Virus record (IMG/VR): IMGVR_UViG_3300032092_002720
Location: 1-64,000 of that record
Length of the DNA stretch: 64,000 nt
Source of the DNA: a virus
Taxonomy: Duplodnaviria; Heunggongvirae; Uroviricota; Caudoviricetes
Strand: one strand, 5' to 3'
Shown here: piece by piece, positions 1-64,000 of the stretch
Layout of the letters: every line of letters starts with the position of its first letter
How positions within the stretch are numbered: the first letter of the stretch is position 1
The notes under the pieces: model-generated
Told to the model about the DNA's origin: nothing
What the model saw: only the letters and a program-made list of their open reading frames with translations
Databases searched by the model: none
Position numbers and translations under genes: made by a program

Positions 1-1
1 T

Positions 2-805
2 TCGTTCAACCTTGGCGACACAGCTCTCTCACCTATTCTATTCATCGATCAGCTGCAAGGAACTACGTCACTGAATGGCACTACGTTTGCTCCTGTTGCA
101 CCCAATCAAGGATCTTCGGCACCAACTACTCCACCTCCGCCGCCTGCAGAACCGACATATCCAACTACATCGATTACGACCAATCAAACTATCAAGCTTG
201 GTCAGACGAATGCCATCACGAGCAACTCGATTTACATTCAAAACATCGGTGATAATAATACAGTCAACATCGAGCAGTTCTCGAGGTTTAATGCTATCAG
301 AGGTGTGAATGGTTCTCAAGCCATGCTGATTAATGGTAGCAATAACTCTATCACTATTAATCAAGGCACTGCAACTACGATTCTTGGAAACAATCTCGCT
401 GAAGTGTCTGTGACAGGAAACAATAACACATTATCTCTGACTCAGCAACATAATGGCAAATACACAGAGTTGGTAATGAATGGAACAGGAAATCAACTCA
501 CTGCTCAGCAGAAAGATGCTGGCGGGAAGTCTGCTTTCTTTAACATCTTAGGAAACTCGAATGTTGTGACAACTCTACAGCAAGGAACTGGAAATCATTT
601 CCTCGATGTCAGTGCGCCATTCGGTGGGTTGAATGCAAACATCACTCAATCTGGTTCTGCACAGAAGCTGTTTAAATTGGTGATAAATAATCCTGGAATT
701 GGAGTCACTGTATCGCAAACTTCTGCGAGCGTTACTGACTCAGTCTTAATGTCAATCACTTGTGCCACTGGGCCTTGTACTGGATACAGCTACGTAAAGA
801 ATTAA
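2..805 (+). CDS. Curlin-repeat (CsgA-like) beta-solenoid protein, 5' end truncated by window edge
   Basis: Frame 2 is open from position 2 and continuous with listed ORF 305-805. Sequence shows tandem ~22-aa repeats of the form N-x-(I/L)-x-Q-x-G-x-x-N-x-(A/L), e.g. SITINQGTATTILGNNLAEVSVTGNNNTLSLTQQHNG, typical of curli subunit repeats. Preceded by a Pro/Thr-rich linker. Confidence 0.5.
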   Translation, partial: SFNLGDTALSPILFIDQLQGTTSLNGTTFAPVAPNQGSSAPTTPPPPPAEPTYPTTSITTNQTIKLGQTNAITSNSIYIQNIGDNNTVNIEQFSRFNAIRGVNGSQAMLINGSNNSITINQGTATTILGNNLAEVSVTGNNNTLSLTQQHNGKYTELVMNGTGNQLTAQQKDAGGKSAFFNILGNSNVVTTLQQGTGNHFLDVSAPFGGLNANITQSGSAQKLFKLVINNPGIGVTVSQTSASVTDSVLMSITCATGPCTGYSYVKN

Positions 806-807
806 TT

Positions 808-1371
808 ATGTTTGTACATGATAATGGAAATCTGAATGTTTTAGCCATGGAAAAGTGTGGTCACACTGCCATGTGGTGTTATTTTGATATGCCTCTCATG
901 CAAAAATATTTTGCAGATTGGTTAGAATATACATCTCCTCGAGTAGTGGTGTTAAGACACCCTATGGAACGCGTCCATTCTGCAATGCGTTTTGCCGATA
1001 AATTATTTAATAACGGCCAAAAAACCAAAGAAATAATGGAAGCTGTCAGATTTACACCCGAATTTTTTGACTACTATGATAATAATCCTTCGGAAATATC
1101 GGAGTATGTTTTTAATAGGCACTGTCGTCCATACATGCATATTCTAAAAAATAGAGATTTTAGAATTATAAAGTTCGAAGAACTACCTCAATACATTCCA
1201 ACGGTATTACCAGGTGGAATTGCAACAAATACCACTGATAGGAATATAGATCCGTTTCCTTCGAACAGATGGTTCACAAGAAAAGATATGATAAAAGAGA
1301 TTGAGATATATGAAAATCTCGTGGAAAACAGAGAAGTTATAACTATTCAAGAATGGAAAGCGCTAACATGA
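808..1371 (+). CDS. Sulfotransferase-like protein (putative)
   Basis: An internal ATG at 808 is the likelier start. KCGHTA resembles the 5'-PSB motif (PKSGTT) and RHPMERVHS the 3'-PB motif (RDPxDxxxS) of PAPS-dependent sulfotransferases. Motif-level only. Confidence 0.3.
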   Translation: MFVHDNGNLNVLAMEKCGHTAMWCYFDMPLMQKYFADWLEYTSPRVVVLRHPMERVHSAMRFADKLFNNGQKTKEIMEAVRFTPEFFDYYDNNPSEISEYVFNRHCRPYMHILKNRDFRIIKFEELPQYIPTVLPGGIATNTTDRNIDPFPSNRWFTRKDMIKEIEIYENLVENREVITIQEWKALT

Positions 1372-3416
1372 TTAAGAAAATTTTACTTTCGCCATGGTTG
1401 GCGCTTTTTACATTTGCAGTACTACTTACTTTTAAGTTACAAGATCCGTATTTGGTTGAAGCGACTCGTCTTAAATTTTATGACTATATCATGCTTGATA
1501 AAGCAAAGCAATCTGAGCAGATTGTAGTCGTTAATTTAGGGGAGAAAGCAATTGAAAAATATGGCCAGTGGCCGTTCCCGCGTGAAGTCCACGCTGAAAT
1601 TATTGGGGACATTTATGGCCGAGGGGCTGCTCTTGTTGGCAGCACTGTACTTATGCCTGAGCCTGATCGGATGGGCACTGATCGAATTCTTGCTGATACT
1701 CTAAGCAAGTATCCAGTCGTTCTTAGTCAGACTGTGTCGGCGGATTGCGGTCGACCATCCAGTCGCGATGTTCGTCGGACAGGTGTGGCTGTGGTTGGAG
1801 ACGGTCAAGCGACCGACTTTCTTCCGTCATATCCATGCGTCCTATCGAATCTAGCAATGCTTCAACAGCATGCTGCTGGTGTAGGAGTGACGTCAACTCT
1901 TCCTGAACCTGACGGTGTTGTGCGACGAGTTCCGCTTCTCGCAACCTCAGAGGGTGAATACTATCCTGCATTTGCTCTAGAAATGTTAAGAGTCGCGGCC
2001 GGAGATCCTTCGTATCAGGCAAAGATAAACATTGGTGGGGTGGAAGCATTACGAATTCCTTCTTTTGAAACTATTAAGACCGATGAATACGGTCGCGTGT
2101 TTATTAATCCGAACTATCGATTTGAGTCATACGAAATTGGCAAGGATCCTTTGCCTGTCCTGAGTGGTAAAATCGTTGTCCTTGGAGTAACTGCAGCTGG
2201 CGTAAGTAACCCTGTAGCGACTCCTTCAGGTGCGCAGTATCCCCATCAGTTGCAAGCGAGTATTCTTGAGACTCTGATAAATGGTGATTCGGTTTCGATT
2301 CCGAATTGGACACAGCTTGTAGATCTTGCTGCTCTTCTTGTTTTGGCTCTGTCATTAATCATCATCTCTCGATTAAAATACTCTATCGTCTGGATAGGTT
2401 TAATTTTAGGCGGATATCTCTATCTGCCGGTGTATTTATTTGCGAGCAAGGGAATCTTGTTAGACGTTACATTTAACGTGATCGCAATCGCAATTATTTA
2501 CATGCATATCTATACAGTGAAATTTATATCTGAATTCCTTCAGAAGCAACAAATCAAGAAACAGTTCGGCACATATCTGAGCCCAGATCTTGTTGCAAGA
2601 TTGCAAAGACAGCCAGATCTCTTGAAGTTAGGCGGAGAATCTCGCGAGCTTTCAATCATGTTCACAGACGTTCGTGGCTTTACTACAATCTCTGAACACT
2701 ACGGAGAAGATGTTCAAGGTCTCACGTCGATTATGAATCGTTACATGACGGTCATGACAAGAGCGATCCTTGAAAACAACGGTACATTAGATAAGTATAT
2801 TGGTGATGCACAGATGGCATTCTGGAATGCGCCGCTCGATAATAATAAGCATGCTTTGGATGCTGTACGAACAGCCTTCCAAATGTTAAAAGATTTGGAG
2901 ACTTTCAATGAAGAAGTTACAAAAGAAGGCATCCCAGCTTTCGGTATGGGTCTTGGTATTAACACTGCCACTGTGGTTGTTGGCAATATGGGCTCTGACC
3001 AGCGTTTTGATTATACTTGCTTGGGCGATGGGGTTAATCTGGCTGCTCGTCTCGAAGGTCAAACCAAGCCTTATGGAGTCAAACTCATCGTCGGACCACA
3101 AACGGCCGAATCGATTGGGAATGTATACCAAGTAGTTGAGCTCGACCTGATCGCCGTGAAAGGTAAGACAGAACCTGCTCAAATCTATACAGTACTCGAA
3201 TTTGCAGATCCTGCTGGAGAACTGCTGCATAAAAAGTTCTTGGACTTCTATCGTCAGGGCAAATGGGATGCAGCTATCAACATGATAAAAGATCTGAAAC
3301 GCTGTTGGGACGAAGAGCTAAATGCATACTATGATATGATGGAACAAAGAATCTACGACTTGAAAACCGATGAGCCACTCAAGTGGGACGGAATTTATAG
3401 AGCTACCAGTAAGTGA
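1353..3416 (+). CDS. CHASE2 sensor domain - transmembrane - class III adenylyl/guanylyl cyclase
   Basis: N-terminal TM segment, a ~300-aa periplasmic CHASE2-like region, then multiple TM helices (aa ~320-400). C-terminal cyclase homology domain motifs: RELSIMFTDVRGFTTISE, YIGDAQMAFWNAP, DYTCLGDGVNLAARLEG. Confidence 0.75.
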   Translation: MESANMIKKILLSPWLALFTFAVLLTFKLQDPYLVEATRLKFYDYIMLDKAKQSEQIVVVNLGEKAIEKYGQWPFPREVHAEIIGDIYGRGAALVGSTVLMPEPDRMGTDRILADTLSKYPVVLSQTVSADCGRPSSRDVRRTGVAVVGDGQATDFLPSYPCVLSNLAMLQQHAAGVGVTSTLPEPDGVVRRVPLLATSEGEYYPAFALEMLRVAAGDPSYQAKINIGGVEALRIPSFETIKTDEYGRVFINPNYRFESYEIGKDPLPVLSGKIVVLGVTAAGVSNPVATPSGAQYPHQLQASILETLINGDSVSIPNWTQLVDLAALLVLALSLIIISRLKYSIVWIGLILGGYLYLPVYLFASKGILLDVTFNVIAIAIIYMHIYTVKFISEFLQKQQIKKQFGTYLSPDLVARLQRQPDLLKLGGESRELSIMFTDVRGFTTISEHYGEDVQGLTSIMNRYMTVMTRAILENNGTLDKYIGDAQMAFWNAPLDNNKHALDAVRTAFQMLKDLETFNEEVTKEGIPAFGMGLGINTATVVVGNMGSDQRFDYTCLGDGVNLAARLEGQTKPYGVKLIVGPQTAESIGNVYQVVELDLIAVKGKTEPAQIYTVLEFADPAGELLHKKFLDFYRQGKWDAAINMIKDLKRCWDEELNAYYDMMEQRIYDLKTDEPLKWDGIYRATSK

Positions 3417-3422
3417 GGTAAT

Positions 3423-4037
3423 ATGATAGACGATAGTATGTTTGCATCTTATAGAGATGAATTTGAAAAAAATGGATTCGTAAAGATCAAGGGAGTTTTA
3501 TCTCCTGATATGATCGAGATGTATAAGGCCTTTATTGATATCTCGCATCTGAAGGCAATTAGAAAACCAGAATTCGGTCCTTATCTCGGAGGAGATATTG
3601 ATTCGATAGACCATAACATCCTCGATGATAGCATCTTGCTTTATTGTAAACACATCATCGAAAAAGTTTGGGGCATTCCAAACATGGTGCCTTCATATGC
3701 TTTCTCTCGAGAATATTATAGAGGCTCAGAACTGAAACTTCACCGCGATCGTGAAGCCTGTCAGTACTCTATCAGCATTACTATGTGTAAGATGGGAGAA
3801 GGTAGCACTCCTTTGTGGTTCAGTGAAAACGATGATAAGAGCAACGCTATACCTGTCGACCTTGATGAAGGCGATGCCATCATTTTCAACGGCGGTTCTG
3901 ACTATGGAGGTAAGTGGCACTGGAGAGATCCTCTTGAGATAGATTCTCTTTTCCAACTGTTCCTGCACTATGTCCATCCTGACACACCAACCCTCGCAGA
4001 CAACGATTTCCCGAGACCTTTTTATCGTTCTAGCTGA
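3423..4037 (+). CDS. 2OG-Fe(II) oxygenase, PhyH-like (putative)
   Basis: HxD (LHRDRE) with a downstream His (KWHWRDP) and an intervening DEGDAIIF strand. The pattern matches phytanoyl-CoA dioxygenase-like proteins. Confidence 0.45.
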   Translation: MIDDSMFASYRDEFEKNGFVKIKGVLSPDMIEMYKAFIDISHLKAIRKPEFGPYLGGDIDSIDHNILDDSILLYCKHIIEKVWGIPNMVPSYAFSREYYRGSELKLHRDREACQYSISITMCKMGEGSTPLWFSENDDKSNAIPVDLDEGDAIIFNGGSDYGGKWHWRDPLEIDSLFQLFLHYVHPDTPTLADNDFPRPFYRSS

Positions 4038-4039
4038 TT

Positions 4040-4086
4040 TTTAGGGTGTACATTTTATCAAAAGTTTGGTAAGGTGGACCTATAAT
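4040..4086 (+). promoter_or_regulatory. Phage promoter motif copy (GTGTACA-N17-TAAGGT + TATAAT)
   Basis: Conserved -35-like (C/G)ATGTACA, 17-nt spacer, -10-like TAnnnT. Second TATAAT at 4081-4086. Confidence 0.5.
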
Positions 4087-4102
4087 GATGAAGGACGAAA
4101 AC

Positions 4103-4570
4103 ATGAACATCACGATCACTGGTATGATTGGCAAGCGCAAAGAGAAAGCGCTTCTCAAGGAAGCCGCAGAGTTCTTTGCAGCTCAACTCATGGATCCTCG
4201 CATGGTTCGCAACCTCACCCTCGACATCGAAGTTTACAACAACCTTGATGTTGAAGGTGAATGCGTCGACGAAGATGGTTTTCGTAATCCTCGTTGGTTC
4301 ACCATCGGCCTCAAGAGCCAAGACATTAAAGCCATGATCAAGACTCTTGGCCATGAGATGGTGCATGTCAAGCAACATGCCAAGAACGAACTTCGTACTG
4401 GCCATGTAGTAGCTGCACGTGGCGGCCTTAAAATCTACAGCAAGTGGATGGGCGAAATCTGGAAGCCAAAGGGCAAAGAAGATCATTACTTCGATGCACC
4501 ATGGGAGATCGAAGCATACGGCCGCGAAGTTGGTCTGTATGCAAAATGGGTTCAATATAAAGGAAACTAA
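4103..4570 (+). CDS. HExxH zincin-like hypothetical protein
   Basis: HEMVHVKQH motif. Start moved from 4085 to the ATG at 4103 because 4085 lies inside the conserved promoter/5'UTR cassette (TATAATGATGAAGGA) that also precedes the ATG at 53121. Confidence 0.35.
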   Translation: MNITITGMIGKRKEKALLKEAAEFFAAQLMDPRMVRNLTLDIEVYNNLDVEGECVDEDGFRNPRWFTIGLKSQDIKAMIKTLGHEMVHVKQHAKNELRTGHVVAARGGLKIYSKWMGEIWKPKGKEDHYFDAPWEIEAYGREVGLYAKWVQYKGN

Positions 4571-4571
4571 T

Positions 4572-4784
4572 ATGAGTTTTTGGTTAATCGTATATCTGTT
4601 CACTGCTGACGGTGAATACTTTGCAAAAGATGTCTATGAGACTGGCAGTGCGGAGCAGTGTGTAGAGTTTGCTGGACAAGTGACAAAGACTATCGTCAAT
4701 ACCAGTCTGCAAGCACAGTTTCATTGCGTAAGCGACGATCACTATATGGGTCGTAAACAGGATGAAGGCATCGAGTATGACTAA
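4572..4784 (+). CDS. hypothetical protein
   Basis: ATG directly after the stop of the previous gene; preceding AGGAAA as SD. No recognisable motif. Confidence 0.3.
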   Translation: MSFWLIVYLFTADGEYFAKDVYETGSAEQCVEFAGQVTKTIVNTSLQAQFHCVSDDHYMGRKQDEGIEYD

Positions 4785-4886
4785 TCATCCTCGTCAGCGG
4801 GCTATGTGGGATGGTCTGGATGGCAGCGGTTGTTTGGGCTTTATTGTTTTAATTATAATTGTAACTTTGATTGGAGTCTTTGTATC

Positions 4887-5120
4887 ATGAAAAGCTTTTT
4901 GGAAGGTGTTTTTGACGTAGTGTTTAGCTTGCCGACATTCCTTATTGGACTCATTGTCGGATTCGGGTTATTGATTATGGCCGTTGCAAAATCGGAACAA
5001 GAAGAGAAGGAACTTCGTACTAAGCAGACAGCTTATTGCTATAGCCTTGGACAGGTTCTGGTTACCAGCGATGCTGGTCGTCACTGTGTTGCTCCTGAAA
5101 ACCTGACGGTGATTAAATGA
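4887..5120 (+). CDS. small membrane protein
   Basis: GGAG SD precedes the ATG at 4887. Hydrophobic helix LPTFLIGLIVGFGLLIMAV. Confidence 0.3.
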   Translation: MKSFLEGVFDVVFSLPTFLIGLIVGFGLLIMAVAKSEQEEKELRTKQTAYCYSLGQVLVTSDAGRHCVAPENLTVIK

Positions 5121-5530
5121 GAGAGGAACGTGTAGGTATTGTAGCCAGTTGTTTTGATCTGTTCCATGCAGGTCATATCCTTATGCTGATGGAGGCTAAG
5201 GACCACTGTGATCGTTTGGTTGTAGCTTTGCAATCGGATCCTACAATCGATCGTCCTGAAAAGAACAAGCCCGTTCAAGGTCTATCTGAACGTTATATTC
5301 AGTTGGAGGCATGTAAGTATGTCGATCAGATCGTCCCGTACGATACTGAGGCAGATCTCTACAACCTACTTGCTGGTCTTGATTGGGACGTTCGTTTCCT
5401 TGGTATGGATTACATTGATCGAACAGACTTCACTGGATACGATCTCGACATTCCTATCCACTACTGCAGTCGTAGGCATAACTATAGTTCATCTGGTTTG
5501 CGTGAACGTATTTTGAAAGCAAAGAAATGA
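5117..5530 (+). CDS. Cytidylyltransferase-fold nucleotidyltransferase (RfaE domain II / TagD-like)
   Basis: CFDLFHAGH (HxGH) motif, RLVVALQSD, and a C-terminal SSSGLRERI (ISTT-like) motif. Collinear with the HldE C-terminal heptose-1-P adenylyltransferase and with glycerol-3-P cytidylyltransferase. Confidence 0.6.
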   Translation: MREERVGIVASCFDLFHAGHILMLMEAKDHCDRLVVALQSDPTIDRPEKNKPVQGLSERYIQLEACKYVDQIVPYDTEADLYNLLAGLDWDVRFLGMDYIDRTDFTGYDLDIPIHYCSRRHNYSSSGLRERILKAKK

Positions 5531-5970
5531 GTAAGTGGGTAGCACGATTCCTTGATCTCGCCGATCATGTTGCGACATGGTCAAAGGATCCTCGGACACA
5601 AGTAGGCTGTGTCATTGTAGATAAGCACAATCGTATCGTCTCTCTCGGTTTCAATGGCTTTCCTCGTGGTGTAAAAGATCTTGCAGAGAGATACAACGAT
5701 AGGCCTACGAAGCATCTGTTCGTAGCTCATGCCGAACGGAACGCACTCGACAATGCTCCGCTGTCTGTCGAAGGCTGCACGCTTTATAGTCCTCTTCTAC
5801 CTTGCAGCGAATGCGCCAAGAGCATCATTCAGAAGGGAATTACGAAGGTGGTATCGTACGAGCCAGTTGAAGACGTCGAACATTTTCACTGGCATGTTAC
5901 AAAACAAATGTTTTTAGAAGCTGGAGTTCAACTCTATCTTATAAATAAACCTGTCACGCCTAATGGGTGA
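5527..5970 (+). CDS. cd: dCMP deaminase
   Basis: HAERNA zinc-binding motif and PCSECAKSI (PCxxCA) motif of the CMP/dCMP deaminase family. ATGA overlap with the upstream gene. Confidence 0.75.
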   Translation: MSKWVARFLDLADHVATWSKDPRTQVGCVIVDKHNRIVSLGFNGFPRGVKDLAERYNDRPTKHLFVAHAERNALDNAPLSVEGCTLYSPLLPCSECAKSIIQKGITKVVSYEPVEDVEHFHWHVTKQMFLEAGVQLYLINKPVTPNG

Positions 5971-6004
5971 CACAACTCAAACTCGCTTATATAGGAGCAA
6001 AATT

Positions 6005-6529
6005 ATGTTTAAAGATAATCCGTTCTGGAGAACAAATGACTTCGATCGTTTCTACGTTGGATTCGATGAAGTTGCAAAAAAGCTAAACGCCGCTGCGAGC
6101 CAAGCTCAAGCCGTTGCTGCAAAATACCCTCCATACAATCTGAAGAAGATTGACGAAAACAAGTATACGATCGAACTCGCTGTTGCTGGCTTTGCTAAGC
6201 AAGATCTTGAGATCGAGATCGTAGACGACAAGCTAATCATCAAGGGCAATACCACATCTGGTGAACCTGCAGAGCAGGATTCGAAGGGAGAGTGGACATG
6301 GCCTCAGATGCTGCATCACGGACTTGCAATGCGTCCGTTCACACGAACATTTACTATTGCCGATAACGTAGAAATTCGCGGTGCATCACTTCTGAATGGC
6401 ATTCTGAAGATTGCTTTGGAAGCTATTATTCCAGAGCACAAGAAGCCGAAGAAGGTAAAGATTGAAGACGAAGATACAGAGTATCCGTCGCAAGCTGCCG
6501 AATTCTTGGCAGAAGGTAAGACTAAGTAA
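6005..6529 (+). CDS. Hsp20 / alpha-crystallin family small heat-shock protein
   Basis: AGGAG SD before the ATG at 6005. Alpha-crystallin-like core (YTIELAVAGFAKQDLEIEIVDDKLIIKG ... TFTIADNVEIRGASLLNGILKI). Confidence 0.55.
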   Translation: MFKDNPFWRTNDFDRFYVGFDEVAKKLNAAASQAQAVAAKYPPYNLKKIDENKYTIELAVAGFAKQDLEIEIVDDKLIIKGNTTSGEPAEQDSKGEWTWPQMLHHGLAMRPFTRTFTIADNVEIRGASLLNGILKIALEAIIPEHKKPKKVKIEDEDTEYPSQAAEFLAEGKTK

Positions 6530-6536
6530 AAAAGAA

Positions 6537-6560
6537 GGGGACCTTTCGGTCCCCTTCAAT
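6537..6560. terminator. Bidirectional intrinsic terminator hairpin
   Basis: GGGGACC-TTTC-GGTCCCC between the convergent genes ending at 6529 (+) and 6561 (-), with A/T runs on both sides. Confidence 0.7.
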
Positions 6561-7739
6561 TTATCCCCAATTGGAGTATTGTTTTGTTTTCTTTAAACGA
6601 TCGTCAAGACCGTGTGTACCGCCATTCACTCGCTTTGAGATTTGAGTGATCACCGCATCGGTAACACCTTTGTCTGCAATTGCAAGCAATCCATTCTTAC
6701 GGAAGAACCATAATGCAGACTCAAAAGCCAACTCACCAACCACAAGATCAGGATTCGTCAAGACGTCAGGACGTTTTACGTCAGCGGCAAAGGCTGTATA
6801 GTTGTCTTTCCCGGTCAGTTGGATCGGGCCTCGACCACGCCACTTCCAGCCATCTCCAGAGGCTTCTGAACCGTTCCCCATCCGATTAGCATACACTTTG
6901 TTTGCAATCTTTTCTGGCTTACGAGCATAACCTGCGGTCGAAGCGATCGTTGGAAAATACTTCTTAAAGGTTCCGTTGAGTCCCTTATCCGAATAGTTCA
7001 GGTTCTCAGAGAATACCTTAAACCCGCCTGACTCGTGTGCACACTGACCGAAGAAGTGTGCTGCCTGATTATTTGTCAGCTTGAAGAAGTCTCTTGCCGC
7101 CTTATATGTGCCAGGTCCCCACTTACCATCGGCAGTAATGCCGCATTTAGTTTGGAGAGCAGCTAATGGACCAAGACCTGCAGCTATTGGTTTGGCTTGC
7201 GTTACAGAGTCAGTGATTTGTGAGTTGACTGTCTTGATGGTAGGTGCACCAGCAGCCTTTGTCGTCGAAGGATCAAAGTCGGCAACAGTAGTGTATACCG
7301 TACCACCAGCTTTTGACTTCGTAGCGATCATACGTACTTTGCGATTGCCTCCACCCTTCTTAATCGAAGCATGCACCCAACCTGAATTCTTATCGCCCTT
7401 TGTGTAGAACTCAAGAATCACTTGGTCAAATTCAAGGTTATCACCGATCCAATCGGCAACAGTTTTGTTATCGACACCCTTTACTTCAAAGTCAATTGCC
7501 TGACCGTTGACGTGCTGAGATGTCTTCGAGCCACCGACTGCCTTATTGACAAGCGGAGCACGATACGAAGAGTTGACTGTGACTGGTCCAAACTTAGCAC
7601 GAACTGGTTCGAGAATCTTTTCGCAGCAGTAGCGCATATTCTCGATGTGTTCTGGAGTTGGAGTGTTACTCAGTCCAAGTCTTTTTGCAGTAGGAGAAAC
7701 AATCATTTCTGCCAAAGAAAAATGTTCAGTTAGTTTCAT
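6561..7739 (-). CDS. Modular endolysin: M15 peptidase + peptidoglycan-binding + GH19 glycosidase
   Basis: N-terminus has the Peptidase_M15_3 motifs SSYRAP...SQHVNGQAIDF...WVH. Middle region CGITADGKWGPGTYKAARDF is PG_binding-like. C-terminus carries GH19 motifs GQCAHESGGF and RGPIQLTGKDNY. It is the only - strand gene in the first 59 kb. Confidence 0.8.
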   Translation of the reverse strand: MKLTEHFSLAEMIVSPTAKRLGLSNTPTPEHIENMRYCCEKILEPVRAKFGPVTVNSSYRAPLVNKAVGGSKTSQHVNGQAIDFEVKGVDNKTVADWIGDNLEFDQVILEFYTKGDKNSGWVHASIKKGGGNRKVRMIATKSKAGGTVYTTVADFDPSTTKAAGAPTIKTVNSQITDSVTQAKPIAAGLGPLAALQTKCGITADGKWGPGTYKAARDFFKLTNNQAAHFFGQCAHESGGFKVFSENLNYSDKGLNGTFKKYFPTIASTAGYARKPEKIANKVYANRMGNGSEASGDGWKWRGRGPIQLTGKDNYTAFAADVKRPDVLTNPDLVVGELAFESALWFFRKNGLLAIADKGVTDAVITQISKRVNGGTHGLDDRLKKTKQYSNWG

Positions 7740-7815
7740 TTTTATCGCCTTTTACTATGTACTTTATTCGGGTTTTAGGGTATAACTAACAATGCGGCCA
7801 GACACTGGAGATCTC

Positions 7816-10323
7816 ATGAATTTTTACACCAATGTTACTCGACATCGAAATCAAATTTTAGTACGTGGAATATCTGACGGCAAGCCCGTCAAATTTTCTG
7901 TGAAATACAAACCTTATTTATTCGTTCAAGCAAATGCACAAACCGAACATAAGAACCTGAAGGGTGAATATGTCGGCAAGATGCAGTTCGACTCCATGTC
8001 TGAAACACGAGAGTTTCTGCAAAGTTACGAAAACGTGGCAGGCATGAACATCTATGGCCTCTCTGATTGGCCTTACATGTATATTTATGACAATTATAAG
8101 GGTGAGATCAGGTATGATCCCGCCCTCATTTCAGTTTGTTCGATCGATATCGAGACCAGCATCGAAGGTGGTTTCCCTGACATCGAGGAAGCAGACAAAG
8201 AAATCACAGGTATTACCATCGGCCGCAATGGTAGGAAGACCACATTTGGATGCGGTGAATATAAGGAACATCAAGACAATGTACAATATTACAAATGCGC
8301 AGACGAATCTGCACTCCTACTCGCTTTCCTTGAAGTCTGGAACGGGTCACTCTACTCGCCTGACGTTGTCACAGGCTGGAACATCGAGTTCTTCGACATT
8401 CCGTATCTTGTCAACAGGATTCGAAAGATTCTTGGATCTGATCACGCTGAACGTCTCTCTCCCTGGAAAATGCTCCGTGAATACAAAGTTAACAGCCGTG
8501 GACGAGAGTGCATTTGCTATGCCCCTGTCGGCATCGCCGTCCTTGATTACATCCAGCTTTATCGGAAGTTTACGTACACAGAGCAGGAATCTTACCGACT
8601 TGACTACATCGCTCAAGTTGAGCTAGGTGAAGGTAAGATTGACTTTCGCGACGAAGGTTATACCGACCTTGACGACCTTCGTCTGAGGAACTTCCAACGT
8701 TACATCGAGTATAACATTCGTGACGTTGAAATCGTTGAGAGGCTCGAAGATAAGCTGAAGCTCATCGAGTTGGTCTATGCTTTGGCTTATGACGCCAAGG
8801 TTAACTATGAAGATACTATGACAACCGTGAAACAGTGGGACGTGATCACTCACAACTACCTACTCGATCGAAACATCGTAGTGCCTCTCAACGATAAGAA
8901 TAAACCCGACCGAGCCTTCGTAGGCGGATATGTCAAAGATCCAAAGGTCGGTATGAGTAAATGGGTTGTGTCGTTCGATTTGAACTCCCTTTATCCTCAC
9001 CTTATCATGCAGTACAACATCTCCCCCGAGACGCTTGTCACTCGCTTAAAAGATAAGGTGTCAATCGACGACCTACTTGTTGGTGGCGCTAGTCAGTTCG
9101 GTGGCTATCTTGATAAAACGAACTGCACTATCGCCGCCAACCTTTGTATCTATACAAAAGAAAAACGCGGCTTCTTGCCATCGATTATGGATCGTATGTA
9201 TGACGATCGTACGAAATACAAGAAGCAGATGATCGAGTGTAAGAAGGAATATGAGAAGACGAAAGATCCTCGTCTTGTCAAGGAAATCGCACGACTCGAT
9301 AACATGCAGATGGCCAAGAAGATTCAGTTGAACTCGGCTTATGGTGCTCTCGGTAACAAGTGGTTCCGTTGGTTTGACGTGAACAATGCCGAAGCCATCA
9401 CCACCTCTGGTCAGCTCAGCATTCGTTGGATCGAGAAGAAGCTCAACGACTATCTCAACAAATTGTTGAAGACAGAAAACTTTGACTATGTGTTGGCTTC
9501 TGATACCGACTCGGTGTATGTGACGCTCGAATACCTCGTCAAGAATGTATTCGGTGATGATGTGCCTGAAACCAAGAAGGTGATTCAGTACATCGACAAG
9601 ATCTGTAAGGAACGAATCGAACCATTCATCGATCGTTCTTATCAAGAGCTTGCCGAATATATGCATGCATATGCTCAGAAGATGCAAATGAAGCGAGAGA
9701 ACATCGCAGACAAAGGCATCTGGAAAGCCAAGAAGATGTACATCCTCAATGTGTGGAACTCTGAAGGCGTTGAGTATGAGAAGCCGAAGTTGAAGATGAC
9801 AGGCATCGAAGCAGTTCGATCCTCGACTCCGACCGCATGTCGTGATGCCATTAAAAAGTCTCTCGAGATTATTATGGCTGGATCTGAATCGGATCTTCAG
9901 AAGTATGTGGCCAACTTCAAGTCAGAGTTTTCCTCTCTTGGATTTGACGACGTGGCCTTCACCCGTGGTGTCAAGGACATCGAGAAATATTGGGTAGGCG
10001 GTAGGTTCCAAAGCCAGACACCTATCCATGTTCGTGGTTCTGTGGTCTACAACGAAATGTTGAAGAAGAAGAAACTCACAAATAAATATCAATCTATTAC
10101 CAGCGGTGAGAAGATTAAGTTCGCATACTTGAAAAACCCAAATCCGACACAAGACTATGTTATCTCGTGTCCGAATGGTCTACCAAAAGAATTGAAGATG
10201 GAAGCTTACATCGACTATGCTGTGCAGTTCGAGAAAGGCTATCTCAGTCCTATCGAATCTATCACTAACACAATGGGCTGGCAAGCAGAAAAACGCGCAA
10301 CACTGGAGGATTGGTTCTCATGA
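7816..10323 (+). CDS. 43: Family B DNA polymerase (T4 gp43-like)
   Basis: Exo I motif CSIDIETS, Pol motifs SLYPHLIM and LASDTDSVYV (DTDS), KxxxNSxYG. T4-like N-terminus, so the start is probably the ATG at 7816 (MNFYTNV) rather than 7792. Confidence 0.9.
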   Translation: MNFYTNVTRHRNQILVRGISDGKPVKFSVKYKPYLFVQANAQTEHKNLKGEYVGKMQFDSMSETREFLQSYENVAGMNIYGLSDWPYMYIYDNYKGEIRYDPALISVCSIDIETSIEGGFPDIEEADKEITGITIGRNGRKTTFGCGEYKEHQDNVQYYKCADESALLLAFLEVWNGSLYSPDVVTGWNIEFFDIPYLVNRIRKILGSDHAERLSPWKMLREYKVNSRGRECICYAPVGIAVLDYIQLYRKFTYTEQESYRLDYIAQVELGEGKIDFRDEGYTDLDDLRLRNFQRYIEYNIRDVEIVERLEDKLKLIELVYALAYDAKVNYEDTMTTVKQWDVITHNYLLDRNIVVPLNDKNKPDRAFVGGYVKDPKVGMSKWVVSFDLNSLYPHLIMQYNISPETLVTRLKDKVSIDDLLVGGASQFGGYLDKTNCTIAANLCIYTKEKRGFLPSIMDRMYDDRTKYKKQMIECKKEYEKTKDPRLVKEIARLDNMQMAKKIQLNSAYGALGNKWFRWFDVNNAEAITTSGQLSIRWIEKKLNDYLNKLLKTENFDYVLASDTDSVYVTLEYLVKNVFGDDVPETKKVIQYIDKICKERIEPFIDRSYQELAEYMHAYAQKMQMKRENIADKGIWKAKKMYILNVWNSEGVEYEKPKLKMTGIEAVRSSTPTACRDAIKKSLEIIMAGSESDLQKYVANFKSEFSSLGFDDVAFTRGVKDIEKYWVGGRFQSQTPIHVRGSVVYNEMLKKKKLTNKYQSITSGEKIKFAYLKNPNPTQDYVISCPNGLPKELKMEAYIDYAVQFEKGYLSPIESITNTMGWQAEKRATLEDWFS

Positions 10324-10520
10324 TAGTAACAGAATATAATGGTAATGGAAAATATGCAAACCGCCGAGCTGAATTGCATAAGCAAAGCTATGATGATTAT
10401 TACTATGTCAAGTTTTTTGAAAATGATGAGCATATTGAAACGCGAGTTTTAAAAGAAAAAACATTACGATACGCAGAAGATTGCGCTGAAAACTGGACAA
10501 TAGGAGTTATTAATGGCTAA
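10311..10520 (+). CDS. hypothetical protein
   Basis: ORF overlapping the polymerase stop, then directly abutting the next gene. Confidence 0.25.
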   Translation: MVLMIVTEYNGNGKYANRRAELHKQSYDDYYYVKFFENDEHIETRVLKEKTLRYAEDCAENWTIGVING

Positions 10521-10743
10521 ACTAGATATAGACTTAGACTTTGATTTTGGTTTCACGACTTCATCTGAAGAAGAAATCAAACAAGAAGGCAACGATAAGG
10601 CAGATGCAATGTATGCTGCCATCATGCCTTTACTTGTAAATTTAAAGAAAGATGCAGATAAAAACCCGATCATCAACTGGCCTAATCGTGCCGAGAAGAT
10701 CGATCTCTTCATTGATAAATTAAATAAGATTCTCGCATCTTAA
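10513..10743 (+). CDS. hypothetical acidic protein
   Basis: ORF in the operon-like run between the polymerase and UvsX. Confidence 0.3.
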   Translation: MAKLDIDLDFDFGFTTSSEEEIKQEGNDKADAMYAAIMPLLVNLKKDADKNPIINWPNRAEKIDLFIDKLNKILAS

Positions 10744-10776
10744 TGGTGTACAAATAAAGATACATCGTGTATATTG
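10744..10776 (+). promoter_or_regulatory. Phage promoter motif copy
   Basis: GTGTACA at 10746-52, N17, TATATT at 10770-75; upstream of uvsX. Confidence 0.45.
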
Positions 10777-10798
10777 AACAATCAGACAAGGAGAAATT

Positions 10799-11869
10799 AT
10801 GTCAGACCTACTAAACAAACTTCGTAAGAATACGACTATCAAAGATTCAGACATCCTATCTGATTCGAAGTTCTTCAATGCCAAGGACATGGTTGCAACC
10901 ACCGTTCCTGCCATCAACATTGCCTTGAGCGGCAAGATCAACGGCGGTTTCGTTCCTGGTCTGACTATCTGGGCAGGTCCATCGAAGCACTTCAAGACAT
11001 CGTTCAGTCTGCTGATGGCCAAGGCATACATGGACAAGTACTCGGATGCAGTCATGCTTTTCTATGACTCAGAATTCGGTACTCCTCAATCTTACTTCGA
11101 CTCGTTCGGCATCGACACATCTCGAGTTCTCCATACTCCCATCACAGATGTCGAACAGTTGAAGTTTGATATTATGCATCAGTTCGAAGAGATCAAGCGT
11201 GGCGATCGTGTCATCGTTGTGATCGACTCGGTCGGCAATCTCGCTTCGAAGAAGGAAGTAGAAGATGCACTGAAGCAGAACTCAGCCGCCGATATGACTC
11301 GCGCAAAACAACTCAAGTCGCTCTTCCGCATGGTTACGCCCCATCTTAACCTCAAGGATATTCCTCTGATCGTGGTCAACCACACTTATCAGACTCAAGA
11401 GATGTACTCGAAGGCCGTCGTATCTGGTGGTACTGGCATCTATTACTCAGCTGACAACATCTTCATTCTTGGTCGTCAACAAGAGAAGGATGGCAAGGAA
11501 GTCACTGGTTACAACTTCATCATCAACGTTGAGAAGTCTCGCTTTGTAAAAGAAAAGAGCAAGATTCCAATCGAAGTATCATGGGACGAAGGCATCAGCA
11601 AATGGTCTGGTCTACTTGACATGGCTCTCGAGTCTGGTCACGTAATCAAGCCAAAGGTTGGCTGGTTCCAAAAGGTTGATATGGCTACTGGAGAAATCTT
11701 AGACAAGTCGTATCGCCTGAATGATACCTACAACTTCAGCTTCTGGCATCCTATCCTACAGTGTCCTAAGTTCAATGAGTTCATTGAAAAGAAGTACGCT
11801 GCAGCCAATGGTGCCATTATGCAAAATGAAGACGAAGTGGCAGATGTCTATGAGATGGAGGATGAATGA
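10799..11869 (+). CDS. uvsX: UvsX recombinase (RecA-like)
   Basis: Walker A GPSKHFKTSF, VVIDSVGNL; T4 UvsX-like organisation. GGAGAAATTATG SD. Confidence 0.85.
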   Translation: MSDLLNKLRKNTTIKDSDILSDSKFFNAKDMVATTVPAINIALSGKINGGFVPGLTIWAGPSKHFKTSFSLLMAKAYMDKYSDAVMLFYDSEFGTPQSYFDSFGIDTSRVLHTPITDVEQLKFDIMHQFEEIKRGDRVIVVIDSVGNLASKKEVEDALKQNSAADMTRAKQLKSLFRMVTPHLNLKDIPLIVVNHTYQTQEMYSKAVVSGGTGIYYSADNIFILGRQQEKDGKEVTGYNFIINVEKSRFVKEKSKIPIEVSWDEGISKWSGLLDMALESGHVIKPKVGWFQKVDMATGEILDKSYRLNDTYNFSFWHPILQCPKFNEFIEKKYAAANGAIMQNEDEVADVYEMEDE

Positions 11870-13281
11870 GAATTGAACACATTATATTTGGAAATCTTAT
11901 TGAAAACGAGGAGTACGGCCGCAAGGTCATTCCATTCCTCAAAGAAGAGTACTTTACTGACACTGTAGATCGTAAGATCTTCTCTATCATTCATGAATAT
12001 GTGGGAAAGTATAACAACTTTCCTACAAAATCTGCTGTCGAGATTGATCTCAACGAGGTAGGTGGTCTGTCTGACGATCAGTTCAAGCTTGCCAAAGAAG
12101 TTGTCTCTGGACTTGACAAGTCTGAAGATCGTGATGTTGCATGGCTCGTAGATAATACCGAGAAGTTTTGTAAAGACAAGGCATTGTATAATGCTTTGAT
12201 GAAGTCTATTCAGTTGGTAGACGACAGCAAAAAGGATAGCATCAGCGTAGGTGCTATTCCTCAGATCTTGACTGATGCACTCGGTGTTTCCTTCGATAGC
12301 CATATCGGTCATGACTTCTTGAATGATGCAGCAGAACGTTATGAGTTCTATCATCGTAAGGAAGTCCGTATCGGTTTCGACCTTGACTTCTTTAACAAGA
12401 TTACTCAAGGCGGTCTACCACGTAAGACATTGAACATTGCTCTTGCTGGTACTGGTGTCGGTAAGTCACTGTTCATGTGTCATAATGCTGCACACAACTT
12501 GATGGCAGGTCAGAACGTCTTGTATATCACTTTGGAAATGGCTGAAGAACGTATCGCTGAACGTATCGATGCTAACCTCCTCGGTGTAACACTCGACGAT
12601 CTAAAAGATTTACCACAGGCCATCTACTACAAGTTGGTAGGTAAAGTCAAGGAACGAGCAAAAGGCAAGCTCATTGTGAAGGAGTATCCAACAGCATGCG
12701 CAGGATCCGCAAACTTCCGACATCTCTTGAACGAGTTGAAGATCAAGAAGAACTTTATCCCCGACATTATCTACATCGATTATCTGAACATCTGTGCGTC
12801 GTCGAGGATCAAACCGGGATCGAACGTCAACTCGTACACCTACATCAAGGCGATCGCCGAAGAACTACGCGGCCTCGCCGTCGAGTTCAACGTGCCCATC
12901 ATTTCGGCTACTCAGACTAATCGTTCTGGTTTCAGCAACTCTGATGTCGGCCTCGAAGATACTTCTGAATCGTTCGGTCTGCCAGCAACAGCCGACTTTA
13001 TGTTTGCCTTGATTACGAGTGAAGAACTACGTCAACTCAATCAGATCATGGTAAAGCAGTTGAAAAATCGTTACGGCGATCCATCGGTGCACAAGCGATT
13101 CGTGATTGGTGTCGACTACTCGAAGATGCGTCTGTATAATGTAGAAGCGTCTGCACAAGAAGATCTTGTTCAAGATGAAGATCGACCAGTCTTCGACAAC
13201 TCCGCCTCTGGTTATCGACTCGAGAATGAATCGAAGCCAGTTAGTAAATTCGAGAAAATTAAATTTGCAGGATTTAAGTAA
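11866..13281 (+). CDS. 41: Replicative DnaB-like helicase (T4 gp41-like)
   Basis: Walker A LAGTGVGKS; IYIDYLNI; ATQTNRSG. ATGA overlap with uvsX. Confidence 0.85.
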   Translation: MRIEHIIFGNLIENEEYGRKVIPFLKEEYFTDTVDRKIFSIIHEYVGKYNNFPTKSAVEIDLNEVGGLSDDQFKLAKEVVSGLDKSEDRDVAWLVDNTEKFCKDKALYNALMKSIQLVDDSKKDSISVGAIPQILTDALGVSFDSHIGHDFLNDAAERYEFYHRKEVRIGFDLDFFNKITQGGLPRKTLNIALAGTGVGKSLFMCHNAAHNLMAGQNVLYITLEMAEERIAERIDANLLGVTLDDLKDLPQAIYYKLVGKVKERAKGKLIVKEYPTACAGSANFRHLLNELKIKKNFIPDIIYIDYLNICASSRIKPGSNVNSYTYIKAIAEELRGLAVEFNVPIISATQTNRSGFSNSDVGLEDTSESFGLPATADFMFALITSEELRQLNQIMVKQLKNRYGDPSVHKRFVIGVDYSKMRLYNVEASAQEDLVQDEDRPVFDNSASGYRLENESKPVSKFEKIKFAGFK

Positions 13282-13472
13282 TGGACTTTGAAAAAATGTC
13301 AGTCAAACCTGAACCACAATGGACGGTCATCAAACCTCCAGTTTACAAGTGGAGATGTCAACTCCATCCTGGCACATATTGGATGGTAGAGGATCATCGA
13401 GTTCCGAATTGGTTTCATCGTAAGATGCAAGAGCTTTGTTTTGGTATTGTATGGGAGAAGATTGATGGTTAA
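13281..13472 (+). CDS. hypothetical protein
   Basis: Small ORF coupled to the gp41 stop. Confidence 0.25.
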   Translation: MDFEKMSVKPEPQWTVIKPPVYKWRCQLHPGTYWMVEDHRVPNWFHRKMQELCFGIVWEKIDG

Positions 13473-13707
13473 CTACAAGATTACAAATGAAAACCAGTTG
13501 ATTGATATCGGTGCTGGTTATGTAGAACGTGGTGGAGATATTCTCGAGACCAAGACAGATCAGATCGTACTGAAAGGTTTAGGAATGCGGAAGGCCAAGG
13601 AGATGGTTCGTCATCTCAACTTTGGTGGTGGTTTTGACGGCCACACTCCAGCATTTTTTTTAGCTGAACGCGAAAAAACTTTAGAATTGACTGAAGAACT
13701 TGTATAA
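13441..13707 (+). CDS. hypothetical protein
   Basis: ORF followed by a non-coding region ending in a hairpin terminator. Confidence 0.3.
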   Translation: MVLYGRRLMVNYKITNENQLIDIGAGYVERGGDILETKTDQIVLKGLGMRKAKEMVRHLNFGGGFDGHTPAFFLAEREKTLELTEELV

Positions 13708-13826
13708 ATAGGTGTACACTATGTGGTGCGTGGATATGCAGTTTTAACTGTATAAGAGGCAAGTGTCTTAATTGACGACTGGAATAGGCAGGGTCACAGG
13801 TGGGGTTCCTCCTGCTACACGCATGA

Positions 13827-13857
13827 TGGGCGGCTTTCGGGTCGCCCATTTTTTTGT
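13827..13857 (+). terminator. Intrinsic terminator
   Basis: GGGCGGC-TTTC-GGGTCGCCC followed by TTTTTTT. Confidence 0.6.
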
Positions 13858-13862
13858 CTTCT

Positions 13863-13914
13863 CGAAAATAAACATGTACATTTTATCAAAACTTTGGTAA
13901 GGTGGACCTATAAT
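13863..13914 (+). promoter_or_regulatory. Phage promoter motif copy
   Basis: AAATAAACATGTACA (13873-80), N17, TAAGGT, then TATAAT at 13909-14. Near-identical cassette to 4040-4086 and 53054-53104. Confidence 0.55.
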
Positions 13915-13931
13915 CAAGAAGGAAAAAACAC

Positions 13932-14177
13932 ATGTACTCCATTCAATATTTCGATCGTCTTAACAACAACCTCGACACCTCTTCGCCTAAATTCCCCACC
14001 ATTCAACTTCTCGTCGATTTTATCAATCAAAATCCCGACCTCGAATATTCAATCGCCCTTTACAAAAACTACTTCGTCGCCGCGACCGTCGACGATATCG
14101 TTCTTAACAAAAAACCTCGCCTAAAATTCGTCAGACTTATGTCTCGCCTATCTCCTGTGATTGATAATTACAACTAA
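13932..14177 (+). CDS. hypothetical protein
   Basis: Preceded by the promoter cassette and an AAGAAGGAAAAAA SD. Confidence 0.3.
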   Translation: MYSIQYFDRLNNNLDTSSPKFPTIQLLVDFINQNPDLEYSIALYKNYFVAATVDDIVLNKKPRLKFVRLMSRLSPVIDNYN

Positions 14178-14226
14178 AAATAAACATGTACAATTAATAC
14201 AATTCTTGGTAAAGTGATACTATAAT
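14176..14226 (+). promoter_or_regulatory. Phage promoter motif copy
   Basis: AAATAAACATGTACA (14185-92), N17, TAAAGT, TATAAT at 14221-26. Confidence 0.55.
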
Positions 14227-14236
14227 CAATGAGGAT

Positions 14237-14338
14237 ATGATGATGTCTGCTGAAGAACAAGAATTCTGGGACGGTTACGAAGCTTGGCTCGATGAGCAAG
14301 CCGATCGTGCTGCATATGAACGTATGGTGGAAATGTGA
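14237..14338 (+). CDS. micro-protein (33 aa, acidic)
   Basis: Not in the ORF table (<60 aa). Preceded by the promoter motif and a GAGGA SD. Its stop overlaps the GTG start of the next gene (ATGTGA). Confidence 0.25.
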   Translation: MMMSAEEQEFWDGYEAWLDEQADRAAYERMVEM

Positions 14339-14949
14339 CTCGATTTGTAAACAGGTTCGTAATCTCTGACCATCATCTTGGTCATACGAATTCATGGGAA
14401 AAGTTCAAGCTCGAGGATGGCAGTCCTTTGCGTCCGTTCACTTCGACCGAAGAGATGAACGAGACCATGATTGAACGTCACAATGCCAAAGTGAAAGAGC
14501 AGGACACTGTCTACTTTCTTGGCGACGTGGTAATCAATAAGAAGTATCTCGAACTGGTAAAGCGCATGAACGGTCGTAAGATCCTCATCCGTGGTAACCA
14601 TGATATCTTCAAGGACGAAGACTATCGTGCAGTTGGCTTTGAGCAGATGCACGGTGTTCGTGTGTTTGTGGATAAGTTCATTCTGAGCCATATCCCTCTA
14701 CATCCTGACTGCGTATCAGAACGGTTCCGTGTCAACGTACATGGGCATCTGCACGCCAATCAAATAGGGTGGGTTGATCCAATTAACGGTCCTGGATATG
14801 ATCCTCGATATCTCTGCGTATGCGTAGAGCAAACCGACTTCACACCTCTTCACTTTGACGAGGTAGAAGAAAGAATCCAACAGCGTTGGGAATATGCAGG
14901 ATACGAAGGTCCTGTAAAAGCATGGGTAAATGGAAGTGGGCCAGGTTAA
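14335..14949 (+). CDS. Calcineurin-like metallophosphoesterase
   Basis: DHH (FVISDHHLGH), GDVV, GNHD and GHLH motifs in the order expected for Ser/Thr-phosphatase-like phosphoesterases. GTG start. Confidence 0.55.
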   Translation: MTRFVNRFVISDHHLGHTNSWEKFKLEDGSPLRPFTSTEEMNETMIERHNAKVKEQDTVYFLGDVVINKKYLELVKRMNGRKILIRGNHDIFKDEDYRAVGFEQMHGVRVFVDKFILSHIPLHPDCVSERFRVNVHGHLHANQIGWVDPINGPGYDPRYLCVCVEQTDFTPLHFDEVEERIQQRWEYAGYEGPVKAWVNGSGPG

Positions 14950-15313
14950 AGTGGGATACGCTTATCCTACCTCTAATCCGGTTGTAAATGATCTCTGTAA
15001 ATTCTTCTACGAAAGATTGCCAGCTGCAATCTGCAAACCAATTCCGGCATATGGCGATAAGCCTTCTCTCCATGAGGATTGGTGGGTAGAAGAGAAGATC
15101 AAATTGGGTTATGTAGTACCCGGTGTGAATGATAATGAACAAGGATTGCGAAATATCTATCGCTGGGGTAGGCATATTGCAATCGAAAAAGGTGACTGGT
15201 TCTTTGTTGACTATCATAAGGAGTTGCTATTGCATCAAGTTACAGAGTTGATTCCAACGCTTTTTATGAAAGCTGCGGAGATTTATAATGAGAAAAGGAA
15301 TTGTTATGAGTAA
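14930..15313 (+). CDS. hypothetical protein
   Basis: ORF overlapping the upstream stop. Confidence 0.3.
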   Translation: MEVGQVKVGYAYPTSNPVVNDLCKFFYERLPAAICKPIPAYGDKPSLHEDWWVEEKIKLGYVVPGVNDNEQGLRNIYRWGRHIAIEKGDWFFVDYHKELLLHQVTELIPTLFMKAAEIYNEKRNCYE

Positions 15314-15482
15314 AATGATTATTGCTTTCTTGTCATTGTTTGTCATCTTTTTTACAAGCATTGATATTTTCCGTCGGCTGACCGGAAAAGAAAAGATAAA
15401 AATGTTGGCCGTGGCCGGTTATTCTTTTGGAGTCACCGTTCTAGTAATGTTATTTGTTGCGTCTATTGTTATTTTGTTTTAA
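15306..15482 (+). CDS. small membrane protein
   Basis: AAGGAA SD; two hydrophobic helices. Confidence 0.3.
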   Translation: MSKMIIAFLSLFVIFFTSIDIFRRLTGKEKIKMLAVAGYSFGVTVLVMLFVASIVILF

Positions 15483-15496
15483 AGGAAAAGTGAATT

Positions 15497-16294
15497 ATGA
15501 ATCGTATTGCTAAGATCGCCGTTCTCGCTGGTTTGATGGCCACGACTGCTGCATGTACTCGAATTGAAACTGGTGAAGTTGGTGTTCGTCGGACATTTAA
15601 CAAGACTATTGAAACCACTGAACTGATGCCTGGTTCTGTTAATCAGACCATCTTTGGTGATGTATTGACGTTCCCAACGAAGGACGTTCAGGTTGACGTA
15701 GCTGACTTGACTCCACTCGCTTCGGATAACTCGACAGTTGCTGACTTCGATATGGCTGTCATCTACTCGATTAATCCTGGTTCGGTTGCAGAACTCTACA
15801 TCGAGAAGAACCGTGGCTTCCACGCTGACACCGAAGAAGGTGACACTCTCCTGATGTACAACTACATTCGTCAGCTTGGTCGCAATGCTGCCTATAAGGT
15901 TGCACGTAAGTATGAGTCATTGAAGATGGCTGATAATCGTGCTGAGATGGAACAACTGATTCGTCAGGAAGTTGTAGCACAGCTCGCTTCTGAGAAGCTT
16001 GACGGTGCAATTTCAATCTCACAGGTTCTTGTTCGTCAGGTAAAGCCTGCTGCAAATATCGTAGCCTCGGCTAATGCTCTTGTTCAGGCTCAGAATGCTG
16101 AAAAGCAAAAGCTGGTAGAGGTTCGTACCGCAAAGTTGGAAGCTGAACGTATTGCTGCTCTGAACGCCAACGCAGGCGCAACGAAGTACATGGAAGCAAC
16201 TGCTCTCGTAACGATCGCCGAAGCTGTCAAGGAAGGTAAGGTTTCTACCATTATCGTTCCTTACGACTTCAAGGGTATCGTCAACGTAAAGTAA
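15497..16294 (+). CDS. SPFH/band-7 (HflK/C-like) domain lipoprotein
   Basis: Signal peptide ending in the lipobox-like TAAC. GEVGVRR and a coiled ALVQAQNAEKQKLVEVRTAKLEAERIAA stretch typical of SPFH domains. Confidence 0.55.
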   Translation: MNRIAKIAVLAGLMATTAACTRIETGEVGVRRTFNKTIETTELMPGSVNQTIFGDVLTFPTKDVQVDVADLTPLASDNSTVADFDMAVIYSINPGSVAELYIEKNRGFHADTEEGDTLLMYNYIRQLGRNAAYKVARKYESLKMADNRAEMEQLIRQEVVAQLASEKLDGAISISQVLVRQVKPAANIVASANALVQAQNAEKQKLVEVRTAKLEAERIAALNANAGATKYMEATALVTIAEAVKEGKVSTIIVPYDFKGIVNVK

Positions 16295-16326
16295 GCATGT
16301 ACAATTAATGCGTGGTAGTGTATACC
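16292..16326 (+). promoter_or_regulatory. Phage promoter motif copy
   Basis: CATGTACA at 16296-303, N17, TATACC. Confidence 0.45.
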
Positions 16327-16348
16327 AGAATCAGGAGGAAATTATATT

Positions 16349-16768
16349 ATGACAATGCATCTTCTTGGTCCTGCTTACACTACCACTCATCATGGCAAGC
16401 GTAAGTCTAAAATGACGACGTCCAAGTATACCAAAATTGGTTTGGCTTGGCTCGAAGACTGTAAGTTCTGTAAGCGTAATGGCATCAAGCCGAAGACGTT
16501 CGAAGAATATCAAGCGTATCGTGCAGGCAACTACAAGCCTAAACTTCGTGGCACTCCGATGCCTCAGTACAACGTATCAGATCATCGTAAGAAGTACCCA
16601 TCTCAGAACGAGATCGGTGTACACTACGCAAAGAATTCCTCTTACGAGAAAGAAAAGCTTGCCGTCAGCGGCAATTATATCATCGGCCAAGCCTATAACA
16701 AAGGCGGACTTGTTGTCCTTTCCAAGTCTGAAGCGGCCGATCCGGCAACTGGTAAGAGACGCGGTTGA
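16349..16768 (+). CDS. hypothetical protein
   Basis: AGGAGGAAATTATATTATG SD; promoter motif upstream. Confidence 0.35.
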   Translation: MTMHLLGPAYTTTHHGKRKSKMTTSKYTKIGLAWLEDCKFCKRNGIKPKTFEEYQAYRAGNYKPKLRGTPMPQYNVSDHRKKYPSQNEIGVHYAKNSSYEKEKLAVSGNYIIGQAYNKGGLVVLSKSEAADPATGKRRG

Positions 16769-16798
16769 GCATCGTGTTCCTCCTCTCATCGTTGCCGT

Positions 16799-16858
16799 TC
16801 TTGGCGATCTTAGGTCTCTTTCTTTGGATCGGACTTAAGGTCGCCAAGATTTTTTTCC
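16799..16858 (+). terminator. Long hairpin + T-run (terminator or attenuator)
   Basis: CTTGGCGATCTTAGGTC ... GACTTAAGGTCGCCAAG followed by ATTTTTTT. Confidence 0.45.
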
Positions 16859-16948
16859 GATTTGCCCTCTATGGTTTTCTTTTCGTTATTTTAATTCTCC
16901 TCGCTTTAGGGGGTTTACAAAATTAATTTTTTGTAGTAAGGTGAACCT

Positions 16949-17182
16949 ATGATTGACCATACGCCAACTTATTCCGCCTTTCGTACTCCACTGGCATTGC
17001 CTGGATTGGAGTTCTACGACCACCATTTGGTCGGTCTGACATGGCCATATATAAACTGTAAAGGCAAACAGTATCACGTCACGATGCTCGATCAAGGTTG
17101 GGTGTGTGACTGTCCTGGTTTTAACTTCTATAATAAATGTAAGCACATTACACAAGTGCACGAAAAGGTGATAGCAGAATGA
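16949..17182 (+). CDS. SWIM zinc-finger protein
   Basis: CDCPGFNFYNKCKHITQVH matches CxCx(n)CxH of SWIM. Confidence 0.45.
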   Translation: MIDHTPTYSAFRTPLALPGLEFYDHHLVGLTWPYINCKGKQYHVTMLDQGWVCDCPGFNFYNKCKHITQVHEKVIAE

Positions 17183-17574
17183 TTGTTCAGAACGCAGTAA
17201 ATTGTTTGTCATGTGGAGATCTCATCGTCTCTAAGCATCGTCATGACTTTGTAAATTGCACTTGCGGTGCTGTATGGGTAGATGGCGGTCAGGACTACCT
17301 GCGTCGTGTAGGTGACTTTGAAAACGCCGTCGACTTGTCTTGGTCACTGCCAGACAAGTTATATTTTGATTGTGCTGATGCTGCTGGCCTTGCTATGGAT
17401 AGCGGTCGTAATACTAAAGGCATCGCCAATGCAGTGATGCGTACTCTTCGTGAAGCTGGTCGAGTGATCGCCGAAGGTGAACAAAGAATTCTAGCTCATA
17501 ATCCTCGTATGGATGAGATTATGGTTGAAGAAGCAGATGGAACAATTAATCGTTATAAGAAGGTTGTAGAATGA
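17179..17574 (+). CDS. hypothetical Cys-rich protein
   Basis: CLSCGD...CTCG putative zinc ribbon; ATGA overlap. Confidence 0.35.
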   Translation: MIVQNAVNCLSCGDLIVSKHRHDFVNCTCGAVWVDGGQDYLRRVGDFENAVDLSWSLPDKLYFDCADAAGLAMDSGRNTKGIANAVMRTLREAGRVIAEGEQRILAHNPRMDEIMVEEADGTINRYKKVVE

Positions 17575-18656
17575 CTTATTTTTTACGTACTGGTAATACT
17601 TACCGTGTAACTGACGAAGCTGCACTGGATCTCCATGAGTTGCTGCCTGCTGGTAACTACATCATCAAGCAAGATCAGTTTGGTAATTTGTTCCTCGAGG
17701 AAACTGATAAGTTCAAGCCGCTGAGTAAGTACTACGGCGATTGTTTGAAGCATGCTGATCGTATTCATCGTACTTTTGCCGATCGTCCTTCCAGCACTGG
17801 TGTCATGCTAACTGGCGAGAAGGGTTCTGGTAAGACTCTGCTTGCAAAGCAGCTTTCCATTCTCGGCTACGAGCTTGGTATTCCTACCATCATCATTAAT
17901 CATGACTGGACTGGCGATGCTTTCAATAAGTTCCTTGCAGACATCGATCAGCCATGCATTATCCTGTTCGACGAGTTCGAGAAGGTCTACAACCATCAGA
18001 AGCAGGAAGCTATCCTGACTCTGCTCGACGGTGTGTTTCCTTCGAAGAAGCTGTTCGTTCTGACTTGTAATGACAAGTGGCGTATCGACCAACATATGCG
18101 TAATCGGCCCGGTCGTATCTTCTACATGATTGACTTCAAGGGTCTGACGGCCGAGTTCATAGTTGAATATTGCAACGATAACCTCGAGGATAAGTCTCAT
18201 ATCGATCAGATCACGAAGATCGCTACTCTGTTTACTGAGTTCAACTTTGACATGCTGAAGGCAATGGTCGAAGACATGAACCGCTACGGTGAGACTCCAC
18301 AGGAAGTCATGCGACTCCTGAATGCCAAGCCCGAGTATGATAGTCGTGATGAGGCCAAGTTCAAGGTCGAGCTGTTTACCGAAAATGGCCAACAAGTCGA
18401 TGATAAGTTCCTGTACACTAAAATGTGGCATCGCAATCCATTGGCTAGCAACTCCATCTTTATTGAACTTAATGACGATGAAGATATCGATGGGCCTGAT
18501 GAATTCGATGGCTGTGAAGGCTACTCGTTCGACCAGTCTGAACTGATTAATATCAATGGCGAAACTGGTACGTTCGAGTATCGATCCAAGGATGGTTCTC
18601 GTCTTAAGCTGACTCGACAAAAGCAGCAAACCTTTAACTACTTTGGAGCTCTCTAA
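17571..18656 (+). CDS. AAA+ ATPase (clamp-loader-like)
   Basis: Walker A GEKGSGKT, Walker B ILFDEFE, sensor-like VLTCND and an arginine-finger-like RNRPGR. ATGA overlap. Confidence 0.6.
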   Translation: MTYFLRTGNTYRVTDEAALDLHELLPAGNYIIKQDQFGNLFLEETDKFKPLSKYYGDCLKHADRIHRTFADRPSSTGVMLTGEKGSGKTLLAKQLSILGYELGIPTIIINHDWTGDAFNKFLADIDQPCIILFDEFEKVYNHQKQEAILTLLDGVFPSKKLFVLTCNDKWRIDQHMRNRPGRIFYMIDFKGLTAEFIVEYCNDNLEDKSHIDQITKIATLFTEFNFDMLKAMVEDMNRYGETPQEVMRLLNAKPEYDSRDEAKFKVELFTENGQQVDDKFLYTKMWHRNPLASNSIFIELNDDEDIDGPDEFDGCEGYSFDQSELININGETGTFEYRSKDGSRLKLTRQKQQTFNYFGAL

Positions 18657-19765
18657 TGAAGGAAGCATGCATCGTCGGTTTTGGAATGATCGATGCGTTA
18701 GGCGATAATCCCATCGATTGTTGGGAGAATATGCTTAACGATCGAGACTTCCATAAACCTATTGAACCCCATGTACATGAAGGTCACACTCTTAAGGTAA
18801 AAACTGCCTTCTATCCTGATGTCGAGATCGACCAAGAATTGCAACCTCGTACTGTAGCATATGGTATGCATGCAGTCGAGCAAGCTTTGCATATGGCTGG
18901 TCTACCACACTCTTCAAGCGTAGGCGTCATCTTCTCGACTTTGACAGGTGGAAATTCCTTTAAAGCAAAGCTAGACGCCGTAGGCAGAAAGCAAAAGCCT
19001 AAGCAGATCCTTCGCTCTACGAAGGATTATCTCTGCAGCCAAATCTCAATCAAGTATGGATATACTGGTATCAATACCATGGTATATTCTGCTTGTGCTA
19101 CAGGTTTGGTAAGCATCGAATATGCTATGCGAATGCTCGATGAGTATGACTATGTGATCGTAGGCGGTTCTGATGCTGGCGTAAATCATATGGATCTCTA
19201 CTTCTTCTCGATTATCAAAGCAATCGGTTCGAAGTCGATGCCATTCGATAAGAATCGCGACGGCTTTATTATGGGCGAAGGCGCAGGTTGCATCATCCTT
19301 CAGTCGAGAGAAAAGGCCGAAGCGATGGGTTCGAAGGTCTATGCTCGTATCACTGGAGTTTCGAATGCTTCAGATGCACACGATCCGACTGCACCTTCTG
19401 GAGCCGGAGCTCGTCTTTGCTTGGAGAAGCTGGATCTCGAAGGAGTCGACTCAGTCAACTCACATGGAACCAGCACTCCACTCGGAGATGTGGTAGAGTA
19501 TGACGTGGTTCGCGAGTTTACTGATGCACCGATCTATTCCAATAAAGGAAAAATTGGACATACTTTCGCCGCGGCAGGTGTACTTGAAACGATTTATAGT
19601 GTACTGTCTATTCAGAACGGCGTGATTCCTCATACCGCTGGTTGTCAAGACACTGATATGGATGTGGTGACAGAGAACATCGAGACTGACGTCAAGAAGG
19701 TTCTTGTTAATTCATTTGGATTTGGTGGCAAGTGTTGTTCTATTATTGTTGAAAAGGAGTATTGA
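18656..19765 (+). CDS. Beta-ketoacyl-(ACP) synthase (KAS I/II-like, short form)
   Basis: Active-site Cys in YSACATG; His in NSHGTSTPLGD; His/Lys in NKGKIGHTFAAAG; C-terminal NSFGFGG. At 369 aa it is shorter than FabF. Confidence 0.8.
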   Translation: MKEACIVGFGMIDALGDNPIDCWENMLNDRDFHKPIEPHVHEGHTLKVKTAFYPDVEIDQELQPRTVAYGMHAVEQALHMAGLPHSSSVGVIFSTLTGGNSFKAKLDAVGRKQKPKQILRSTKDYLCSQISIKYGYTGINTMVYSACATGLVSIEYAMRMLDEYDYVIVGGSDAGVNHMDLYFFSIIKAIGSKSMPFDKNRDGFIMGEGAGCIILQSREKAEAMGSKVYARITGVSNASDAHDPTAPSGAGARLCLEKLDLEGVDSVNSHGTSTPLGDVVEYDVVREFTDAPIYSNKGKIGHTFAAAGVLETIYSVLSIQNGVIPHTAGCQDTDMDVVTENIETDVKKVLVNSFGFGGKCCSIIVEKEY

Positions 19766-20010
19766 TTATGTCTAAATTTACTGTAGAACTTGATTGGGAA
19801 ACTGTCGATCATATCGTTGTTGAACAGCTGCGTAATACGTGGGAAACTTTGAAGGACGATCTTGGTAAGGGCAGAAACATTTTTGTCTGGGGCGATATCG
19901 AAGCAGATGATGCAGAAATCCAAAAGCACATCGATGCACTCGCTCTTATGCTGAAGTGGTATTCCACTCCTTCCGAACTGGTAAAAATGGGACTGAAAGA
20001 CGATGCCTAA
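19762..20010 (+). CDS. hypothetical protein
   Basis: ATGA-coupled ORF. Confidence 0.3.
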   Translation: MIMSKFTVELDWETVDHIVVEQLRNTWETLKDDLGKGRNIFVWGDIEADDAEIQKHIDALALMLKWYSTPSELVKMGLKDDA

Positions 20011-20278
20011 GTATCTCGTAGAAGCTATCAGCATGTTTCGGATGCGTTACGTCGTTGAGGCGAATAATGCATCCGATGCTAAAGATGAAGTCACTATGAA
20101 CGAAGGCAATCTTCACGAGTTCTCTCAGTTGCATCTTGACGAGACAATCAGTTATGCTCGTGAGATCGATCAGCAAGAGTATCTTCGTCTATTCGATGAG
20201 GATAATGACTATCTCAAAGAGTGGGATGAAGATCTTAAACTTAGTTGGATTAATAAGGTGAAATATGGAACAGAATAA
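20003..20278 (+). CDS. hypothetical acidic protein
   Basis: Coupled ORF; no DSL phosphopantetheine site. Confidence 0.3.
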   Translation: MPKYLVEAISMFRMRYVVEANNASDAKDEVTMNEGNLHEFSQLHLDETISYAREIDQQEYLRLFDEDNDYLKEWDEDLKLSWINKVKYGTE

Positions 20279-20528
20279 AGTATATACAATTAAGCTCATG
20301 TCGGGCGAAGAACTCATTGCTCGTGTCAAGCAAGAAGGTGGTGTCACTGAACTGTTGAAGCCTCGTACAGTTGGTATGGGACCTCAAGGTTTTGCTATGA
20401 TGCCATGGATGATGTCAGCTCCTGATAACAACGTCGTAATCTCTGACACTGTCATTGTCGGTGCAACCGAGACCAGTCAAAACGTAGCCACTCAGTATCT
20501 GAAACAAGTAACAGGGATACAAGTCTGA
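20265..20528 (+). CDS. hypothetical protein
   Basis: Coupled ORF. Confidence 0.3.
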   Translation: MEQNKVYTIKLMSGEELIARVKQEGGVTELLKPRTVGMGPQGFAMMPWMMSAPDNNVVISDTVIVGATETSQNVATQYLKQVTGIQV

Positions 20529-20944
20529 TGTTAGAATGTTTGATTATGGGCGACTCGATCGCCGTTGGAACGAAGATGTTTGCTCCGAAAGAATGTGTAT
20601 CATATTCGAAGGGCGGATATAACACGTGGCAATGGAACAAGAAGTGGGGTAAGACTCCACTCGAAGCCAAGACAATCGTAATCAGCCTCGGAACAAACGA
20701 CCATAGCGGTGTGAATACGAAAAAAGAGTTGACAAAAATTAGAACTCGTGTTAAGGTAGGCAATGTAGTATGGATTATGCCTCCTTGTAACAAAGGCTTT
20801 TGCAAACCCGGAATCAACGCCGTAGTCAAGAGCATCGCTGTAAGTTATGGAGATCGTATCATTGCTACATCGTATGTTCAACCTGATGATATCCATCCAT
20901 CGTGGCGTGGATATAAAGATCTCGTAAAGAAAGCTGGACTGTGA
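20528..20944 (+). CDS. SGNH/GDSL-like hydrolase (putative)
   Basis: N-terminal GDSIAVG (GDSx), LGTNDH (block III-like), C-terminal DDIHPS (DxxH). Confidence 0.45.
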   Translation: MLECLIMGDSIAVGTKMFAPKECVSYSKGGYNTWQWNKKWGKTPLEAKTIVISLGTNDHSGVNTKKELTKIRTRVKVGNVVWIMPPCNKGFCKPGINAVVKSIAVSYGDRIIATSYVQPDDIHPSWRGYKDLVKKAGL

Positions 20945-21050
20945 CACTTTTCGTTTTTATAGTGTTCATTATTGGAGTTACAGTGTATGGTATCCTTACC
21001 AATAGGAATACTCCTGAGGAACGCGATGAAATGTTAAACGATAAGGAAAT

Positions 21051-21614
21051 GTGGCCGTGAATTTATTCATTCTTGACAGTGATCCTGTCAAAGCAGCACA
21101 ATTACAGTGTGACAAGCATGTCGTGAAGATGATCGTCGAGAGTGCTCAAATGCTCTCGACTGCACATCGTATGCTCGACGGTGTAGAGACACGCGTGCCT
21201 TCAAAGTCTGGTAAGACGATGTCGAAGGCATGGACTCTACCGGACGAACGCGAAGATACGTTCTATCGTGCAGTGCATATGCACCATCCTTGCACGATTT
21301 GGACCGCACAAAGTAATAACAACTACAACTGGCACTATGTGCACTTTGTAGCCCTTTGTGACGAGTATACGTATCGCTATGGCAAGGTTCATAGCACAGA
21401 TACTTTGCTTCGAGAAGCTCTGAAGAACCCGCCTCGTAATATTCCTGTCGGTTACAAGACTCCTCAGCCGTTGGCAATGAAGGCCAATCCTGAGTGCATC
21501 GACTACAATGATATCGTAGGCTCATATCGCAAGTTCTATCAGACGAAGCAAGCTCGATTCAAGATGGCATGGACTAAACGTCCAATTCCAGAATGGTTTG
21601 CTGTAGCAGCATAA
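21051..21614 (+). CDS. Pyrimidine-dimer DNA glycosylase (DenV-like), putative
   Basis: N-terminus NLFILDSDPVKAAQLQCDKHVVKMIVESAQMLS is collinear with T4 endonuclease V ([24 protein letters not shown]). GTG start with an AAGGA SD. Confidence 0.35.
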   Translation: MAVNLFILDSDPVKAAQLQCDKHVVKMIVESAQMLSTAHRMLDGVETRVPSKSGKTMSKAWTLPDEREDTFYRAVHMHHPCTIWTAQSNNNYNWHYVHFVALCDEYTYRYGKVHSTDTLLREALKNPPRNIPVGYKTPQPLAMKANPECIDYNDIVGSYRKFYQTKQARFKMAWTKRPIPEWFAVAA

Positions 21615-21635
21615 CATTATAAATAAGATTAACAT

Positions 21636-21680
21636 GGCCTTCCCCTCTGATGCGACAGCTCAAGGGAAGGCCTTTTTTTG
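21636..21680 (+). terminator. Intrinsic terminator
   Basis: GGCCTTCCCCT ... AAGGGAAGGCC followed by TTTTTTTG. Confidence 0.65.
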
Positions 21681-21710
21681 TTTTTGATAAATATCATAAA
21701 GGAGTTTTTT

Positions 21711-22436
21711 ATGAGTGTAGCATCAGATAAGTTTGAAAAAGATGTGGCTGCGGCTATCAATTCTGCACCGAATACTAAAGCAGCACAAGGTCGTGACGTT
21801 AAGTATGCTGATGTTCAGGTAACTCGTAACGGGACTACAGTGTGGCTTGAAGTGAAAATGTCTCACGGAGATAACCTTTCCAATCCAAGATGTTTTTATA
21901 TGGATGGAAAGTGGCAGACTACCTACACTACACCTGTGGCCGCAGAAACTGTAAAGATCCTAAACAAATCTTCCCAAGCAGCTAAGTTTATCAAAGACAT
22001 CGCAGCATATTCAGGAATTCCAGAAAAATCCATTATTATTGCAACGAATAAGGGACAGCTTAAAATGCCTGGCTGTGTGCCTCTTCATGTTATGAAAAGC
22101 TATTTTAATCAACCTGGCATAAATCGATATATTGCTAACGAGCCTAATATGAATATCGGAGAACTCGTAACGAGACACTATCTCGAAGGAAAAGCTGCGC
22201 CAGCATATTACATTCAGGCAGGCGATGACTTCTACATGATCGGTTCTAAAAATCCGCTTGGCCTCGACAGAAATATTCCAAAGCTGGCAGGAACAGGAGA
22301 TTTTAAGGTTCGTGTCTCGACTCGTTCGCAGTTTTATGAAGTTCAAGCCGAAGTGAAGATCAAAGAGTTTATGCCAAAAAAATCAAAGTACAGCGTTCTT
22401 GGAACTACAGGAAAAATAAATCCGTTTTCGAAATAA
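21711..22436 (+). CDS. hypothetical protein (possible PD-(D/E)XK fold)
   Basis: D...EVK arrangement (YADVQV...VWLEVKMS). Start chosen at the ATG after a GGAG SD. Confidence 0.3.
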   Translation: MSVASDKFEKDVAAAINSAPNTKAAQGRDVKYADVQVTRNGTTVWLEVKMSHGDNLSNPRCFYMDGKWQTTYTTPVAAETVKILNKSSQAAKFIKDIAAYSGIPEKSIIIATNKGQLKMPGCVPLHVMKSYFNQPGINRYIANEPNMNIGELVTRHYLEGKAAPAYYIQAGDDFYMIGSKNPLGLDRNIPKLAGTGDFKVRVSTRSQFYEVQAEVKIKEFMPKKSKYSVLGTTGKINPFSK

Positions 22437-22470
22437 AGCATGTACATTTTATCGAAACTATAGTAGAGTA
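22432..22470 (+). promoter_or_regulatory. Phage promoter motif copy (leaderless-type arrangement)
   Basis: CATGTACA at 22439-46, N17, TAGAGT at 22464-69; ATG at 22475. Confidence 0.45.
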
Positions 22471-22474
22471 AACT

Positions 22475-23080
22475 ATGATAAAAAAACGATTCAGAGAGTT
22501 TGTTGGTTCAGGTACACTCACGATATTCGATATCGATGAGACGCTGTTCCATACATATGCAAAGGTTGCTGTTGTGAAAGATGGCAAGGTTGTTCGAATG
22601 CTAGACAACCAAGAGTTCAATACTTACAAGCGTAAGAAGGGTGAAACCTACGATTTCGGAGAGTTTGCTAACGCAGAAGTGTTCCGCAAGTCATCGAAAC
22701 CTATCACTCGTATGGTTGCTAAAACGAAAGCTATCTTTGCCAATTCTCGTAAGAATCCTCATAGTCGAGTGATTATCTGCACAGCACGAGCTGACTTCGA
22801 TAACAAGGATATCTTCCTTCAGACGTTCAGAGATCATGGTCTGCCTATCGATAATATCCATGTCGAACGTGCCGGCAACTTGAAGATCGACTCTTCGGCA
22901 GAAGCCAAGAAGATCATCTTTCGAAAGTATATAAATACTAAGAACTACGTAAAGCTTCGGTTGTTTGATGATGCTCCTAGCAATCTTCAGGCATTTCTTT
23001 CCTTGAAGAAGGAATTTCCTGACATTACGTTCGAAGCCTTCTTTGTAAATCCTGATGGATCGGTAAAAACAGTACGATGA
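22475..23080 (+). CDS. HAD-superfamily phosphatase
   Basis: Motif I FDIDETLFH (DxDxT). The promoter -10 sits only 6 nt upstream, so the transcript is probably leaderless or nearly so. Confidence 0.55.
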   Translation: MIKKRFREFVGSGTLTIFDIDETLFHTYAKVAVVKDGKVVRMLDNQEFNTYKRKKGETYDFGEFANAEVFRKSSKPITRMVAKTKAIFANSRKNPHSRVIICTARADFDNKDIFLQTFRDHGLPIDNIHVERAGNLKIDSSAEAKKIIFRKYINTKNYVKLRLFDDAPSNLQAFLSLKKEFPDITFEAFFVNPDGSVKTVR

Positions 23081-24246
23081 CAAGTTTTAGAAATTTCCTT
23101 GCAGAAGAGCTTGATGAAAGCAAACTGAAGCATCTTGAGCATGCTGAAGATCACGTGATCAATGCTGGTCACGAAGGCTTTTCTCATGCCTATCACAATC
23201 TGAAAGATGTGCATGATAAGTTGACAGGAAAGAAGAACGACACAAGAATCACCATGAAGTATGATGGTTCTCCTTCTGTGGTATTCGGTCGCCATCCTGA
23301 AACTGGTCGTTTCTTCGTAGCATCAAAGTCTGTCTTTAACAAGAATCCAAAGATCAACTATACAGAAGAAGATATTCAGCGTAACCATGGACATGCTCCT
23401 GGCCTCGTGTCGAAGTTGAAAGCAGCTTTGCAACATCTTCCGAAGGTGACACCGAAGAAGGGTGTTTTCCAAGGAGATATCATGCATACTCCTGACGATG
23501 TACATGAATCTGATGGTCGTGTACACTTTACGCCTAACACTATCACTTACTCTGCTAGCAAAAACTCTCCGCACGGTAAAGCCGCATTGAATGCCAAGGT
23601 TGGTGTCGCTGTACATACAAAGTATAACGGCAAGAACCTCGAGGATATGCAAGCCGAACATGGTGCTCAGCTAGATGACTTTGGACTGCACAAAGACGTG
23701 CATCTGATTTCGACAGAGCATCATCTCGATAACATTAAGTTTACTCCCCAGCATCGCGAACGCTTTGCAAAGGCTATGACTGCAGCTGCTGCATACAATA
23801 AAAAGGCAAAGCCTGAAACTTATGAATCTTTGAAGGGCCACGAAATTCCTTTGAAGACTTACATCAATCATACGGTTCGTACTGGCACTAAGCCTAATGT
23901 AGAAGGTTTCATGAACCATTACATGAAGTCTCATCAGAAAAAAATCGAAAGTGTAAAGACAGCAGCATCGAAGGCAACTAAGACTGCGGCTATGGAATCA
24001 GACATCGGTCACGTTCAACGTAATCGTGCTCACTTCGAAAACGTTCTGAACCAGCACAAGCATCTACAAAGAGCAAAGGATATCCTTGCGAAGACTCTTT
24101 CGAGTAGTGCTGAGTTCGATCATAGCATCAACGGTAAGAAGTCAAAGCCTGAAGGATTCGTAGTAGTCAGACATAATCGTCCTACTAAAATCGTAGATCG
24201 TGCTGAATTCTCGGCTGCCAATTTCAACAGGGATAAAACAGTATGA
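23077..24246 (+). CDS. His-rich hypothetical protein with KxDG and EGFVVV motifs (possible nucleotidyltransferase)
   Basis: MKYDGSP resembles ligase/capping motif I, and PEGFVVVRH resembles motif IV, but the spacing (~300 aa) is atypical. ATGA overlaps on both sides. Confidence 0.3.
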   Translation: MTSFRNFLAEELDESKLKHLEHAEDHVINAGHEGFSHAYHNLKDVHDKLTGKKNDTRITMKYDGSPSVVFGRHPETGRFFVASKSVFNKNPKINYTEEDIQRNHGHAPGLVSKLKAALQHLPKVTPKKGVFQGDIMHTPDDVHESDGRVHFTPNTITYSASKNSPHGKAALNAKVGVAVHTKYNGKNLEDMQAEHGAQLDDFGLHKDVHLISTEHHLDNIKFTPQHRERFAKAMTAAAAYNKKAKPETYESLKGHEIPLKTYINHTVRTGTKPNVEGFMNHYMKSHQKKIESVKTAASKATKTAAMESDIGHVQRNRAHFENVLNQHKHLQRAKDILAKTLSSSAEFDHSINGKKSKPEGFVVVRHNRPTKIVDRAEFSAANFNRDKTV

Positions 24247-24854
24247 AGTCTATTCACATCACACAAGGACGATTCAATCCTGTTCATGCCGGCCATGAAA
24301 TGGTTGTCAAGCATGTGATGGACGCAGCCAAGAAAGAAGGTGCAGATCATAAGATCTTGACAACCGGATCACATGATGCCAAGAAGAATCCTCTGACTCC
24401 TGAGCAGAAGGTCAAGCATCTTTCTCGTGCTGTCAAAGGTGCACATGTCGAGGCGATGACGAAAGAACATCCGACTCTGCTTCATCAGATGTCGAAGCTG
24501 CATAAGCAAGGTTACACACACGTGACTATGCACGTTGGTTCTGATCGTGTCAAAGAGTTTCATGATCTACTGCACAGATATAATGGTCAAGATCTGAAGC
24601 ACGGCCACTATAACTTTAAGAGTATTAAAGTAAAGTCTGTAGGCGGTGAGCGCAAAGAAGGCGGCGGTGGAATCGAATCTGCTTCTGGTACTACTATGCG
24701 TAAGCATGCCACATCCGGTGATAAAGAATCATTCCACAAGATGGCTCCATCCGGCATGAGTAAAGCACATAAAGACGAACTGTACCACGATGTTCGCAAG
24801 GGTATGGGTATCCACGAATCGTTCATCGCAAGATTTAAAAACTGGATTAGCTGA
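24243..24854 (+). CDS. NMN adenylyltransferase (NadM/NadR-type)
   Basis: GRFNPVHAGH matches the NadM/NadR GRFQPFHKGH motif. ASGTTMRKH matches the ISSTxIR motif. Confidence 0.65.
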   Translation: MKSIHITQGRFNPVHAGHEMVVKHVMDAAKKEGADHKILTTGSHDAKKNPLTPEQKVKHLSRAVKGAHVEAMTKEHPTLLHQMSKLHKQGYTHVTMHVGSDRVKEFHDLLHRYNGQDLKHGHYNFKSIKVKSVGGERKEGGGGIESASGTTMRKHATSGDKESFHKMAPSGMSKAHKDELYHDVRKGMGIHESFIARFKNWIS

Positions 24855-25588
24855 TGCCGCAATATTTCCCAATGGATAATCTGTTCCTCAATATTGCAAG
24901 AGGCCTTGTAAAAGGCACTAGCGCTGTGCATAAGTTTGGTGCAGTTCCATCCATGAGTACTAATACCACAGGCACGGTATGGGATATCGGAGATACTGTC
25001 TATCCATGGTCTGCATGGGCCACAGCAGGAACTATCACTATTGATCGTGCTGATGCTGCAGATGCTAATAAACAGATCACAGTAGTAGGCCTCGATTCCA
25101 GTTATAATGCTCTCACTGAAACCATTACTCTTACTAATGCAACTGGCAATGCTTCTACAAACTCTTTCATCCGTATATTCAGAGCATTCGTGGTCGATGG
25201 AACTACAAACGTTGGTTTAATTTCTATTAAAAGAAATGGTACGACAGTAGCAGCTATCACTGCTGGTAAAGGCCAAACTTTGATGGCAGTGTATACTATT
25301 CCAGCTGGACACACTGGATATATTATCAAGGGTACTGCAACATCTCAGGCTGGTGCCGATGGGACTGGAGACATGTTCATTCGTTACTTCGGTCAATCGT
25401 CTTTTAGAGTAGGACATTCTTTCGAAGTTTCAGGTGCAGGCGGTCAATATCTTTACGAGTTTTCTACTCCTATTGCAATTCCTGCAAAATCTGACATCGA
25501 CGTGAGAATTGTTACTCGTTCAAATAATGGTCGTTATACAGCAGCATTTGACTTAATTCTTATCAAAGATTCCTTGGGTGGCGGTTGA
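24854..25588 (+). CDS. hypothetical (possibly structural, Thr/Gly/Ala-rich)
   Basis: ATGA-coupled; beta-rich composition. Confidence 0.35.
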   Translation: MPQYFPMDNLFLNIARGLVKGTSAVHKFGAVPSMSTNTTGTVWDIGDTVYPWSAWATAGTITIDRADAADANKQITVVGLDSSYNALTETITLTNATGNASTNSFIRIFRAFVVDGTTNVGLISIKRNGTTVAAITAGKGQTLMAVYTIPAGHTGYIIKGTATSQAGADGTGDMFIRYFGQSSFRVGHSFEVSGAGGQYLYEFSTPIAIPAKSDIDVRIVTRSNNGRYTAAFDLILIKDSLGGG

Positions 25589-25662
25589 TTTATTATAAAT
25601 AGATTTGCGGTTAGGCTACGGCAATCCCGTTTGTTTAACAGATAAGCCCAAGGGAAACTCTG

Positions 25663-28014
25663 ATGGAAGATAAGAATAAGAAACCGGTTGATACGAAGCA
25701 GTTAAAAAAGCCAACCGGCACATCTGTAACTGGCAAACCACTTGATGGTATCGAGATCCGTCCTCAGCTCAAAGGTCTCGGCAATCGCCAGCACAACGAG
25801 GATACCGTAGTCCTAACTGACACTTTAGCTGAGAAGAAAGCACTGACACTCGTTCAGCGCCAACGCAGAGCTCGCATCTTGAGAGCTAAAGAGCCGAAGA
25901 TGCAGAGAGCCAAAGAAGTCTCGAAACATAAGCTTGCCTCAGATGAGAAGCTGAAGGCTCGAGCAATTGTCAAAGCAAGAAACATTGTCAAGATGAGGTT
26001 TGCAGCTCGTAAGGGAACACCTTATACCGAGCTCACTACGTCTGAAAAGATTCAAGTCGATAAGGTAGTCGATAAGAAGGTCAAGCTGATCAGAAGATTA
26101 GCTGCTCGCCTTCTACCTGCCCTTCGTAAAGCAGAGGTAAATCGTCTCGCTTCATTCCAATCGGGAGCAAAGCTACAACATGCGACTGCCGCTCCAGTAA
26201 ACGAAGAATTCAATACAATCGTAGAGAGTCTTGATAATAAGACTTCTATGCAACTCGTTGACATTATCAACGATTCTATCGATGCCCTCAACGAGAATAA
26301 TAACTCGATGGGTATCACGCTGAAGAGACTGCTAAGCGCGGTCCTTCCAGAAGACGTAGCAACGTCAACCCTCATGAAAAAAGCCGAGAAGACCGGCATA
26401 CCGTTCTCGACCCTCAGAGAGGTGTTCGAGCGCGGTTCTTTTGCGTGGGAAGACGACGGTAGAACCACACAAGAACAATTCTCTTTCTCAAGAGTGAATA
26501 GCTATATCGCCAAAGGCAGAGCATGGACACTCGATGCAGATCTTCGCGAAGAGAAAGAAGTCAACGACAAGCTTGATAGTGTCTTCGAGGCCTATCATAC
26601 TGGCTTGAGTGCTTCGACTGCCAAGGCTCGTGAAGCCCATTGGAAGAAGATGGAAAAGTATTCTGATCGAGATCCACGTGCATATCAAGATGCGCCTGGT
26701 GACAAGGCAGCTCGTAAGAAAGATATGCCACAATCTGTACATACAAAGAAATATAAAGCGATGTATGGTGAAGAGATCGAACAGATGGTTAACGAAGCAG
26801 CTGACGGTCTTGCTGCAAAGGCAAAGAAGTCAGGCGTTTCCTTATCCACTCTGAAGAAAGTGTATGCTCGCGGTGTTGCTGCTTGGAACAGCGGTCACCG
26901 CCCAGGAACTACACCTCAGCAGTGGGGTATGGCTCGCGTAAACTCTTACATCACAAAGGGCAAAGGCACTTATCACGGCGCTGATAAGGATCTTCGTGAA
27001 TCTGATATCAATGAAAGCCTATGGGCTAACATTCATGCCAAGCGTAAGAGAATTAAAGCTGGATCTGGCGAACGTATGCGTAAGCCTGGATCGAAGGGCG
27101 CACCGACTGCAGCAGGTTTTAGATCAGCATCTGAAGCAGTCGAAGATCAAGTAGGCAACAAGGTTGCTGATACAGCTAGACACGGTAAAGTGCAATATGT
27201 CGGCGTAAGAACCGCCGCGCACAAAGAAACTGGTACACAAGAGCGTCAAGAAGTTCAGTATATCAAGCGTCATAAGATGCATACAAAAAAAGAAACTGAC
27301 GCTGATCCACAACAGATTCGTATTGCTCAAGACCAGATCAAGAAGAAGGTCATCGACGAGTCGAACAATACGCCATACGTCAAGCCTTTCACAGAAAAGG
27401 GTAGCACTCAGCAGCGCGGTTGGAAAGCTTCGAACAAGCATGGCAAGGTAAAATACTTTGGCATGGACTTCAAGGCTTCTGCTCATAAGCATGCTGGTAT
27501 TTCAGAAGCTGCTGAAAAGCATCCGATTGTAAAAGAATACGACTCATTAAAAAAGCACGATATTAAAACTCTGCATGGACTTATTAAGCAACAAAGCAAA
27601 GTAGTTGATACTTCTGAATTCAAAACAAAAGATCATGCAATATCACACTACCTGCGTAATAAGCATGGCCATAAGAAGGTAGATGCTGCGTTTGGATTGA
27701 AAGAAGATACTCCAGCACAACGCGAAGTCGGTACAAAATCGCTTGTCAAGAAGTATCAGAAAGAAACTCCTGGTCAAGAAAAAGCAGATCTGAACGAGTC
27801 GTTCAACATCGAGTTCGCAGCTGGTATCGGTGTAGGTCTGACTGCTAATGAATGCGGTATCTTCATCAAGCCAGGATTCGAGATGCATCCGAGCGTAGTA
27901 GAAGAAGAGAAAGAAACCAAATCAGACTTTCGTATGGTAAAGGTTCGCACACCAAAGGGATGGGCTTGGAGAAAAGTTCGTCGCGAAGTTGATATCGAGA
28001 GGGACGCAGAATGA
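25663..28014 (+). CDS. Lysine-rich 783-aa protein with internal repeats
   Basis: Two copies of a ~50-aa motif (LSTLxxVxxRGxxAW...QWGxARVNSYIxKG...DLRE) and two copies of NKHGKVxYxG. Very basic N-terminus. Confidence 0.5.
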   Translation: MEDKNKKPVDTKQLKKPTGTSVTGKPLDGIEIRPQLKGLGNRQHNEDTVVLTDTLAEKKALTLVQRQRRARILRAKEPKMQRAKEVSKHKLASDEKLKARAIVKARNIVKMRFAARKGTPYTELTTSEKIQVDKVVDKKVKLIRRLAARLLPALRKAEVNRLASFQSGAKLQHATAAPVNEEFNTIVESLDNKTSMQLVDIINDSIDALNENNNSMGITLKRLLSAVLPEDVATSTLMKKAEKTGIPFSTLREVFERGSFAWEDDGRTTQEQFSFSRVNSYIAKGRAWTLDADLREEKEVNDKLDSVFEAYHTGLSASTAKAREAHWKKMEKYSDRDPRAYQDAPGDKAARKKDMPQSVHTKKYKAMYGEEIEQMVNEAADGLAAKAKKSGVSLSTLKKVYARGVAAWNSGHRPGTTPQQWGMARVNSYITKGKGTYHGADKDLRESDINESLWANIHAKRKRIKAGSGERMRKPGSKGAPTAAGFRSASEAVEDQVGNKVADTARHGKVQYVGVRTAAHKETGTQERQEVQYIKRHKMHTKKETDADPQQIRIAQDQIKKKVIDESNNTPYVKPFTEKGSTQQRGWKASNKHGKVKYFGMDFKASAHKHAGISEAAEKHPIVKEYDSLKKHDIKTLHGLIKQQSKVVDTSEFKTKDHAISHYLRNKHGHKKVDAAFGLKEDTPAQREVGTKSLVKKYQKETPGQEKADLNESFNIEFAAGIGVGLTANECGIFIKPGFEMHPSVVEEEKETKSDFRMVKVRTPKGWAWRKVRREVDIERDAE

Positions 28015-28304
28015 TCGGATTTAAGGAATTCATCACTGAGCGTGGCGAAGATTCGAAAGGCCACTTCATTGCCACCGAGAAGGGTGCAGGTATGACAGCG
28101 AAGGGTGTAAAAGCCTATCGTGCCAAGAATCCTGGATCCAAGCTTCAGACTGCTGTGACTGGAAAAGTAAAACCCGGATCCAAAGATGCAGGTAGACGTA
28201 AGTCTTTCTGTGCTCGTATGAGCGGCGTCAAAGGTCCGATGAAAGATGAAAAAGGTAGACCGACTCGCAAGGCGATGTCGCTTCGTAGATGGAAGTGCAA
28301 TTGA
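28011..28304 (+). CDS. small basic protein
   Basis: ATGA overlap with the upstream gene; K/R-rich. Confidence 0.35.
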   Translation: MIGFKEFITERGEDSKGHFIATEKGAGMTAKGVKAYRAKNPGSKLQTAVTGKVKPGSKDAGRRKSFCARMSGVKGPMKDEKGRPTRKAMSLRRWKCN

Positions 28305-28738
28305 TGGAAGAGATTACAAACCCGCTGAAGGTAGCCTTCGCTGACACTTATGCTTTCTATGTGAAGGCACAGAACTATCACTGGAATGTCGAAGGTCCAT
28401 TCTTTGCGATGTACCACGAGTTCTTTGGTAAGATCTACGAAGAAGTAGGTGGAGCTATCGACACGTTTGCCGAAGAGATTCGTGCACAGAATGCATATGC
28501 TCCTGCAGCATTCGGTCGTTTTAAAGAATTGACAACTATTCAAGACGAAGTTCTTATCATTAAGCCTGAACAGATGGTTGCCAACTTGTTTTCAGACAAT
28601 GCCAAAGTACTGGCTTCTGTACAAGCAGCAAGAGACGTAGCAGATAAGTACAATGAAAACGGTCTCGTTAACTTCCTCGAAGAGAGACTCGATCAGCACA
28701 ACAAACATGCATGGATGCTCAAAGCATCGATGAAATAA
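28289..28738 (+). CDS. Dps / ferritin-like DNA-protection protein
   Basis: YAFYVKAQNYHWNVEGPFFAMYHEFFGKIYEEV and EEIRAQNAY match the Dps ferroxidase-site helices. An alternative start at 28304 overlaps the upstream stop (TGATG). Confidence 0.7.
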   Translation: MEVQLMEEITNPLKVAFADTYAFYVKAQNYHWNVEGPFFAMYHEFFGKIYEEVGGAIDTFAEEIRAQNAYAPAAFGRFKELTTIQDEVLIIKPEQMVANLFSDNAKVLASVQAARDVADKYNENGLVNFLEERLDQHNKHAWMLKASMK

Positions 28739-28774
28739 CATTTCATAAATAGATTTAAATTAACGGAGCAAAAG

Positions 28775-30238
28775 ATGTTAACTAAGAAAATTGCAGATTT
28801 CAGTGCTGATCTTCTCGACACAGTACGCGGAGTACTTGGTGAAGCCAAGAAGTGCCCAGCCGATTGCGAATGCCCAAAGTGCGAAGCAGAAGAAGATGAT
28901 GAAGATGAAGATGAGATGAAGAAAGAAGGCTATATGCCTACTGCTGATGAGCCGACTGAAGCTAACAAGAAGACGGCACAGAAGATTCGCGACATGATGG
29001 CAAAAGAAAAGAAGCCAGTCAAGGAAGATGCAGAACAGATCGATGAGATCTCATCTGATATGGCGCATCGTTACCTAAAAGGAAAGCGTGAAAGAGATTA
29101 TGATATTAGTCCAGACGGCAAATCCAGCAAATTAAAGAAGCCGCAGTCTTTTGACAAGATGAATAAAGATATGAAGAGCACTGTGCGTGCGCTCAAAACA
29201 ATTGAAAAGGCTAAGAAAGCCAATGAAGATGTAGAGCATACCAATTGCGGAACTCCTGATTGTTGCGGTCAGTGCGATACAGCAGCGCCGATCAATGAGA
29301 TCTCGAAGGGAACACTTGGTCGTTACATCAACAAAGCCAAAGATTCTATTGATATGGCTTCTTATAGACAGGGTGCACACCATGGTGATCTCGGTAGTCC
29401 AAGATACAACAGACTCGAAAAGAAGCTATCAAAGCGTCATAAAGGTATTTCAACTGCAGTCAATAAACTGACCAAGGAAGCTTCTGGCGACCAACACATT
29501 GAAGTAACACACGCCGTTACTGGTCAAAAGAAAAAGGTTCCTGTTCATCCTGATAATGCTTTTAAAGCTCTAAACCATTATAAGAGTCTTTCGTCAACGA
29601 AGTCGGCTCGTATTGTTTCAGAAGATGCCGAACAGATCGATGAACTATCGAAGGCAACTATGGGTCGTTACATCAACAAGGCTGCTACAAAAATGGGTAG
29701 TCAAGGTGTTACTGCTGGTCTGAAGATTGCTGCAGACGAAAAGTCAAGCAAGAACTTTAAGGATATGGGCAAGCGCGAAAAGGGTATCAAACTCGCCGTC
29801 AATAAGCTGACTAAGGAAGAGCAAGACTTCATCGACTCTCTGAACAATGACATGTTCGAAGAAGTAGAAATCACTGAAGCACGCGGTCGTCCTAAGAAGG
29901 CTGGTGCCAAGGATTTCACGATCCATCCGAAGACAAAAGAAAAGCTGATGCATAATAATCCTGAGCATATGAAGAAGATCGAAGCTCTTCAGAAGAATAA
30001 AGTTCTTGAGAAGCCAAAGATTGAAGCTGGTCAGCACATCATGAATCAGCTACAAAAAGCTAAAACATCGATGCTAGGTGGCAGCACGATTCACTTTACA
30101 CATGGTGACTCGAAGCATGTTTCTGGTACTCATGCTGCAAAGCTTCTGTCTAAATATGCGGGCATGAAACCGAATGAGAAAGAAGACTTCCAAAAGAAGA
30201 TCGGCCACTCACACGAACAACTAATGAAGCACGTATAA
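28775..30238 (+). CDS. Lysine-rich 487-aa protein with internal repeats
   Basis: Repeats EDAEQIDE(I/L)S...GRYINKA and KxxKGIxxAVNKLTKE occur twice. CxxC...CxxC pair near the N-terminus. Confidence 0.45.
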   Translation: MLTKKIADFSADLLDTVRGVLGEAKKCPADCECPKCEAEEDDEDEDEMKKEGYMPTADEPTEANKKTAQKIRDMMAKEKKPVKEDAEQIDEISSDMAHRYLKGKRERDYDISPDGKSSKLKKPQSFDKMNKDMKSTVRALKTIEKAKKANEDVEHTNCGTPDCCGQCDTAAPINEISKGTLGRYINKAKDSIDMASYRQGAHHGDLGSPRYNRLEKKLSKRHKGISTAVNKLTKEASGDQHIEVTHAVTGQKKKVPVHPDNAFKALNHYKSLSSTKSARIVSEDAEQIDELSKATMGRYINKAATKMGSQGVTAGLKIAADEKSSKNFKDMGKREKGIKLAVNKLTKEEQDFIDSLNNDMFEEVEITEARGRPKKAGAKDFTIHPKTKEKLMHNNPEHMKKIEALQKNKVLEKPKIEAGQHIMNQLQKAKTSMLGGSTIHFTHGDSKHVSGTHAAKLLSKYAGMKPNEKEDFQKKIGHSHEQLMKHV

Positions 30239-30460
30239 GGTGTATCATGGCAATTAATGTCGGAACTTTTATAGTAAAAAATACGGTTGTTGAAAACGAA
30301 AAAGCTGAGCCTTTACCAAAAGTTGCACAGATGGAAGAAGGCACTGTCGTTCATAATGGTAAACCTAAAAAGTTTAATAAAAAAATGTCAGCATACATGA
30401 TTGATATGCTTACATCCGAAGAATGATAAATAAAACAAAGAATCTTTAGGAGAAACTAAG

Positions 30461-31327
30461 ATGGCTCAATGGGGCAATACAGACGATGCTGCAAACTCGG
30501 TCCTATGGGCCACAACTGCAGTGAACAAAACACCTAACACAGTAAACCAAACAGCGCTGTTTGGTAACACCACTGTCGGCGCATTTGTTGCTGGCGAAGC
30601 AGTAGGCCAATTCGGTCTTGATGCTACAGAAATTCGCGTTTCTGGCAATGCAGCAGTTCAGCAATATATTATTACGAATGCTGGTTCAGGTTATGCCGCT
30701 AACGCTGCGGTCACAGTAGCTAACACGACTGGTGGTGCAAATACCCTTGTTGCTAACTCAACTGTAGCAGCAGGTAAAGTAACTACGCTGACAGCAAACG
30801 GCACAGCTATTCGCGGTTACACCGCTGCACCAGCAGTAACAATCGCTGCACCAGCTCTTATTATCTTCAACGGTAATACTGCTGTTACTCCGAACACAAC
30901 AACTGGTGCGTTCATTGCTATCTCGTCAGCAAACTCGTTCTTAGCAGTTGGCGATAAGCTTGTATATGCTGGTAACGCCACATCAACACCAGCAACTCTA
31001 GCTGACAACCGTCCATACTATGTTAGCTTTGCTAATACGTCGGGCATCAAACTTTCAGATGAGCCTAACACAGCAAACATCAACTTTGCAAAGGCAAGCG
31101 GCGATAACACGACTGCTGGCGGTGCTACGCTTCAAGGTGAAACTGCAACAGCTGTAGCTGAACTCACAGAAACAGGTTACACCAAGGGTGCAGCACATAC
31201 TGGTTGGGTTCTTCGTACAGTTGGTACAGGCGGTCGCGCAGGTCGCGTTCAGTATGAAACACTCGTAGCAATGGGTGGAACGTTCTCGACTGATGCATCT
31301 GACGATACAATTCTTCCTGACGCATAA
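30461..31327 (+). CDS. Ala/Thr/Gly-rich fibre-like structural protein (putative)
   Basis: Low-complexity beta-rich composition typical of fibre/decoration proteins. Confidence 0.35.
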   Translation: MAQWGNTDDAANSVLWATTAVNKTPNTVNQTALFGNTTVGAFVAGEAVGQFGLDATEIRVSGNAAVQQYIITNAGSGYAANAAVTVANTTGGANTLVANSTVAAGKVTTLTANGTAIRGYTAAPAVTIAAPALIIFNGNTAVTPNTTTGAFIAISSANSFLAVGDKLVYAGNATSTPATLADNRPYYVSFANTSGIKLSDEPNTANINFAKASGDNTTAGGATLQGETATAVAELTETGYTKGAAHTGWVLRTVGTGGRAGRVQYETLVAMGGTFSTDASDDTILPDA

Positions 31328-31336
31328 GGATAAAAA

Positions 31337-31588
31337 ATGAGTGATCGTGCCAAGAAAATACCTGAACTAAATTCGATTGGCACGGCCAACACGTCGATCG
31401 CTAGCGGAGACCTCTTCATTGTAGAGGATGTCTCCGCTAACACGACCAAGAACGCTACGCTTTCAACCCTTCGTAAAGCTATGTTTCAAGGACCATTCGC
31501 CAACGATTCAGTAGCAAATACTAATGGAGTGGCACTCGGCCAAGCGTATTATACGGCCGATGGGAGCGTAAAAGTAAGAATTGCCTAA
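31337..31588 (+). CDS. hypothetical protein
   Basis: GGATAAAAAATG SD. Confidence 0.3.
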   Translation: MSDRAKKIPELNSIGTANTSIASGDLFIVEDVSANTTKNATLSTLRKAMFQGPFANDSVANTNGVALGQAYYTADGSVKVRIA

Positions 31589-31977
31589 TGATTGAAAAAC
31601 TTGATGATTCCAATTTCTTGATATATGCTGCTAAGTGTTATGATAATCCGCAATGTTTTGAGGATCTTGAATTTTACGAAGACTTAGCCAGATTCAAATA
31701 TATTAAGAGATTGCTTAATCGCTATGAAGAGTCCGGAGAATTAAAAGATAGATTAATCGTCAACCATCTCGTTGTTCTGTACAACGTATTTGGTAACGAA
31801 GCTACAAGATTACTCTTCTTTAAATTGGACGGCTATCACCATATGTTGAAGCCGTTCATTATTTTATTAGGAAGACTTCCTGAGAAGATACCGAATATAG
31901 GCATAGATAATAAAACTATTCTAACCAATGATATTGTTGCAGACGAAGTCATAGCACAAAAACTAAGGAAGATTTAA
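31588..31977 (+). CDS. hypothetical protein
   Basis: TAATG overlap. Confidence 0.3.
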   Translation: MIEKLDDSNFLIYAAKCYDNPQCFEDLEFYEDLARFKYIKRLLNRYEESGELKDRLIVNHLVVLYNVFGNEATRLLFFKLDGYHHMLKPFIILLGRLPEKIPNIGIDNKTILTNDIVADEVIAQKLRKI

Positions 31978-32447
31978 TGGCCAATAAAGAGAAGCAAGAA
32001 TACGACTACGAAGGCGACATGGCCATGTCGCAACTGAAGTCTATCATTGCCAATGCTCAGCGCATGCATGATATGCTGAAGGTAGATACGAATCTTCCTG
32101 AATGGGTTCAGTCGAAGATCACGCTGGCCGAAGACTATATCTCGACGGCTTCGAACTATCTCCAAGGCGAGATGAGCGAAGAAGTAAACATAGACAAGTA
32201 TGCTGATTCGTTGATAAAGCGCGACAAACAAAATCTTAGCAAAAGCCACGTAGTTCATGCAGCTCGCGTGGCAGGCGTAGATCATAAGAAACTTATGGCT
32301 GCTGTTAATCAAAAAGTAGGTCGCATTAAAGAAGAAGCAGCAGTGAATTCTGTTGGTTCTGGGCAAGTTGCAGGCTTACAAGGTGAACCGCCTGTAAGAA
32401 AGAAAAAGAAAAACGTTATGACTTTCAATAGGTTTATGAAGAAGTAA
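31977..32447 (+). CDS. hypothetical protein
   Basis: Coupled ORF. Confidence 0.3.
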   Translation: MANKEKQEYDYEGDMAMSQLKSIIANAQRMHDMLKVDTNLPEWVQSKITLAEDYISTASNYLQGEMSEEVNIDKYADSLIKRDKQNLSKSHVVHAARVAGVDHKKLMAAVNQKVGRIKEEAAVNSVGSGQVAGLQGEPPVRKKKKNVMTFNRFMKK

Positions 32448-32448
32448 T

Positions 32449-32961
32449 ATGTTTGGAATGATCCCACTGCCATACAAACTGCTTGCCATCGGCGCGGCTT
32501 TGGTTGGCGTGTTCGTCTTTGGTTATATGAAAGGATCTGCTTATGCTGAAGCTGAATTGGCTCGTTACTCTGCACAAAAGAGTGAGCAAATCGCGGAATT
32601 GGAGAGGAAGAATTCTGCAATTTCTACTGAGGTAGTTACCGAGTATGTTGATAGAACAAACACAATTAGAGAGAAAGAATATGTATACCTTGACTCCGCT
32701 AAAAACACTGTTCCTAGTCAGCACGTTATGTCTAACGGCTGGGTGTACACGCACGACCTTAGTGCCACATCCGGTAATGCCGACTCCACCAGAGCTTCTG
32801 ATGCGAGCCCCTCAGGAATTGCAGACACTACAGCCCTCGTCGGAATCATCACAAACTACTCAAGATGCCAGCAAAACGCCGAGCAACTCAGACAACTCCA
32901 GCAATGGATAATTCAGAATAAAGAAGCTGTTGATGCCATGGCAAAAGAGAAAAAGAAATGA
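32449..32961 (+). CDS. i-spanin (Rz-like)
   Basis: N-terminal TM segment LLAIGAALVGVFVFGY followed by a coiled-coil periplasmic domain. Contains an embedded lipoprotein gene in the +1 frame. Confidence 0.6.
   Translation: MFGMIPLPYKLLAIGAALVGVFVFGYMKGSAYAEAELARYSAQKSEQIAELERKNSAISTEVVTEYVDRTNTIREKEYVYLDSAKNTVPSQHVMSNGWVYTHDLSATSGNADSTRASDASPSGIADTTALVGIITNYSRCQQNAEQLRQLQQWIIQNKEAVDAMAKEKKK
32681..32911 (+). CDS. o-spanin (Rz1-like), embedded in the +1 frame of the i-spanin gene
   Basis: Lipobox LTAGC after a signal peptide; Pro-rich mature region; entirely within 32449-32961 in a different frame. Confidence 0.6.
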   Translation: MYTLTPLKTLFLVSTLCLTAGCTRTTLVPHPVMPTPPELLMRAPQELQTLQPSSESSQTTQDASKTPSNSDNSSNG

Positions 32962-33173
32962 AGAAGTTTAAAGACGTACCAGAAGAAGACAACTCAAACG
33001 AAAGTTTGATTACCATCATTGCCAACTCTCTCAATAGAGCGAGTAGCGGCAATAAAGATGATACGCGCGGTCTGTTACTTTTGATCGCCGCTCTGGGACT
33101 TCTTAATCTTTCGAAAGAAGGGCTTCCTGCAAGTGTTGCAAGAAAGCTCGCATCAACATCAAATAGAAAATAA
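32958..33173 (+). CDS. hypothetical protein
   Basis: ATGA-coupled. Confidence 0.25.
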   Translation: MKKFKDVPEEDNSNESLITIIANSLNRASSGNKDDTRGLLLLIAALGLLNLSKEGLPASVARKLASTSNRK

Positions 33174-33185
33174 GCGGAGATTCAC

Positions 33186-33368
33186 ATGTGGGAAAAAATT
33201 AAAAAGTGGTTTGGTTTTCTCGATCTAAATAAAGATGGCAAAGTATCGGCCGAAGATCTTGAACTTGCTCGTGCACTTGCCGACAAGAAAGCCAAAGAAG
33301 CAAATGAAACTATTAATGCGGTTGTAGAAGCTGCTGATAAAATTAAGAAGGTTAGAAGAAAGAAATGA
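33186..33368 (+). CDS. EF-hand-like micro-protein
   Basis: DLNKDGKVSAED fits the 12-residue EF-hand loop (D-x-N-x-D-G-x-V-S-x-x-D). Confidence 0.4.
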   Translation: MWEKIKKWFGFLDLNKDGKVSAEDLELARALADKKAKEANETINAVVEAADKIKKVRRKK

Positions 33369-33814
33369 GTCTGATGTCGTTTTTCTCATCACCGCCAATT
33401 ACTAGCTTCGAGCAGCTCGAGCTTGAAAAGGGCAAGATCCAGCTGACTATCATGAAGATGGCTGCTGCAGTTCTCGGATCGATCATGATGGCAGTGGTTG
33501 CCATTTTCCTTGTCGGTTTGTTTATGCCAAATCATGTTATCGATAACAACGAGATCTTTAAGATCATTGGTCCAGCATTCTCTACGATCGTCGGTGCCTT
33601 TGTTGGTGCATTTGCTACCATGATGGGCATGAAAGTAACTGAACTTGATACGAACGTCAAGACACAGGAACTTGGTAAGACAGATCATAAGGAACTGGCT
33701 GAAGCTCATAAGATTAATGCTGAAGCTGAAACGATTGAAACCGAAAATGAAATCAAGATGATGGCTGCAATCGATAAATACAAAGATAGCGACGAGGATT
33801 ACGGTCCTTTCTAA
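33365..33814 (+). CDS. membrane protein
   Basis: Two hydrophobic helices, then an acidic tail. Confidence 0.35.
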   Translation: MSLMSFFSSPPITSFEQLELEKGKIQLTIMKMAAAVLGSIMMAVVAIFLVGLFMPNHVIDNNEIFKIIGPAFSTIVGAFVGAFATMMGMKVTELDTNVKTQELGKTDHKELAEAHKINAEAETIETENEIKMMAAIDKYKDSDEDYGPF

Positions 33815-33845
33815 ATTATGATTTCGTTCACTCACGGAGTCTAAT

Positions 33846-34085
33846 ATGTTTAAGAAACTAAAGGATCTCATTTTCCAGACATTCACTGGAAAAGATAATA
33901 AGACGCTTGATCTTGGTAGAATTCTATGGGCCAAAGGCGTAATGCTTTTCTTTGGTCTATCAATCTACGACATCTATCGCGGTGCAGAATTTGATGCATC
34001 GACATGGGGCGTCGGTCTTGGTGCCGTTCTTGCGGCAGGCGGTGCAGCTCTTGCACTGAAAGCTGGAACGGAACCTACTGAGTAA
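33846..34085 (+). CDS. small two-TM membrane protein (holin-like candidate)
   Basis: Two TM helices (MLFFGLSIYDIY; LGAVLAAGGAALAL). Size and topology are holin-like. Confidence 0.3.
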   Translation: MFKKLKDLIFQTFTGKDNKTLDLGRILWAKGVMLFFGLSIYDIYRGAEFDASTWGVGLGAVLAAGGAALALKAGTEPTE

Positions 34086-34567
34086 TGGCAACACCATCGG
34101 TCAACAAGTTAGCTGAAGATGTGTCGTATCTGAATAGAGATATGGCAGTCGTCAACACGCTTGTTGGCCGTTTGGATATGACTATCGACAAACTTACTGA
34201 TATTTCAAGTAACGTATCGAATCTTCTTGCTGTTCACGAAACTAAGTTGACTTCCCAGGAAATCATAAGTAAACAACTATCAGATCTAGTGGAAGCGCGC
34301 AGAGTGGAAACAGACGACAAGGTCCAGCTACTACACGAACGTATCTCTTCTGGAGAGCGCGAGCTAAAAACCAGTATTGATCAACAATACGACGAGCTCA
34401 TGAAAGAAATTAAAGAGATGAGAGCTGAGTCAGCTACTCAGCATACCACTCTAAGCGATAGAATTACTGCCATGGAAAAATGGATGTGGACAGTCATCGG
34501 TGGAGCTGCTATCGTAGGTGGTATTATTACATTGGTGCCATGGAGTACAATATTCGGGATTGGATAA
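34085..34567 (+). CDS. coiled-coil protein with C-terminal TM anchor
   Basis: TAATG overlap; C-terminal WTVIGGAAIVGGIITLVPW. Confidence 0.35.
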   Translation: MATPSVNKLAEDVSYLNRDMAVVNTLVGRLDMTIDKLTDISSNVSNLLAVHETKLTSQEIISKQLSDLVEARRVETDDKVQLLHERISSGERELKTSIDQQYDELMKEIKEMRAESATQHTTLSDRITAMEKWMWTVIGGAAIVGGIITLVPWSTIFGIG

Positions 34568-34570
34568 ATT

Positions 34571-35113
34571 ATGAGGCGCGTGATTGACAACTTCTTACCG
34601 AGAAGTTATTTTAATGAAATAAAACATATGATCGAACAGCCAGCATTTCGCTGGAACTTCTCATCGATACTTCCTGAAGGATACGACGGTCAAACTGAAA
34701 AAGACTGGTACTTCGTGAAGAAAATATACTCAGAGCACGAACACATCGAAGATGCGCTAGGATACTGGCAAACTATCAGACCGATGTTCTATTTCTTTGA
34801 AGAGAAACTTAACTTCATTACAGAACACATCATCAGCGTTAACGTCAATAGCATGATGAATCAAGGCCGTAAGCGTGCGCACGGCTGGCATAACGATTGC
34901 CCATATCCGCATTACGTTGCTCTTTTCTATATCAATACTTGTAATACAGCACCTACATTATTTGAGGATGGTGCAGAAGTCGATCACATCGAGAATCGAT
35001 TACTGTTCTTTGAAGGCGGAGATCATATCGATAATCGGCATAGTACTAATCTTCCATTAGATGTCGAAAGAAGAATAGCGATTAATTTTAATATTAAAGG
35101 CTCTTTATTCTAA
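34571..35113 (+). CDS. 2OG-Fe(II) oxygenase-like (putative)
   Basis: WHNDCPYPH (HxD) with a distal GGDHIDNRH and RRIAINF (RxS-like). Confidence 0.3.
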   Translation: MRRVIDNFLPRSYFNEIKHMIEQPAFRWNFSSILPEGYDGQTEKDWYFVKKIYSEHEHIEDALGYWQTIRPMFYFFEEKLNFITEHIISVNVNSMMNQGRKRAHGWHNDCPYPHYVALFYINTCNTAPTLFEDGAEVDHIENRLLFFEGGDHIDNRHSTNLPLDVERRIAINFNIKGSLF

Positions 35114-35150
35114 AATAAACATGTACAATAATCACAATCTGTGTATAATG
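35111..35150 (+). promoter_or_regulatory. Phage promoter motif copy
   Basis: AAATAAACATGTACA (35120-27), N16, TATAAT at 35144-49; upstream of the primase. Confidence 0.55.
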
Positions 35151-35172
35151 AAGTTAACAGATTGGAGTTATA

Positions 35173-36192
35173 ATGCTTTGGATTGAACACAAATACATCA
35201 GCCTTCTCTCAGGTCGCCTCGAGAGATTTCAGCGGGTCAACAACACGGTCTATCGGTTTCGTTGCCCTATCTGCGGCGACTCAAAGAAAGATCGTCGTAA
35301 AACTCGTGGGCATTTGATCGAGAAGGGCGGCAAGGTCCGCTTCTATTGTCACAACTGTAGCGCGAGCATGCAGTTCAAATATTTTATGAAAGAGATCGAT
35401 CCGACTCTCTACCTCGAATACGTCAAAGAACAGATCAAGGAATCTGGTAATCAAAAAGACGTCGAGACTTTCGCAGAGAAGATGAAACCTCCAGTCTTTG
35501 TCAAGACCACCGCTCTGTCAAAGTTAAAGAAGGTAAGTCAGCTCGACCCGAACCATCCTGTCAAGAAGTACGTGGATAGTCGGCAGATCCCTCCTGGCAA
35601 TCACTACAAGCTATTCTATGCTCCAAAATTTGGCGCGTGGGTCAATAGCATGATTCCTGACAAGATCAAGATCGGTGAAGAGGACGAACCACGTCTGATC
35701 ATACCATTCCTTGATAAGGAAAAGAATCTCTTTGGTTTTCAAGGCAGATCGTTCAAGAAAGACGGTGTTCGATATATCACCATCATGCTGGACGATTCGA
35801 AACCAAAAGTATTTGGTATGGATACTATCGATGAGTCCAAAGATATATATCTACTAGAGGGACCGATCGATTCGATGTTCTTGCCAAATGCAATGGCAGC
35901 GGCAGGTGGAGATCTTGCTGCACAAGTCGAACAAACCGGTTTACTTAAAGAGAAAATTGTGGTAGTATTTGATAATGAGCCAAGGCATTCAGATACTATC
36001 AAGAGAATGCAGAAGGCGATTGACGCTGGTTATCGTGTAGTCATATGGCCTTCAGACATCGAGCATAAAGATGTCAATGATATGATCTTAGCTGGCTACA
36101 CGCCAGAATATATTAAGGATGTTTTAGATGAATGCAATTACTCCGGACCAACTGCAAAACTACACTTTGCGATATGGAGAAAAGACCGTTGA
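35173..36192 (+). CDS. 61: DNA primase (T4 gp61-like)
   Basis: N-terminal zinc ribbon CPICGDSKKD...CHNC; TOPRIM-like EGPIDSMF...VVFDNE. Confidence 0.8.
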   Translation: MLWIEHKYISLLSGRLERFQRVNNTVYRFRCPICGDSKKDRRKTRGHLIEKGGKVRFYCHNCSASMQFKYFMKEIDPTLYLEYVKEQIKESGNQKDVETFAEKMKPPVFVKTTALSKLKKVSQLDPNHPVKKYVDSRQIPPGNHYKLFYAPKFGAWVNSMIPDKIKIGEEDEPRLIIPFLDKEKNLFGFQGRSFKKDGVRYITIMLDDSKPKVFGMDTIDESKDIYLLEGPIDSMFLPNAMAAAGGDLAAQVEQTGLLKEKIVVVFDNEPRHSDTIKRMQKAIDAGYRVVIWPSDIEHKDVNDMILAGYTPEYIKDVLDECNYSGPTAKLHFAIWRKDR

Positions 36193-36406
36193 AGCGGTGT
36201 TAGCTCTACCTGAAGAGAAACTTACGTGGGTAGTATATAATGCCAACATGGTGCAAACCGCGGTAACTCTGATTATTTCATTGCGTGGCATGGATTTCTT
36301 CGATGACTACGTGAAGGTTATTTCAAGAGAATGTGGCGATGGCGCTCAAGGTGCATTGTACTTTGATCCTAACATCTTCAATCTAATAGGAAACGGATAT
36401 GACTGA
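36128..36406 (+). CDS. hypothetical protein (start uncertain)
   Basis: Overlaps the primase 3' end; an internal ATG at 36248 is also possible. Confidence 0.25.
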   Translation: MNAITPDQLQNYTLRYGEKTVEAVLALPEEKLTWVVYNANMVQTAVTLIISLRGMDFFDDYVKVISRECGDGAQGALYFDPNIFNLIGNGYD

Positions 36407-36671
36407 GTTAGTAGACAACGAGTTTGGAATCGAGTACGAGCAGATCCCGATCAAGCGACTGCGAATCTTCCGAGTAGGCAAGCAGTGGCTTGTCGAGTAT
36501 CAACGTTATGTTCGTCTTTGGGCGCCGTGGGACCATTTCTGGTGGTACAATGACGGGCAGTACGTAGAGTATTATGATGCTCTTGGCCGAGTCAATGATC
36601 TGAAGGCCAACGGTTACGTGAATATCCCGCGGTTTATGAATGCAAAAACTTTTGAGGTGAATGATGCGTGA
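36399..36671 (+). CDS. hypothetical protein
   Basis: ATGA-coupled. Confidence 0.3.
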   Translation: MTELVDNEFGIEYEQIPIKRLRIFRVGKQWLVEYQRYVRLWAPWDHFWWYNDGQYVEYYDALGRVNDLKANGYVNIPRFMNAKTFEVNDA

Positions 36672-36810
36672 AGTAACATATGAAGATGCTATGGAGTTTC
36701 TTCATCTACTCAAGGAAAATATGCGAGAATGGTCATATGACGACTATGAACCAGAAATTGAATACATCCAAGAAATGCTTTGGCGATATGAAGATATGAG
36801 GAACAGTTAA

Positions 36811-37005
36811 ATGAAAGATGAAATTAAAATGGTGCTTCGGAAACAGTTCCAAGCGAATATTGACAAGCATGCAGTGAACGTGCGTGTTATGATGAATAAC
36901 CCAATGGCTATTCATGAACATACTGATTATATGGGTGCAATTGAACTTGAACTTGGACATATCGCCGAGTACAAAGACAAGTTGGAAGCATTGGAACATA
37001 TTTAA
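36811..37005 (+). CDS. hypothetical protein
   Basis: Ends TAATG into thyX. Confidence 0.3.
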   Translation: MKDEIKMVLRKQFQANIDKHAVNVRVMMNNPMAIHEHTDYMGAIELELGHIAEYKDKLEALEHI

Positions 37006-37703
37006 TGAGTGAAGTAAATCTAGTCGGCATTACCAAGCCGAGTGCATATACAGAATGCACAACCGCAAACGAACTGATTGCATGGGCTGCTCGAGTATCG
37101 AATCCATCAAATCAAAACAACACTGCTACAGCACCTAAGCTTGTTCAGTATCTTATTAAGAACCAACATTGGTCGCCTTTGGAGATGGTCCATGTCTCAA
37201 TGGAAATCAGAACGACAAGAGATATCGCTAGACAAATTCTTAGACATCGTTCTTTCATGTTCCAAGAGTACTCTCAGCGTTACGCCGATCCAACGAAAGA
37301 TCTTGGCTTTGTTAATCGAGAAGCCAGACTTCAAGATAAAACCAATCGTCAAAACTCGATCGAAGCTGATAACAAATTACTACAAGAAAATTGGAATATA
37401 CGACAGGCACGAGTAACAAGCGAAGCCAAGTATGCTTACGAATGGGCTATCGAAAATGGCATCGCCAAGGAACAAGCACGTGTAGTTCTTCCTGAAGGGA
37501 ATACAGAATCGGTTATGATCGTGACTGGCACGCTTCGTTCATGGGTTCACTACTGTCAGTTGCGTATGGATAAGGCAACTCAGAAAGAACATCGTATCAT
37601 TGCCGAACAGTGCTGGGATATTATTGCGCACCATTTCCCTGATGTGAAGAAGGCTCTTGACGATATGGCTGCGCAAGCAGAGTTTGAAAGGAAACTACCA
37701 TGA
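37005..37703 (+). CDS. thyX: Flavin-dependent thymidylate synthase ThyX
   Basis: ThyX signature RHRSFMFQEYSQRY (RHRxxxxxS). Confidence 0.85.
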   Translation: MSEVNLVGITKPSAYTECTTANELIAWAARVSNPSNQNNTATAPKLVQYLIKNQHWSPLEMVHVSMEIRTTRDIARQILRHRSFMFQEYSQRYADPTKDLGFVNREARLQDKTNRQNSIEADNKLLQENWNIRQARVTSEAKYAYEWAIENGIAKEQARVVLPEGNTESVMIVTGTLRSWVHYCQLRMDKATQKEHRIIAEQCWDIIAHHFPDVKKALDDMAAQAEFERKLP

Positions 37704-37800
37704 TTAATTGGCTAGTATACAATAAAAATGATATCGTCGTTGCAGACGTTGAGTCTGAAGAAGAAGCTCTCGAGGTTGTACAAGATCTTACAGAAGATCC

Positions 37801-38019
37801 GTGGTGGAAAGACGAAGCACCTTATCGAATAGAGATGTTACCATGAGTCATAGCAGTGTAGTAAAAGAAACTGAAGACGGCGAATTGTATATAGAATTAT
37901 CAGATGAACTCATGGAAGCTATGGGTTGGGATATAGATACTGAACTAGTATGGACCGTTTATGACGACGGTAAGATTGGATTAAGGAAAAGAACGGATGA
38001 TTCAAGTAACGAAGCGTGA
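37801..38019 (+). CDS. hypothetical protein
   Basis: Overlaps the nrdA start. Confidence 0.25.
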   Translation: MVERRSTLSNRDVTMSHSSVVKETEDGELYIELSDELMEAMGWDIDTELVWTVYDDGKIGLRKRTDDSSNEA

Positions 38020-40267
38020 TGGAACGCGCGAACCCCTCGATATTAATAAGTTCCACAAAGTTGCGCTACATGCATGTGAAGGTCTATCTGGCGTTTCTGT
38101 ATCTGATCTCGAAATCAAGACACATATTCAATTTTATGATAAGATCAAGTCAACTGATATTCAAGAGACGCTGATCAAGGCTGCAGCCGAACTCATTACA
38201 GAAGAATCACCGAACTATCAGTATGTTGCTGGTCGTCTGATCAACTATAACCTTCGTAAGGAAGTTTATGGTCAGTACGAACCTCCTCACCTTTTCGGTC
38301 ATTATGGTCGAGTAGTACTAGAAGGGTATTATGATAATGCTCTGGCTTCTGCATACTCGCAAGAAGAGTGGATTCAACTAGCTGATTATATCGACCACGA
38401 TCGTGATAACCTACTGACCTATGCTGCCATGGAACAATTCCGTGGAAAGTATCTGATCCGTAATCGTGTGACGAATAAGTTCTACGAAACACCGCAAATG
38501 GCATTCATGTTGATTGCCATGACACTCTTTCAGAATTACAAAAAGAATCGAATTAAATGGGTAAAGGAACTTTACGATGCTATCAGTACATTTGACATTA
38601 GTCTTCCTACTCCTATTATGGCAGGAGTGCGGTCACCTCAACGTCAGTTTAGTTCGTGCGTACTTATCGAAACTGACGACTCGCTGGATTCCATAAATGC
38701 AACAGCCTCAGCAATTGTCAAGTATGTTTCTCAGAAAGCTGGTATTGGTATTGGCGGCGGTCGTATTAGGGCTGTTGGATCTCCTATACGCAACGGTGAT
38801 GCTTCTCACACTGGTACTATTCCTTTTTATAAGCATTTCCAGTCAGCTGTTAAATCTTGTAGCCAAGGCGGTGTCCGTGGTGGAGCAGCGACTCTCTATT
38901 ACCCCCTTTGGCATTACGAAGTGGAGGATCTTCTTGTCCTAAAGAACAACAAGGGCACCGAAGACAATCGAATCCGTCATCTCGATTATGGCGTACAATT
39001 TAATAAGGTAATGTATGAAAGACTTCTTTCTGGAGGTAATATCACCCTCTTCTCACCTAGTGATGTCCCGGATCTCTACGAAGCGTTTTACAACAACGTT
39101 GATGCCTTTAGAGAACTCTACGAAAAGTACGAACGTAGTAAGGTTAGAAAGAAAACCGTCCCTGCGATTGATCTCTTCTCAGCCTTCGTCACCGAACGAA
39201 AAGACACAGGACGAATCTATCTGATGAACGTCGACCATGCCAACGAGCATGGTTCGTTCGATCAAAAAGTGGCGCCGATTAAGATGTCGAATTTGTGCTG
39301 TGAGATTACATTACCAACAACACCACTAAAGGATATTCATGATGAAACAGGCGAGATTAGCCTATGCACGCTTGCAGCGATCAATTGGGGAAAGATTAGA
39401 AAGCCAGCTGATTTCGAAAAGCCATGCACCATTGCAGTACGCGCTTTGGATGCCCTACTGGATTATCAGGACTATCCTGTTCGAGCCGCTGCTATTGGTA
39501 CTCGGAATCGTAGGCCTCTTGGTATTGGTATCATTAACTTTGCTTATTGGTTGGCTCGTAATGACACTAATTACTCTGATCCTAACCTTGAGCTTGTTCA
39601 TGAGTATGCTGAAGCATGGAGTTATTACCTTATTAAAGCCTCGGTCGACTTGGCTGAAGAAGTAGGTCAATGTCCGCTGTCAGTAGATACTAAGTATGGT
39701 ATGGGTCTCATGCCTATCAATACGTATAAGAAGGACGTCGACGAATTAGTTGCTCCAAATTATAAAATGGATTGGCCAGATCTTAAATCGAGAGCTGTTC
39801 TTCATGGCATTCGTAACTCGACTCTGATGGCTCTGATGCCTGCCGAGACTTCTGCTCAGATCAGCAACTCGACTAATGGCATTGAACCACCTCGCGCACT
39901 GATCTCGATCAAGCAATCGAAGGACGGCGTACTGAAGCAGGTTGTTCCAGAGCTAAGACGACTCAAGAATAAATACGAATTACTATGGGATCAAAAGTCT
40001 CCAGAAGGTTATCTGAAGATTATGGCAGTCCTACAGAAGTTTATCGATCAGGCAATCTCGGTCAATACTTCTTATAATCCTCGCCACTATGAGGACGAGA
40101 AGATCCCGATGTCTGAGATGATTAAACATATTTTGATGCACTACAAGTATGGCGGTAAGACGCTTTACTATTTCAACACCTTCGATGGTGCTGGTGAGAT
40201 TGAAGAACCTAAACCACTAGCACAAGGGCAACTAGATGATGAGGATTGTGACTCTTGTAAAATCTAA
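37997..40267 (+). CDS. nrdA: Ribonucleotide reductase class I alpha subunit NrdA
   Basis: N-terminal ATP cone (VTKRDGTREPLDINKF); active-site NLCCEI; C-terminal CxxC tail (EDCDSCKI). Confidence 0.9.
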   Translation: MIQVTKRDGTREPLDINKFHKVALHACEGLSGVSVSDLEIKTHIQFYDKIKSTDIQETLIKAAAELITEESPNYQYVAGRLINYNLRKEVYGQYEPPHLFGHYGRVVLEGYYDNALASAYSQEEWIQLADYIDHDRDNLLTYAAMEQFRGKYLIRNRVTNKFYETPQMAFMLIAMTLFQNYKKNRIKWVKELYDAISTFDISLPTPIMAGVRSPQRQFSSCVLIETDDSLDSINATASAIVKYVSQKAGIGIGGGRIRAVGSPIRNGDASHTGTIPFYKHFQSAVKSCSQGGVRGGAATLYYPLWHYEVEDLLVLKNNKGTEDNRIRHLDYGVQFNKVMYERLLSGGNITLFSPSDVPDLYEAFYNNVDAFRELYEKYERSKVRKKTVPAIDLFSAFVTERKDTGRIYLMNVDHANEHGSFDQKVAPIKMSNLCCEITLPTTPLKDIHDETGEISLCTLAAINWGKIRKPADFEKPCTIAVRALDALLDYQDYPVRAAAIGTRNRRPLGIGIINFAYWLARNDTNYSDPNLELVHEYAEAWSYYLIKASVDLAEEVGQCPLSVDTKYGMGLMPINTYKKDVDELVAPNYKMDWPDLKSRAVLHGIRNSTLMALMPAETSAQISNSTNGIEPPRALISIKQSKDGVLKQVVPELRRLKNKYELLWDQKSPEGYLKIMAVLQKFIDQAISVNTSYNPRHYEDEKIPMSEMIKHILMHYKYGGKTLYYFNTFDGAGEIEEPKPLAQGQLDDEDCDSCKI

Positions 40268-40425
40268 CAGGAGTATTACATGGCAAGAAAAGCGCCGTCG
40301 TCAACAGCTACGATACACGTTCCAATCGTAACGGGAACTTCACAAGACACACGTCGTCCGAAGCTCTCATCGATGAATAAGCATAAGAAGAGAAACTTCA
40401 AGGCATACCGTGGACAAGGAAGATA

Positions 40426-40614
40426 ATGCAGTATATTAAAATTGATAGTGACATGTGGTCCGATGCGGGCAAAGTTTGGTTTGTACATGAATATACGACA
40501 CGTGAAAATAGTACCGGCGTAACTCTTACGATTGAAGATACCACAAACGGTGAAATTCAAACACGCGTTGTTCCACAAAACCAAATTCAATGGCTTGAAG
40601 CGAAGGACTGGTAA
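40426..40614 (+). CDS. hypothetical protein
   Basis: Small ORF between nrdA and nrdB. Confidence 0.25.
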   Translation: MQYIKIDSDMWSDAGKVWFVHEYTTRENSTGVTLTIEDTTNGEIQTRVVPQNQIQWLEAKDW

Positions 40615-41159
40615 TGCTCTATACGGGATCGGGGAATATACCTCATCACATTTATTGTTGGGTAGATTCTTCGTTCATTCGTAAGAATGCTAAGCCATAT
40701 ACTTTCGAGCCATGTATCTGGTTTGCTCTTCATGCCAAAGCTGGACATTCTTGGGGATGTCATATCATGCTCGAGTGTGGAGCAGTTTGGCGCGGAGTTC
40801 CTCCTCATGCATTGGCATTCTCTCCGGATCCAGAACCAGTTTGGCATCTCGAAGACACGCAAGTGTGGGATTGCTACGGCGATCAGTTTTCAGTGTTGAT
40901 ATATAACTATCTGCACAGCCAACAAGCTGAGATTCGAAAGAGCGGTCTTTTTGGCCGTTATCTTTTCACAGTCGTTCCGATGAATGATGGATATACACAA
41001 CATCCTTCGCAGTCAAAAGAATTCATGTTCATTGAATTGGATAATGGTAGATTGACTATCATGCCGACAAACGAACTTCGATTCCATGATAAATCATATA
41101 CCGAAGGCGATTGGCCTAAGGATCTTAAATTAAATACCAGCACCTGGAGAGTTGAATGA
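40614..41159 (+). CDS. hypothetical 181-aa protein inserted between nrdA and nrdB
   Basis: ATGA coupling on both sides; Trp/His-rich; no nuclease motif seen. Confidence 0.35.
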   Translation: MLYTGSGNIPHHIYCWVDSSFIRKNAKPYTFEPCIWFALHAKAGHSWGCHIMLECGAVWRGVPPHALAFSPDPEPVWHLEDTQVWDCYGDQFSVLIYNYLHSQQAEIRKSGLFGRYLFTVVPMNDGYTQHPSQSKEFMFIELDNGRLTIMPTNELRFHDKSYTEGDWPKDLKLNTSTWRVE

Positions 41160-42256
41160 CAGTTTTTTCAAACGAAATGTTTGATGCTACAGAACAAACT
41201 TGCTTCTTTGGCAAGTCGGTGAATATTGCTCGTTATGATAAGCAACGTTACAATACGTTTGAAAAGTTAACCGAGAAACAACTTGGTTTCTTCTGGCGTC
41301 CCGAAGAAGTCGATCTGTCTCGCGATGGTAAAGATTTTAAGGCACTCAACGACCATGAAAAACATATTTTTACGAGCAATCTCAAGCGTCAGATCCTCCT
41401 TGATTCTGTACAGGGCAGAGCTCCATCTTTGGCTTTTCTTCCAGTATGTTCGCTTCCTGAGCTGGAAACCTGGATCCAAACTTGGGCGTTTAGCGAGACG
41501 ATTCATTCCCGTTCCTATACTCATATCATTCGCAACGTCTATTCTGATCCTTCCAGAGTTTTTGACGAGATGCTGGACATCCAAGAAATAGCCGACTGCG
41601 CAGCTGATATCAGTAAGTACTACGATGATTTGATTGAAATGAACAATCTAAATTCCATCGATCCTTACTGGGTTGGTGATAGGCAAGCTGTTGATCCATA
41701 TCAACACAAGAAGGCTCTATGGCTTTGTCTAAATGCTGTTAACGCTCTCGAAGGAGTAAGATTCTATGTCTCGTTCGCATGTAGCTGGGCTTTTGCGGAA
41801 GTTAAGAAGATGGAGGGCAATGCCAAGATCATTAAGCTCATCGCGCGGGACGAGAACGTTCACCTTGCCTCGACTCAACAGCTCCTCAAAATTCTACCAA
41901 AAGAGGATGAGGACTTTGCTCGCATACAAGAAGAAACACGAGATGAATGCATCAGCATGTTTTACCGAGTGGTCGAGCAAGAGAAAAGCTGGGCACATTA
42001 CCTTTTCAAGGAAGGGTCGATGATCGGACTCAACGAGCAGTTGCTCTGTGAATATGTCGATCACATTGCTGCTAAACGTATGGGTGCTATCGGCTTGAAT
42101 GGAAAGCCAGGAGCGAATCCTTTGCCATGGACACAGAAGTGGATTTCAGGTTCTGACGTGCAAGTTGCTCCACAAGAAACAGAAATTACTAGCTATGTAA
42201 TCGGCGGCGTGAAGAAAGACGTCGACGAAAATACTTTTAAAGGATTTACTTTATAA
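41156..42256 (+). CDS. nrdB: Ribonucleotide reductase class I beta subunit NrdB
   Basis: FFWRPEEVDLSRD, the iron-ligand region WAFSETIHSRSYTHII, and a C-terminal aromatic tail. Confidence 0.9.
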   Translation: MTVFSNEMFDATEQTCFFGKSVNIARYDKQRYNTFEKLTEKQLGFFWRPEEVDLSRDGKDFKALNDHEKHIFTSNLKRQILLDSVQGRAPSLAFLPVCSLPELETWIQTWAFSETIHSRSYTHIIRNVYSDPSRVFDEMLDIQEIADCAADISKYYDDLIEMNNLNSIDPYWVGDRQAVDPYQHKKALWLCLNAVNALEGVRFYVSFACSWAFAEVKKMEGNAKIIKLIARDENVHLASTQQLLKILPKEDEDFARIQEETRDECISMFYRVVEQEKSWAHYLFKEGSMIGLNEQLLCEYVDHIAAKRMGAIGLNGKPGANPLPWTQKWISGSDVQVAPQETEITSYVIGGVKKDVDENTFKGFTL

Positions 42257-42591
42257 TGTGTACAGTATCTAATATCGGTGATGGTTATCGGGACAACTTT
42301 CCTCCTCGTTGGCCAAACATTGTTTGGCCAGCACAGCCAACAGGTGTTCCATATCCGTCACAACCAGGCATACCCGGACAACCTTTTGTTATCAATACTT
42401 CCGAAGTTACAAGAGAAGAGTTCAACGCGCTGAAGAAAGAGGTTGAGGAACTTAAGCAACTGCTAAAAGCTGCTAAGAAGTTCGACGAAGAAACAGGTCA
42501 GCCTGATTGCCACATGGATGACAAAGTAGATTTCATTAAGAAGCTAGCAGAATATGTTGGCGTTGATTTAGAAGACATCTTTAAAAAATAA
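42256..42591 (+). CDS. hypothetical protein
   Basis: TAATG overlap with nrdB. Confidence 0.3.
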   Translation: MCTVSNIGDGYRDNFPPRWPNIVWPAQPTGVPYPSQPGIPGQPFVINTSEVTREEFNALKKEVEELKQLLKAAKKFDEETGQPDCHMDDKVDFIKKLAEYVGVDLEDIFKK

Positions 42592-42602
42592 GAGGAACTA
42601 AG

Positions 42603-42740
42603 ATGGATTGGATAACCTGCCCGTCATGCGACGAGGAATTTAAAATAATCACAGAAAATACCGCTCTTCCAGAATACTGTCCATACTGTTCTGCAGAGCT
42701 TGATCTTGAAGATCCATTCGAAGAAGAATATGACGAATAA
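42603..42740 (+). CDS. zinc-ribbon micro-protein (45 aa)
   Basis: Not in the ORF table. CPSCDEE...CPYCSAE (two CxxC pairs); AGGAACTAAGATG SD. Confidence 0.3.
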   Translation: MDWITCPSCDEEFKIITENTALPEYCPYCSAELDLEDPFEEEYDE

Positions 42741-42772
42741 ATAGATCTTTCCTCATCTACCGGATTTGATCT

Positions 42773-43195
42773 ATGAGTTGGTTATACGAAGACAAAGAAT
42801 TTACTGATGTTGAAGATTATTATGGCTTCATATATCTCATTGAAAACATGGCAAACGGCAAGAAATATATAGGCCGTAAATTTCTGACCAAAGCCGGATA
42901 TAAAACTGTCAAAGGCAAACGAAAGAAGATTCGTGTAGAGTCCGATTGGCGAGACTACTATGGATCTTCGAATTCCCTGAAAGAAGATATCGATCTCTAC
43001 GGAAAAGACAACTTTCGTAGAACAATATTACGACTTTGTAAGAGTCGTGGAGAATGTAATTACTTCGAAACGAAATATATATTTGATAACGACGCTATCT
43101 TAGATCCTAAATATTATAATAGTTGGGTGTCGTGTAAAATTCAAGCAAGCCACGTGAAGGCTTTACTTTTCAACCCCGAACAGGAGAATTTATGA
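42773..43195 (+). CDS. GIY-YIG endonuclease-domain protein (Seg-like)
   Basis: YGFIYLIENMANGKKYIGRK matches GIY-(x10)-YIG, with downstream R and E in the expected register. Confidence 0.5.
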   Translation: MSWLYEDKEFTDVEDYYGFIYLIENMANGKKYIGRKFLTKAGYKTVKGKRKKIRVESDWRDYYGSSNSLKEDIDLYGKDNFRRTILRLCKSRGECNYFETKYIFDNDAILDPKYYNSWVSCKIQASHVKALLFNPEQENL

Positions 43196-43196
43196 G

Positions 43197-43586
43197 GTGG
43201 GTAAGGTACTAGAACACAAGCATTTGATTGTAAGAGCAGAGCTGAATAATCCTCCACAATGTACATCGGCGATCGATGAGTGGATGAAAAAGCTGGTCAA
43301 TCAGATTGATATGAAAATTTTAATGGGACCATATACAGTTTATTCTGATATGGTTGGTAATCGTGGATTGACTGCCGTGACTATCATCGAAACTAGTCAT
43401 ATTGCTCTACATGTTTGGGACGAATGCGAGCCTGCTATGGCTCAACTGGATGTTTATACGTGCAGCACTTTAAATATTCAAGATGTGTTCGATGCCATCA
43501 CTGAATGGGATCCTACAAAAGTTGAGTATAAGTATATAGACCGAGAAAACGGGTTGACATTAATTGAGAAAAATGAGGTGTTATAA
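43197..43586 (+). CDS. speD: S-adenosylmethionine decarboxylase proenzyme (small, pyruvoyl-type)
   Basis: IIETSHIALHVWDE matches the self-cleavage/active-site motif (E-S cleavage, ...SHIxxHTWPE). GTG start after an AGGAG SD. Confidence 0.6.
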   Translation: MGKVLEHKHLIVRAELNNPPQCTSAIDEWMKKLVNQIDMKILMGPYTVYSDMVGNRGLTAVTIIETSHIALHVWDECEPAMAQLDVYTCSTLNIQDVFDAITEWDPTKVEYKYIDRENGLTLIEKNEVL

Positions 43587-43855
43587 TGGGTAAAAAGAGA
43601 ACGCGTAAGACGGTAGTATCGAAAGGCCAGCGTCGTAATATCGTTGCTGGTGTGAAAGAAGTTCGTCAAGACCGCGGTGAAGGCGAAAAAGCCTACAACA
43701 AACTAAAGGCGTGGCGCAAAGGTCAGAATCCATGGATTACTGTTCCTGGCACACAAACTAACAAGCGCTTTATCAAAGTCCGTGCTAATGCAGTATACGG
43801 AGATCCAAAGCGTGCATCATACGGAATTTATGGAAAGCCAAGCACAAATGAGTAG
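43586..43855 (+). CDS. hypothetical basic protein
   Basis: ATGG-coupled. Confidence 0.3.
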   Translation: MGKKRTRKTVVSKGQRRNIVAGVKEVRQDRGEGEKAYNKLKAWRKGQNPWITVPGTQTNKRFIKVRANAVYGDPKRASYGIYGKPSTNE

Positions 43856-44102
43856 AAACATTCTAATCTATACCAAAGATAACTGTCCTTTTTGCGTACA
43901 AGCGAAAAACTTGTTTACAAATAAAGGAGAACAGTATATAGAGAAGAAGATAGGAAAAGATCTTACACGCGAAGAGTTTATGGAAAGCTTTCCCGATGTA
44001 AGAACGGTTCCTTTCATTATAATTGACACAGAAAAGGTAGGTGGTTATGACAAACTCGTTGAATGGTACGACAGACCAGAACGATCGTTCTTGGCAGAAT
44101 GA
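43848..44102 (+). CDS. nrdC: Glutaredoxin (NrdC-like)
   Basis: CPFC active site (ILIYTKDNCPFCVQAK) and TVPFIII. The ATG at 43848 is preferred over the longer upstream extension. Confidence 0.7.
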   Translation: MSRNILIYTKDNCPFCVQAKNLFTNKGEQYIEKKIGKDLTREEFMESFPDVRTVPFIIIDTEKVGGYDKLVEWYDRPERSFLAE

Positions 44103-44352
44103 ATATTTAAAGGGCGTTCTCCAAACTGGAATCGCAAATGTAACCTTCGTAAAGAAGGACGGAACACAACGAAATCTTCTATGCACTCTGTTACCGAGCG
44201 AATTGCCGGCACAGACTGATCTTGAAGAAGCCGTACAGAAGAAGACTCCAAATCCTGAAGTGCTCGCTGTATGGGATCTTGAAAATAAAGGTTGGCGTTC
44301 GTTCCGCTACGACTCGGTTCTCGGCTTTAATGTACTGTCGCTAGACGCATGA
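44047..44352 (+). CDS. hypothetical protein
   Basis: Start uncertain; overlaps the glutaredoxin 3' end. Confidence 0.3.
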   Translation: MTNSLNGTTDQNDRSWQNEYLKGVLQTGIANVTFVKKDGTQRNLLCTLLPSELPAQTDLEEAVQKKTPNPEVLAVWDLENKGWRSFRYDSVLGFNVLSLDA

Positions 44353-44690
44353 TCTACATGGTAGACATTGATCAGACCATCTGTAAAACACCATATACAG
44401 ATGGTCAACATCGCTATGGATTGGCAACTCCATTTAAGCATCGTATCGAGAAGATAAATAAACTATACGATCAGGGCAATACCATCATCTATTGGACAGC
44501 CCGTGGTTCAGGATCTGGAATCGACTGGACCGAACTTACTACAAAACAACTAAAAGATTGGGGATGCAAGTTCCACGAAGTCCGTCTCGGAAAGCCATCA
44601 TACGACGTTTGGATCGATGATAAAGCAATTGGAGATGGGTTCTTCTTTTACGATGAAGATATGGAATTGCTGAACGCTACTAAGGAATAA
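44349..44690 (+). CDS. Minimal HAD-superfamily phosphatase (possible heptose bisphosphate phosphatase role)
   Basis: Motif I VDIDQTIC, motif II WTARG, motif III GKP, motif IV IDDK. ATGA overlap. Confidence 0.5.
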   Translation: MIYMVDIDQTICKTPYTDGQHRYGLATPFKHRIEKINKLYDQGNTIIYWTARGSGSGIDWTELTTKQLKDWGCKFHEVRLGKPSYDVWIDDKAIGDGFFFYDEDMELLNATKE

Positions 44691-44692
44691 TA

Positions 44693-45682
44693 ATGAATAA
44701 TCAAGATAAGATTGAACTGAACGAACTGAACAAGGAATCGAATGGTGGAACAGAACTTACCACTCGAAATCTCTTCCACCGACTTTCAAGTGATGAACTC
44801 GATGGTATCCAAATTATCACTGCTCGCGTCCGCGACCTTGATCCTAACCGAATTAAGATCTATCATCTACACGACCTTGCCGGCGATCCGGAGGCTTCAC
44901 ACCTTCAAGATCCAGCTTCTCGAGCTCGCTTCCAAAAGTTGGTCTTCAGCTCTAACTGGCAGTATCAACAGTATCGTGACTATCTTGGAGTTCCATATAG
45001 CAATCATTCAACAGTTATCGAAACAGGCATCGAGCCTATTCCACTCGTTGACAAACCAAAGGATAAGATACGTCTCATTTATACGTCCACGCCTCATCGT
45101 GGATTGGAGATTCTGGTTCCTGTTTTTATCGCTCTTGCCGATAAATATCCAAACATCGAGCTAGACGTCTTCTCTTCATTCGGCATCTATGGTCCAGGTT
45201 GGGAAGGTCGTGATCAGGCATACGAACCGCTGTTCGAAGCATGTCGTAATCATCCACAAATTAACTATCATGGCTGGGCAGATCAGGAGACAGTACGTGC
45301 CGCATATCAAAAAGCTCACATCTTTGCATATCCTTGTATCTGGCCGGAAACTTCGTGCAGGTCACTTATTGAAGCTATGTCGGCTGGTTGTCTGGCGGTT
45401 CATCCTAACTTCTCTGCTTTGGCTGACACGTCGGGCGGGTTGACTGTCCAGTATGACGGCGATCACGAGAATCCAAATCTGCATGCTAATATCTTTGCAC
45501 ACACTCTGATGTATGCTATCGAGAACATGCAACAAAATGACATGACTAACATGTTGTCATTTGTCAAAGCCTACGCAGATACTCGTTTCGGTTGGGATTC
45601 TGTAATTCCCAAGTGGAAGGGGCTCATTGCTTCGTTAAAGGAACAAAACCGTGATATTGGCCAAAGCACCACTCAGAGTTAG
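44693..45682 (+). CDS. Glycosyltransferase (GT-B, GT4-like)
   Basis: C-terminal ETSCRSLIEAMSAGCLAV (Ex7E-type donor-binding motif). Confidence 0.6.
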   Translation: MNNQDKIELNELNKESNGGTELTTRNLFHRLSSDELDGIQIITARVRDLDPNRIKIYHLHDLAGDPEASHLQDPASRARFQKLVFSSNWQYQQYRDYLGVPYSNHSTVIETGIEPIPLVDKPKDKIRLIYTSTPHRGLEILVPVFIALADKYPNIELDVFSSFGIYGPGWEGRDQAYEPLFEACRNHPQINYHGWADQETVRAAYQKAHIFAYPCIWPETSCRSLIEAMSAGCLAVHPNFSALADTSGGLTVQYDGDHENPNLHANIFAHTLMYAIENMQQNDMTNMLSFVKAYADTRFGWDSVIPKWKGLIASLKEQNRDIGQSTTQS

Positions 45683-46592
45683 TTTTTTCGGCGGGGGTAG
45701 TGATATCCCCGCCCACTTTGAAAAATGGGGTGGAGCAACCATCTCAACTGCCATTGACAAGTATGTCTATGTAGCAGTCATGCACACACCACACGACCAC
45801 ATCAAAGTTTCTTATTCGAAACAAGAGCTCGTTACAGACGTAGACGATATCCAGAATGAAATCGTTCGTAATGCACTCAAGTTCTTCGGTATCAAATCCA
45901 ACATCGAGATCACATCATTCGCAGACATTCCCACGATCGGTAACGGTCTTGGTGGATCGTCTGCTTTTACTTGTGCTCTGATTAAAGCTTTGTCAGCATA
46001 TCTTGGTTATGAATACGTAAATCCTTATCTTATTGCGAAGACTGCTTGCAATATCGAAATTGACATGTGCGGTTGGAAGATCGGCATGCAAGATCAGTTT
46101 GCGTCTACATTCGGCGGTATGAACTACATCGAGTATTCGAATAGTGGTCGTGTGAATGTAAAACGTTTGGATACAATGGCAATCGAGAACTATATGATCT
46201 TGATTCCTACAAACATAGAGCATCATGCAGCTAAGATCCTTGACAATATCAACTTTGAATCGAAAGAATTTACAATTCGTGAGCTTGCACGTATAGCAGA
46301 GATGCAAAGTACCCAACTTGTAAATCCATTTGAGTACGGTCGATTGCTCGATTCTGCATGGATTCTCAAGAAGCAGATGAGTGCTGAGATCTCCAGTAGT
46401 GATATAGATATTATGTACGACAAGTGCAAATCTGCTGGTGCCTATGGGGCTAAATTGCTTGGAGCCGGAGGCGGAGGATACATGCTAGCAATCACAGATT
46501 CGAAAGAAATGATTCGCCGAGAATTTTCAGACAGAACATGCCTCGATGTAGGTATCGCACATGAAGGAGCAAGAGTTGTCTATCGAGACTGA
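45651..46592 (+). CDS. GHMP sugar kinase (D-glycero-D-manno-heptose 7-phosphate kinase HddA-like)
   Basis: N-terminal PLRVSFFGGGSD; GHMP motif PTIGNGLGGSSAF; C-terminal GAKLLGAGGGGYML. Confidence 0.65.
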   Translation: MILAKAPLRVSFFGGGSDIPAHFEKWGGATISTAIDKYVYVAVMHTPHDHIKVSYSKQELVTDVDDIQNEIVRNALKFFGIKSNIEITSFADIPTIGNGLGGSSAFTCALIKALSAYLGYEYVNPYLIAKTACNIEIDMCGWKIGMQDQFASTFGGMNYIEYSNSGRVNVKRLDTMAIENYMILIPTNIEHHAAKILDNINFESKEFTIRELARIAEMQSTQLVNPFEYGRLLDSAWILKKQMSAEISSSDIDIMYDKCKSAGAYGAKLLGAGGGGYMLAITDSKEMIRREFSDRTCLDVGIAHEGARVVYRD

Positions 46593-47157
46593 CATTATAT
46601 TTGATCATATGGGCCTAATTAATATTGGGTTTGCAAGTATCGATCATGAAGAATTTAAAAAAGCAGCCGAACTAATTTGGCTGACAAGCATTTCAAATCA
46701 TCGTAACAACATCTATACTATCGGTAACGGTGCATCTGCATCCATCGCTCAGCATTGGGCGTGCGACTATACCAAAGGTTGTAAGAAAGGTGGATTACGC
46801 CCAAGAGTTATTTCTTTGGCGGCAAATATTCCACTGATGACAGCCGTGGCGAATGACATCTCCTATGACGACGTTTACTCGTTCCAGCTCGATGCACTCG
46901 GACAAGAAGGCGACGTACTCGTGGCCATCTCTTCGAGTGGTAATTCTCCAAACGTTGTCAAGGCAATTGAGACTGCTAAGTCATTGAAAATGAAGACTAT
47001 TGCCTTGACAGGTTTTTCACCAGATAATAAGTGCGCTCAACTCGCAGATATCTCTCTACATGTCGATATCCAAGAATACGAGGCAGCAGAAGACGTTCAT
47101 CAAGCTATTATGCATATGATTGCTAAATATATCAGAAACAGAGGTAAGGTTACATAA
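46561..47157 (+). CDS. gmhA: Sedoheptulose-7-phosphate isomerase GmhA (SIS domain)
   Basis: GNGASASIAQHW, EGDVLVAISSSGNSPNVVKAI and HQAIMHMI are collinear with E. coli GmhA. Confidence 0.8.
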   Translation: MKEQELSIETDIIFDHMGLINIGFASIDHEEFKKAAELIWLTSISNHRNNIYTIGNGASASIAQHWACDYTKGCKKGGLRPRVISLAANIPLMTAVANDISYDDVYSFQLDALGQEGDVLVAISSSGNSPNVVKAIETAKSLKMKTIALTGFSPDNKCAQLADISLHVDIQEYEAAEDVHQAIMHMIAKYIRNRGKVT

Positions 47158-47912
47158 TGTCAAATCAACCAGTATCAATTCATCAGATCGCAGCCCAGTT
47201 CGGCACAGATAGTGGTAACTATGAAGTACTCACTGACGCTGCCATTCGATCGAAGGGTGTAGAAGGTGCAGCAGTCGAGATTGGTGTCCGTCTTGGTGGT
47301 GGTCTACAAAAGATCATCGACGGTCTCGTAGGAAGTGGTCAAACTCCTGAGAAGCCAGTCTTTGGTATCGATCCTTATGGCAACATCGAGTACTATCGCG
47401 ATGAGATCTTCAAGGAAGGTCGTTGCGACTATACGAATGAGATGCGCGACATTTGCATGATCAACTTGTATCTGTACTGCCGTCAGAAGAACGTCAACTT
47501 CTACATGTTTAATCTCGAAGATACAGAATTCTTCAATCGTTATGCAGACGGTGTTCCTGTCTATGCAGACTATAAGCAGCTTGTCAATAAGTACAGCGTA
47601 GTCCACTTCGACGGTCCTCATACACTCGAAGCTCTCGATGCTGAGATTGCATTCTTCCTCGAGCGGTCAGATCCTGGCGCTGTCTTCGTCTTCGACGACG
47701 TAGAGATGTACGAGCATGATGCTGTGCACAATCAGTTGCTAGAGTATGGAATGGAAATTGCCATAAGAACTCCTCGTAAGTGGTCATACGTCAAGAAGGA
47801 ACATGTCGACAAGAAGTGGGAACCAGTCGTTGGGACTCCTGGTTGGGAACCAAATGCAGATCAATACACGCCAAAGGGTGGTCCAAGTTTTAATTATAAA
47901 ATCGACCTGTGA
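47157..47912 (+). CDS. Class I SAM-dependent methyltransferase-like (CmcI/Methyltransf_24-like), putative sugar O-methyltransferase
   Basis: AVEIGVRLGGG (motif I-like), VHFDGPH, VFVFDDV. TAATG overlap with gmhA. Confidence 0.4.
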   Translation: MSNQPVSIHQIAAQFGTDSGNYEVLTDAAIRSKGVEGAAVEIGVRLGGGLQKIIDGLVGSGQTPEKPVFGIDPYGNIEYYRDEIFKEGRCDYTNEMRDICMINLYLYCRQKNVNFYMFNLEDTEFFNRYADGVPVYADYKQLVNKYSVVHFDGPHTLEALDAEIAFFLERSDPGAVFVFDDVEMYEHDAVHNQLLEYGMEIAIRTPRKWSYVKKEHVDKKWEPVVGTPGWEPNADQYTPKGGPSFNYKIDL

Positions 47913-47951
47913 AAATAAGCATGTACAAATTATCAAAACTGTAGTAGATTG
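47912..47951 (+). promoter_or_regulatory. Phage promoter motif copy
   Basis: AAATAAGCATGTACA (47920-27), N17, TAGATT. Confidence 0.5.
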
Positions 47952-47983
47952 AATAATACAAACAAGGAACTACAGAGGTAAAC

Positions 47984-49072
47984 ATGGTCATTAAGGTTAA
48001 AGCTAAACCCAAACAGATCTCTCGCTCGGCTATCAAGTCTATCGATGACAAAGCTTATGGCTCAGAGCCTATCGTAATCGATGGCTATAGCAATGCCTTG
48101 AATTGGTATAACTACATGGCATCTGATGATCAGTCACGCGACTGGTTCTTCACGTATGCCAAGAAGAATTATACCAAGGACCAGCTCGCTCTCCTACGCA
48201 AGCTTCCAAAGTGGAAGATTTCCAAGACTCTTGGTAACGTTGCACGCATTCTCCTGAATGGCAATGAGCTGCCGCAAAAGAATCTCGACTACTTCAATGA
48301 TAGTGTAAAGAATCTCCTTGCGGCAGCTACACAAGTTGTCGAAGAAGTCGAAGACGCTCCAAAGCCTGTCATCGACATTCAAGCTCGCATTCGTGAGAAG
48401 GCCAACTACATCATTACGAGTCTCGAAGAAGAACTCGACAATGTCATCGATGGCAAAGCGTTCTCGATGTACACTTTCTGTCAAGCCAACGAGCTGAACG
48501 CACAGATCCTCGGCATCGTAGCTGACTACTACCGTCCTCAGTACACCGAGATTATGTCAGACGACGAGCAAGTCAAAGAAGCCTTTGGTAAGCGTCAGAA
48601 GTTTTGGATTAATTTTTGGCAGAGTTTCTTTGATGACATCGACCGTTATGTAAATAACAAGAAGGCTGTCAAGGTTCGTAGGCCACGTGAGAAGAAAGCA
48701 AAGTCTGCAGTCGATCTGGTCAAGAACCTTAAATACCAGAAGGAAGAGCCTTCACTCAAGATTGTCTCTGTCCATCCAGCAGAGGTCGTAGGATGTGCAC
48801 AGCTATGGGCTTACAACACCAAATACAAGAAGCTGGCTCGATACGATTCGAGTGGTCCAGCTGGAATCCAAGTCAAAGGCACTACCTTGATTGGTTATGA
48901 TGTCGAAACCTCTACAAGCAAAAGCTTGCGTAAACCAGATGTTTCTATTCAAGCGTTGCTTGGTGCTGGTAAAGTCAGCCTACGCAAGTTTATGGACGAG
49001 ATTAAGACCGTAGAGTCCAAGCCAAATGGCCGAATCAATCAAGACACTATCCTCTTAAGGGTTATTAAATGA
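47984..49072 (+). CDS. hypothetical 362-aa protein
   Basis: Promoter motif and a GGAACTACAGAGGTAAACATG SD upstream. Confidence 0.4.
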   Translation: MVIKVKAKPKQISRSAIKSIDDKAYGSEPIVIDGYSNALNWYNYMASDDQSRDWFFTYAKKNYTKDQLALLRKLPKWKISKTLGNVARILLNGNELPQKNLDYFNDSVKNLLAAATQVVEEVEDAPKPVIDIQARIREKANYIITSLEEELDNVIDGKAFSMYTFCQANELNAQILGIVADYYRPQYTEIMSDDEQVKEAFGKRQKFWINFWQSFFDDIDRYVNNKKAVKVRRPREKKAKSAVDLVKNLKYQKEEPSLKIVSVHPAEVVGCAQLWAYNTKYKKLARYDSSGPAGIQVKGTTLIGYDVETSTSKSLRKPDVSIQALLGAGKVSLRKFMDEIKTVESKPNGRINQDTILLRVIK

Positions 49073-49419
49073 CAGATAACGTAATCTTGTTTCCAGGTTT
49101 CAAGCGTGACGATGCTCCGCCTCAGAACTTGGACGAAATTCTTGACAAAGTTACACAAACTCGGAAAGAGCATGTAGCTGGTGTCATGAATGATATGATT
49201 CCTGATTTGATTCATATCTTCGGTGCCTACGGTGTAGACATCAATGACGATAAATATGTAAAAGATGTTGCTATGGTAATGGAAGCCACAAAGTCTTTAC
49301 TGCACAAGCAGTATAACCTTGAGCATCCGTTCCATAAAATGGTCGACGGCATATTTGAGTTTAGTTACAATGAAGATAGTACAATCGCGTACACATACAC
49401 TTTACCAGATGAAGAGTGA
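49069..49419 (+). CDS. hypothetical protein
   Basis: ATGA-coupled. Confidence 0.35.
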   Translation: MTDNVILFPGFKRDDAPPQNLDEILDKVTQTRKEHVAGVMNDMIPDLIHIFGAYGVDINDDKYVKDVAMVMEATKSLLHKQYNLEHPFHKMVDGIFEFSYNEDSTIAYTYTLPDEE

Positions 49420-49437
49420 GAAACTGAAATGATTATT

Positions 49438-50283
49438 ATGGACCTTTCACAGGTCATGATCTCCAACCTGATGGTTCAGCTTGGAAACCACACCAACGCC
49501 GAGATCGAAGAAGATCTTCTACGGCATATGATTCTCAATTCGATTCGTTCATATAACCAAAAGTTTAAGAACGAGTTCGGTGAGATGATCATCGCATGCG
49601 ATGCTGGCAACAACTGGCGTCGTCAAGTCTTTCCTTACTATAAAGCTAATCGTCGTAAGAATCGCGAGAAGTCAGAGATCAATTGGACTACGGTGTTCGA
49701 GACTCTGAACAAGGTTCGCGACGAGCTAAAGGATTATTTCCCATATCGAGTTATCCGCGTTGACGGTGCAGAGGCTGATGATGTCATCGGTTCTCTCGCT
49801 CAGACGTACGGTAATACGAACGAACCAATTCTGATTCTCTCAGGAGATAAGGACTTCGTTCAGTTGCAGTGTTATATGAACGTAAAGCAGTTTGATCCTG
49901 TGCAGAAGAAGTGGCGCAAGACAAATGATGTCGATAAGTTCATCAAGGAACACATCATTCGCGGCGATACAGGCGACGGTGTTCCTAACTTCTTGTCAGC
50001 AGATGACACGTTCGTTGTCGGTGCAAGACAGAAGCCTATCAGCCAGAAGAAGCTAGATCAGTGGCTCGAAGCAGCAGATCCAAAGGAATTCTGTGACGAG
50101 AAGATGCTGCGTGGCTACCTTCGTAATCAACAGTTGGTCGATCTTAACTTCATTCCTCCTGATATCAAGAAGGAAGTGCTTGTGCAGTTCGAAGAGCAGG
50201 CAGGAAAAGGCCGTGATAAGCTCTTTAACTACTTCATCGATCGTCGACTTAAACTCCTTGTAGAAAGCATTAATGAGTTTTAA
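49438..50283 (+). CDS. rnh: RNase H / 5'-3' flap exonuclease (T4 rnh-like)
   Basis: ACDAGNNWRRQVFPYYKANR, VDGAEADDVIGS, ILSGDKDFVQL. The C-terminus LKLLVESINEF is nearly identical to the T4 RNase H tail. Confidence 0.8.
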   Translation: MDLSQVMISNLMVQLGNHTNAEIEEDLLRHMILNSIRSYNQKFKNEFGEMIIACDAGNNWRRQVFPYYKANRRKNREKSEINWTTVFETLNKVRDELKDYFPYRVIRVDGAEADDVIGSLAQTYGNTNEPILILSGDKDFVQLQCYMNVKQFDPVQKKWRKTNDVDKFIKEHIIRGDTGDGVPNFLSADDTFVVGARQKPISQKKLDQWLEAADPKEFCDEKMLRGYLRNQQLVDLNFIPPDIKKEVLVQFEEQAGKGRDKLFNYFIDRRLKLLVESINEF

Positions 50284-50713
50284 TATGCAAAGAACATTAG
50301 CGATAGCAGAAATCCTTGATCTTGTCAAGGAAGCCAAGGACGTACCGACAAAGGTTTCTCTCCTTCGTCAGTATGACAGTGAAACCCTTCGTTATATCCT
50401 TGAACTGGCTTTCCATCCAAATGTAGGATGGTGGTTGCCAGAAGGAGCTCCTCCTTATACGCCAAGCTCGCTGCTTGACACAGAAGGAAGGCTCTACAAA
50501 GAGGCACGTACTCTGCCTCTTTATCTCTACGGTAATCGTCCTGATCTCAAGAAGCATCAGCGCGAAAACCTTTTTATCGGTCTTCTCGAATCTCTTCATC
50601 CGAAAGATGCCGCTCTTTTGATCGCCGTCAAGGATAAGAAAGTCGAAGGACTTAACGTCGCAACAATTAACGAAGCTTTTCCAGGGTTAATTCCAAATGA
50701 GCAACACAGTTAA
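50273..50713 (+). CDS. hypothetical protein
   Basis: Overlaps the rnh stop. Confidence 0.35.
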   Translation: MSFNMQRTLAIAEILDLVKEAKDVPTKVSLLRQYDSETLRYILELAFHPNVGWWLPEGAPPYTPSSLLDTEGRLYKEARTLPLYLYGNRPDLKKHQRENLFIGLLESLHPKDAALLIAVKDKKVEGLNVATINEAFPGLIPNEQHS

Positions 50714-50863
50714 GCGTTTTAGAAAATACAATGAAGAATATGACGACTCGAAAAATACATCACATGATCATCGTCAGCATTTAAGTGAGAAGCGGCTTCG
50801 AGCTGCCCTCCGTTCTAAGACAAAAAGTACATTGTTAGATTTGATAGAAGATGAAGATTATTA

Positions 50864-51163
50864 ATGCCTATATACGAATTTAGATTGAAAGAAACCGGCG
50901 AAGTCTTCGAGGAATTCTTTAACTACCAACAGAAAAAAGATTTCCTCGAAGATAATCCCGATATCGAAGAGATTATAGGTGCACCTCATGTAATATCAGG
51001 AATATCAGGCGTTACTCATAAGACAGATTCTGGCTTTAATGATCTGTTGAATAGAATTGGTAATGCTAACCCACACTCTCCACTCGGTCAACAACACGGC
51101 GATAAAGATATCAAGAGTTCGAAGATCAGAGAGGCAGTGAATAAGGCTCGTAATAAAAAATAA
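50864..51163 (+). CDS. hypothetical protein
   Basis: Isolated ORF. Confidence 0.3.
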   Translation: MPIYEFRLKETGEVFEEFFNYQQKKDFLEDNPDIEEIIGAPHVISGISGVTHKTDSGFNDLLNRIGNANPHSPLGQQHGDKDIKSSKIREAVNKARNKK

Positions 51164-51172
51164 GGACAACTT

Positions 51173-51925
51173 GTGCAACATAGCCAACCTCGTTTAACTA
51201 AGAGAGAAAAAAGAATCGCCAGACAAAATGGTGACACACAAGAAGGGTTGACATTTAAGAGTCAAAATTTTAATTTAAAAAAAATAAATCCACTCACAGA
51301 AAACCAGCGCATTGCGTTTGATTCTTTTGATGATGGAAAACATCTGATGTTGCACGGCATGGCTGGTACAGGTAAAACGTTTATTGCTCTGTATAAGGCC
51401 ATCGAATCGTTGATGGAAAATACCGGTGTACAAAATAAGATTTATATTGTAAGATCGGTAGTACCAACACGAGATATGGGTTTTCTTCCAGGAAACCAGA
51501 AGGAAAAGATGAAGGTCTATGAGGCACCTTATTATGCCATCTGCACCGAACTATTTGATCGGTCTGATGCATACGAGATCCTCAAGCAGAAGAACGCAGT
51601 CGAGTTTATCTCAACATCGTTCGTTCGTGGTATTACCATGAACAATTGTTTTGTTATCGTGGACGAAGTCAATAATATGACGTTCCACGAACTGGACTCG
51701 GTGATCACTCGTATTGGTAAGGGTTGTAGAGTATTGTTCTGCGGTGACTTCCGTCAGTCAGATCTTACGAAGGACCAAGAACGCAGCGGACTGAAAGACT
51801 TCATGCGAGTCATCGGTAAGTTGAATGATTTTGTACATGTTGACTTTCTCGAACAGGATATCGTTCGATCAAAATTAGTGAAGGAATATATAATTGCTCG
51901 TCAAAAACTCGGACTTCAACCGTAA
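51173..51925 (+). CDS. phoH: PhoH-family ATPase
   Basis: Walker A GMAGTGKTFIAL, Walker B FVIVDE, FCGDFRQSD. GTG start. Confidence 0.75.
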   Translation: MQHSQPRLTKREKRIARQNGDTQEGLTFKSQNFNLKKINPLTENQRIAFDSFDDGKHLMLHGMAGTGKTFIALYKAIESLMENTGVQNKIYIVRSVVPTRDMGFLPGNQKEKMKVYEAPYYAICTELFDRSDAYEILKQKNAVEFISTSFVRGITMNNCFVIVDEVNNMTFHELDSVITRIGKGCRVLFCGDFRQSDLTKDQERSGLKDFMRVIGKLNDFVHVDFLEQDIVRSKLVKEYIIARQKLGLQP

Positions 51926-52583
51926 AGGTTTCGAATACGATTTGCTAGACTTTGCGGAGCTGCAAAGGATAGATGGTCCAACACGTCTCTATGAGACGCC
52001 AGAAGGGAAGAGATATCCGTCTGTCACCGCCGTCCTCGGTAAGATGACTGATAAATCTGCCCTTGAAGCTTGGAAGAAAAGAGTAGGCGAGGACGAAGCA
52101 GCTCGAGTTTCATCTCGGGCTGCCACTCGTGGAACTAACATCCATACCATGTGTGAGAACTATGTGTTAGGTCATGACATCGATACGTCGATGCCTCATA
52201 ACATGATGATGTTCCGTCAGATCAAGATGATCCTTGACGACAAGGTCGACATGATCCGAGCCACAGAATGCACTCTGTTCTCTGATCATCTGAAGCTAGC
52301 AGGTTCATGCGACCTGATAGCAGACTACGACGGCCGTCTGTCGATCATCGACTATAAGACTTCGTCTAAACTCAAGCGTAAGGAATGGATCGAAGGTTAC
52401 TTCATGCAAGCCAGTCTCTATGCATACATGCTATGGGAAATGACAGGCATCTTAGTGAAGGACATCGTTATCATCATTGGTGTCGATGATTCTCTCGAGG
52501 CACAAGTGTTTAGGGAACGACCTCAAAACTACCTTGAGAAAGCGGTCGATCTGGTTCGATCTTACCATCAAATGTACGGATAA
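51894..52583 (+). CDS. PD-(D/E)XK nuclease-fold protein (Cas4/RecB-like)
   Basis: GSCDLIADYDGRLSIIDYKTS (D...D/E-x-K), with a downstream QASLYAYM. Confidence 0.45.
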   Translation: MLVKNSDFNRKGFEYDLLDFAELQRIDGPTRLYETPEGKRYPSVTAVLGKMTDKSALEAWKKRVGEDEAARVSSRAATRGTNIHTMCENYVLGHDIDTSMPHNMMMFRQIKMILDDKVDMIRATECTLFSDHLKLAGSCDLIADYDGRLSIIDYKTSSKLKRKEWIEGYFMQASLYAYMLWEMTGILVKDIVIIIGVDDSLEAQVFRERPQNYLEKAVDLVRSYHQMYG

Positions 52584-52586
52584 GAA

Positions 52587-52612
52587 AATGCGGCTTCGGT
52601 CGCATTTTTTTT
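52587..52612 (+). terminator. Intrinsic terminator
   Basis: ATGCG-GCTTCGGT-CGCAT followed by TTTTTTTT. Confidence 0.65.
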
Positions 52613-52663
52613 GACAATAAACATGTACAATATTTCGAAAACAATGTAAGGTGGAACTATAAT
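52613..52663 (+). promoter_or_regulatory. Phage promoter motif copy
   Basis: AATAAACATGTACA (52622-29), N17, TAAGGT, TATAAT at 52658-63. Confidence 0.55.
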
Positions 52664-52681
52664 CAAGAAGGAAAAAATATT

Positions 52682-52888
52682 ATGACTCGCTTATTTGAAT
52701 ACATCCTCGCTCAAGATGATCCATTTGATTTCATCTATGAAGCCCTCGGTGGAACGCATGGTGTTGAAACCATGAAGACTTGCACTGAGATGTATGGTGA
52801 TATCTCTGCAGACTACATGCTGCATCCAGATGATGACTTCGAACGCATCATTGAGATCATGGTCGAACAGATGGAGGATGATGTATGA
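52682..52888 (+). CDS. hypothetical acidic protein
   Basis: Promoter cassette upstream; AAGAAGGAAAAAATATTATG. Confidence 0.3.
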   Translation: MTRLFEYILAQDDPFDFIYEALGGTHGVETMKTCTEMYGDISADYMLHPDDDFERIIEIMVEQMEDDV

Positions 52889-53061
52889 GTAGTTCTATTC
52901 TTGCCTTTTCCTACTTTGGCAGAGAGACTGTTGAGAGAGCAGTCGCTGCATATTTTGCCAAGCACGGCGTTACAGAAGATGTCCGTGACTATCTGATGGT
53001 TCTCGAAGACGAAAAGCCAGACGATTTTTTTCAGCTAGTTTGTGATTTTATCGAAAAATAA
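52885..53061 (+). CDS. micro-protein (58 aa)
   Basis: ATGA-coupled; not in the table. Confidence 0.25.
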   Translation: MSSSILAFSYFGRETVERAVAAYFAKHGVTEDVRDYLMVLEDEKPDDFFQLVCDFIEK

Positions 53062-53104
53062 GCATGTACATTTTATCAAAACTTTGGTAAGGTGGACCTA
53101 TAAT
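53054..53104 (+). promoter_or_regulatory. Phage promoter motif copy
   Basis: AAATAAGCATGTACA (53063-70), N17, TAAGGT, TATAAT at 53099-104. Confidence 0.55.
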
Positions 53105-53120
53105 GATGAAGGAAGAAAAA

Positions 53121-53267
53121 ATGTTGAAGTACGTAGCAGTTTTCGCCGGTCTGATGATTATGTGTGTTCCTGAAGATGCAAGCTTTCTTCAGTTCGCCGT
53201 ACAAGGCCTCATCGGTCTCTCCATCTTTATCGCTGGTACAGTCGCACTGATTGATTCGGCTGAATAA
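53121..53267 (+). CDS. small membrane protein (48 aa)
   Basis: Directly downstream of the promoter cassette; two hydrophobic helices. Confidence 0.3.
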   Translation: MLKYVAVFAGLMIMCVPEDASFLQFAVQGLIGLSIFIAGTVALIDSAE

Positions 53268-53270
53268 TTT

Positions 53271-53311
53271 TAAAATAAACATGTACAAATAAGCCATTCT
53301 TTGGTAGAATG
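53271..53311 (+). promoter_or_regulatory. Phage promoter motif copy
   Basis: AAATAAACATGTACA (53280-87), N17, TAGAAT at 53305-10. Confidence 0.55.
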
Positions 53312-53342
53312 GTATTACCAAATTGAAAAAGGAAACTATATT

Positions 53343-54290
53343 ATGGCACATATGATTGAATTTCTCGACGGCAAGGCTTCGATGGCTTATGCAGGAGAAA
53401 CACCTTGGCATCACCTCGGCACGAAGGTCTCGAACGACCTCACTCCGAATCAGATGCTGAAGGCAGCAAACCTCGACTGGAAGGTCAATCCAGTTCCTGC
53501 TTTCGCCGATATTGGTGGCAAGCAAGTCGACATCGGTCACTCCGCTCTGGTTCGTGACGTCGACAACAAGATCCTCGACGTGATCACTAACGATTGGGTT
53601 CCTAATCAGAACGAATCAGCCTTCGAATTCTTCAATGATTTCGTTGCAGCCGGTGAGATGGAAATGCACACCGCTGGTTCGCTTCGCGATGGTCAGCTTG
53701 TTTGGGCCTTGGCAAAGGTGAAGGATTCCTTCGAATTGTTCAAAGGCGATCAGGTCGATTCCTACCTGCTCTTCACCAATCCGCATAAGTATGGTTGGTC
53801 GATCGATGTCCGCTTCACGCCAGTTCGCGTTGTTTGCAACAACACTCTGACTCTCTCGCTCAACAGCCAGTCGAGCAAGATCGTCAAGGTTAGCCATCGC
53901 CGCGAGTTTGACGGTGACGTTGTCAAGGAAACGCTCGGCGTAGCCAAGGAAAAGCTTGCGAAGTACAAGGAAATGGCTGCTTATCTTGGTTCGAAGCGCT
54001 ACACTGACGAGAACATCGTCGAGTATTTCCAGCGTGTATTCCCTGTTACTGGTTCGAAGAAGGATCTCAGCAAGAATGCTGGTATCGCTCTCGAAATCAT
54101 GGACCAACAACCTGGTGCCGAGTTTGGCGAAGGTAGCTGGTGGCAGGCTTTCAACGCGGTTACCTTCATGACTGACCACATGATTGGTCGTAATGCAGAT
54201 AATCGTATGACTTCTGCTTGGTACGGTTCGAACAAGAACCTCAAGACGAAGGCATTGGAAACTGCCATCGAATTTGCAGACGCAGCATGA
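53343..54290 (+). CDS. hypothetical 315-aa protein (DUF932-like?)
   Basis: The N-terminal region loosely resembles the phage/plasmid DUF932 family. The ATG at 53343 follows an AAAAAGGAAACT SD. Confidence 0.3.
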   Translation: MAHMIEFLDGKASMAYAGETPWHHLGTKVSNDLTPNQMLKAANLDWKVNPVPAFADIGGKQVDIGHSALVRDVDNKILDVITNDWVPNQNESAFEFFNDFVAAGEMEMHTAGSLRDGQLVWALAKVKDSFELFKGDQVDSYLLFTNPHKYGWSIDVRFTPVRVVCNNTLTLSLNSQSSKIVKVSHRREFDGDVVKETLGVAKEKLAKYKEMAAYLGSKRYTDENIVEYFQRVFPVTGSKKDLSKNAGIALEIMDQQPGAEFGEGSWWQAFNAVTFMTDHMIGRNADNRMTSAWYGSNKNLKTKALETAIEFADAA

Positions 54291-54517
54291 TTGTAACTTA
54301 CCTGCCATGGCTAATGTCATGCCTTACCATTTGGATGACATTGCTGGCGGGTAACAATCATCCTCGGGCGTGGGCAGTCGGTCTTGCGAATCAGGTCCTA
54401 TGGGTGACATGGATTATTGCCAGTCAAACATGGGGCCTGATTCCAATGAGCATTGCTCTTGCGATTGTATATGCTCGAAATCATTTTAAATGGAATGCGG
54501 AGGATAGGAATGTTTGA
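54287..54517 (+). CDS. small membrane protein
   Basis: ATGA-coupled; two TM helices. Confidence 0.3.
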   Translation: MIVTYLPWLMSCLTIWMTLLAGNNHPRAWAVGLANQVLWVTWIIASQTWGLIPMSIALAIVYARNHFKWNAEDRNV

Positions 54518-54848
54518 AGTTAAGAGTCGTTCTGTCGAATCGTGGGGACCTCTTGCTTTTCTTAGCGAGAGTAAGTTCAATCAGATCCTCAACAGTCAGC
54601 CTGGTTCTACGAAGGATAAGATCAAGAAACTCAAGAAGCTCAAGACTTATAAGGTTCAGTTCAAGAAAGTTTGGCAATCAGGTTACTTTGAAATCCAGGC
54701 TCAAGATGACTACTCTGTTGGTATTGCAGCTAAGCAATACTTTAAGGAGAATGCAGAATCCATCGAGTTCGAAGAACAAGCTCGCAATCAGTGGGCAGAT
54801 GGTTATGCAGGTTATGATTCGTTTAGTTATGTAAAGGTAAGGAGTTAA
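54510..54848 (+). CDS. hypothetical protein
   Basis: AGGATAGGAATG SD. Confidence 0.3.
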   Translation: MFEVKSRSVESWGPLAFLSESKFNQILNSQPGSTKDKIKKLKKLKTYKVQFKKVWQSGYFEIQAQDDYSVGIAAKQYFKENAESIEFEEQARNQWADGYAGYDSFSYVKVRS

Positions 54849-54851
54849 GTT

Positions 54852-55094
54852 ATGTTTTGGTTATATGGTTTTATTGCATTGCTTTTAGGACGGACGTTCT
54901 ATGCAGGCATGAGTTATAAGACTCTGTTTTATCGTGATCCTAAGCGTTACGGTGAAACAGGTCAGCAGGTGGATGATGATCGGGTTGTTGGTTATATCCT
55001 GAGAACAGTCGTCGTTGCGCTTACTTGGCCGATATCTTTGCCTTTGATCGGCATCTTCAAAATTGGTCAGAAGTTTGGTAGGAAGGAAGCTTAA
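54852..55094 (+). CDS. small membrane protein
   Basis: Hydrophobic helices. Confidence 0.3.
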   Translation: MFWLYGFIALLLGRTFYAGMSYKTLFYRDPKRYGETGQQVDDDRVVGYILRTVVVALTWPISLPLIGIFKIGQKFGRKEA

Positions 55095-55095
55095 T

Positions 55096-55335
55096 ATGTG
55101 GTTATGGTTAATTGTTGCTATTTTGCTCATTGCAATTGGTGTGTATGTTCTCGGCACACTCGATTGGGATGAAGATCAAAAGGTCGGTCTGTTTTGGATT
55201 ATCTTTATTTGCTCGTTGTTGTGGCCGCTTGCACTTGGTATAGTAGTCGTAGCAGGTCCGTTTGTCGGTCTCTTCTGGCTCGGTAATCGCAAGCGTAAGA
55301 AGCTCGAGAAGGAAAAATCTACCACGAATAAATAA
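55096..55335 (+). CDS. small membrane protein
   Basis: Two TM helices, then a basic tail. Confidence 0.3.
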   Translation: MWLWLIVAILLIAIGVYVLGTLDWDEDQKVGLFWIIFICSLLWPLALGIVVVAGPFVGLFWLGNRKRKKLEKEKSTTNK

Positions 55336-55339
55336 GTGA

Positions 55340-55525
55340 ATGGTAGAAGAAAATGGTACTTACTTTGTAGGCATGTCTTTCGAAACCGAGGAGAACGAAG
55401 AGATCGTCTTCCCGGTGATGTTCCATACGAAGAATTACAAAGAAGCGCTGACACTCACTCGATGCATTGCCGCTGGCGATCCAAGAAAACGAGTGATGTT
55501 TGCAGATATTGATGAGGAGTTCTAA
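55340..55525 (+). CDS. hypothetical protein
   Basis: Short ORF. Confidence 0.25.
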   Translation: MVEENGTYFVGMSFETEENEEIVFPVMFHTKNYKEALTLTRCIAAGDPRKRVMFADIDEEF

Positions 55526-55526
55526 T

Positions 55527-55877
55527 ATGAAGAAACTTATTGCATCTTTAGTTGTCGGTAGTATGTTAATCTCTACTCCTGCCTTTGCTGATCATCGTCG
55601 AGATCGAAATCGCGACCATGTCCAGCAAGAGCGTCGTAAAGCTGGCTGTGGCTGGCTTTGCGGCGCTATCATTGGAGGTGTTGTAGTTGGTGCTCTGAGC
55701 TCGGGTAATCGAGATCGCGAGAGGGATCGCGAGAGAGAAAGAGATTATGAGCCATACAACGAAATCCGCTATTACCCGCCTGATTATAGATATGATAGAC
55801 GTTATTGTGTTCGCGAGCAGATTACCGAATGGTATCGTGGAGAACGCTACGTTTATTGGGAAACCCGTTGTAACTAA
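55527..55877 (+). CDS. Secreted RD/RE dipeptide-repeat protein
   Basis: Signal peptide MKKLIASLVVGSMLISTPAFA, then HRRDRNRDH ... RDRERDRERERD repeats. Confidence 0.4.
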   Translation: MKKLIASLVVGSMLISTPAFADHRRDRNRDHVQQERRKAGCGWLCGAIIGGVVVGALSSGNRDRERDRERERDYEPYNEIRYYPPDYRYDRRYCVREQITEWYRGERYVYWETRCN

Positions 55878-55887
55878 GGAATAATAT

Positions 55888-56325
55888 ATGAAGAATTTTA
55901 TTGCGCTAGCACTTGTGATGCTGGCAACTCCAGCTATCGCGCAGAAGACGCCTACAGGTGTGACGTATGATACTACCATTGTCCGTGCGATTGATGGTGA
56001 TACGATTGTCATTACCGCACCATACCTACCAGCTCCTCTTAAGCCTGAGCTCGGTGTTCGAATCTTTGGTGTCGATACACCTGAAAAGAGCTTTCGTGCC
56101 AAGTGTGAGAGCGAGAAGAAGCGTGGCGAACAATCCAGTGAATTCACCAATTTGGTAATCAAATCTACAAAGAAGCATCAGGTTGTTTTGTACGATTGGG
56201 ATAAGTTCGGTGGTCGTGTTCTTGGAGATATTCTCCTTGACGGCATGAGCCTTCGAGATCTTCTTATCAAGAACGGTTTTGCGCGTGCATATTTTGGTGA
56301 TGCAAAGCAATCTTGGTGCAATTAA
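55888..56325 (+). CDS. Secreted staphylococcal-nuclease (SNase/thermonuclease) homologue
   Basis: Signal peptide; RAIDGDTIVI and RIFGVDTPE match the SNase Ca-binding/active-site motifs. Confidence 0.6.
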   Translation: MKNFIALALVMLATPAIAQKTPTGVTYDTTIVRAIDGDTIVITAPYLPAPLKPELGVRIFGVDTPEKSFRAKCESEKKRGEQSSEFTNLVIKSTKKHQVVLYDWDKFGGRVLGDILLDGMSLRDLLIKNGFARAYFGDAKQSWCN

Positions 56326-56357
56326 GCATGTACAATTAAAGCCCGTTGGGGTATAAA
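56319..56357 (+). promoter_or_regulatory. Phage promoter motif copy driving the tmRNA region
   Basis: AAGCATGTACA (56327-34), N17, TATAAA at 56352-57; no ORF downstream for ~650 nt. Confidence 0.55.
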
Positions 56358-56405
56358 TAGAATATCAGTTGTTGACAATCAACGATAAAAGTGCCGAGGA
56401 CGCGG

Positions 56406-56800
56406 GGGCAGTACCCGCCGCCTCCACCATCTATACTGGCACCAAGAACGCCACGGGGTTACCTAGGGACTGCAGCCCGAAAAGCATCTGGTGAGAAGTG
56501 CAGGTAGCAGCCAGTATAGATGATGGGGGCGAACTAGGATCGACTGGGACAGAATAAGGCGGTTTGAGACTGATTGCTTGGCAAAGTGCCACTAAACATA
56601 AATGCTAACGATAACGATAGCTTTGCAGATATCCGCCTAGCGGCATGATCTACACGGGTATGGCTCCACCTTGGAACAGAACGGGCCACTTGCTACCAGT
56701 TGAATCGCTGGTGCTACGAGTCACCAGAAAAAACGCTGGTGTAAGTATAAATAAAATATCACGACGGAGGTTGAAATCCTCCATTGACTCTTGCAAAACT
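56406..56800 (+). ncRNA. ssrA: tmRNA (ssrA), apparently circularly permuted two-piece form
   Basis: 56406-56439 (GGACGCGGG-GGCAGUA-CCCGC-CGCCUCC-ACCA) is nearly identical in arrangement to the E. coli tmRNA 3' end. 56524-56549 (GGGGGCGAACUAGGAUCGACUGGGAC) matches the tmRNA 5' end, and GGGGGCG pairs with CGCCUCC including a G3:U wobble. A tag reading frame at 56603-56644 encodes ANDNDSFADIRLAA followed by UGA. The whole region is ORF-free. The 3' boundary is uncertain. Confidence 0.7.
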
Positions 56801-57007
56801 TCAAGTCTTAGATGGCTAGAAAGCGGCATCATTCGGATGCCACCGACGAAAACACTAATGATTTTGCATTTCCAGTAAGAGGGAAATGGATGGAAGATAC
56901 TTCGTTATTCTCTTGTGTATCTTCTTATAGCGGCAGAAAACTATATGGCTGGGATGCCTGTAAAGTAGTCTCTGTTTGCCAAAGTCATTGAGACTAAGAG
57001 GAAGAAC

Positions 57008-57586
57008 ATGAAACTTTTCGAAAATAGAAAAGATTATCCGTATCTACGCTGGGCCGAAGGCTTTGTCATAGGTATCATTGCAGTAACAGGTGTGGCTTTG
57101 GCTACTCCAACGAAAGAACCTGAAGTCAAGATCGTAAAGGTCCCAGTGGTTCAGGTAATCGAAAAAGAAAAAGTCGTAAAGAAGCCTGTTTATCTCAGTG
57201 CTCACGACAAAAAACAAATCCAATGCATGGCCGAGAATACATACTTCGAAGCGGGTCATGAACCTTATAAAGGTAGGATTGCGGTAAACAATGTTGTTTT
57301 GAACCGCGCTAAAGATAAAAGATTCCCTAGCACACCATGTGGAGTTATCAATCAGAGAACTGCGCGCGTATGCCAATTTTCATGGAAGTGTGAGGGAGGA
57401 AAGCGAATAGCTGATGCAGGCGCATATCGAAAAGCCAAAGAAATCGCCGAACACGTGTATCTCGGAAATTACGGTGACGTAACAAGAGGAGCAAAGTTTT
57501 ACCACGCAGATTACGTAAGCCCTTCATGGGGTAGAGTATTTGATCGCACCACCAAGATCGGTGCACATATTTTTTATAGAGGATGA
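57008..57586 (+). CDS. SleB/CwlJ-type cell-wall hydrolase with N-terminal signal-anchor
   Basis: N-terminal TM segment; then CMAENTYFEAGHEP...IAVNNVVLNRAKDKRFPSTPCGVINQ...QFSW, the Hydrolase_2 signature. Confidence 0.65.
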   Translation: MKLFENRKDYPYLRWAEGFVIGIIAVTGVALATPTKEPEVKIVKVPVVQVIEKEKVVKKPVYLSAHDKKQIQCMAENTYFEAGHEPYKGRIAVNNVVLNRAKDKRFPSTPCGVINQRTARVCQFSWKCEGGKRIADAGAYRKAKEIAEHVYLGNYGDVTRGAKFYHADYVSPSWGRVFDRTTKIGAHIFYRG

Positions 57587-57590
57587 TATT

Positions 57591-57836
57591 ATGGTGGACG
57601 ACGTCATTTCAACGAAAGCATTGACTTCTGAAAAGTTCATTAAAGAAATTGAACGATTGGTTTCTAATTATAACTTAGATTATATGGATGCCGTCGTCCA
57701 CTATTGCGAAAAGAATAACATCGAGATCGAGGCTGCTGCAAGTATCATTCGCAGTAACATTCGTATCAAGGCTCGTCTACAAGACGAAGCAGAAGATCTT
57801 AACTTCTTGCCAAAGAGGGCTAAGTTGCCAGTATGA
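57591..57836 (+). CDS. gp33-like late-transcription accessory protein (putative)
   Basis: Position (immediately 5' of gp59-gp32) and an acidic C-terminal helix collinear with T4 gp33. Weak. Confidence 0.35.
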   Translation: MVDDVISTKALTSEKFIKEIERLVSNYNLDYMDAVVHYCEKNNIEIEAAASIIRSNIRIKARLQDEAEDLNFLPKRAKLPV

Positions 57837-58408
57837 GCCCATTCGAGAGCTATACCACCTTTCTCGCCCTTAAAAATCACTTCACAACAGACAGTTACGA
57901 CTACATCAAATACAATGGCAAAGTAGGAGCAAAGCCTTCTAGCTTTGATGTGCGTAAGGACAAGTATCAGTTCTATAAGCTGTCAAAACATAAAGATCCA
58001 CTCAAATATCTGGTTGCCAACTTTGTAGACGGCGATCTGAAATGGATAGGCGATCTGTTCAGCGATGACTCAGAGAAAGTGTACAATGAATGGTTGAAGA
58101 GACAGCAGTCTCTTTCTTATATCTTTGAACAAGATATGAAAAAACTATGTACAAATTTCAACGATAATGTTATAGTAAAAAATGGACAGCATCCCTATCT
58201 GTTGAAACAATATCTTCGTCGAGAGATTTCTATCGAGACGGTGATTATCCTCAACGATATCTTCGGGTTCTTCGGTCATTGGAACAAGAAGATTGAGGAT
58301 ACAGTCCTATGGCCCAGCATCCACAAGAAGCTGCTGAAGTATAAGCCGTTCTTTCATTATGATGTATTCAGGTGTAGAAAAATTGTCAAGGACGTCTTTA
58401 TTTCATGA
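57833..58408 (+). CDS. 59: Helicase loader (T4 gp59-like)
   Basis: SYDYIKYNGKV...RKDKYQFYKLSKH...LVANFVDGDLKWIGDLFSDD is collinear with T4 gp59 (KYDVIKYNW...RRDKYFFQKLSEK...LVANQDAWIGDISD). Confidence 0.7.
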   Translation: MSPFESYTTFLALKNHFTTDSYDYIKYNGKVGAKPSSFDVRKDKYQFYKLSKHKDPLKYLVANFVDGDLKWIGDLFSDDSEKVYNEWLKRQQSLSYIFEQDMKKLCTNFNDNVIVKNGQHPYLLKQYLRREISIETVIILNDIFGFFGHWNKKIEDTVLWPSIHKKLLKYKPFFHYDVFRCRKIVKDVFIS

Positions 58409-58473
58409 TAAATACAGTTGCAGTTCGCTGCAATCTAAATACTTCGAAACACACCGACATATAGGAGATAACT

Positions 58474-59370
58474 ATGTCATTTGCAGACCTTAAGCGTTCT
58501 TCCAGCTCTTCTTTCGAGAAGCTCACTAAAGAACTTGCTAAACAAAACACCACCTATTCAGATCCCGATGAGGGCAAATATTGGAAGCCTACCGTCGATA
58601 AGGCTGGTAACGGATACGCTGTGATTCGTTTCCTTCCTGCTCCGGCAAACGAGGACATTCCTTTCGTTCGCATCTGGGACCATGGATTCCAAGGACCAAC
58701 AGGTCTTTGGTACATCGAGAAGTCGCTTACGACTCTCGGTAAAGACGATCCCGTGTCAGAATACAACAGCGTTCTTTGGAACACTGGTCTTGACTCTGAT
58801 AAGGAGATCGCACGCAAGCAGAAGCGCCGCTTGGCATACCACAGCAACATCTATGTTGTGAAGGATCCAGGCAATCCTGCGAACGAAGGTAAGGTCTTCC
58901 TGTACAAGTACGGAAAGAAGATCTTCGATAAGCTGAACGACCTCATGAACCCAGGTTTTGAGGACGAGAAGCCAGTAAATCCTTTCGATCTTTGGAACGG
59001 TGCTAATTTCAAGCTCAAAATTCGTAAGGTCGAAGGTTGGCCTAACTACGATAAGTCAGAATTCGACTCTCCCGCACCACTGTTCGATGATGACAGTGAG
59101 CTTGAACGTGTCTACACTCAAGAGTATTCGCTTGCCGAACTCGTAGATACAAAGCAATTCAAGTCTTATGAGGACCTCAAGACTCGTCTTAATACTGTCT
59201 TGGCACTTTCTGCGGAACCTGCTAAGATTCGCGGCGTTGATCGTGATGAAGAGGAGTATAAAGCTCCTGCGCCTACCTTCAAGGCGACTGCTGCACCTGC
59301 TGCGGCTTCTACGGTCGATGAAGACGACGATGATCTCGATTTCTTCAAACGACTTGCCGAAGAAGATTGA
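58474..59370 (+). CDS. 32: ssDNA-binding protein (T4 gp32-like)
   Basis: AGNGYAVIRFLP, YVVKDPGNPANEGKVFLYKYGKKIFDKL, and an acidic C-terminal tail (DEDDDDLDFF) match the T4 gp32 hallmarks. Confidence 0.85.
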   Translation: MSFADLKRSSSSSFEKLTKELAKQNTTYSDPDEGKYWKPTVDKAGNGYAVIRFLPAPANEDIPFVRIWDHGFQGPTGLWYIEKSLTTLGKDDPVSEYNSVLWNTGLDSDKEIARKQKRRLAYHSNIYVVKDPGNPANEGKVFLYKYGKKIFDKLNDLMNPGFEDEKPVNPFDLWNGANFKLKIRKVEGWPNYDKSEFDSPAPLFDDDSELERVYTQEYSLAELVDTKQFKSYEDLKTRLNTVLALSAEPAKIRGVDRDEEEYKAPAPTFKATAAPAAASTVDEDDDDLDFFKRLAEED

Positions 59371-59377
59371 TAAGGTG

Positions 59378-59410
59378 GGAAAGGGGGCCGAAAGGTCCCC
59401 TTTCTTTTTA
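59378..59410. terminator. Bidirectional intrinsic terminator hairpin
   Basis: GGGGGCC-GAAA-GGTCCCC between gp32 (+, ends 59370) and the - strand gene ending at 59408; T-run on + and A-run upstream. Confidence 0.7.
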
Positions 59411-61660
59411 TCTTAGCGTTGCTCCACGAGCCGTCTGAGTGTATACGATCTTTGGAAATCCCATACGTGTCAAGTAGAATTCGACTCCAGCCTTATCAGA
59501 AGTCGTAGGCATGTTTTGAACAGTAGAAGAACCTGTCGAGGCATTTAGATTCACTGGATCTGATCTTGTTGTAGCTACAGGTTCAGGTGTCTTCGTAGCG
59601 GCAACCGTAGCAGTTCTTTCTCGAGCAGCTCTTGCAATATTTCCTGACATTGTGTCATTTACTGTTGAAAGCTGAGATCCACTCGTAGGTGTCATGGTAT
59701 TACTTCCGAGTCCGGCACGTAGAATAGTGCCGATGGCTTCCATTGTGCCTTTGGTTAATTCTACTCCAGCGGTTGCAACTTGCTGCAATGTGCTACCATC
59801 ACCTCCACCTTCCATATCATAACCTTCCATTCCAGCTGGAATGGTAACTCCTCCCTTTCTTAGAAGTGGAGCAGGATTTACTGTATTTCCTTGAGTTGGC
59901 ACTGCATGCCCAGTTTTTTGCACGATGAAGTGCAAGTGATTACCTGTAGATGTTCCGGTACTTCCGACGTAACCAATAACTTGTCCTTGTTGAACGCTAT
60001 CACCAACTTTACATGCAAATTGCGATAAGTGAGCATATACGGTTTGATAACCATCACCGTGGTCGATTATGACTACATTGCCGAATCCGGAGTATGGTTT
60101 CTGGTTGTTACTGATCTTGGTAACAGTACCGCTCTTCACTGCTCGAACAGGAGTGCCTGCTGGTGCCTTGATATCAACACCGGTGTGAAATCTCATGCCG
60201 CCATATACTGGATGTCTTCTCATTCCATATGCGCTATTGATACTGTGTCCTTCTACAGGATTAATATAACCGTCTACAGAATTTTGTGCAGTATTTGACT
60301 TCGCTTCATCTTTTTTTGTTTTTCCGGCCGGAGTTGCGGCTGACGTAGGAGCTTCTTCTCCTCCAAGCCAACTCGGCATATTTCTTTGCCACCAATTGCG
60401 ATCATCTTGAACTGGAGTTGCAGCAGGAGCAGGGGCAGGAGTGGCCGCCGGTGGAGGTGTAGCTGGAGTCGAAGGTGTTGCAGCGGGAGGAGTTGATGTT
60501 GACGGAGAAGGAACTCGTGCGGCATCAGATCTATTGGCAGCCGGTGTATTAGCGCCCGCAGATGCGGCTGAAGATGGGGTATTTGTTTGAGTATTTGAAG
60601 AAGATGTAGGCCCAGGAAATGGCGTAGTGATTTCTTCTGGAGTTGCTGGTCCACTCGAAGCTCTGCCGTTTGAAGCAGAAGATTCTCCTGGACCAGGAAA
60701 CGCAGCGTCTTCTCCAGCCCCGCTAGAGGGCTGTGCAGCACCAGCAGATCTTTCTGTGTTTGCAGTTGGAGTGGCACCAGGAGTGGTCGAAGATTGTTCT
60801 CCTCGAGATTCTGGTGTTCCTACAATGCGAACTAAGCCTTCGTTAATAACTCCGGCGATGTCTGATGCAAAGTTATAAACTCCTTTTGCAAAACCTACAA
60901 TAGAATTAAAAGTTTCTTTTACTGGATCGAGTTGAGATATAAAGAGTGCGCCGGCTGCTGCAGCTCCGGCAACCAATATCGCTTGCGACTCCTTATTTGT
61001 TTTTTCTACTTCAGCATCAATATTATCTTCTTTTAGATTAGGTGTAGCATCTGTTTGTATTGCTGACTGTTCTATTGCTTGTTCTTTTGCAGAAACACTT
61101 TGCGAATTGGCAATTGCCATATCATTCGCAAGTCTCTGCTTTAAATAGCCGTCAATAACAGATAGCTTCTCTATCATTCGAATGATTGGAGAGTTAATCT
61201 TTACATTCGCTACAGAAAACTGCCCGCCGCCTGTGGGCTTTTTTACTTTCTGCTTTGCTGCCTGTCCTGCCACTCCCATTCCCGTAAAGACTTGTCCAGC
61301 TGCAGCTTTCTTCGCCCAACTTTCGTAAAGCTTTTCTTCTTCAGTCGTGCCTTGCACAATGCCTTGATAGGCAGCTTCGATAAGCTTACTGAAAGCAGGA
61401 TTCGCTGCATCCTTTGTTTTCTTATCGATCCATACTTTGCTGTTAAGATCCCATACGTATTCTGTTTTTCCCAGTTTTACAACTGGACGAGAAGTATCGA
61501 TTTTAACACGCTTCTTCTTTCCTTCAGGAGAATTTTCAACCTGAAGCCTATTTAGAAGTGAAAGCAGTCCTTCAGGCGCTTTTGCTTTTGATTTTTGATC
61601 TACCCAACCATCAGCCGTTTTAATAAACGTTTGACCGCCAATTGTAACTGGTTCAGCCAT
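59408..61660 (-). CDS. Large virion-associated M23 peptidase protein with Pro/Thr/Ala-rich linker
   Basis: Peptidase_M23 motifs HTGVDIKAPAGTPV and GSTGTSTGNHLHF. A ~150-aa PT/PA low-complexity linker. N-terminal GMGVAGQAAK and C-terminal AIGTILRAGLGSNTMTPTSGSQLS blocks are shared with the neighbouring paralogue. Confidence 0.7.
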   Translation of the reverse strand: MAEPVTIGGQTFIKTADGWVDQKSKAKAPEGLLSLLNRLQVENSPEGKKKRVKIDTSRPVVKLGKTEYVWDLNSKVWIDKKTKDAANPAFSKLIEAAYQGIVQGTTEEEKLYESWAKKAAAGQVFTGMGVAGQAAKQKVKKPTGGGQFSVANVKINSPIIRMIEKLSVIDGYLKQRLANDMAIANSQSVSAKEQAIEQSAIQTDATPNLKEDNIDAEVEKTNKESQAILVAGAAAAGALFISQLDPVKETFNSIVGFAKGVYNFASDIAGVINEGLVRIVGTPESRGEQSSTTPGATPTANTERSAGAAQPSSGAGEDAAFPGPGESSASNGRASSGPATPEEITTPFPGPTSSSNTQTNTPSSAASAGANTPAANRSDAARVPSPSTSTPPAATPSTPATPPPAATPAPAPAATPVQDDRNWWQRNMPSWLGGEEAPTSAATPAGKTKKDEAKSNTAQNSVDGYINPVEGHSINSAYGMRRHPVYGGMRFHTGVDIKAPAGTPVRAVKSGTVTKISNNQKPYSGFGNVVIIDHGDGYQTVYAHLSQFACKVGDSVQQGQVIGYVGSTGTSTGNHLHFIVQKTGHAVPTQGNTVNPAPLLRKGGVTIPAGMEGYDMEGGGDGSTLQQVATAGVELTKGTMEAIGTILRAGLGSNTMTPTSGSQLSTVNDTMSGNIARAARERTATVAATKTPEPVATTRSDPVNLNASTGSSTVQNMPTTSDKAGVEFYLTRMGFPKIVYTQTARGATLR

Positions 61661-63921
61661 TATGCAGCCAATCTATGATACTGGAGATAACCTTCTACGG
61701 CTCCGCTTCCAGGGAAATTAGGATCAAGACATTCTAACTTGCCGTCGTTCGAAGCATTTGCTTGACGAATAGAAGATGCTCCCGCAGATTCTTGTTGAGT
61801 TGCAGTTTGAGCGGCGTTAGCGTTTCCTAAATCAACCGCATTTTGTATCTGTGCAGAAGTACGTGCTAGCGCGGTAGTTACAGTAGATTCTCCTTGAACT
61901 GGCGTTGCAGCACCACCCCCTCCACCACCTGCCGAAGGTATATCAGAAGAAGATCTTTCAACGTTACCACTCATGGTATCGTTAAAACCTGATAATTGAG
62001 ATCCACTCGTAGGTCTCATAGTATTACTTCCGAGTCCAGCACGTAATACTGTACCGATGGCTTCCATTGCTCCTTTGCCTAAGTCGGCAAAACTCGAAGC
62101 CATACTGCTACCAGTTTCTCCCTGAGGATTCAGCGTTCCATCATAGCCTGGACGAACTGATCCTAGCATTTTTGCGTAGTGCGCGCCGTTGCCTCCAGAC
62201 CAAGTTCCTAATCCAGCTCTTACTGATTTTCCGCGATAATAGCGAGAATTTCTCCAGTTTTCCATCGCAGCGCGAATGCCGTTTTCGGGTGTATCATATA
62301 CAGCAATTTTAACAGAGCTATCACCGTTAGCGCGTTTAAATCCTATCTGATGATCTTTTAATGGTCCTGTACCATAAAGAATGCCGCCGGGATTATTCGT
62401 TACTCCTCGAGGATCTTCAATACGACCTTGTGCTTCTACAAGTTGTCTGAGTTCTCCGTCCGTAAGTTGCTCGGGATTCTTATCGAGAATAGCATCAATA
62501 GAACCTGACGCGGCAGGGGGTAAAACATCACCACTAGAAGTTGGTGTAGCAGCCGGAGGAGAAGACGTAGGAGCTGGAGATGCGTCAGCTGTCGGTGAAG
62601 TTGAAGTAGCAGGAGAAGCATTTGCTTTCTCGTCGTCAGTAGCAGCTTGTGCTCTTGCCTCTGCAGTTTCTGAGAATTCTACCCAAATTTGATACAAATC
62701 CCATAACAACCAAGCCGCGAAACCTGCTGCTATCAGTTTTGTTACAACAGCAGAAACCGCAGCCACTGGTGCACCTATACCGGTGGCAGCTAGTGTAGCT
62801 TCAGCAGCAGTAGTAGCGGCGGTCGTAGCGGCCACAGCAGCAATTTGAGCGAGAAGTCTTTGTTGTGCTTTCTTTTCTAAGTATCTTAAGAAGAGATTCC
62901 ACAATCTATTTTTGCCATATGCAGAGAAAGCGAAACGTATAAAAGCTTTTTCTGCAAACCATGCGCTAAATCTTGCGGCTTGTCTCGCTACAAATCCAGT
63001 TACAGCACCGGCTGCAGCTTTAACGCCCTTATATGCAAACTTTACCGCCGTGACAGGAGCTATGGCCAATGCAGCGAGTGGGAAATTGCCTACGATCGCG
63101 GAGAGCAATCCTTTTCCACCTTCTCTTTTATTAGTTTCAGGATTAATCTTTCCGTAAGCATCTTCATAGATTTTTCCGGCAACTGCACCTATTAGTGCTC
63201 CTCGCACACCTGCAACAGTAAATCCAATGCCCGCTCCTAAGGTTGCATCGTAACCCAATGCACCCGCCAAGTTTTTAACAAAATCAATAACAGGCGATAT
63301 CTTATCAGTGAAAGCTGCCCAATTTGATTTCAACTCGTTTAACTGCGTCGTATCTAAATTTCCAATGGCGCCCAGTCCGAGAGCACCTAATAGACCACCT
63401 CCGATTAAAAGCTTACCTACAATCCCAGCTCTTTCTTTGGCGTTATCTTTGACCGCGCCCAGCTTTTCCCCCAAATTACTAAAGGGATTCTGAATAGATC
63501 TTCCGCCAGATTCGATCGAGGCTTCTTTTTCTGCCTGAGCTTGTTGCTGAAAAGCCTTTCTTTCAAACTGAAGTTGTTGCTCAAGAGTCTTTTCAATCGA
63601 AGAAAGATAGTTTACCGCTACAACCAACAATTTTTCTGTTGGCATATTTGGATTGACAGCCGGTCTACCCGACTTTTTAGGAGAAGTAGGAATTGTGCCT
63701 GATCCAGACACCCTTGTTTTTGCAGCCTGACCTGCCATACCAACACCATTAATAACAGTCACTGGAGCTGGAGAAAGAGCTCCTTGCATAGCTCCTCCTA
63801 CAGCTTCTCCAACACCGCGAACGGCGTTGCCAGCTGCTTCTACTACTTTTCCTGCTAATCCAAAAGTACCTGCAATGGTTTCTTTTACAGCAGCAGAAAA
63901 TGGTGTTTCTACAAGTGCCAT
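61660..63921 (-). CDS. Large virion protein (tape-measure/ejection-like), paralogue of 59408-61660
   Basis: Gly/Ala-rich TM-like segments and coiled-coil stretches. Shares VGMAGQAAK and AIGTVLRAGLGSNTMRPTSGSQLS blocks with the downstream gene. TAATG coupling. Confidence 0.5.
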   Translation of the reverse strand: MALVETPFSAAVKETIAGTFGLAGKVVEAAGNAVRGVGEAVGGAMQGALSPAPVTVINGVGMAGQAAKTRVSGSGTIPTSPKKSGRPAVNPNMPTEKLLVVAVNYLSSIEKTLEQQLQFERKAFQQQAQAEKEASIESGGRSIQNPFSNLGEKLGAVKDNAKERAGIVGKLLIGGGLLGALGLGAIGNLDTTQLNELKSNWAAFTDKISPVIDFVKNLAGALGYDATLGAGIGFTVAGVRGALIGAVAGKIYEDAYGKINPETNKREGGKGLLSAIVGNFPLAALAIAPVTAVKFAYKGVKAAAGAVTGFVARQAARFSAWFAEKAFIRFAFSAYGKNRLWNLFLRYLEKKAQQRLLAQIAAVAATTAATTAAEATLAATGIGAPVAAVSAVVTKLIAAGFAAWLLWDLYQIWVEFSETAEARAQAATDDEKANASPATSTSPTADASPAPTSSPPAATPTSSGDVLPPAASGSIDAILDKNPEQLTDGELRQLVEAQGRIEDPRGVTNNPGGILYGTGPLKDHQIGFKRANGDSSVKIAVYDTPENGIRAAMENWRNSRYYRGKSVRAGLGTWSGGNGAHYAKMLGSVRPGYDGTLNPQGETGSSMASSFADLGKGAMEAIGTVLRAGLGSNTMRPTSGSQLSGFNDTMSGNVERSSSDIPSAGGGGGGAATPVQGESTVTTALARTSAQIQNAVDLGNANAAQTATQQESAGASSIRQANASNDGKLECLDPNFPGSGAVEGYLQYHRLAA

Positions 63922-64000
63922 TACTTTCTTCTACTCTCTATTTCTTGTTTCTGCTCTTCAAGATGAGCCATCAACAAATCGACATAAAGATCTCTTTCAT

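Follow-up and report, generated by a model that had tools for sequence, protein, structure and literature searches.

The window, the whole 64,000-nucleotide stretch of viral DNA analyzed here, encodes a predicted CHASE2-sensor class IIIb adenylate cyclase, which is a new lineage's member of a published curli gene cluster and not a new principle. We consider it likely, with a probability of roughly 0.6 and judging from sequence, that the protein is an inner-membrane homodimeric class IIIb adenylate cyclase set by its CHASE2 domain, acting as the cytoplasmic output of a phage envelope module. The addition made by this analysis is that FecR proteins and CHASE2 sensors repeatedly occur together in cells as a sensor cassette. 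The phage version of that cassette probably reports the state of the envelope or of secretion as cAMP.

Gene, membrane topology and catalytic domain

The cyclase is encoded by an uninterrupted 687-codon open reading frame on the + strand (1353..3416), the strand of all features given below. Its true start is probably the ATG at 1368 (M6), because this codon overlaps the stop codon of the upstream ORF as ATGA, cyclase homologues start at MIKK in agreement with M6, and gene callers chose 1368 on two contigs encoding an identical protein. The gene would then span 1368..3416, so that the frame originally predicted to give a 687-aa protein is intact while its product is likely 682 aa long. Residue numbers are nevertheless counted from 1353, the longest-ORF start. 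The cyclase has no NCBIfam match, and a nucleotide search of the first 8 kb of the window against GenBank phages gave no match and hence no close cultured relative. When positions 1-8000 were scanned, promoter-like sites occurred at background level (20 seen, 15.4 expected), there was no convincing terminator between the cyclase and the next genes, and the single strong hairpin (6534-6557) lay between convergent genes.

The architecture originally predicted for the protein, a periplasmic CHASE2 sensor with a multi-transmembrane (TM) region and a complete cyclase domain, holds by Pfam, hydropathy and AlphaFold2. One TM helix is followed by periplasmic CHASE2, three TM helices and a class III cyclase domain, and both the CHASE2 and the Guanylate_cyc profiles match well over threshold. 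CHASE2 (PF05226) matches aa 23-334 with 129 bits (E 3e-37, cutoff 26.3), spanning profile positions 6-254 of 257. By hydropathy, the N-terminal TM helix spans about aa 9-27 and is separated by some 290 periplasmic residues from three TM helices at about aa 321-392; the AlphaFold2 monomer model (pLDDT 85.9) has helices at 15-30, 320-338, 344-366 and 373-405. Both point to TM1, an extracytoplasmic domain, three TM helices and a cytoplasmic output, the same topology as described for a CHASE2 kinase (PMC5192318).

TM1 (aa 9-27; 1377..1433), with a hydropathy peak of 1.84 and K8 and K9 on its N-side, leaves the N-terminus in the cytoplasm and corresponds to model helix 15-30. The periplasmic CHASE2 sensor domain follows (aa 28-320; 1434..2312), modeled with pLDDT mostly between 86 and 96. 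Among 187 distinct full-length viral homologues (at least 600 aa), 82 of its 293 columns are at least 95% conserved, and D44, G71, R77, D110, G178, D187, R191 and G283 are invariant in a 28-sequence alignment that mixes phage-like representatives with longer, bacterial-like ones. Three closely spaced TM helices, seen by hydropathy and in the model (aa 321-392; 2313..2528), bring the chain back to the cytoplasm.

The conservation of the sensor bears on the idea of a generic host takeover, in which constitutive cAMP would reprogram host carbon metabolism, adjacency to curli genes would reflect co-transfer and CHASE2 would be mainly an anchor. Other cyclase-domain PHROGs (phrog_29613, 34154 and 25255) matched the catalytic region, an Acinetobacter phage cyaA matched the catalytic region only (aa 425-676), and neither a receptor nor a regulator is encoded nearby, all of which would suit this idea. 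It is set against the 82 conserved periplasmic columns, which include the CHASE2 signature residues that are invariant in the mixed alignment, and we judge it quite improbable.

The juxtamembrane helical linker (aa 393-430; 2529..2642) is the most conserved segment of the protein, with 26 of 38 columns at least 95% conserved and a mean identity of 93% among the 187 viral homologues. In the alignment it corresponds to the linker of 6fht, a phytochrome-cyclase fusion, and it probably transmits the signal to the catalytic domain; we take it to be a putative 'cyclase transducer element'. At the other end of the catalytic domain, a C-terminal helical tail (aa 613-687; 3189..3416 with the stop codon) ends in ...WDGIYRATSK. 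Its helices in the AlphaFold2 model are 620-635, 638-648 and 657-673, and in the mixed phage-like and bacterial-like alignment its invariant positions are R666 and W678, with G680 and K687 close to invariant.

The class III cyclase homology domain (aa 431-612; 2643..3188) is matched by Guanylate_cyc (PF00211) over aa 431-608 with 63.7 bits (E 2.2e-17, cutoff 21.9). The sequence motifs cited in the original prediction were located, FTDVRGFT at aa 437, DKYIGDA at aa 480 and YTCLGDGVNLAARLE at aa 554, and GDAQMAFWNAP begins at aa 484. All six catalytic residues are present: the metal-binding D439 (codon 2667-2669) and D485 (2805-2807), the adenine-type, class IIIb K481 (2793-2795) and T555 (3015-3017), and the transition-state N562 (3036-3038) and R566 (3048-3050) within the VNLAARLE motif. 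The metal Asp residues of CyaC, CyaB and Cya2 have their aligned counterparts in D439 and D485, so the aspartate pair is in place, and both D439 and D485 are invariant in 187/187 viral homologues; N562 is kept in 186/187 and R566 in 187/187.

The base-specifying positions determine the substrate specificity of class III cyclases. K481 and T555 fall on the K and T of CyaC (DKF...DFTAIG) and CyaB, while E and G occupy these positions in the guanylate cyclase Cya2; K481 is kept in 187/187 and T555 in 185/187 viral homologues. Inspection of the specificity residues thus returned an adenine-type class IIIb pair, from which cAMP, not cGMP, is expected as the probable product. A different product, either cGMP or a Pycsar-like pyrimidine cNMP that could trigger, mimic or disturb host immune signalling, seems to us highly improbable. 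From its sequence, the enzyme is predicted to be, probably, a homodimeric class IIIb adenylate cyclase.

Gly533, invariant among viral homologues, sits where many class III cyclases have a phosphate-binding Arg; Cya2 likewise has Gly. As read from the alignments, the window cyclase has the full ATP-to-cAMP catalytic set, kept under purifying selection (dN/dS 0.13 at dS 0.40). The structures of Pseudomonas aeruginosa CyaB (3r5g) and Spirulina platensis CyaC (1wc1) comprise catalytic domains only, and the regulatory domains of these two enzymes differ from the CHASE2 of the phage cyclase. As a candidate Pycsar cyclase (PycC) the protein was rejected, a full-length PycC match together with an adjacent effector gene not being found.

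The viral curli-FecR-cyclase module

The cyclase is the last gene of a same-strand module that runs CsgF, CsgG, curlin-repeat protein A, FecR, an optional curlin-repeat protein B and the cyclase in every IMG/VR viral locus with enough flank. Melnitz, HTVC008M and their near relatives have the same gene order. Of this module, the window itself includes no more than the last curlin-repeat gene (2-805) and the cyclase, and contig L166, 99.9% identical to the window over 12 kb, carries the whole module with intergenic gaps of -56 to +9 bp. All module proteins are orthologous across three lineages (26-54% identity), and export signal peptides are found on five partners of the cyclase, CsgF, CsgG, both curlin-repeat proteins and FecR, the last being a separate 378-aa protein (gene at 6845-7981 on L166). 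In one curlin-like protein, about 230 aa at the N-terminus lie outside the repeats. The cyclase had initially been singled out as unusual for a replication region. It does lie among T4-like replication genes, with DNA polymerase, UvsX and gp41 downstream, but as the terminal gene of a conserved module it is not an isolated oddity.

A viral T8SS cluster including FecR and adenylate cyclase has already been described for pelagiphages (mSystems 2022; PMC9599517), and the gene is already annotated in HTVC008M and Melnitz; this window adds a new abundant lineage. The HTVC008M (AGE60353.1) and Melnitz (QZI94833.1) proteins are full-length orthologues of the window cyclase at 38-41% identity and 85-96% coverage (Melnitz 41%, HTVC008M 38-39%), and the cyclase has its own PHROG, phrog_35576, matched end to end with 786 bits. 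The three phages share a T4-like myophage background and the position of the cyclase after CsgF, CsgG, a curlin repeat, FecR and a curlin repeat. The window lineage is nevertheless separate and uncultured, with a DNA polymerase only about 50% identical to cyanomyophage polymerases and a G+C content of about 44%. Its module adjoins the DNA polymerase region, whereas that of HTVC008M and Melnitz is placed before tail genes, and it has an extra ORF, p187, ahead of the cyclase compared with the pelagiphage cluster. The HTVC008M cyclase lacks the C-terminal tail, its match ending at aa 612.

The module is of cellular origin and the cyclase is absent from some viral curli clusters, so that the T8SS part can work without it (PMC9599517). 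These two observations would agree with a decaying or neutral passenger acquired with the curli genes from an alphaproteobacterium. Such a passenger has a negligible probability: an intact ORF of about 680 aa with invariant catalytic residues is kept in the 187 distinct full-length viral homologues, the dN/dS ratio is low, at least 585 IMG/VR contigs encode a relative, and ocean metatranscriptomes show expression of the viral cluster (PMC9599517). The conservation data effectively refute it.

In the reading put forward in PMC9599517, the cyclase would instead regulate the viral T8SS, with cAMP acting through a CRP-type factor to switch on curli expression or secretion. This would be analogous to the cAMP-CRP control of csgD in enterobacteria, and the same study proposes that adenylate cyclase and FecR take part in the working of the T8SS and that the multigene unit is selected as a whole; the strict co-location with T8SS genes supports a link. 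We nonetheless regard such regulation as unlikely. As the last gene of a tightly packed unit, the cyclase would be made alongside the genes that it would induce, and the window has no CsgD or CRP homologue. A large conserved periplasmic sensor also fits an envelope input better than a simple on-switch, and bacterial cyclases of the same type follow T1SS and FecR genes, suggesting generic sensing. The two readings, regulator of the T8SS and output of a sensor, do not exclude each other, since feedback is possible.

FecR-CHASE2 cassettes in bacteria and a proposed mechanism

Of 80 bacterial CHASE2 cyclases, 27 have a homologue of the phage FecR no more than 10 kb away, in most cases directly beside the cyclase, and FecR is the commonest Pfam family in the directly upstream ORF (15 of 61 bacterial loci). 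A FecR homologue is missing near the other 53 of the 80 cyclases, so CHASE2 does not strictly require FecR in order to function. CsgG, CsgF or curlin-like genes were found beside the cyclase at none of the 80 loci, and within this sample the link between T8SS and cyclase appears phage-specific. In viruses, FecR linkage is present in all loci with enough flank, across 53-94% protein identity, and mirrors the cellular association of FecR with CHASE2, which further argues against a generic takeover by constitutive cAMP.

The nearest cellular cyclases are alphaproteobacterial, at 30-36% identity (L086 from Tardiphaga, uncultured L098, L124 and L117). At L086 the order is a giant FecR/cadherin/RTX protein, an ABC transporter, HlyD and the cyclase; L098 has the same order, but its giant protein matched RTX and Big_9 only, with no FecR match, and other alphaproteobacterial loci run OEP, C39-ABC, HlyD and cyclase. 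These clusters resemble the phage module in combining a secretion machine for a repeat-rich surface protein with a FecR domain and a cyclase as the last gene. They differ in that the machine is a T1SS (ABC transporter, HlyD, TolC-like OEP) where the phage has a T8SS, and in that FecR is fused to the giant cadherin/RTX protein, whereas the phage FecR is separate. We did not find the arrangement of T1SS, FecR and CHASE2 cyclase described in the literature consulted.

A FecR-domain periplasmic protein is also encoded beside a CHASE2 sensor in two described cellular cassettes, a Campylobacterota cluster in which a CHASE2 adenylate cyclase is joined by FecR and TPR proteins and a phosphodiesterase (PMC9239204) and a Burkholderiales operon of LysM-FecR and a CHASE2 histidine kinase (PMC5192318). 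Unlike the phage module, no T8SS or curlin-repeat genes were found in these cassettes, and the phage window has neither the phosphodiesterase nor the TPR partner of the Campylobacterota cluster. Two Campylobacterota loci, L120 from Sulfurimonas and L134, were among our bacterial cyclases, with a FecR homologue only in L120.

Compared by description, the Sinorhizobium meliloti cyclases CyaD1, CyaD2 and CyaK likewise combine CHASE2 with a class III cyclase, and an alphaproteobacterial origin is common to them and the phage enzyme. In S. meliloti, an external protein signal acts on the CHASE2 cyclases via the outer-membrane NsrA and is converted to cAMP, with output via the CRP-like Clr (PMC13001267), and the same regulon includes SMc02177, a FecR-domain protein (PMC5498481). 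That system is cellular and symbiotic, with Clr as receptor, whereas the phage cyclase is paired with a T8SS channel and curlin repeats.

For an enzyme working as the output of an envelope module, the following sequence of events can be proposed. The infecting phage would install a CsgG/CsgF outer-membrane channel and export the curlin-like proteins. Periplasmic FecR, in a coupling drawn from the gene neighbourhood, would then convey the state of the surface or secretion apparatus, or a captured ligand, to CHASE2, and the signal would pass along the three-helix bundle and then the conserved linker before reaching the catalytic dimer. The cAMP level of the infected cell would rise or fall and act on a receptor outside the window, presumably a host CRP-family or other cNMP-binding protein. 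Candidate outputs would be metabolic reprogramming of the host, control over when late functions or lysis occur, and a feedback that acts on secretion. A Pfam scan of the window ORFs of at least 60 aa that passed the gene filter, some of them as concatenated chunks, found no cNMP_binding, CRP or GAF domain, and a literature search on SAR11 cAMP receptors and phage-encoded adenylate cyclase gave nothing useful.

More tentatively, the whole module could be an outside-in sense organ, in which contact of curlin-like fibres would pass through FecR and CHASE2 to cAMP for lysis timing or metabolism, and CHASE2 cyclases would generally report the secretion of surface fibres. Contact partners could be particles, neighbouring cells or superinfecting virions. 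We consider this doubtful; if true, it would amount to a signalling counterpart of T4 lysis inhibition, and CHASE2 cyclases would report T1SS in Alphaproteobacteria and T8SS in phages.

The module is carried by phages of some of the most abundant ocean bacteria and is expressed at sea (PMC9599517), and what the phage "curli operon" does is acknowledged to be puzzling (PMC7029224, PMC9004378). With FecR and CHASE2 taken as one cassette, the cluster would resemble an iron-regulated fibre machine less than it resembles an envelope-to-cAMP signalling pathway, which the virus would bring into hosts reported to lack curli genes. The same view suggests a route to finding ligands for CHASE2 domains, whose signals are largely unknown.

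Neighbouring open reading frames

Among the neighbours originally listed, the curlin-repeat protein is real, although the window's left edge truncates it, and it alone is functionally linked to the cyclase. The C-terminal 267 aa of this CsgA/B-like curlin-repeat protein B are encoded at 2..805, in frame 2, which is open from base 2 to the stop codon at 803-805; on L166 the full-length gene is annotated at 7978-9438 and encodes 486 aa. The window fragment has a weak Curlin_rpt match and is 96% identical to the C-terminus of a 486-aa protein of L003, an orthologue that has a signal peptide (dN/dS 0.04). Curlin-repeat B is the gene directly before the cyclase in the ancestral module.

Between the two lies p187, a cytoplasmic ORF of 187 aa (808..1371) that is physically inside the module. 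The proposal that it is sulfotransferase-like found no support in Pfam, NCBIfam, PHROGs, PADLOC or PDB, and as a sulfotransferase it was rejected with no match even to E = 10. No signal peptide was found in the L003 orthologue. Among the viral loci compared, p187 occupies this site only in L003, L004, L011 and L036. It is a mobile insert, since it is missing from most modules, has homologues about 9 kb away in other viral genomes, and is more diverged from its L003 counterpart (62% identity by blastp, dS 1.31) than the genes flanking it (93-96% identity, dS 0.4-0.5). It is probably not a functional part of the module.

The ORF on the other side of the cyclase (3423-4037) had been called a 2OG oxygenase. 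This identity is weakly supported, PhyH scoring 22.3 bits at a cutoff of 22 and phrog_2954 matching with E 2.5e-25, and the lack of a signal peptide together with a dS of 2.45 suggests that the gene has an independent history.

The cyclase and its catalytic residues

The ORF at 1353..3416 (+, 687 codons) had been read as a CHASE2 sensor joined to a class III cyclase, and this reading of the protein itself was right, with Pfam, motifs and topology in agreement. CHASE2 (129 bits, aa 23-334) and Guanylate_cyc (63.7 bits, aa 431-608) score far above their curated Pfam cutoffs, and the three cyclase motifs quoted in the original prediction are located at aa 437, 484 and 558 (counted from 1353). Hydropathy gives one N-terminal transmembrane segment, ~290 extracytoplasmic residues and three transmembrane segments close together at aa 321-392. 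An AlphaFold2 model built from 37 homologues (mean pLDDT 85.9) places its helices at the same transmembrane positions. The true start is likely the ATG at 1368, which overlaps the stop of the upstream ORF in an ATGA arrangement, is equivalent to the start of the homologues and was picked by two gene callers on contigs with an identical cyclase protein.

Key residues were assigned by aligning the protein with phmmer to class III cyclases of solved structure. D439 and D485 align with the metal-binding aspartates, N562 and R566 with the transition-state pair, and K481 and T555 with the Lys and Thr that recognise the base in CyaC and CyaB, positions taken by Glu and Gly in the guanylate cyclase Cya2. 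All six catalytic positions are kept in 185-187 of 187 distinct viral homologues. Across these homologues, 82 columns of the periplasmic part are at least 95% conserved, and the linker is the most conserved segment of the protein. Compared with one near relative, the gene has a dN/dS of 0.13 and a dS of 0.40. As judged from its sequence, we conclude that the phage protein is a predicted active class IIIb adenylate cyclase. Production of another nucleotide, or carriage of the gene as a neutral passenger, is contradicted jointly by the specificity residues, structural ranking and conservation data.

The curli-FecR module in phages

We then compared the surroundings of the gene across phages. In Methylophilales phage Melnitz and Pelagibacter phage HTVC008M, whose cyclases are 41% and 38% identical to that of the window and already carry an adenylate/guanylate cyclase annotation, the order is CsgF, CsgG, curlin-repeat, FecR-domain and second curlin-repeat protein, with the cyclase last; phrog_35576 matches the cyclase end to end. 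The first ORF of the window, open to base 2, is the C-terminus of the second curlin-repeat protein. A contig of the same phage population (L166), which is 99.9% identical to the window across 12 kb and reaches 8.6 kb further left, carries the complete module, its neighbouring genes spaced -56 to +9 bp apart. Among 80 IMG/VR loci, CsgF, CsgG, curlin-repeat A and FecR precede the cyclase in every locus with enough upstream DNA, and curlin-repeat B is present in about half of these. The cyclase, first taken for an isolated gene, in fact ends a conserved curli-FecR module in viral loci. Module proteins are orthologous in three lineages (26-54% identity), and signal peptides are found on CsgF, CsgG (lipoprotein-like), both curlin-repeat proteins and FecR; none was found on the orthologues of the 187-aa ORF and of the 204-aa oxygenase-like ORF in a near-relative viral locus (L003).

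These two ORFs flank the cyclase, at 808-1371 (+) and 3423-4037. The original prediction grouped them with the curlin-repeat protein as unusual neighbours, of which only the latter belongs to the module. Their dS values (1.31 for the 187-aa ORF, 2.45 for the oxygenase) lie far above those of the flanking module genes (0.40-0.50), and both therefore resemble exchanged cassettes rather than module parts. The 187-aa ORF, which separates the curlin-repeat gene from the cyclase, matched no detectable family. Its counterpart in a relative shares only 62% identity with it, against 93-96% for the genes on either side. The ORF is an occasional insert ahead of the cyclase, found elsewhere, ~9 kb off, in other genomes, and looks like a small mobile cassette.

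To the left of the window, L166 encodes two paralogous ~90-aa proteins (4217-4767 of that contig), each with an N-terminal transmembrane helix and a conserved DRVR.M..D.IR helix. The pair lies directly upstream of CsgF in 52/59 viral loci and probably corresponds to the genes termed 'histidine kinase' in PMC9599517; the conserved helix has no His in orf87 and one in orf95, and both proteins are far shorter than a kinase. The first of them, which is the first module gene, has a T4-type late-promoter motif, TATAAATA, 13 bp upstream, a position that weakly hints at late module expression.

The phage "curli operon" has been discussed as a puzzle, with the cyclase unmentioned (PMC7029224, PMC9004378). 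A viral T8SS cluster that explicitly includes FecR and an adenylate cyclase, present in podo- and myophages, was described as being of alphaproteobacterial origin, passed between viral families and expressed in metatranscriptomes (PMC9599517). The gene and its module membership are therefore not new, and the window contributes a lineage, not a principle, to a module whose biology is ecologically relevant. That study is absent from the literature containing both "CHASE2" and "FecR", so the sensor domain seemingly went unnamed there. In its interpretation, FecR is a regulator related to iron, and the cyclase may regulate the T8SS.

FecR and CHASE2 in bacterial loci

We further examined 80 loci with the nearest cellular CHASE2 cyclases, mostly from Alphaproteobacteria (28-37% identity). 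Within 10 kb of the cyclase, the phage-module profiles found a FecR homologue in 27/80, usually adjacent, and CsgG, CsgF or curlin-like proteins in none. FecR also tops the Pfam families of the same-strand ORF directly upstream (15/61), followed by FHA (8) and HlyD (7). In published work, FecR adjoins a CHASE2 sensor in Campylobacterota, where a TPR protein and a cAMP phosphodiesterase accompany the pair (PMC9239204), and a CHASE2 histidine kinase in Burkholderiales (PMC5192318). FecR and CHASE2 thus form a sensing cassette that recurs in cells and tends to be found alongside machinery for the export of repeat-rich surface proteins.

Several alphaproteobacterial loci run giant protein, T1SS ABC transporter, HlyD, cyclase; others run TolC-like OEP, C39-ABC transporter, HlyD, cyclase. 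In L086, L098, L085, L125, L124 and L117, the CHASE2 adenylate cyclase closes a type I secretion cluster, with an ABC transporter and HlyD upstream and sometimes a TolC-like OEP, an arrangement for which we found no description in the literature consulted. A giant FecR-domain protein precedes the transporter genes in L086 and L125. In several alphaproteobacterial loci the giant combines an N-terminal FecR with cadherin-like, Big_9 and RTX repeats (cadherin/RTX in the analogous giants of L088, L094 and L099), whereas that of L098 had matches to RTX and Big_9 only. The phage module follows the same logic, with a T8SS where the bacteria have a T1SS.

An intact enzyme, a constrained sensor, a most conserved linker and exported partners form the basis of the proposed mechanism. 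Through FecR, CHASE2 would be coupled either to the state of the CsgG/CsgF-curlin apparatus or to a ligand captured by FecR; the signal would cross the membrane via the three-helix bundle and linker, and cAMP output in the infected cell would change. The published suggestion that the cyclase controls T8SS expression is possible, and compatible with feedback; a constitutive host-takeover enzyme is likewise possible. A Pfam scan of those window ORFs of at least 60 aa that passed the gene filter found no cNMP-binding, CRP or GAF domains. The CHASE2 cyclases of S. meliloti respond to a protein signal from outside the cell, received via an outer-membrane protein, and the cAMP acts on a CRP-like regulator (PMC13001267). 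About 4 kb ahead of the module, L166 has a gene for an outer-membrane beta-barrel protein of 158 aa (Pfam OMP_b-brl; 254-730 of that contig), and AhpC-like and radical SAM/SPASM genes come after it; given the S. meliloti requirement, a link of the barrel protein to the cyclase is conceivable by analogy.

Lineage and other features of the window

The first 8 kb of the window have no nucleotide match among GenBank phages. Besides the genes already described, the window carries T4-like replication and nucleotide-metabolism genes (DNA polymerase, UvsX, gp41-like helicase, gp59, gp32, gp33-like coactivator, RNase H, RNR, ThyX and PhoH), and the polymerase is only ~50% identical to those of cyanomyophages, which together indicate an uncultured T4-like lineage. 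This lineage is abundant: >120 protein clusters fall at 80-94% identity, and the IMG/VR contigs number at least 585.

An endolysin-like fusion of Peptidase_M15_3 and a chitinase-like glycoside hydrolase 19 (6561-7739, -) is separated from a convergent HSP20 gene by a strong hairpin (6534-6557). A small calcineurin-like metallophosphoesterase (14455-14949, +) gave a weak match of ~21 bits, under the Pfam cutoff; CpdA-type cAMP phosphodiesterases belong to this superfamily. Amid the replication genes lie an SPFH/Band 7 membrane protein (15497-16294, +) and a ferritin/Dps-like protein (28289-28738, +). The window also encodes a FabF-like beta-ketoacyl synthase (18656-19765, +; ketoacyl-synt 93.9 bits, plus the C-terminal domain) and a sugar-modification run of group 1 glycosyltransferase, GHMP kinase and SIS-domain isomerase (44693-47157, +), similar to LPS-related islands described in pelagimyophages. 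Finally, ARAGORN identified a permuted (two-piece), alpha-type tmRNA gene at 56325-56739 (+) with the tag peptide ANDNDSFADIRLAA (Rfam RF04321, 100 bits; RF01849, 87 bits); a permuted tmRNA, an unusual feature, has likewise been reported in phage Melnitz (PMC9004378).

What the first reader, a model, noticed from the sequence alone, without database searches (positions are those of the whole stretch)
17571..20944. Stand-alone beta-ketoacyl synthase in an operon with an AAA+ ATPase and an SGNH hydrolase
ORF 18656-19765 has the full KAS I/II catalytic triad (YSACATG; NSHGTSTPLGD; GKIGHTFAAAG) but is ~40 aa shorter than FabF. No ACP with a DSL motif is encoded nearby. It is ATGA/TAATG-coupled upstream to a clamp-loader-like AAA+ ATPase and downstream, via three small ORFs, to a GDS(x) SGNH hydrolase. 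A phage-encoded condensing enzyme could boost or redirect host fatty-acid synthesis, or make a small acyl/polyketide product. The neighbourhood does not resemble a known fab operon.
Basis: partly seen in the sequence, partly recalled or inferred. Interest (0 to 1): 0.7.

Follow-up and report, generated by a model that had tools for sequence, protein, structure and literature searches.

The report
Phage-only fatty-acid condensing enzyme gene
A T4-like aquatic phage carries a complete, strongly conserved fatty-acid chain-extending enzyme from a lineage found only in phages; it probably runs on the host's own carrier protein to retune lipid synthesis during infection and is not part of an operon with its neighbours.

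Summary
ORF 18656-19765 is a real, catalytically complete KAS I/II-type beta-ketoacyl synthase. It has both Pfam KS domains, a confident model matching FabF/FabB, and every catalytic residue invariant in 132 relatives. dN/dS is 0.01-0.12.

It is neither FabF nor FabB. It belongs to a monophyletic clade found here only on phage-like contigs, about 40 aa shorter than FabF. The clade has a diagnostic GFGG-[K/R]-C motif that replaces the gate-coupling Asn404 of FabF. Its pocket residue is Thr/Ser where FabF has Ile108.

No ACP, FabD, FabG or FabH lies in the window, its flanks, or within 10 kb of the KS in 42 related loci.

The proposed operon is not supported. The AAA+ gene is absent from 28 of 29 close relatives, and in L018 it lies on the other side of the KS. 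The three small ORFs and the SGNH hydrolase are backbone genes. They persist without any KS in the syntenic relative L127.

The KS is a solitary accessory gene in a hypervariable slot. Most likely it uses host acyl-ACP and malonyl-ACP to boost or retune host fatty-acid synthesis. "fabF" in freshwater pelagimyophages was noted in one sentence in 2020; the clade itself appears undescribed. Verdict: new variant of a known kind, moderate interest.

The parts
18656..19765 (+). Phage-clade KAS I/II-type beta-ketoacyl synthase (369 aa). Catalytic residues are Cys147, His270, Lys297 and His302; the gate is Phe356 in GFGG; the family motif is NSFGFGG-K359-C360.
   Evidence: Pfam PF00109 99.4 bits plus PF02801 71 bits. 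AF2 pLDDT 93.3 and Foldseek TM 0.92 to FabF. Catalytic residues invariant in 133/133 sequences. dN/dS 0.013-0.12. Monophyletic clade, 59/60 bootstraps.
17571..18656 (+). AAA+ ATPase (phrog_2376). This is an accessory gene inserted upstream of the KS and is NOT a conserved partner of it.
   Evidence: Pfam AAA 42 bits and phrog_2376 301 bits. Absent from 28 of 29 close relatives, including those with a 99%-identical KS. In L018 it lies downstream of the KS. Best cultured-phage match is Microbacterium phage Pumpernickel at 52%.
17179..17574 (+). DUF7695 backbone gene. It marks the left edge of the hypervariable slot that holds the AAA+ and KS genes.
   Evidence: Pfam DUF7695 78 bits. Conserved in all close relatives and in the KS-less L127.
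19762..20528 (+). Three small backbone ORFs (82, 91 and 87 aa; the last matches phrog_527). They form the right edge of the slot and are not ACPs.
   Evidence: Present in the same order in KS-less L127 at 66%, 63% and 97% identity. No ACP signal. phrog_527 36.5 bits.
20528..20944 (+). Minimal SGNH/GDSL hydrolase (138 aa). It is a backbone gene that occurs independently of the KS.
   Evidence: Blocks I, II, III and V invariant. Pfam 28.1 bits, below the 32.9-bit cut-off. AF2 pLDDT 88.7; best PDB match is E. coli TesA at TM 0.63-0.65. 876 homologues found. Occurs without a KS in L125, L126 and L127.

Best explanation
ORF 18656-19765 is an auxiliary metabolic gene. It encodes an active elongating beta-ketoacyl-ACP synthase of a phage-restricted KAS I/II clade, carried as a solitary accessory gene in a hypervariable slot of a T4-like aquatic myophage. 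An alphaproteobacterial-type tmRNA in the window hints at an alphaproteobacterial host.

Shown:
- It has the KAS I/II fold.
- Every residue needed for the ping-pong decarboxylative Claisen condensation is present. These are the acyl acceptor Cys147, the malonyl decarboxylation residues His270, His302 and Lys297, the Asp278/Glu281 network, the GFGG gate with Phe356, and the loop-2 Asp240.
- It is under strong purifying selection.
- It lies in phage contexts in every lineage examined.
- Its GC content tracks that of each carrier phage.

Inferred:
- The phage supplies no ACP, FabD, FabG, FabZ or PPTase in the 64-kb window or its flanks. The core ACP-docking residues are conserved (FabF K128, P131, T270, P272). 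The enzyme therefore most likely docks host holo-ACP and condenses host acyl-ACP with malonyl-ACP.
- This would add condensing capacity at the step that sets flux and chain length in type II fatty-acid synthesis. It would sustain or retune membrane-lipid production in the infected cell.
- Distant clade members sit next to a fatty-acid desaturase or 2OG-oxygenase-like genes. That fits an acyl-chain remodelling theme.

Speculative:
- The clade-wide substitutions may alter gating, substrate selectivity or regulation relative to the host enzyme. They are N404C, T403K/R and M337K at the gate, and I108T/S in the acyl pocket.
For: - Domains and fold.
- Catalytic and gating residues invariant in 133 sequences: mapped onto FabF roles taken from PMC7138838.
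- dN/dS 0.013-0.12.
- Phage context in eight lineages, including T4 gp32, baseplate and tail genes nearby.
- Presence/absence among near-identical backbones (L127 vs window).
- KS GC tracks carrier GC over 31-46%.
- Clade separation: the family HMM gives 339 bits or more for members and 282 or less for the nearest cellular FabF. Against E. coli FabF, members score 193 or less and cellular FabF 407 or more. NJ monophyly 59/60.
- No ACP or Fab partners despite a working positive control.
- ACP region 2 conserved (K128 to K/R in 95%, P131 in 88%, T270 in 95%).
- Literature precedent for lipid AMGs in aquatic phages, and a one-line mention of fabF plus desaturase in freshwater pelagimyophages.
Against: - No biochemical or expression data exist.
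- Only about 64 kb plus roughly 14 kb of flanks was inspected. Contigs carrying this exact KS reach 129 kb, so a phage ACP elsewhere cannot be excluded. Related T4-like phages do carry solitary ACP genes (L188, L179, L172).
- ACP-docking region 1 (FabF K65/R68/K69) is largely deleted. R206 is basic in only 48% of members, so the carrier partner or docking mode may differ.
- Replacing the otherwise universal Asn404 could change or impair gating in unknown ways.
- The benefit to the phage is conjecture.
Confidence: 0.62

Rival explanations
1. The KS belongs to a dedicated phage pathway that makes a specialised lipid or small acyl/polyketide-like product. Its partners would be encoded elsewhere in the genome: a phage ACP, desaturase, 2OG oxygenases, sulfotransferases or the SGNH esterase acting as a thioesterase.
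For: - Distant clade members abut 2OG-FeII_Oxy_3-like genes (L040, L031; weak in L033). Others lie two genes from a fatty-acid desaturase, with APS kinase and sulfotransferase nearby (L035, L042).
- Solitary ACP genes exist in related T4-like phages.
- The best structural match of the SGNH ORF is the thioesterase TesA.
- The gate and pocket residues differ from all cellular FabF sequences examined.
Against: - No neighbour is conserved across the clade.
- No ACP, AT, KR, DH or CLF lies within 10 kb in 42 loci or in the window.
- ACP-bearing viral loci lack a clade KS.
- The SGNH gene occurs without the KS and the KS without the SGNH gene.
- The TesA match is weak (TM 0.63, 12-17% identity), and TesA is simply the smallest SGNH fold in the PDB.
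Confidence: 0.17
2. The KS acts as a takeover tool rather than a booster. Overproduced condensing enzyme would titrate host ACP, FabD or malonyl-ACP and so throttle or redirect host fatty-acid synthesis and malonyl-CoA. This is analogous to the reported toxicity of FabF overproduction in E. coli, which I cite from memory (Subrahmanyam and Cronan 1998) and did not check here.
For: It is a solitary enzyme with no other pathway components. It sits in a long block of co-directional genes next to the replication module. Its docking surface is remodelled.
Against: All catalytic, gating and oxyanion residues are invariant across sequences as little as 32% identical to each other. That indicates selection on full catalysis rather than on binding alone. 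Association with desaturase genes in relatives suggests productive lipid remodelling.
Confidence: 0.08
3. One reading: AAA+ ATPase, KS, the small ORFs and the SGNH hydrolase form one functional operon and act together.
For: All genes are on the same strand with overlapping stop and start codons, and no terminator lies between them.
Against: - The AAA+ gene is absent from 28 of 29 close relatives and sits on the other side of the KS in L018.
- The KS-less L127 keeps the small ORFs and the SGNH gene in the same order.
- None of these neighbours accompanies the KS in the 42-67% identical lineages.
- Overlapping junctions are a property of all ten genes in the block.
Confidence: 0.03
4. The KS is host-derived contamination, a recent capture of host fabF, or a decaying pseudogene.
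For: Many 'phage fabF' reports are host operon fragments. Examples are the Rhodobacteraceae fabG-acpP-fabF 'prophage' genes and the roughly 30% identical hits in GenBank phage records.
Against: - The KS lies inside a T4-like genome between replication genes and the rest of the phage gene block.
- It is only 30-34% identical to the best cellular matches in the genome scan.
- dN/dS is about 0.1 or lower.
- Its GC is ameliorated to each carrier phage.
- It forms a monophyletic clade.
Confidence: 0.01

Closest known systems
FabF (KAS II, beta-ketoacyl-ACP synthase II; TIGR03150)
   Same: - Same thiolase-type fold (TM 0.92 to P. aeruginosa, B. subtilis and E. coli FabF).
- Same Cys-His-His triad, Lys335, Asp311/Glu314, GFGG gate with Phe400, Asp265 and Asn396.
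- Best-scoring NCBIfam model.
   Different: - Only 25-37% identical.
- Scores 227 bits against the 494-bit equivalog cut-off.
- About 40 aa shorter, through eight or nine short loop deletions that include ACP-docking region 1.
- Asn404 to Cys, Thr403 to Lys/Arg, Met337 to Lys, Ile108 to Thr/Ser, His268 to Asp/Asn.
- Never next to acpP, fabG or fabD.
- Forms a separate clade.
FabB (KAS I; NF005935)
   Same: Same fold (TM about 0.90) and catalytic residues. It shares the 2-residue shorter loop 2 of FabB, and it has a small residue at the pocket position where FabB has Gly107 and FabF has Ile108.
   Different: Scores 162 bits against the 630-bit cut-off. It branches outside the FabF+FabB group. 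No fabA partner was seen. The gate-flanking Thr-Asn is replaced by Lys-Cys.
Phage lipid AMGs: cyanophage and sea-ice phage fatty-acid desaturases (PMC5776448, PMC7300359), and the 'fabF' noted in freshwater pelagimyophages (PMC7029224)
   Same: All are single host-type lipid-metabolism genes carried by aquatic, mostly T4-like, phages with no other pathway genes. Some clade members (L035, L042) sit two genes from a desaturase, matching the 'fabF + stearoyl-CoA desaturase' remark for Fonsibacter phages.
   Different: The desaturases act on finished acyl chains, whereas this enzyme builds them. The earlier mention is a single sentence. It gave no analysis of the clade, its diagnostic motif, its catalytic status or its accessory nature.
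Ketosynthases of type I and type II polyketide synthases
   Same: Homologous KS domains (29-34% identity to modular PKS KS domains).
   Different: PKS KS domains score 143 bits or less on the family HMM and serve as the outgroup. No CLF, ACP, AT or tailoring genes are nearby.
'Prophage' fabG-acpP-fabF clusters reported in Rhodobacteraceae (PMC8224337)
   Same: They are annotated as phage-borne fabF.
   Different: Those clusters keep the canonical host operon order with acpP and fabG. The KS here is solitary, divergent and embedded in a lytic T4-like genome.

Membership tests
KAS I/II elongating condensing enzymes (Pfam PF00109 + PF02801) | Both KS domains score above the Pfam gathering score | tested here: met
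   99.4 and 71.0 bits against a 20.8-bit cut-off.
KAS I/II elongating condensing enzymes (Pfam PF00109 + PF02801) | Cys-His-His catalytic triad plus the conserved Lys and Asp/Glu network | tested here: met
   C147, H270, H302, K297, D278 and E281 are invariant in 133/133 sequences.
KAS I/II elongating condensing enzymes (Pfam PF00109 + PF02801) | GFGG gating loop with the Phe gatekeeper, and the loop-2 Asp | tested here: met
   F356 in 133/133, G358 in 133/133 and D240 in 132/133 sequences. Roles taken from PMC7138838.
KAS I/II elongating condensing enzymes (Pfam PF00109 + PF02801) | Thiolase-type alpha-beta-alpha-beta-alpha fold | tested here: met
   AF2 pLDDT 93.3; Foldseek TM 0.89-0.92 to FabF/FabB structures.
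KAS I/II elongating condensing enzymes (Pfam PF00109 + PF02801) | Acyl-ACP and malonyl-ACP dependent condensation activity | not testable with these tools
   Requires an enzyme assay. The only indirect support is conservation of ACP region 2 residues.
FabF (KAS II) equivalog TIGR03150 | Score at or above the curated equivalog cut-off | tested here: not met
   227.4 bits against 493.75. Against E. coli FabF, members score 193 bits or less while cellular FabF scores 407 or more.
FabF (KAS II) equivalog TIGR03150 | Conserved Asn404 flanking the GFGG gate, and Ile108 in the acyl pocket | tested here: not met
   Position 404 is Cys in 128/133 members and Asn in 74/74 cellular FabF. Position 108 is Thr or Ser in 109/133 members and Ile in 70/74 cellular FabF.
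FabF (KAS II) equivalog TIGR03150 | Genomic setting in a fab cluster, typically acpP-fabF | tested here: not met
   No AcpP, FabD, FabG or FabH within 10 kb in 42 phage loci. All nine cellular loci examined have such a cluster.
FabB (KAS I) equivalog NF005935 | Score at or above the curated cut-off and grouping with FabB | tested here: not met
   161.9 bits against 630. The tree places the clade outside the FabF+FabB group.
Polyketide synthase KS (type I/II) | Association with a dedicated ACP, CLF or AT and tailoring genes, and grouping with PKS KS domains | tested here: not met
   No partner genes. PKS KS domains score 143 bits or less on the family HMM and form the outgroup.
Phage auxiliary metabolic gene (AMG) | Encoded inside a bona fide phage genome and flanked by phage genes | tested here: met
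   T4-like PolB, UvsX, helicase, gp32, gp59, RNase H and baseplate genes lie in the window and its flanks. 32 IMG/VR viral loci carry it.
Phage auxiliary metabolic gene (AMG) | Homologue of a host metabolic enzyme, dispensable for the phage core, and variably present among relatives | tested here: met
   It is a KAS homologue. It is absent from the syntenic relative L127, whose PolB is 96% identical.
Phage auxiliary metabolic gene (AMG) | Expressed during infection and altering host metabolism | not testable with these tools
   Needs transcriptomics or lipidomics of infected cells.
SGNH/GDSL hydrolase (ORF 20528-20944) | Conserved blocks I (GDS), II (G), III (GxND) and V (DxxH) | tested here: met
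   G8-D9-S10, G29/G30, G55/N57/D58 and D120/H123 are invariant in 23 homologues.
SGNH/GDSL hydrolase (ORF 20528-20944) | Pfam score above the gathering cut-off, and an SGNH fold | tested here: inconclusive
   28.1 bits, below 32.9. Homologues carry a precomputed PF13472 hit. Fold TM is 0.63-0.65 to E. coli TesA.
Clamp-loader (RFC/gp44-type) AAA+ (ORF 17571-18656) | Score at or above the RFC or clamp-loader family cut-offs | tested here: not met
   RFC large-subunit equivalog scores 23.9 bits against 280. Clamp-loader PHROGs score only about 32 bits, against 301 bits for phrog_2376, 'ATPase'.

The most novel reading that the evidence does not exclude
The phage clade is a functionally distinct third type of stand-alone elongating ketosynthase. 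Its rewired gate (Asn404 to Cys, Thr403 and Met337 to Lys) and opened pocket (Ile108 to Thr/Ser) would give it a substrate range or regulation unlike host FabF or FabB. Possibilities include accepting unusual primers or carriers, escaping host feedback or KS-targeting inhibitors, or redox control through the invariant Cys360. Phages would then impose a lipid programme the host cannot run itself, possibly together with phage desaturases or oxygenases.
Probability: 0.2. Interest if true: 0.7.

Novelty: new variant of a known kind. Interest (0 to 1): 0.5.

Why it matters
Condensing enzymes set the flux and chain-length distribution of bacterial fatty-acid synthesis. A diversified, phage-only lineage of them has been kept under strong purifying selection in marine and freshwater T4-like phages. 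That implies control of host acyl-chain synthesis is a recurrent phage strategy alongside the known desaturase AMGs.

The clade naturally replaces Asn404, a residue recent structural work singles out as coupling the two gating loops of FabF and FabB. It therefore offers a ready-made natural experiment for the KS gating model. It may also provide compact (about 370 aa) KS variants for engineering.

The result also corrects a tempting but wrong operon inference.

Tried and rejected
- Operon with the AAA+ ATPase. Rejected by synteny: the gene is absent in L001 and L002 and relocated in L018.
- KS plus SGNH as a synthase/thioesterase pair. The SGNH gene is an abundant backbone gene found without the KS (L125-L127) and the KS is found without it. 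The TesA structural match is weak.
- The small downstream ORFs as cryptic ACPs. They give no signal with phmmer or with an ACP HMM that has a good positive control, and they are present in KS-less L127.
- An ACP at the position where related phages carry one, upstream of nrdA. The window has none there.
- Cultured-phage relatives. There is no megablast match. tblastn finds only hits of 36% identity or less, which look like bacterial contamination.
- Cellular members of the clade. Those hits are housekeeping fabF at 30-34% identity.
- Defence-system membership. PADLOC gives nothing for the KS and only a 22-bit mad8 hit for the AAA+ protein.
- Promoter and terminator scan. Promoter-like sites are not above background (17 vs 11.9 +/- 3.7), and there is no + strand terminator between 17.9 and 22.6 kb. 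Transcription units therefore could not be defined.
- The tree is NJ with Kimura distances and limited cellular sampling, so the sister-group placement is provisional.

Full report
**Observation**

ORF 18656-19765 (369 aa) matches Pfam ketoacyl-synt (99.4 bits, E 3e-28) and Ketoacyl-synt_C (71 bits). It contains the quoted motifs at residues 144-150, 268-278 and 298-308. The junctions are ATGA (DUF7695/AAA+) and TAATG (AAA+/KS). However, ten consecutive + strand genes from 16949 to 21614 overlap by 1-14 nt, so tight packing is a property of the whole block.

The upstream ORF is a generic AAA+ ATPase. Pfam AAA scores 42 bits and phrog_2376 scores 301 bits. Clamp-loader and RFC models score far below their cut-offs. 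The 138-aa downstream ORF is a minimal SGNH hydrolase. All four catalytic blocks are invariant in 23 homologues, although its Pfam score of 28.1 bits is under the 32.9-bit cut-off.

**What the genome is**

The window is a T4-like myophage with no close cultured relative. There is no megablast match in 50,697 phage records. Its PolB is about 50% identical to those of Synechococcus myophages. The window encodes UvsX, a gp41-type helicase, RNase H, PhoH, gp32 and gp59, with T4 baseplate genes just beyond its right end. It also carries a permuted alphaproteobacterial-type tmRNA, which hints at the host.

**The enzyme**

Against solved structures the protein aligns end to end with FabF and FabB. 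An AlphaFold model built on 38 family members is confident (pLDDT 93.3, pTM 0.94). It superposes on FabF at TM 0.92 and on FabB at about 0.90.

I aligned 133 family sequences whose representatives average 41.5% pairwise identity (minimum 32%). Every catalytic residue is invariant: Cys147, His270, His302, Lys297, Asp278, Glu281, Thr272/274 and the gatekeeper Phe356. Asp240, the equivalent of FabF Asp265, is conserved in 132 of 133. Pairwise dN/dS against nine close relatives is 0.013-0.12. This is a functional condensing enzyme, not a KS0.

**It is not FabF or FabB**

It scores 227 bits on the FabF equivalog (cut-off 494) and 162 bits on the FabB equivalog (cut-off 630). A family HMM gives members 339 bits or more, the nearest cellular FabFs 282 or less, and PKS KS domains 143 or less. 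Against E. coli FabF the order reverses: members 193 or less, cellular FabFs 407 or more.

An NJ tree rooted on PKS KS domains recovers the family as monophyletic in 59 of 60 bootstraps. It sits on a long stem beside FabF+FabB. Cellular sampling was limited, so the sister relation is provisional.

The roughly 40 missing residues are eight or nine short loop deletions.

Clade-specific substitutions map to residues highlighted by Mindrebo et al. 2020 (PMC7138838). In FabF, Asn404 flanks the GFGG gate and hydrogen-bonds Asp265 to couple gating loops 1 and 2. The changes are:
- Position 404 is Cys in 128 of 133 members and Asn in 74 of 74 cellular FabFs.
- Thr403 becomes Lys or Arg in 99% of members.
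- Met337 becomes Lys in 98% of members.
- The pocket residue Ile108 becomes Thr or Ser.

ACP-docking region 2 and the loop-2 contact are kept: K128 is K/R in 95%, P131 is kept in 88%, T270 in 95% and P272 in 98%. Region 1 (K65/R68/K69) is largely deleted, and R206 is basic in only 48%.

**Distribution**

The big protein database gives a continuous series of relatives from 95% down to about 42% identity, many on contigs of 70-260 kb. 32 loci are in IMG/VR. An exhaustive search of 50%-identity representatives shows roughly 22 single-domain clusters of this type.

Every context I inspected is phage-like. Neighbours include tail-fibre-like genes and QueC/radical-SAM genes, T4 gp32 and baseplate genes, or dense small ORFs. 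The KS GC content follows that of each carrier phage from 31% to 46%.

Those I checked are housekeeping fabF in fabD-fabG-acpP-fabF operons. GenBank phage records hold only hits of 36% identity or less, which look like contamination. BFVD has just two distant viral KAS-like proteins. On this evidence the clade is phage-restricted and old.

**The operon claim**

A synteny matrix over 42 loci shows the AAA+ gene in only one of 29 close relatives, L018. There it lies downstream of the KS. L001 and L002, whose KS is 99% identical, have two unrelated small ORFs in its place.

The SGNH hydrolase belongs to an abundant family of its own, with 876 homologues. It occurs without a KS in L125 and L126.

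Contig L127 is decisive. Its PolB is 96% identical, UvsX 93% and helicase 89%. It keeps the order DUF7695, small ORFs, 87-aa ORF (97%), SGNH (78%), 187-aa ORF (91%), DUF6267. It has neither the KS nor the AAA+ gene.

None of the window's neighbours accompanies the KS in the 42-67% identical lineages. The KS therefore sits alone in a hypervariable slot between backbone genes.

**Partners**

E. coli AcpP, FabD, FabG, FabH and PlsX probes, plus an ACP HMM, find nothing in the window, in about 14 kb of extra flanks, or within 10 kb of the KS in 42 loci. The same ACP HMM recovers ACP in 77 of 80 cellular fab loci.

Related T4-like phages (L188, L179, L172) do carry a solitary canonical 71-aa ACP upstream of nrdA. 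The window has none at that position, and those ACP loci lack a clade KS.

Two associations recur in distant members:
- A 2OG-Fe(II)-oxygenase-like gene directly downstream (L040, L031; weak in L033).
- A fatty-acid desaturase two genes downstream (L035, L042).

**Mechanism**

Shown: the protein is a complete KAS I/II catalytic machine under purifying selection in phage genomes.

Inferred: it docks host holo-ACP through the conserved region 2 and loop-2 surface. It accepts an acyl chain on Cys147, decarboxylates malonyl-ACP with His270, His302 and Lys297, and releases a beta-ketoacyl-ACP. That adds condensing capacity to host type II fatty-acid synthesis during infection.

Why this helps the phage is conjecture. 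Candidates are sustained membrane synthesis, or chain-length and unsaturation tuning of the kind proposed for phage desaturases.

Speculative: the altered gate and pocket give a different substrate range or regulation.

**Known and new**

Zaragoza-Solas et al. 2020 (PMC7029224) list fabF and a stearoyl-CoA desaturase among genes unique to freshwater pelagimyophages, in one sentence. A lake virome preprint lists fabF and fabG as AMGs. The Rhodobacteraceae 'prophage' fabG-acpP-fabF clusters keep the host operon order and are a different matter.

I found no description of the following: the phage-restricted clade, its GFGG-K-C signature and Asn404 replacement, its consistently solitary state, or its presence/absence behaviour.

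I rate it a new variant of a known kind, with moderate interest (0.5).

Noticed in passing
window 56325-56690 (+): Phage-encoded permuted (two-piece) tmRNA of the alphaproteobacterial type. Rfam tmRNA_permuted scores 100.3 bits (GA 47) and alpha_tmRNA 87.3 bits (GA 50). The ARAGORN tag peptide is ANDNDSFADIRLAA. This suggests an alphaproteobacterial host.
   Followed up: partly
window 1353-3416 (+): A 687-aa protein with a CHASE2 sensor domain (129 bits) and a class III adenylate/guanylate cyclase domain (64 bits). The cyclase part also matches PADLOC PycC (Pycsar cyclase) at 85.6 bits. A phage-encoded sensor nucleotidyl cyclase is unusual.
   Followed up: no
window 17571-18656 (+); L018 9039-10130: The AAA+ ATPase (phrog_2376) behaves like a mobile accessory gene. 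It is present in only 2 of 30 closely related loci, at different positions relative to the KS. Its best cultured match is Microbacterium phage Pumpernickel at 52% identity.
   Followed up: partly
L188 6176-6394; L179 2379-2594; L172 2552-2767: Related T4-like phages (RNR 51-65% identical to the window) carry a solitary canonical 71-aa acyl carrier protein with an LGADSLD motif, about 2 kb upstream of nrdA. No other fab genes are nearby. This is a second, independent single-gene fatty-acid-synthesis addition in this phage group.
   Followed up: partly
L035 11119-12823; L042 11133-12873; L040 11113-11769; L031 11140-11784: In distant KS-clade members the KS is directly followed by other acyl-chain-type genes. 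One arrangement is a 65-68 aa ORF, a 265-269 aa cupin-like ORF and a fatty-acid desaturase, with APS kinase and sulfotransferase nearby. The other is a 2OG-FeII_Oxy_3-like protein. These may be small lipid-remodelling modules.
   Followed up: partly
window 20265-20528 (+): This 87-aa ORF (phrog_527/471) is far more conserved (90-99% aa) than its neighbours (54-77%) across relatives. It is kept at 97% identity in KS-less L127. Its function is unknown.
   Followed up: no
window 20528-20944 (+): The 138-aa mini-SGNH hydrolase has four invariant cysteines (C4, C23, C87, C92) and 876 database homologues, most at over 70% identity. Its best PDB fold match is E. coli thioesterase I/lysophospholipase L1 (TesA), followed by the OatA esterase domain. 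Its substrate is unknown.
   Followed up: partly
window 44693-47912 (+): A cluster of a group-1 glycosyltransferase, a GHMP kinase, a SIS-domain isomerase and a methyltransferase. It resembles a heptose or sugar-nucleotide pathway and may be a cell-envelope-related auxiliary module.
   Followed up: no
window 15497-16294 (+); 28289-28738 (+): The phage encodes an SPFH/Band-7 membrane-scaffold-type protein with a lipoprotein-like N-terminus (50 bits) and a ferritin-like protein (76 bits).
   Followed up: no

Follow-up and report, generated by a model that had tools for sequence, protein, structure and literature searches.

A Dps gene beside Lys-rich cassette proteins, candidate head cargo, among the replication genes of a marine T4-like phage

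A conserved gene block in an uncultured T4-like marine myophage encodes a ferritin-like protein of the Dps family and, on either side of it, basic proteins rich in Lys. Capsid-targeting and protease-site signatures suggest that, on balance, the products of this locus would be packed into the head with the DNA, as internal proteins or for ejection, and may be polyproteins that undergo processing; Dps itself is probably not a head component. The window, that is the whole stretch of DNA analysed, is 64,000 nucleotides long (positions 1 to 64,000 of IMGVR_UViG_3300032092_002720; IMG/VR, Caudoviricetes) and the locus lies at 25,663-30,238. The window also encodes T4-like homologues of gp43-type polymerase, UvsX, gp41, gp61, NrdAB and gp32. 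The features of the locus and its neighbours are:

23077..24854, +, DUF6267 protein (leader MTSFRNFLAE) and cytidylyltransferase/NMNAT-like protein, neighbours
25594..25601, +, TATAAATA, T4 late-promoter-like (motif match only), 69 nt 5' of the 783-aa gene
25663..28014, +, K-rich protein 1, 783 aa, a mostly disordered cassette string (Pfam DUF5824, AF2)
25663..25833, +, its conserved N-terminal 57 aa, candidate propeptide, ending in invariant L55-A-E57
26359..26550, +, DUF5824 core copy a, aa 233-296, pLDDT 74-80
26797..27000, +, DUF5824 core copy b, aa 379-446, V-N-E378 directly before
27013..27132, +, 'LWANIHAKRKRIK...GAPT' cassette, aa 451-490 (phrog_16028, 5.8e-21), I-N-E450 directly before
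27148..27498, +, two HGKV cassettes, aa 496-545 and 567-612, the second with I-D-E566 directly before
28011..28304, +, 97-aa basic DUF6321 protein (Pfam, 6.5e-21), ATGA overlap with the preceding gene
28011..28040, +, leader MIGFKEFITE of the 97-aa protein, like the T4 capsid-targeting sequence
28304..28738, +, Dps-family ferritin-like protein, 144 aa from M6 (149 aa if the start is 28289)
28744..28751, +, CATAAATA, late-promoter-like (motif match), 31 nt 5' of the 487-aa gene
28775..30238, +, K-rich protein 2, 487 aa, mostly disordered and cassette-built (AF2 mean pLDDT 44)
29027..29821, +, its three ~70-aa repeats, aa 85-160, 170-236 and 283-349, each beginning (E)QI(D/N)E-[IL]S
29876..30235, +, I-T-E368, RGRPKK (AT-hook-like) and conserved C-terminal domain, the sole part of the 487-aa protein with pLDDT 65-78
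30425..31327, +, GATAAATA motif and 288-aa Gly/Ala/Thr-rich protein, neighbour in the same block

Organisation of the block

Open reading frames were found at 25663-28014 (783 aa), 28011-28304 (97 aa), 28289-28738 (149 aa) and 28775-30238 (487 aa). The initial annotation had taken all of these genes to be translationally coupled. The 783/97 and 97/Dps pairs do overlap, but Dps and the 487-aa gene are 36 nt apart, and as this gap holds its own promoter-like motif and a GGAG, coupling is not common to all four genes. The order DUF6267, cytidylyltransferase, K-rich 1, DUF6321, Dps, K-rich 2 is repeated in three related contigs; in contig L008 unrelated genes are interposed between the 97-aa gene and Dps, and again between Dps and K-rich 2.

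T4 late-promoter-like NATAAATA motifs occur at fixed positions, conserved at -69, -31 and -35 across related contigs. The motif before the 783-aa gene is at -69 in 3/3 of these contigs, that before the 487-aa gene is kept at -31/-32 in two of three relatives, and that before the 288-aa gene lies at -34 to -36 in all of them. The block is probably transcribed late. By eye, the N-terminus of the 288-aa protein (MAQWGNTD) resembles that of ORF95 (MALWGNSD) of the cyanophage S-SCSM1, which mass spectrometry found in virions; BLAST gave no such match.

Dps and the cassette proteins

The expected Dps ferroxidase centre was borne out. The protein matches Pfam Ferritin PF00210 (4.1e-21) and 45 solved Dps-family chains (top, PDB 8ff9, 2.3e-23), and the canonical residues are conserved on alignment, with H31, W32, H43, D58 and E62 (149-aa numbering) invariant in 121 lineage members. 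At the fifth canonical position, 47, Gly replaces Asp/Glu in 120 of the 121 sequences. Judged by its conserved ligands, this is a genuine member of the iron-detoxifying family. Translation likely starts at M6 (28304, in a TGATG overlap with the stop of the 97-aa gene), because relatives are called at 144-145 aa. The protein is acidic (pI 5.0), with neither a Lys-rich N-tail nor a leader. These properties, and its separation from both neighbours in one relative, lend no support to the single module in which the initial annotation had placed it; most likely it is a co-transcribed auxiliary antioxidant/iron gene, whose timing and role we infer.

The neighbouring proteins are basic, as had been proposed: K 12.8%, net charge +46 and pI 9.8 for the 783-aa protein, K 15.6% and pI 9.1 for the 487-aa protein, and K 16.5%, R 9.3% and pI 10.6 for the 97-aa protein. 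The last is almost identical in three relatives, and DUF6321 is contained in 426 phage records.

The 783-aa protein has a mean AF2 pLDDT of 52, with small folded islands only. Among 120 homologues the N- and C-terminal parts are constant, including invariant L55 and E57, whilst the middle cassettes are present or absent; lengths in the family run from 441 to 783 aa. Pfam DUF5824 matches two stretches (1.2e-24), and these correspond to the ~50-aa motif whose duplication had been noted (233-296 against 379-446, score 131; shuffles 23 ± 4.3, 0/1000 reaching it); most lineage members have one copy only. The LWANIHAKRKRIK...GAPT cassette is ~80% identical to small stand-alone ORFs of many marine podophages, and is also found inside P0306, a member of the 487-aa family. 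Of the two repeats described as NKHGKV(Q/K)Y, the duplication is significant (~aa 505-545 against ~591-636, score 63; 26 ± 5 shuffled, 0/1000) but the first copy reads ARHGKVQY. Homologues have from none to two HGKV cassettes, and the second copy here is modelled as a small beta sheet (AF2).

The 487-aa family has 1010 cluster representatives at E<=1e-3, with lengths of about 350-980 aa; cassette number varies, and some members carry a DUF5824 or LW cassette. Its reported duplication proved significant but comprises three units, not two: repeat B (170-236) scores 114 against C (283-349; 26 ± 4.7 shuffled, 0/300), and for a third, weaker unit A (85-160) the score in comparison with C is 71 (0/300). 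Every homologue having the column keeps I-x-E at 89, 173 and 288, and R370, G371, R372, P373 and K375 of the RGRPKK motif are invariant. Searches of PDB and Pfam gave no match to the C-terminal domain.

Leaders, cleavage motifs and the case for packaging

The T4 capsid-targeting sequence is MKTYQEFIAE, in which residues 4 and 7 serve targeting and residues 8 and 10 processing. The leader of the 97-aa protein agrees with it at each of these four residues. Two proteins in the window match the pattern ^M..[FY]..[FY][ILV].E, where 0.019 matches would be expected, and four do so in the relative phage C48C1 (0.06 expected); in both, all carriers lie within the syntenic cluster. In the window the second carrier is the DUF6267 protein, and the cytidylyltransferase has no leader. 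Of the four carriers in C48C1, three correspond to sequences in the window: the DUF6267 protein, CDS0088 and CDS0090. The latter two are leader-bearing stand-alone versions of two cassettes of the 783-aa protein, and their predicted cleavage points align to L-A-E57 (CDS0088, within 2 residues of E57) and V-N-E378 (CDS0090, 90 aa, homologous to DUF5824 copy b with a score of 250). The fourth, CDS0096, has no counterpart in this window; by eye, its EYQGKKV cassette resembles an insert in the family member P0079.

[ILV]-x-E is the T4 prohead-protease motif. Genes for protease, scaffold and major capsid protein are present in C48C1, whose capsid protein shows ...GGFLTE, a sequence like the T4 site. 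The 783-aa protein has 12 [LI]xE sites where 6.1 are expected, cassette indel junctions carry [LIVMF]xE in 14/26 and 17/39 cases (backgrounds 0.21 and 0.16), and [LIV]xE is enriched over its xD, xK and xQ counterparts. The junction motif could instead be a mere part of the repeat and recombination joint. The alignments are of close relatives (63-95% identity), so that conservation is weak evidence, and since the cassettes also occur in podophages, presumably without a T4-type protease, their function would be independent of that pathway.

In CsCl-purified virions of the T4-like cyanophages S-SCSM1 and S-CREM2, mass spectrometry detected homologues of the cytidylyltransferase/NMNAT, and these bear leaders (MKSFLQFLKE and MKNFSSFLTE, respectively). 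Lys-rich mosaic proteins (13-20% K) from the syntenic clusters were likewise detected in virions (S-SCSM1 ORFs 89, 92, 93 and 97; S-CREM2 gp160), and phrog_10538 joins the ORF93 module to DUF6321. Both proteome studies caution that non-structural proteins may be carry-over. In hhalign, the large proteins gave nothing significant against the virion-detected cyanophage proteins, so the likeness is one of position and composition. The comparative evidence (leaders, virion detection, late-promoter-like motifs and junction motifs) favours the part of the original proposal that saw internal virion proteins here. Counted against it are the site of the locus among replication genes, outside the head module, and the absence of a leader on the 783-aa and 487-aa proteins themselves.

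It is possible, though unlikely, that nothing is packaged and that the Lys-rich proteins bind and compact phage or host DNA in the infected cell and act jointly with Dps, lending this acidic, tail-less protein a basic DNA-binding surface in trans. The tight operon with its 97-aa gene/Dps overlap, the gene order kept in three relatives, the character of Dps and the invariant RGRPKK all fit this, as do the HTH-like look of the DUF5824 core and the JGI label 'predicted transcriptional regulator' on some homologues. However, it leaves the leader motif and its tie to virion-detected proteins unexplained, no DNA-binding fold or family was detected (HTH_psq only at E=0.11), and L008 interrupts the block on both sides of Dps. 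A condensing or protecting role is one we infer from composition, the RGRPKK motif and analogy with T4 internal proteins.

Still less probable is that the Lys-rich proteins represent accessory modules split off from the DUF6267 or cytidylyltransferase (NMNAT-like) enzymes, acting as substrate- or partner-binding adaptors in a nucleic-acid or NAD-related reaction, with Dps unrelated. Cytidylyltransferase is fused to DUF5824 in HTVC008M (gp130), C48C1 and phrog_3041, and to DUF6267 in phrog_455; the C48C1 enzyme also has the 'AYHxGLS...APGDK' and 'GTxxLxKKYxKxTPGQ' cassettes of the 783-aa protein. Such fusions would equally fit cassettes that are DNA-anchoring or packaging handles of head-delivered enzymes, and the cassettes are found joined to unrelated proteins as well, and on their own in many phages, whilst the Lys-rich proteins are largely disordered. 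We also consider it improbable that the adjacency is meaningless, a plastic region of fast-evolving repeat proteins without specific function beside an acquired Dps. Hyperplastic regions are known in T4-type genomes, the lengths of both families vary extremely and inserted genes interrupt the block in relatives; but both large proteins have many invariant residues in their N- and C-terminal parts, the 97-aa protein is almost unchanged, order and promoter positions are conserved and the families are very large.

On the preferred reading of head cargo, the 97-aa protein would attach to the prohead core through its leader, which the prohead protease would then cut off behind Glu10. The two large proteins would be co-packaged as disordered strings of small basic cassettes, possibly cut at [ILV]-x-E junctions into small basic proteins or peptides. 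The basic products would stay bound to the DNA, neutralising its charge, and, like T4 internal proteins, accompany it into the host. Dps, from the same transcript, would most likely act in the infected cell as a functional mini-ferritin, trapping Fe(II) and consuming H2O2 and so protecting phage DNA before packaging.

Comparison with known systems

A close parallel in kind is with T4 IPI, IPII, IPIII and Alt and their processing by gp21. Shared are the 10-residue leader (aromatic residues at 4 and 7, I/L at 8, E at 10), the very basic, Lys-rich composition, genes outside the head module of a T4-like genome, and sequence-diverse cargo with the leader alone in common. Sequence homology is absent, and packaging of the locus proteins is a prediction. 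Here the leader is on the 97-aa and DUF6267 proteins, not on the two large ones, which exceed T4 internal proteins 5-8-fold in length and are disordered and cassette-built, with many candidate internal cleavage sites where T4 internal proteins are cut once. Several candidate cuts behind the Glu of a short motif, which would yield small fragments, recall T4 gp22/gp67/gp68 and the ejection proteins of phiKZ and SPN3US, to none of which homology was found. The T4 core proteins are acidic and serve as scaffold, and their cleavage fragments exit the head; fragments of the locus proteins would be basic.

With bacterial Dps (Listeria innocua, Brevibacillus brevis 1n1q, Pseudomonas 8ff9, E. coli) the phage protein shares the ferritin-like four-helix-bundle family and the five invariant residues at canonical positions; it differs in Gly47, in its acidity, in lacking the Lys-rich N-terminal DNA-binding tail and in being phage-encoded. 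Dps genes of cultured phages are few, with identities to this one of at most about 30%. The S-SCSM1 and S-CREM2 clusters share the position of the block, preceded by the helicase/late-sigma region and followed by primase and nrdAB, and its flanks (cytidylyltransferase, 30-33% identity; a 129-aa protein, 37-42%). They too have Lys-rich mosaic proteins from an overlapping module pool and a leader of the same type, carried there by the enzyme and in the window by the DUF6267 protein; unlike the window, they have no Dps.

The locus and its genomic setting

The window belongs to a T4-like marine myophage: it encodes a T4-type DNA polymerase, UvsX, a gp41-like helicase, a clamp-loader ATPase and the gp61 primase, as well as NrdA/NrdB, a gp46/47-like exonuclease and gp32. 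In parts, the locus is similar to Pelagibacter phage HTVC008M, the Methylophilales Melnitz phages, phage C48C1 and cyanophages. The initial annotation had placed a Dps protein between two lysine-rich repeat proteins, with a small basic protein alongside, and read the group as a DNA-condensing or DNA-protecting module or one of internal virion proteins. Its coordinates for the four ORFs proved exact when the ORFs were checked.

22475-24854 (+): HAD/polynucleotide-kinase-like phosphatase, DUF6267 protein and cytidylyltransferase/NMNAT-like enzyme
24854-25588 (+): 244-aa protein
25663-28014 (+): 783-aa protein, K-rich 1
28011-28304 (+): 97-aa basic DUF6321 protein
28289/28304-28738 (+): Dps ORF, alternative starts
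28775-30238 (+): 487-aa protein, K-rich 2

The 783-aa (K 12.8%, net charge +46), 97-aa (K 16.5%, R 9.3%) and 487-aa (K 15.6%) proteins are strongly basic, unlike the 149-aa Dps ORF, which is acidic (pI 5.0). An ATGA overlap joins the 783-aa and 97-aa genes, and the stop of the latter shares TGATG (28302-28306) with an in-frame ATG of the Dps ORF. Since gene callers start the Dps genes of relatives at that ATG, giving proteins of 144-145 aa, 28304 is the likelier start. The 36 nt between Dps and the 487-aa gene contain GGAG and a promoter-like motif. Matches to NATAAATA stand at fixed upstream distances conserved in four genomes. All four have TATAAATA (window 25594-25601) 69 nt ahead of K-rich 1 and GATAAATA 34-36 nt ahead of the following gene, a 288-aa homologue; three have CATAAATA (window 28744-28751) 31-32 nt ahead of K-rich 2. 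The late-promoter consensus of T4 is TATAAATA, and C48C1 encodes gp55 and gp33 homologues.

The order DUF6267, cytidylyltransferase, (244-aa protein), K-rich 1, DUF6321, Dps, K-rich 2 is shared by three further contigs (114-163 kb). Across the compared contigs the length of K-rich 1 varies between 533 and 783 aa and that of K-rich 2 between 429 and 793 aa, and the 97-aa protein is almost unchanged. On contig L008 unrelated genes are interposed on either side of Dps. Two of these insertions (2189-3505, 438 aa; 5645-6949, 434 aa) and the 244-aa protein (phrog_8198, 1.6e-51) share a Thr/Ser/Gly/Asn-rich composition and look like beta-rich structural proteins, which suggests that accessory genes of the virion collect at this block as at a hot spot. 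The window does not reach the head module; the syntenic C48C1 has genes for a gp21-type protease, a scaffold and a major capsid protein.

Two further features of the window are recorded here. In the trio upstream, the phosphatase has a DIDETL motif (phrog_415), and the K-Y-D-G motif of the DUF6267 protein (K-W-D-G in C48C1) is reminiscent of motif I in ligases and capping enzymes; no sequence relatives of DUF6267 were found in the PDB. The trio, whose DUF6267 member also has a leader like the T4 capsid-targeting sequence (CTS), could be a head-delivered set for nucleic-acid repair or NAD-related functions. A permuted (two-piece, alphaproteobacterial-type) tmRNA lies at 56325-56690 (+) (Rfam tmRNA_permuted 100 bits, alpha_tmRNA 87 bits; ARAGORN tag ANDNDSFADIRLAA), with TATAAATA motifs at 56352, within the 5' end of its gene, and downstream at 56746; its type hints at an alphaproteobacterial host.

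Repeats, cassettes and predicted disorder of the K-rich proteins

The internal repeats were scored by Smith–Waterman alignment with shuffles. In the 783-aa protein the two repeats originally proposed both stood: aa 233-296 against 379-446 scored 131 (shuffles 23 ± 4.3), and the two HGKV blocks 63 (shuffles 26 ± 5). The 487-aa repeats are also real, although what had been described as a duplication is a set of three ~70-aa units, with scores (B against C, 114; A against C, 71) that no shuffle attained. Self-BLAST of the proteins gave no repeat matches. The larger 783-aa repeat is DUF5824 (PF19141; two stretches, 1.2e-24, 87.3 bits, gathering cut-off 25), and the 97-aa protein is DUF6321 (PF19846; 6.5e-21, 75.2 bits, gathering cut-off 28.5), both Pfam families of unknown function on whose names a literature search found nothing. 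In most relatives DUF5824 is present only once, which makes the extra copy in the 783-aa protein a lineage-specific duplication.

Both families are large, with more than 2400 homologues of the 783-aa protein at E<=1e-3 and 1010 cluster representatives for the 487-aa protein, and both keep constant N- and C-termini around a middle in which small cassettes are gained, lost, duplicated and exchanged. The two families even swap cassettes with each other (the LW cassette in protein P0306; DUF5824 in P0340, P0350, P0354 and others). Cassettes stand alone in podophages (phrog_16028) or are joined to other proteins, as where DUF6321 forms the C-terminus of P-SSM2 gp114, between gp3 and gp16. Across many marine phages, Lys-rich proteins recombine small basic modules from a larger pool, such as 'GKPCAKQPGQ', 'CWxGY...VPNCV' and 'WPSAYASGALVKCRK'. 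Mosaics of this kind are encoded at 2446-3261 of P-SSM2 (L005), by a protein that has DUF6321 at its end and sits between gp3 and gp16, and at 8343-9236 of S-CREM2 (L014).

AF2 models of the two large proteins are mostly disordered, with small folded islands only (mean pLDDT 52 for the 783-aa and 44 for the 487-aa protein), and this low confidence makes the fold searches uninformative. Foldseek of the models against the PDB gave no significant match (best E 0.44 and 1.3), and the BFVD search returned only uncharacterised DUF5824/DUF6321 proteins and one protein of the Sinorhizobium phage phiM12. The latter, S5MQF5 (602 aa), matches the 783-aa model at E=1.3e-5; phrog_23027 (profile length 602) spans aa 58-182 of the 783-aa protein, and we assume that S5MQF5 is a member of it. 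A virion proteome of phiM12 has reportedly been published. Profiles of both K-rich families and of DUF6267 had no matches among PDB sequences, a Pfam scan of ten single cassettes at E<=10 gave nothing except DUF5824, and tblastn of the N-terminal 232 aa of the 783-aa protein against phages gave no match. A helix-turn-helix in the DUF5824 core was unsupported: HTH_psq was the best Pfam match, at E=0.11, and Foldseek against the PDB gave sigma factors only at E>=0.44. We also rejected a reading as 'polyvalent proteins' of the Iyer/Aravind type, the two large proteins having no enzymatic domains.

A pattern match places an AT-hook-like EARGRPKKAG at aa 368-377 of the 487-aa protein, in which R370, G371, R372, P373 and K375 are invariant. 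In T4 internal proteins, lysines are reported to be the only residues that contact DNA phosphates. From this precedent, together with the charge and the invariant RGRPKK, we infer that the basic proteins may associate with DNA. The 487-aa protein also has two four-Cys clusters, CPADCECPKC (aa 27-36; 28853-28882), largely invariant in the family, and CGTPDCCGQC (aa 159-168; 29249-29278), which may be metal-binding knuckles; similar motifs (ECPKCE, GCCEAC) occur in CDS0098 and CDS0096 of C48C1.

The Dps protein

The identification as Dps was borne out by Pfam (PF00210 Ferritin, 4.1e-21), by matches to 45 solved Dps-family PDB chains (best 8ff9, 2.3e-23, and 1n1q, 2.7e-18) and by PHROG 3636 (2.8e-29). 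It scores under the cut-offs of the NCBIfam DpsA/Dps models and is therefore no equivalog of any named subfamily. The residues expected at the inter-subunit ferroxidase centre are the ligands His31, His43, Asp58 and Glu62, with Asp/Glu47 nearby, plus Trp32 (L. innocua numbering); numbering of the 149-aa form equals that of Listeria and Brevibacillus. On alignment the ligands were conserved as expected of a Dps, with H31, W32, H43, D58 and E62 invariant in 121 lineage sequences. Position 47, Asp or Glu in bacterial Dps, is Gly in 120 of the 121, so that four of the five ferroxidase-centre residues are retained. In E. coli-type Dps a flexible Lys-rich N-terminal tail binds DNA. Such a tail is absent here, where the N-terminus (MEEITNPLKV...) has one Lys; Listeria-type Dps is likewise tail-less, and family membership does not require the tail.

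Only 44 records in the phage collection have any Dps, all at <= ~30% identity over the full length, and metagenomes hold hundreds of close variants on contigs of up to 163 kb. The invariant ligands and the many variants mark it as a stable lineage gene with active-site residues under purifying selection. A capsid-targeting leader on Dps itself was rejected, as neither start codon gives the pattern. With no leader, and with unrelated genes able to part it from its neighbours, nothing that we found links Dps to the head; we regard it as an auxiliary gene, transcribed along with the block, that controls iron and H2O2. If so, a strictly conserved Dps across an ocean-phage lineage would add an iron and oxidative-stress gene to the auxiliary functions of viruses.

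Leaders like the T4 capsid-targeting sequence and candidate head cargo

In T4, MKTYQEFIAE directs the internal proteins to the prohead core, residues 4 and 7 setting targeting and residues 8 and 10 processing. Both MIGFKEFITE, at the start of the 97-aa protein, and MTSFRNFLAE, at that of the DUF6267 protein, have an aromatic residue at 4 and 7, I/L at 8 and Glu at 10; the N-termini of the 783-aa (MEDKNKKPVD) and 487-aa (MLTKKIADFS) proteins do not. The pattern ^M..[FY]..[FY][ILV].E picks out just these two among 220 ORF starts of the window (0.019 expected). In the 150 kb of C48C1 it occurs four times against 0.06 expected, always within the syntenic cluster at 61.8-68.1 kb.

Leader carriers in C48C1
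DUF6267 protein: MLDFKNFITE
123-aa K/R-rich protein, homologous to aa 58-170 of the 783-aa protein: MLSFKQFVSE
90-aa DUF5824 protein: MITFKKYLEE
105-aa protein: MKKFKQYIDE

C48C1 leader Glu positions correspond to L-A-E57 and V-N-E378 of the fused 783-aa protein. Across eight leaders positions 4, 7, 8 and 10 are kept and the variable residues differ; the peptide itself is therefore under selection. Leader-like sequences also occur at C-termini, in the 156-aa protein of the window (31977-32447; ...NVMTFNRFMKK), whose homologue on contig L003 has 248 aa and a DUF5824, and in S-SCSM1 ORF93 (L012 36626-36835; ...RTFKEFLEYIE).

Cleavage by the T4 protease follows the Glu of a short motif with the consensus L/I-x-E; LIE-9 of gp21 itself is one case. 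Each 487-family repeat starts with (E)-Q-I-D-E-[LI]-S, and borders of 783-family cassettes read INE-S, IDE-S, I(S/N)E-A, (K/N)E-D and LNE-S (border at the hyphen). The 783-aa protein has 12 [LI]xE against 6.1 expected (p ~0.015), and in it [LIV]xE outnumbers [LIV]xD, xK or xQ by a factor of 1.6-2.6 once residue frequency is normalised; the 487-aa protein overall is not enriched (5 against 4.5). In alignments of close relatives, 14/26 and 17/39 long indel boundaries adjoin [LIVMF]xE (backgrounds 0.21 and 0.16). These junctions fit protease processing, and fit equally well a conserved edge of the repeat that also serves as a joint for recombination.

The most economical reading of these patterns is a late-expressed block of head cargo. 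Within it, the 97-aa protein is probably targeted to the head; for packaging of the two large K-rich proteins we put the chances at even or slightly better, and their processing at the junctions is less likely than that. Three less likely rivals start from the same genes. The block could be an intracellular DNA-compaction module acting with Dps, to which the putative DNA association of the basic proteins is also relevant, as are the tail-less N-terminus of Dps and the genes that part it from its neighbours on L008. The K-rich proteins could instead be adaptors of neighbouring enzymes: cassettes and the cytidylyltransferase form one protein in HTVC008M (gp130) and in C48C1, and small cassettes also stand without any enzyme. 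Finally, the adjacency could be without meaning, a view to be set against both the recurrent gene order and those insertions.

A fuller version of the head-cargo reading would have T4-like leaders bring the DUF6321 protein and a ligase-like DUF6267 enzyme into the head, and the prohead protease cut giant K-rich polyproteins at at least 12 [ILV]-x-E junctions into DNA-bound basic peptides. Dps would enter together with its partner, the 97-aa protein that bears a leader and is coupled to it in translation; inside the capsid Dps would trap iron and act as an antioxidant, so that packaged DNA would decay more slowly in sunlit sea water. Taken jointly, these steps strike us as very improbable.

Virion proteomes of cyanophages bear on the cargo reading itself. 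In CsCl-purified virions of the T4-like cyanophage S-SCSM1, 45 proteins were detected (PMC9602691). Its record labels ORFs 89, 90, 91, 92, 93, 95 and 97 virion proteins, and the cluster lies directly upstream of a holin-like gene, primase and nrdAB, which is the position of our locus. ORF91 matches the window cytidylyltransferase (33% identity, 4e-25), ORF96 a 129-aa protein (42%, 7e-31) and ORF98 a 160-aa protein; ORF92 (520 aa) has 18% K and a net charge of +41, ORFs 89, 93 and 97 are Lys-rich too, and phrog_10538 joins the ORF93 module to DUF6321. In S-CREM2, the cytidylyltransferase gp154 and gp160 (297 aa, 20% K, a mosaic of modules common to P-SSM2 gp114) were detected in virions, and NMNAT-like proteins are also listed for those of S-CBWM1 and S-SZBM1 (PMC10665884); the authors of both studies note that carry-over of proteins into virions is not excludable (PMC9602691, PMC10665884). 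The homology of the large proteins to cyanophage proteins detected in virions is one of position and composition only, hhalign of both K-rich families against ORF91 and ORF92 giving just short non-significant motifs.

If the cargo reading is right, DUF5824, DUF6321 and the LW cassette, 'dark matter' modules that are very widespread among marine phages, could be placed as DNA-associated cargo inside the head. The capsid-targeting and protease system of T4 would be conserved in abundant marine T4-like phages, and a simple N-terminal pattern could predict their injected proteins, enzymes included. The virion NMNAT/cytidylyltransferase proteins of S-SCSM1 (ORF91, MKSFLQFLKE; L012 33819-35048) and S-CREM2 (gp154, MKNFSSFLTE; L014 4609-5469) have the same N-terminal pattern as the T4 CTS, a start unmentioned in either report (PMC9602691, PMC10665884), and such a leader would explain why these enzymes are repeatedly detected in cyanophage virions.
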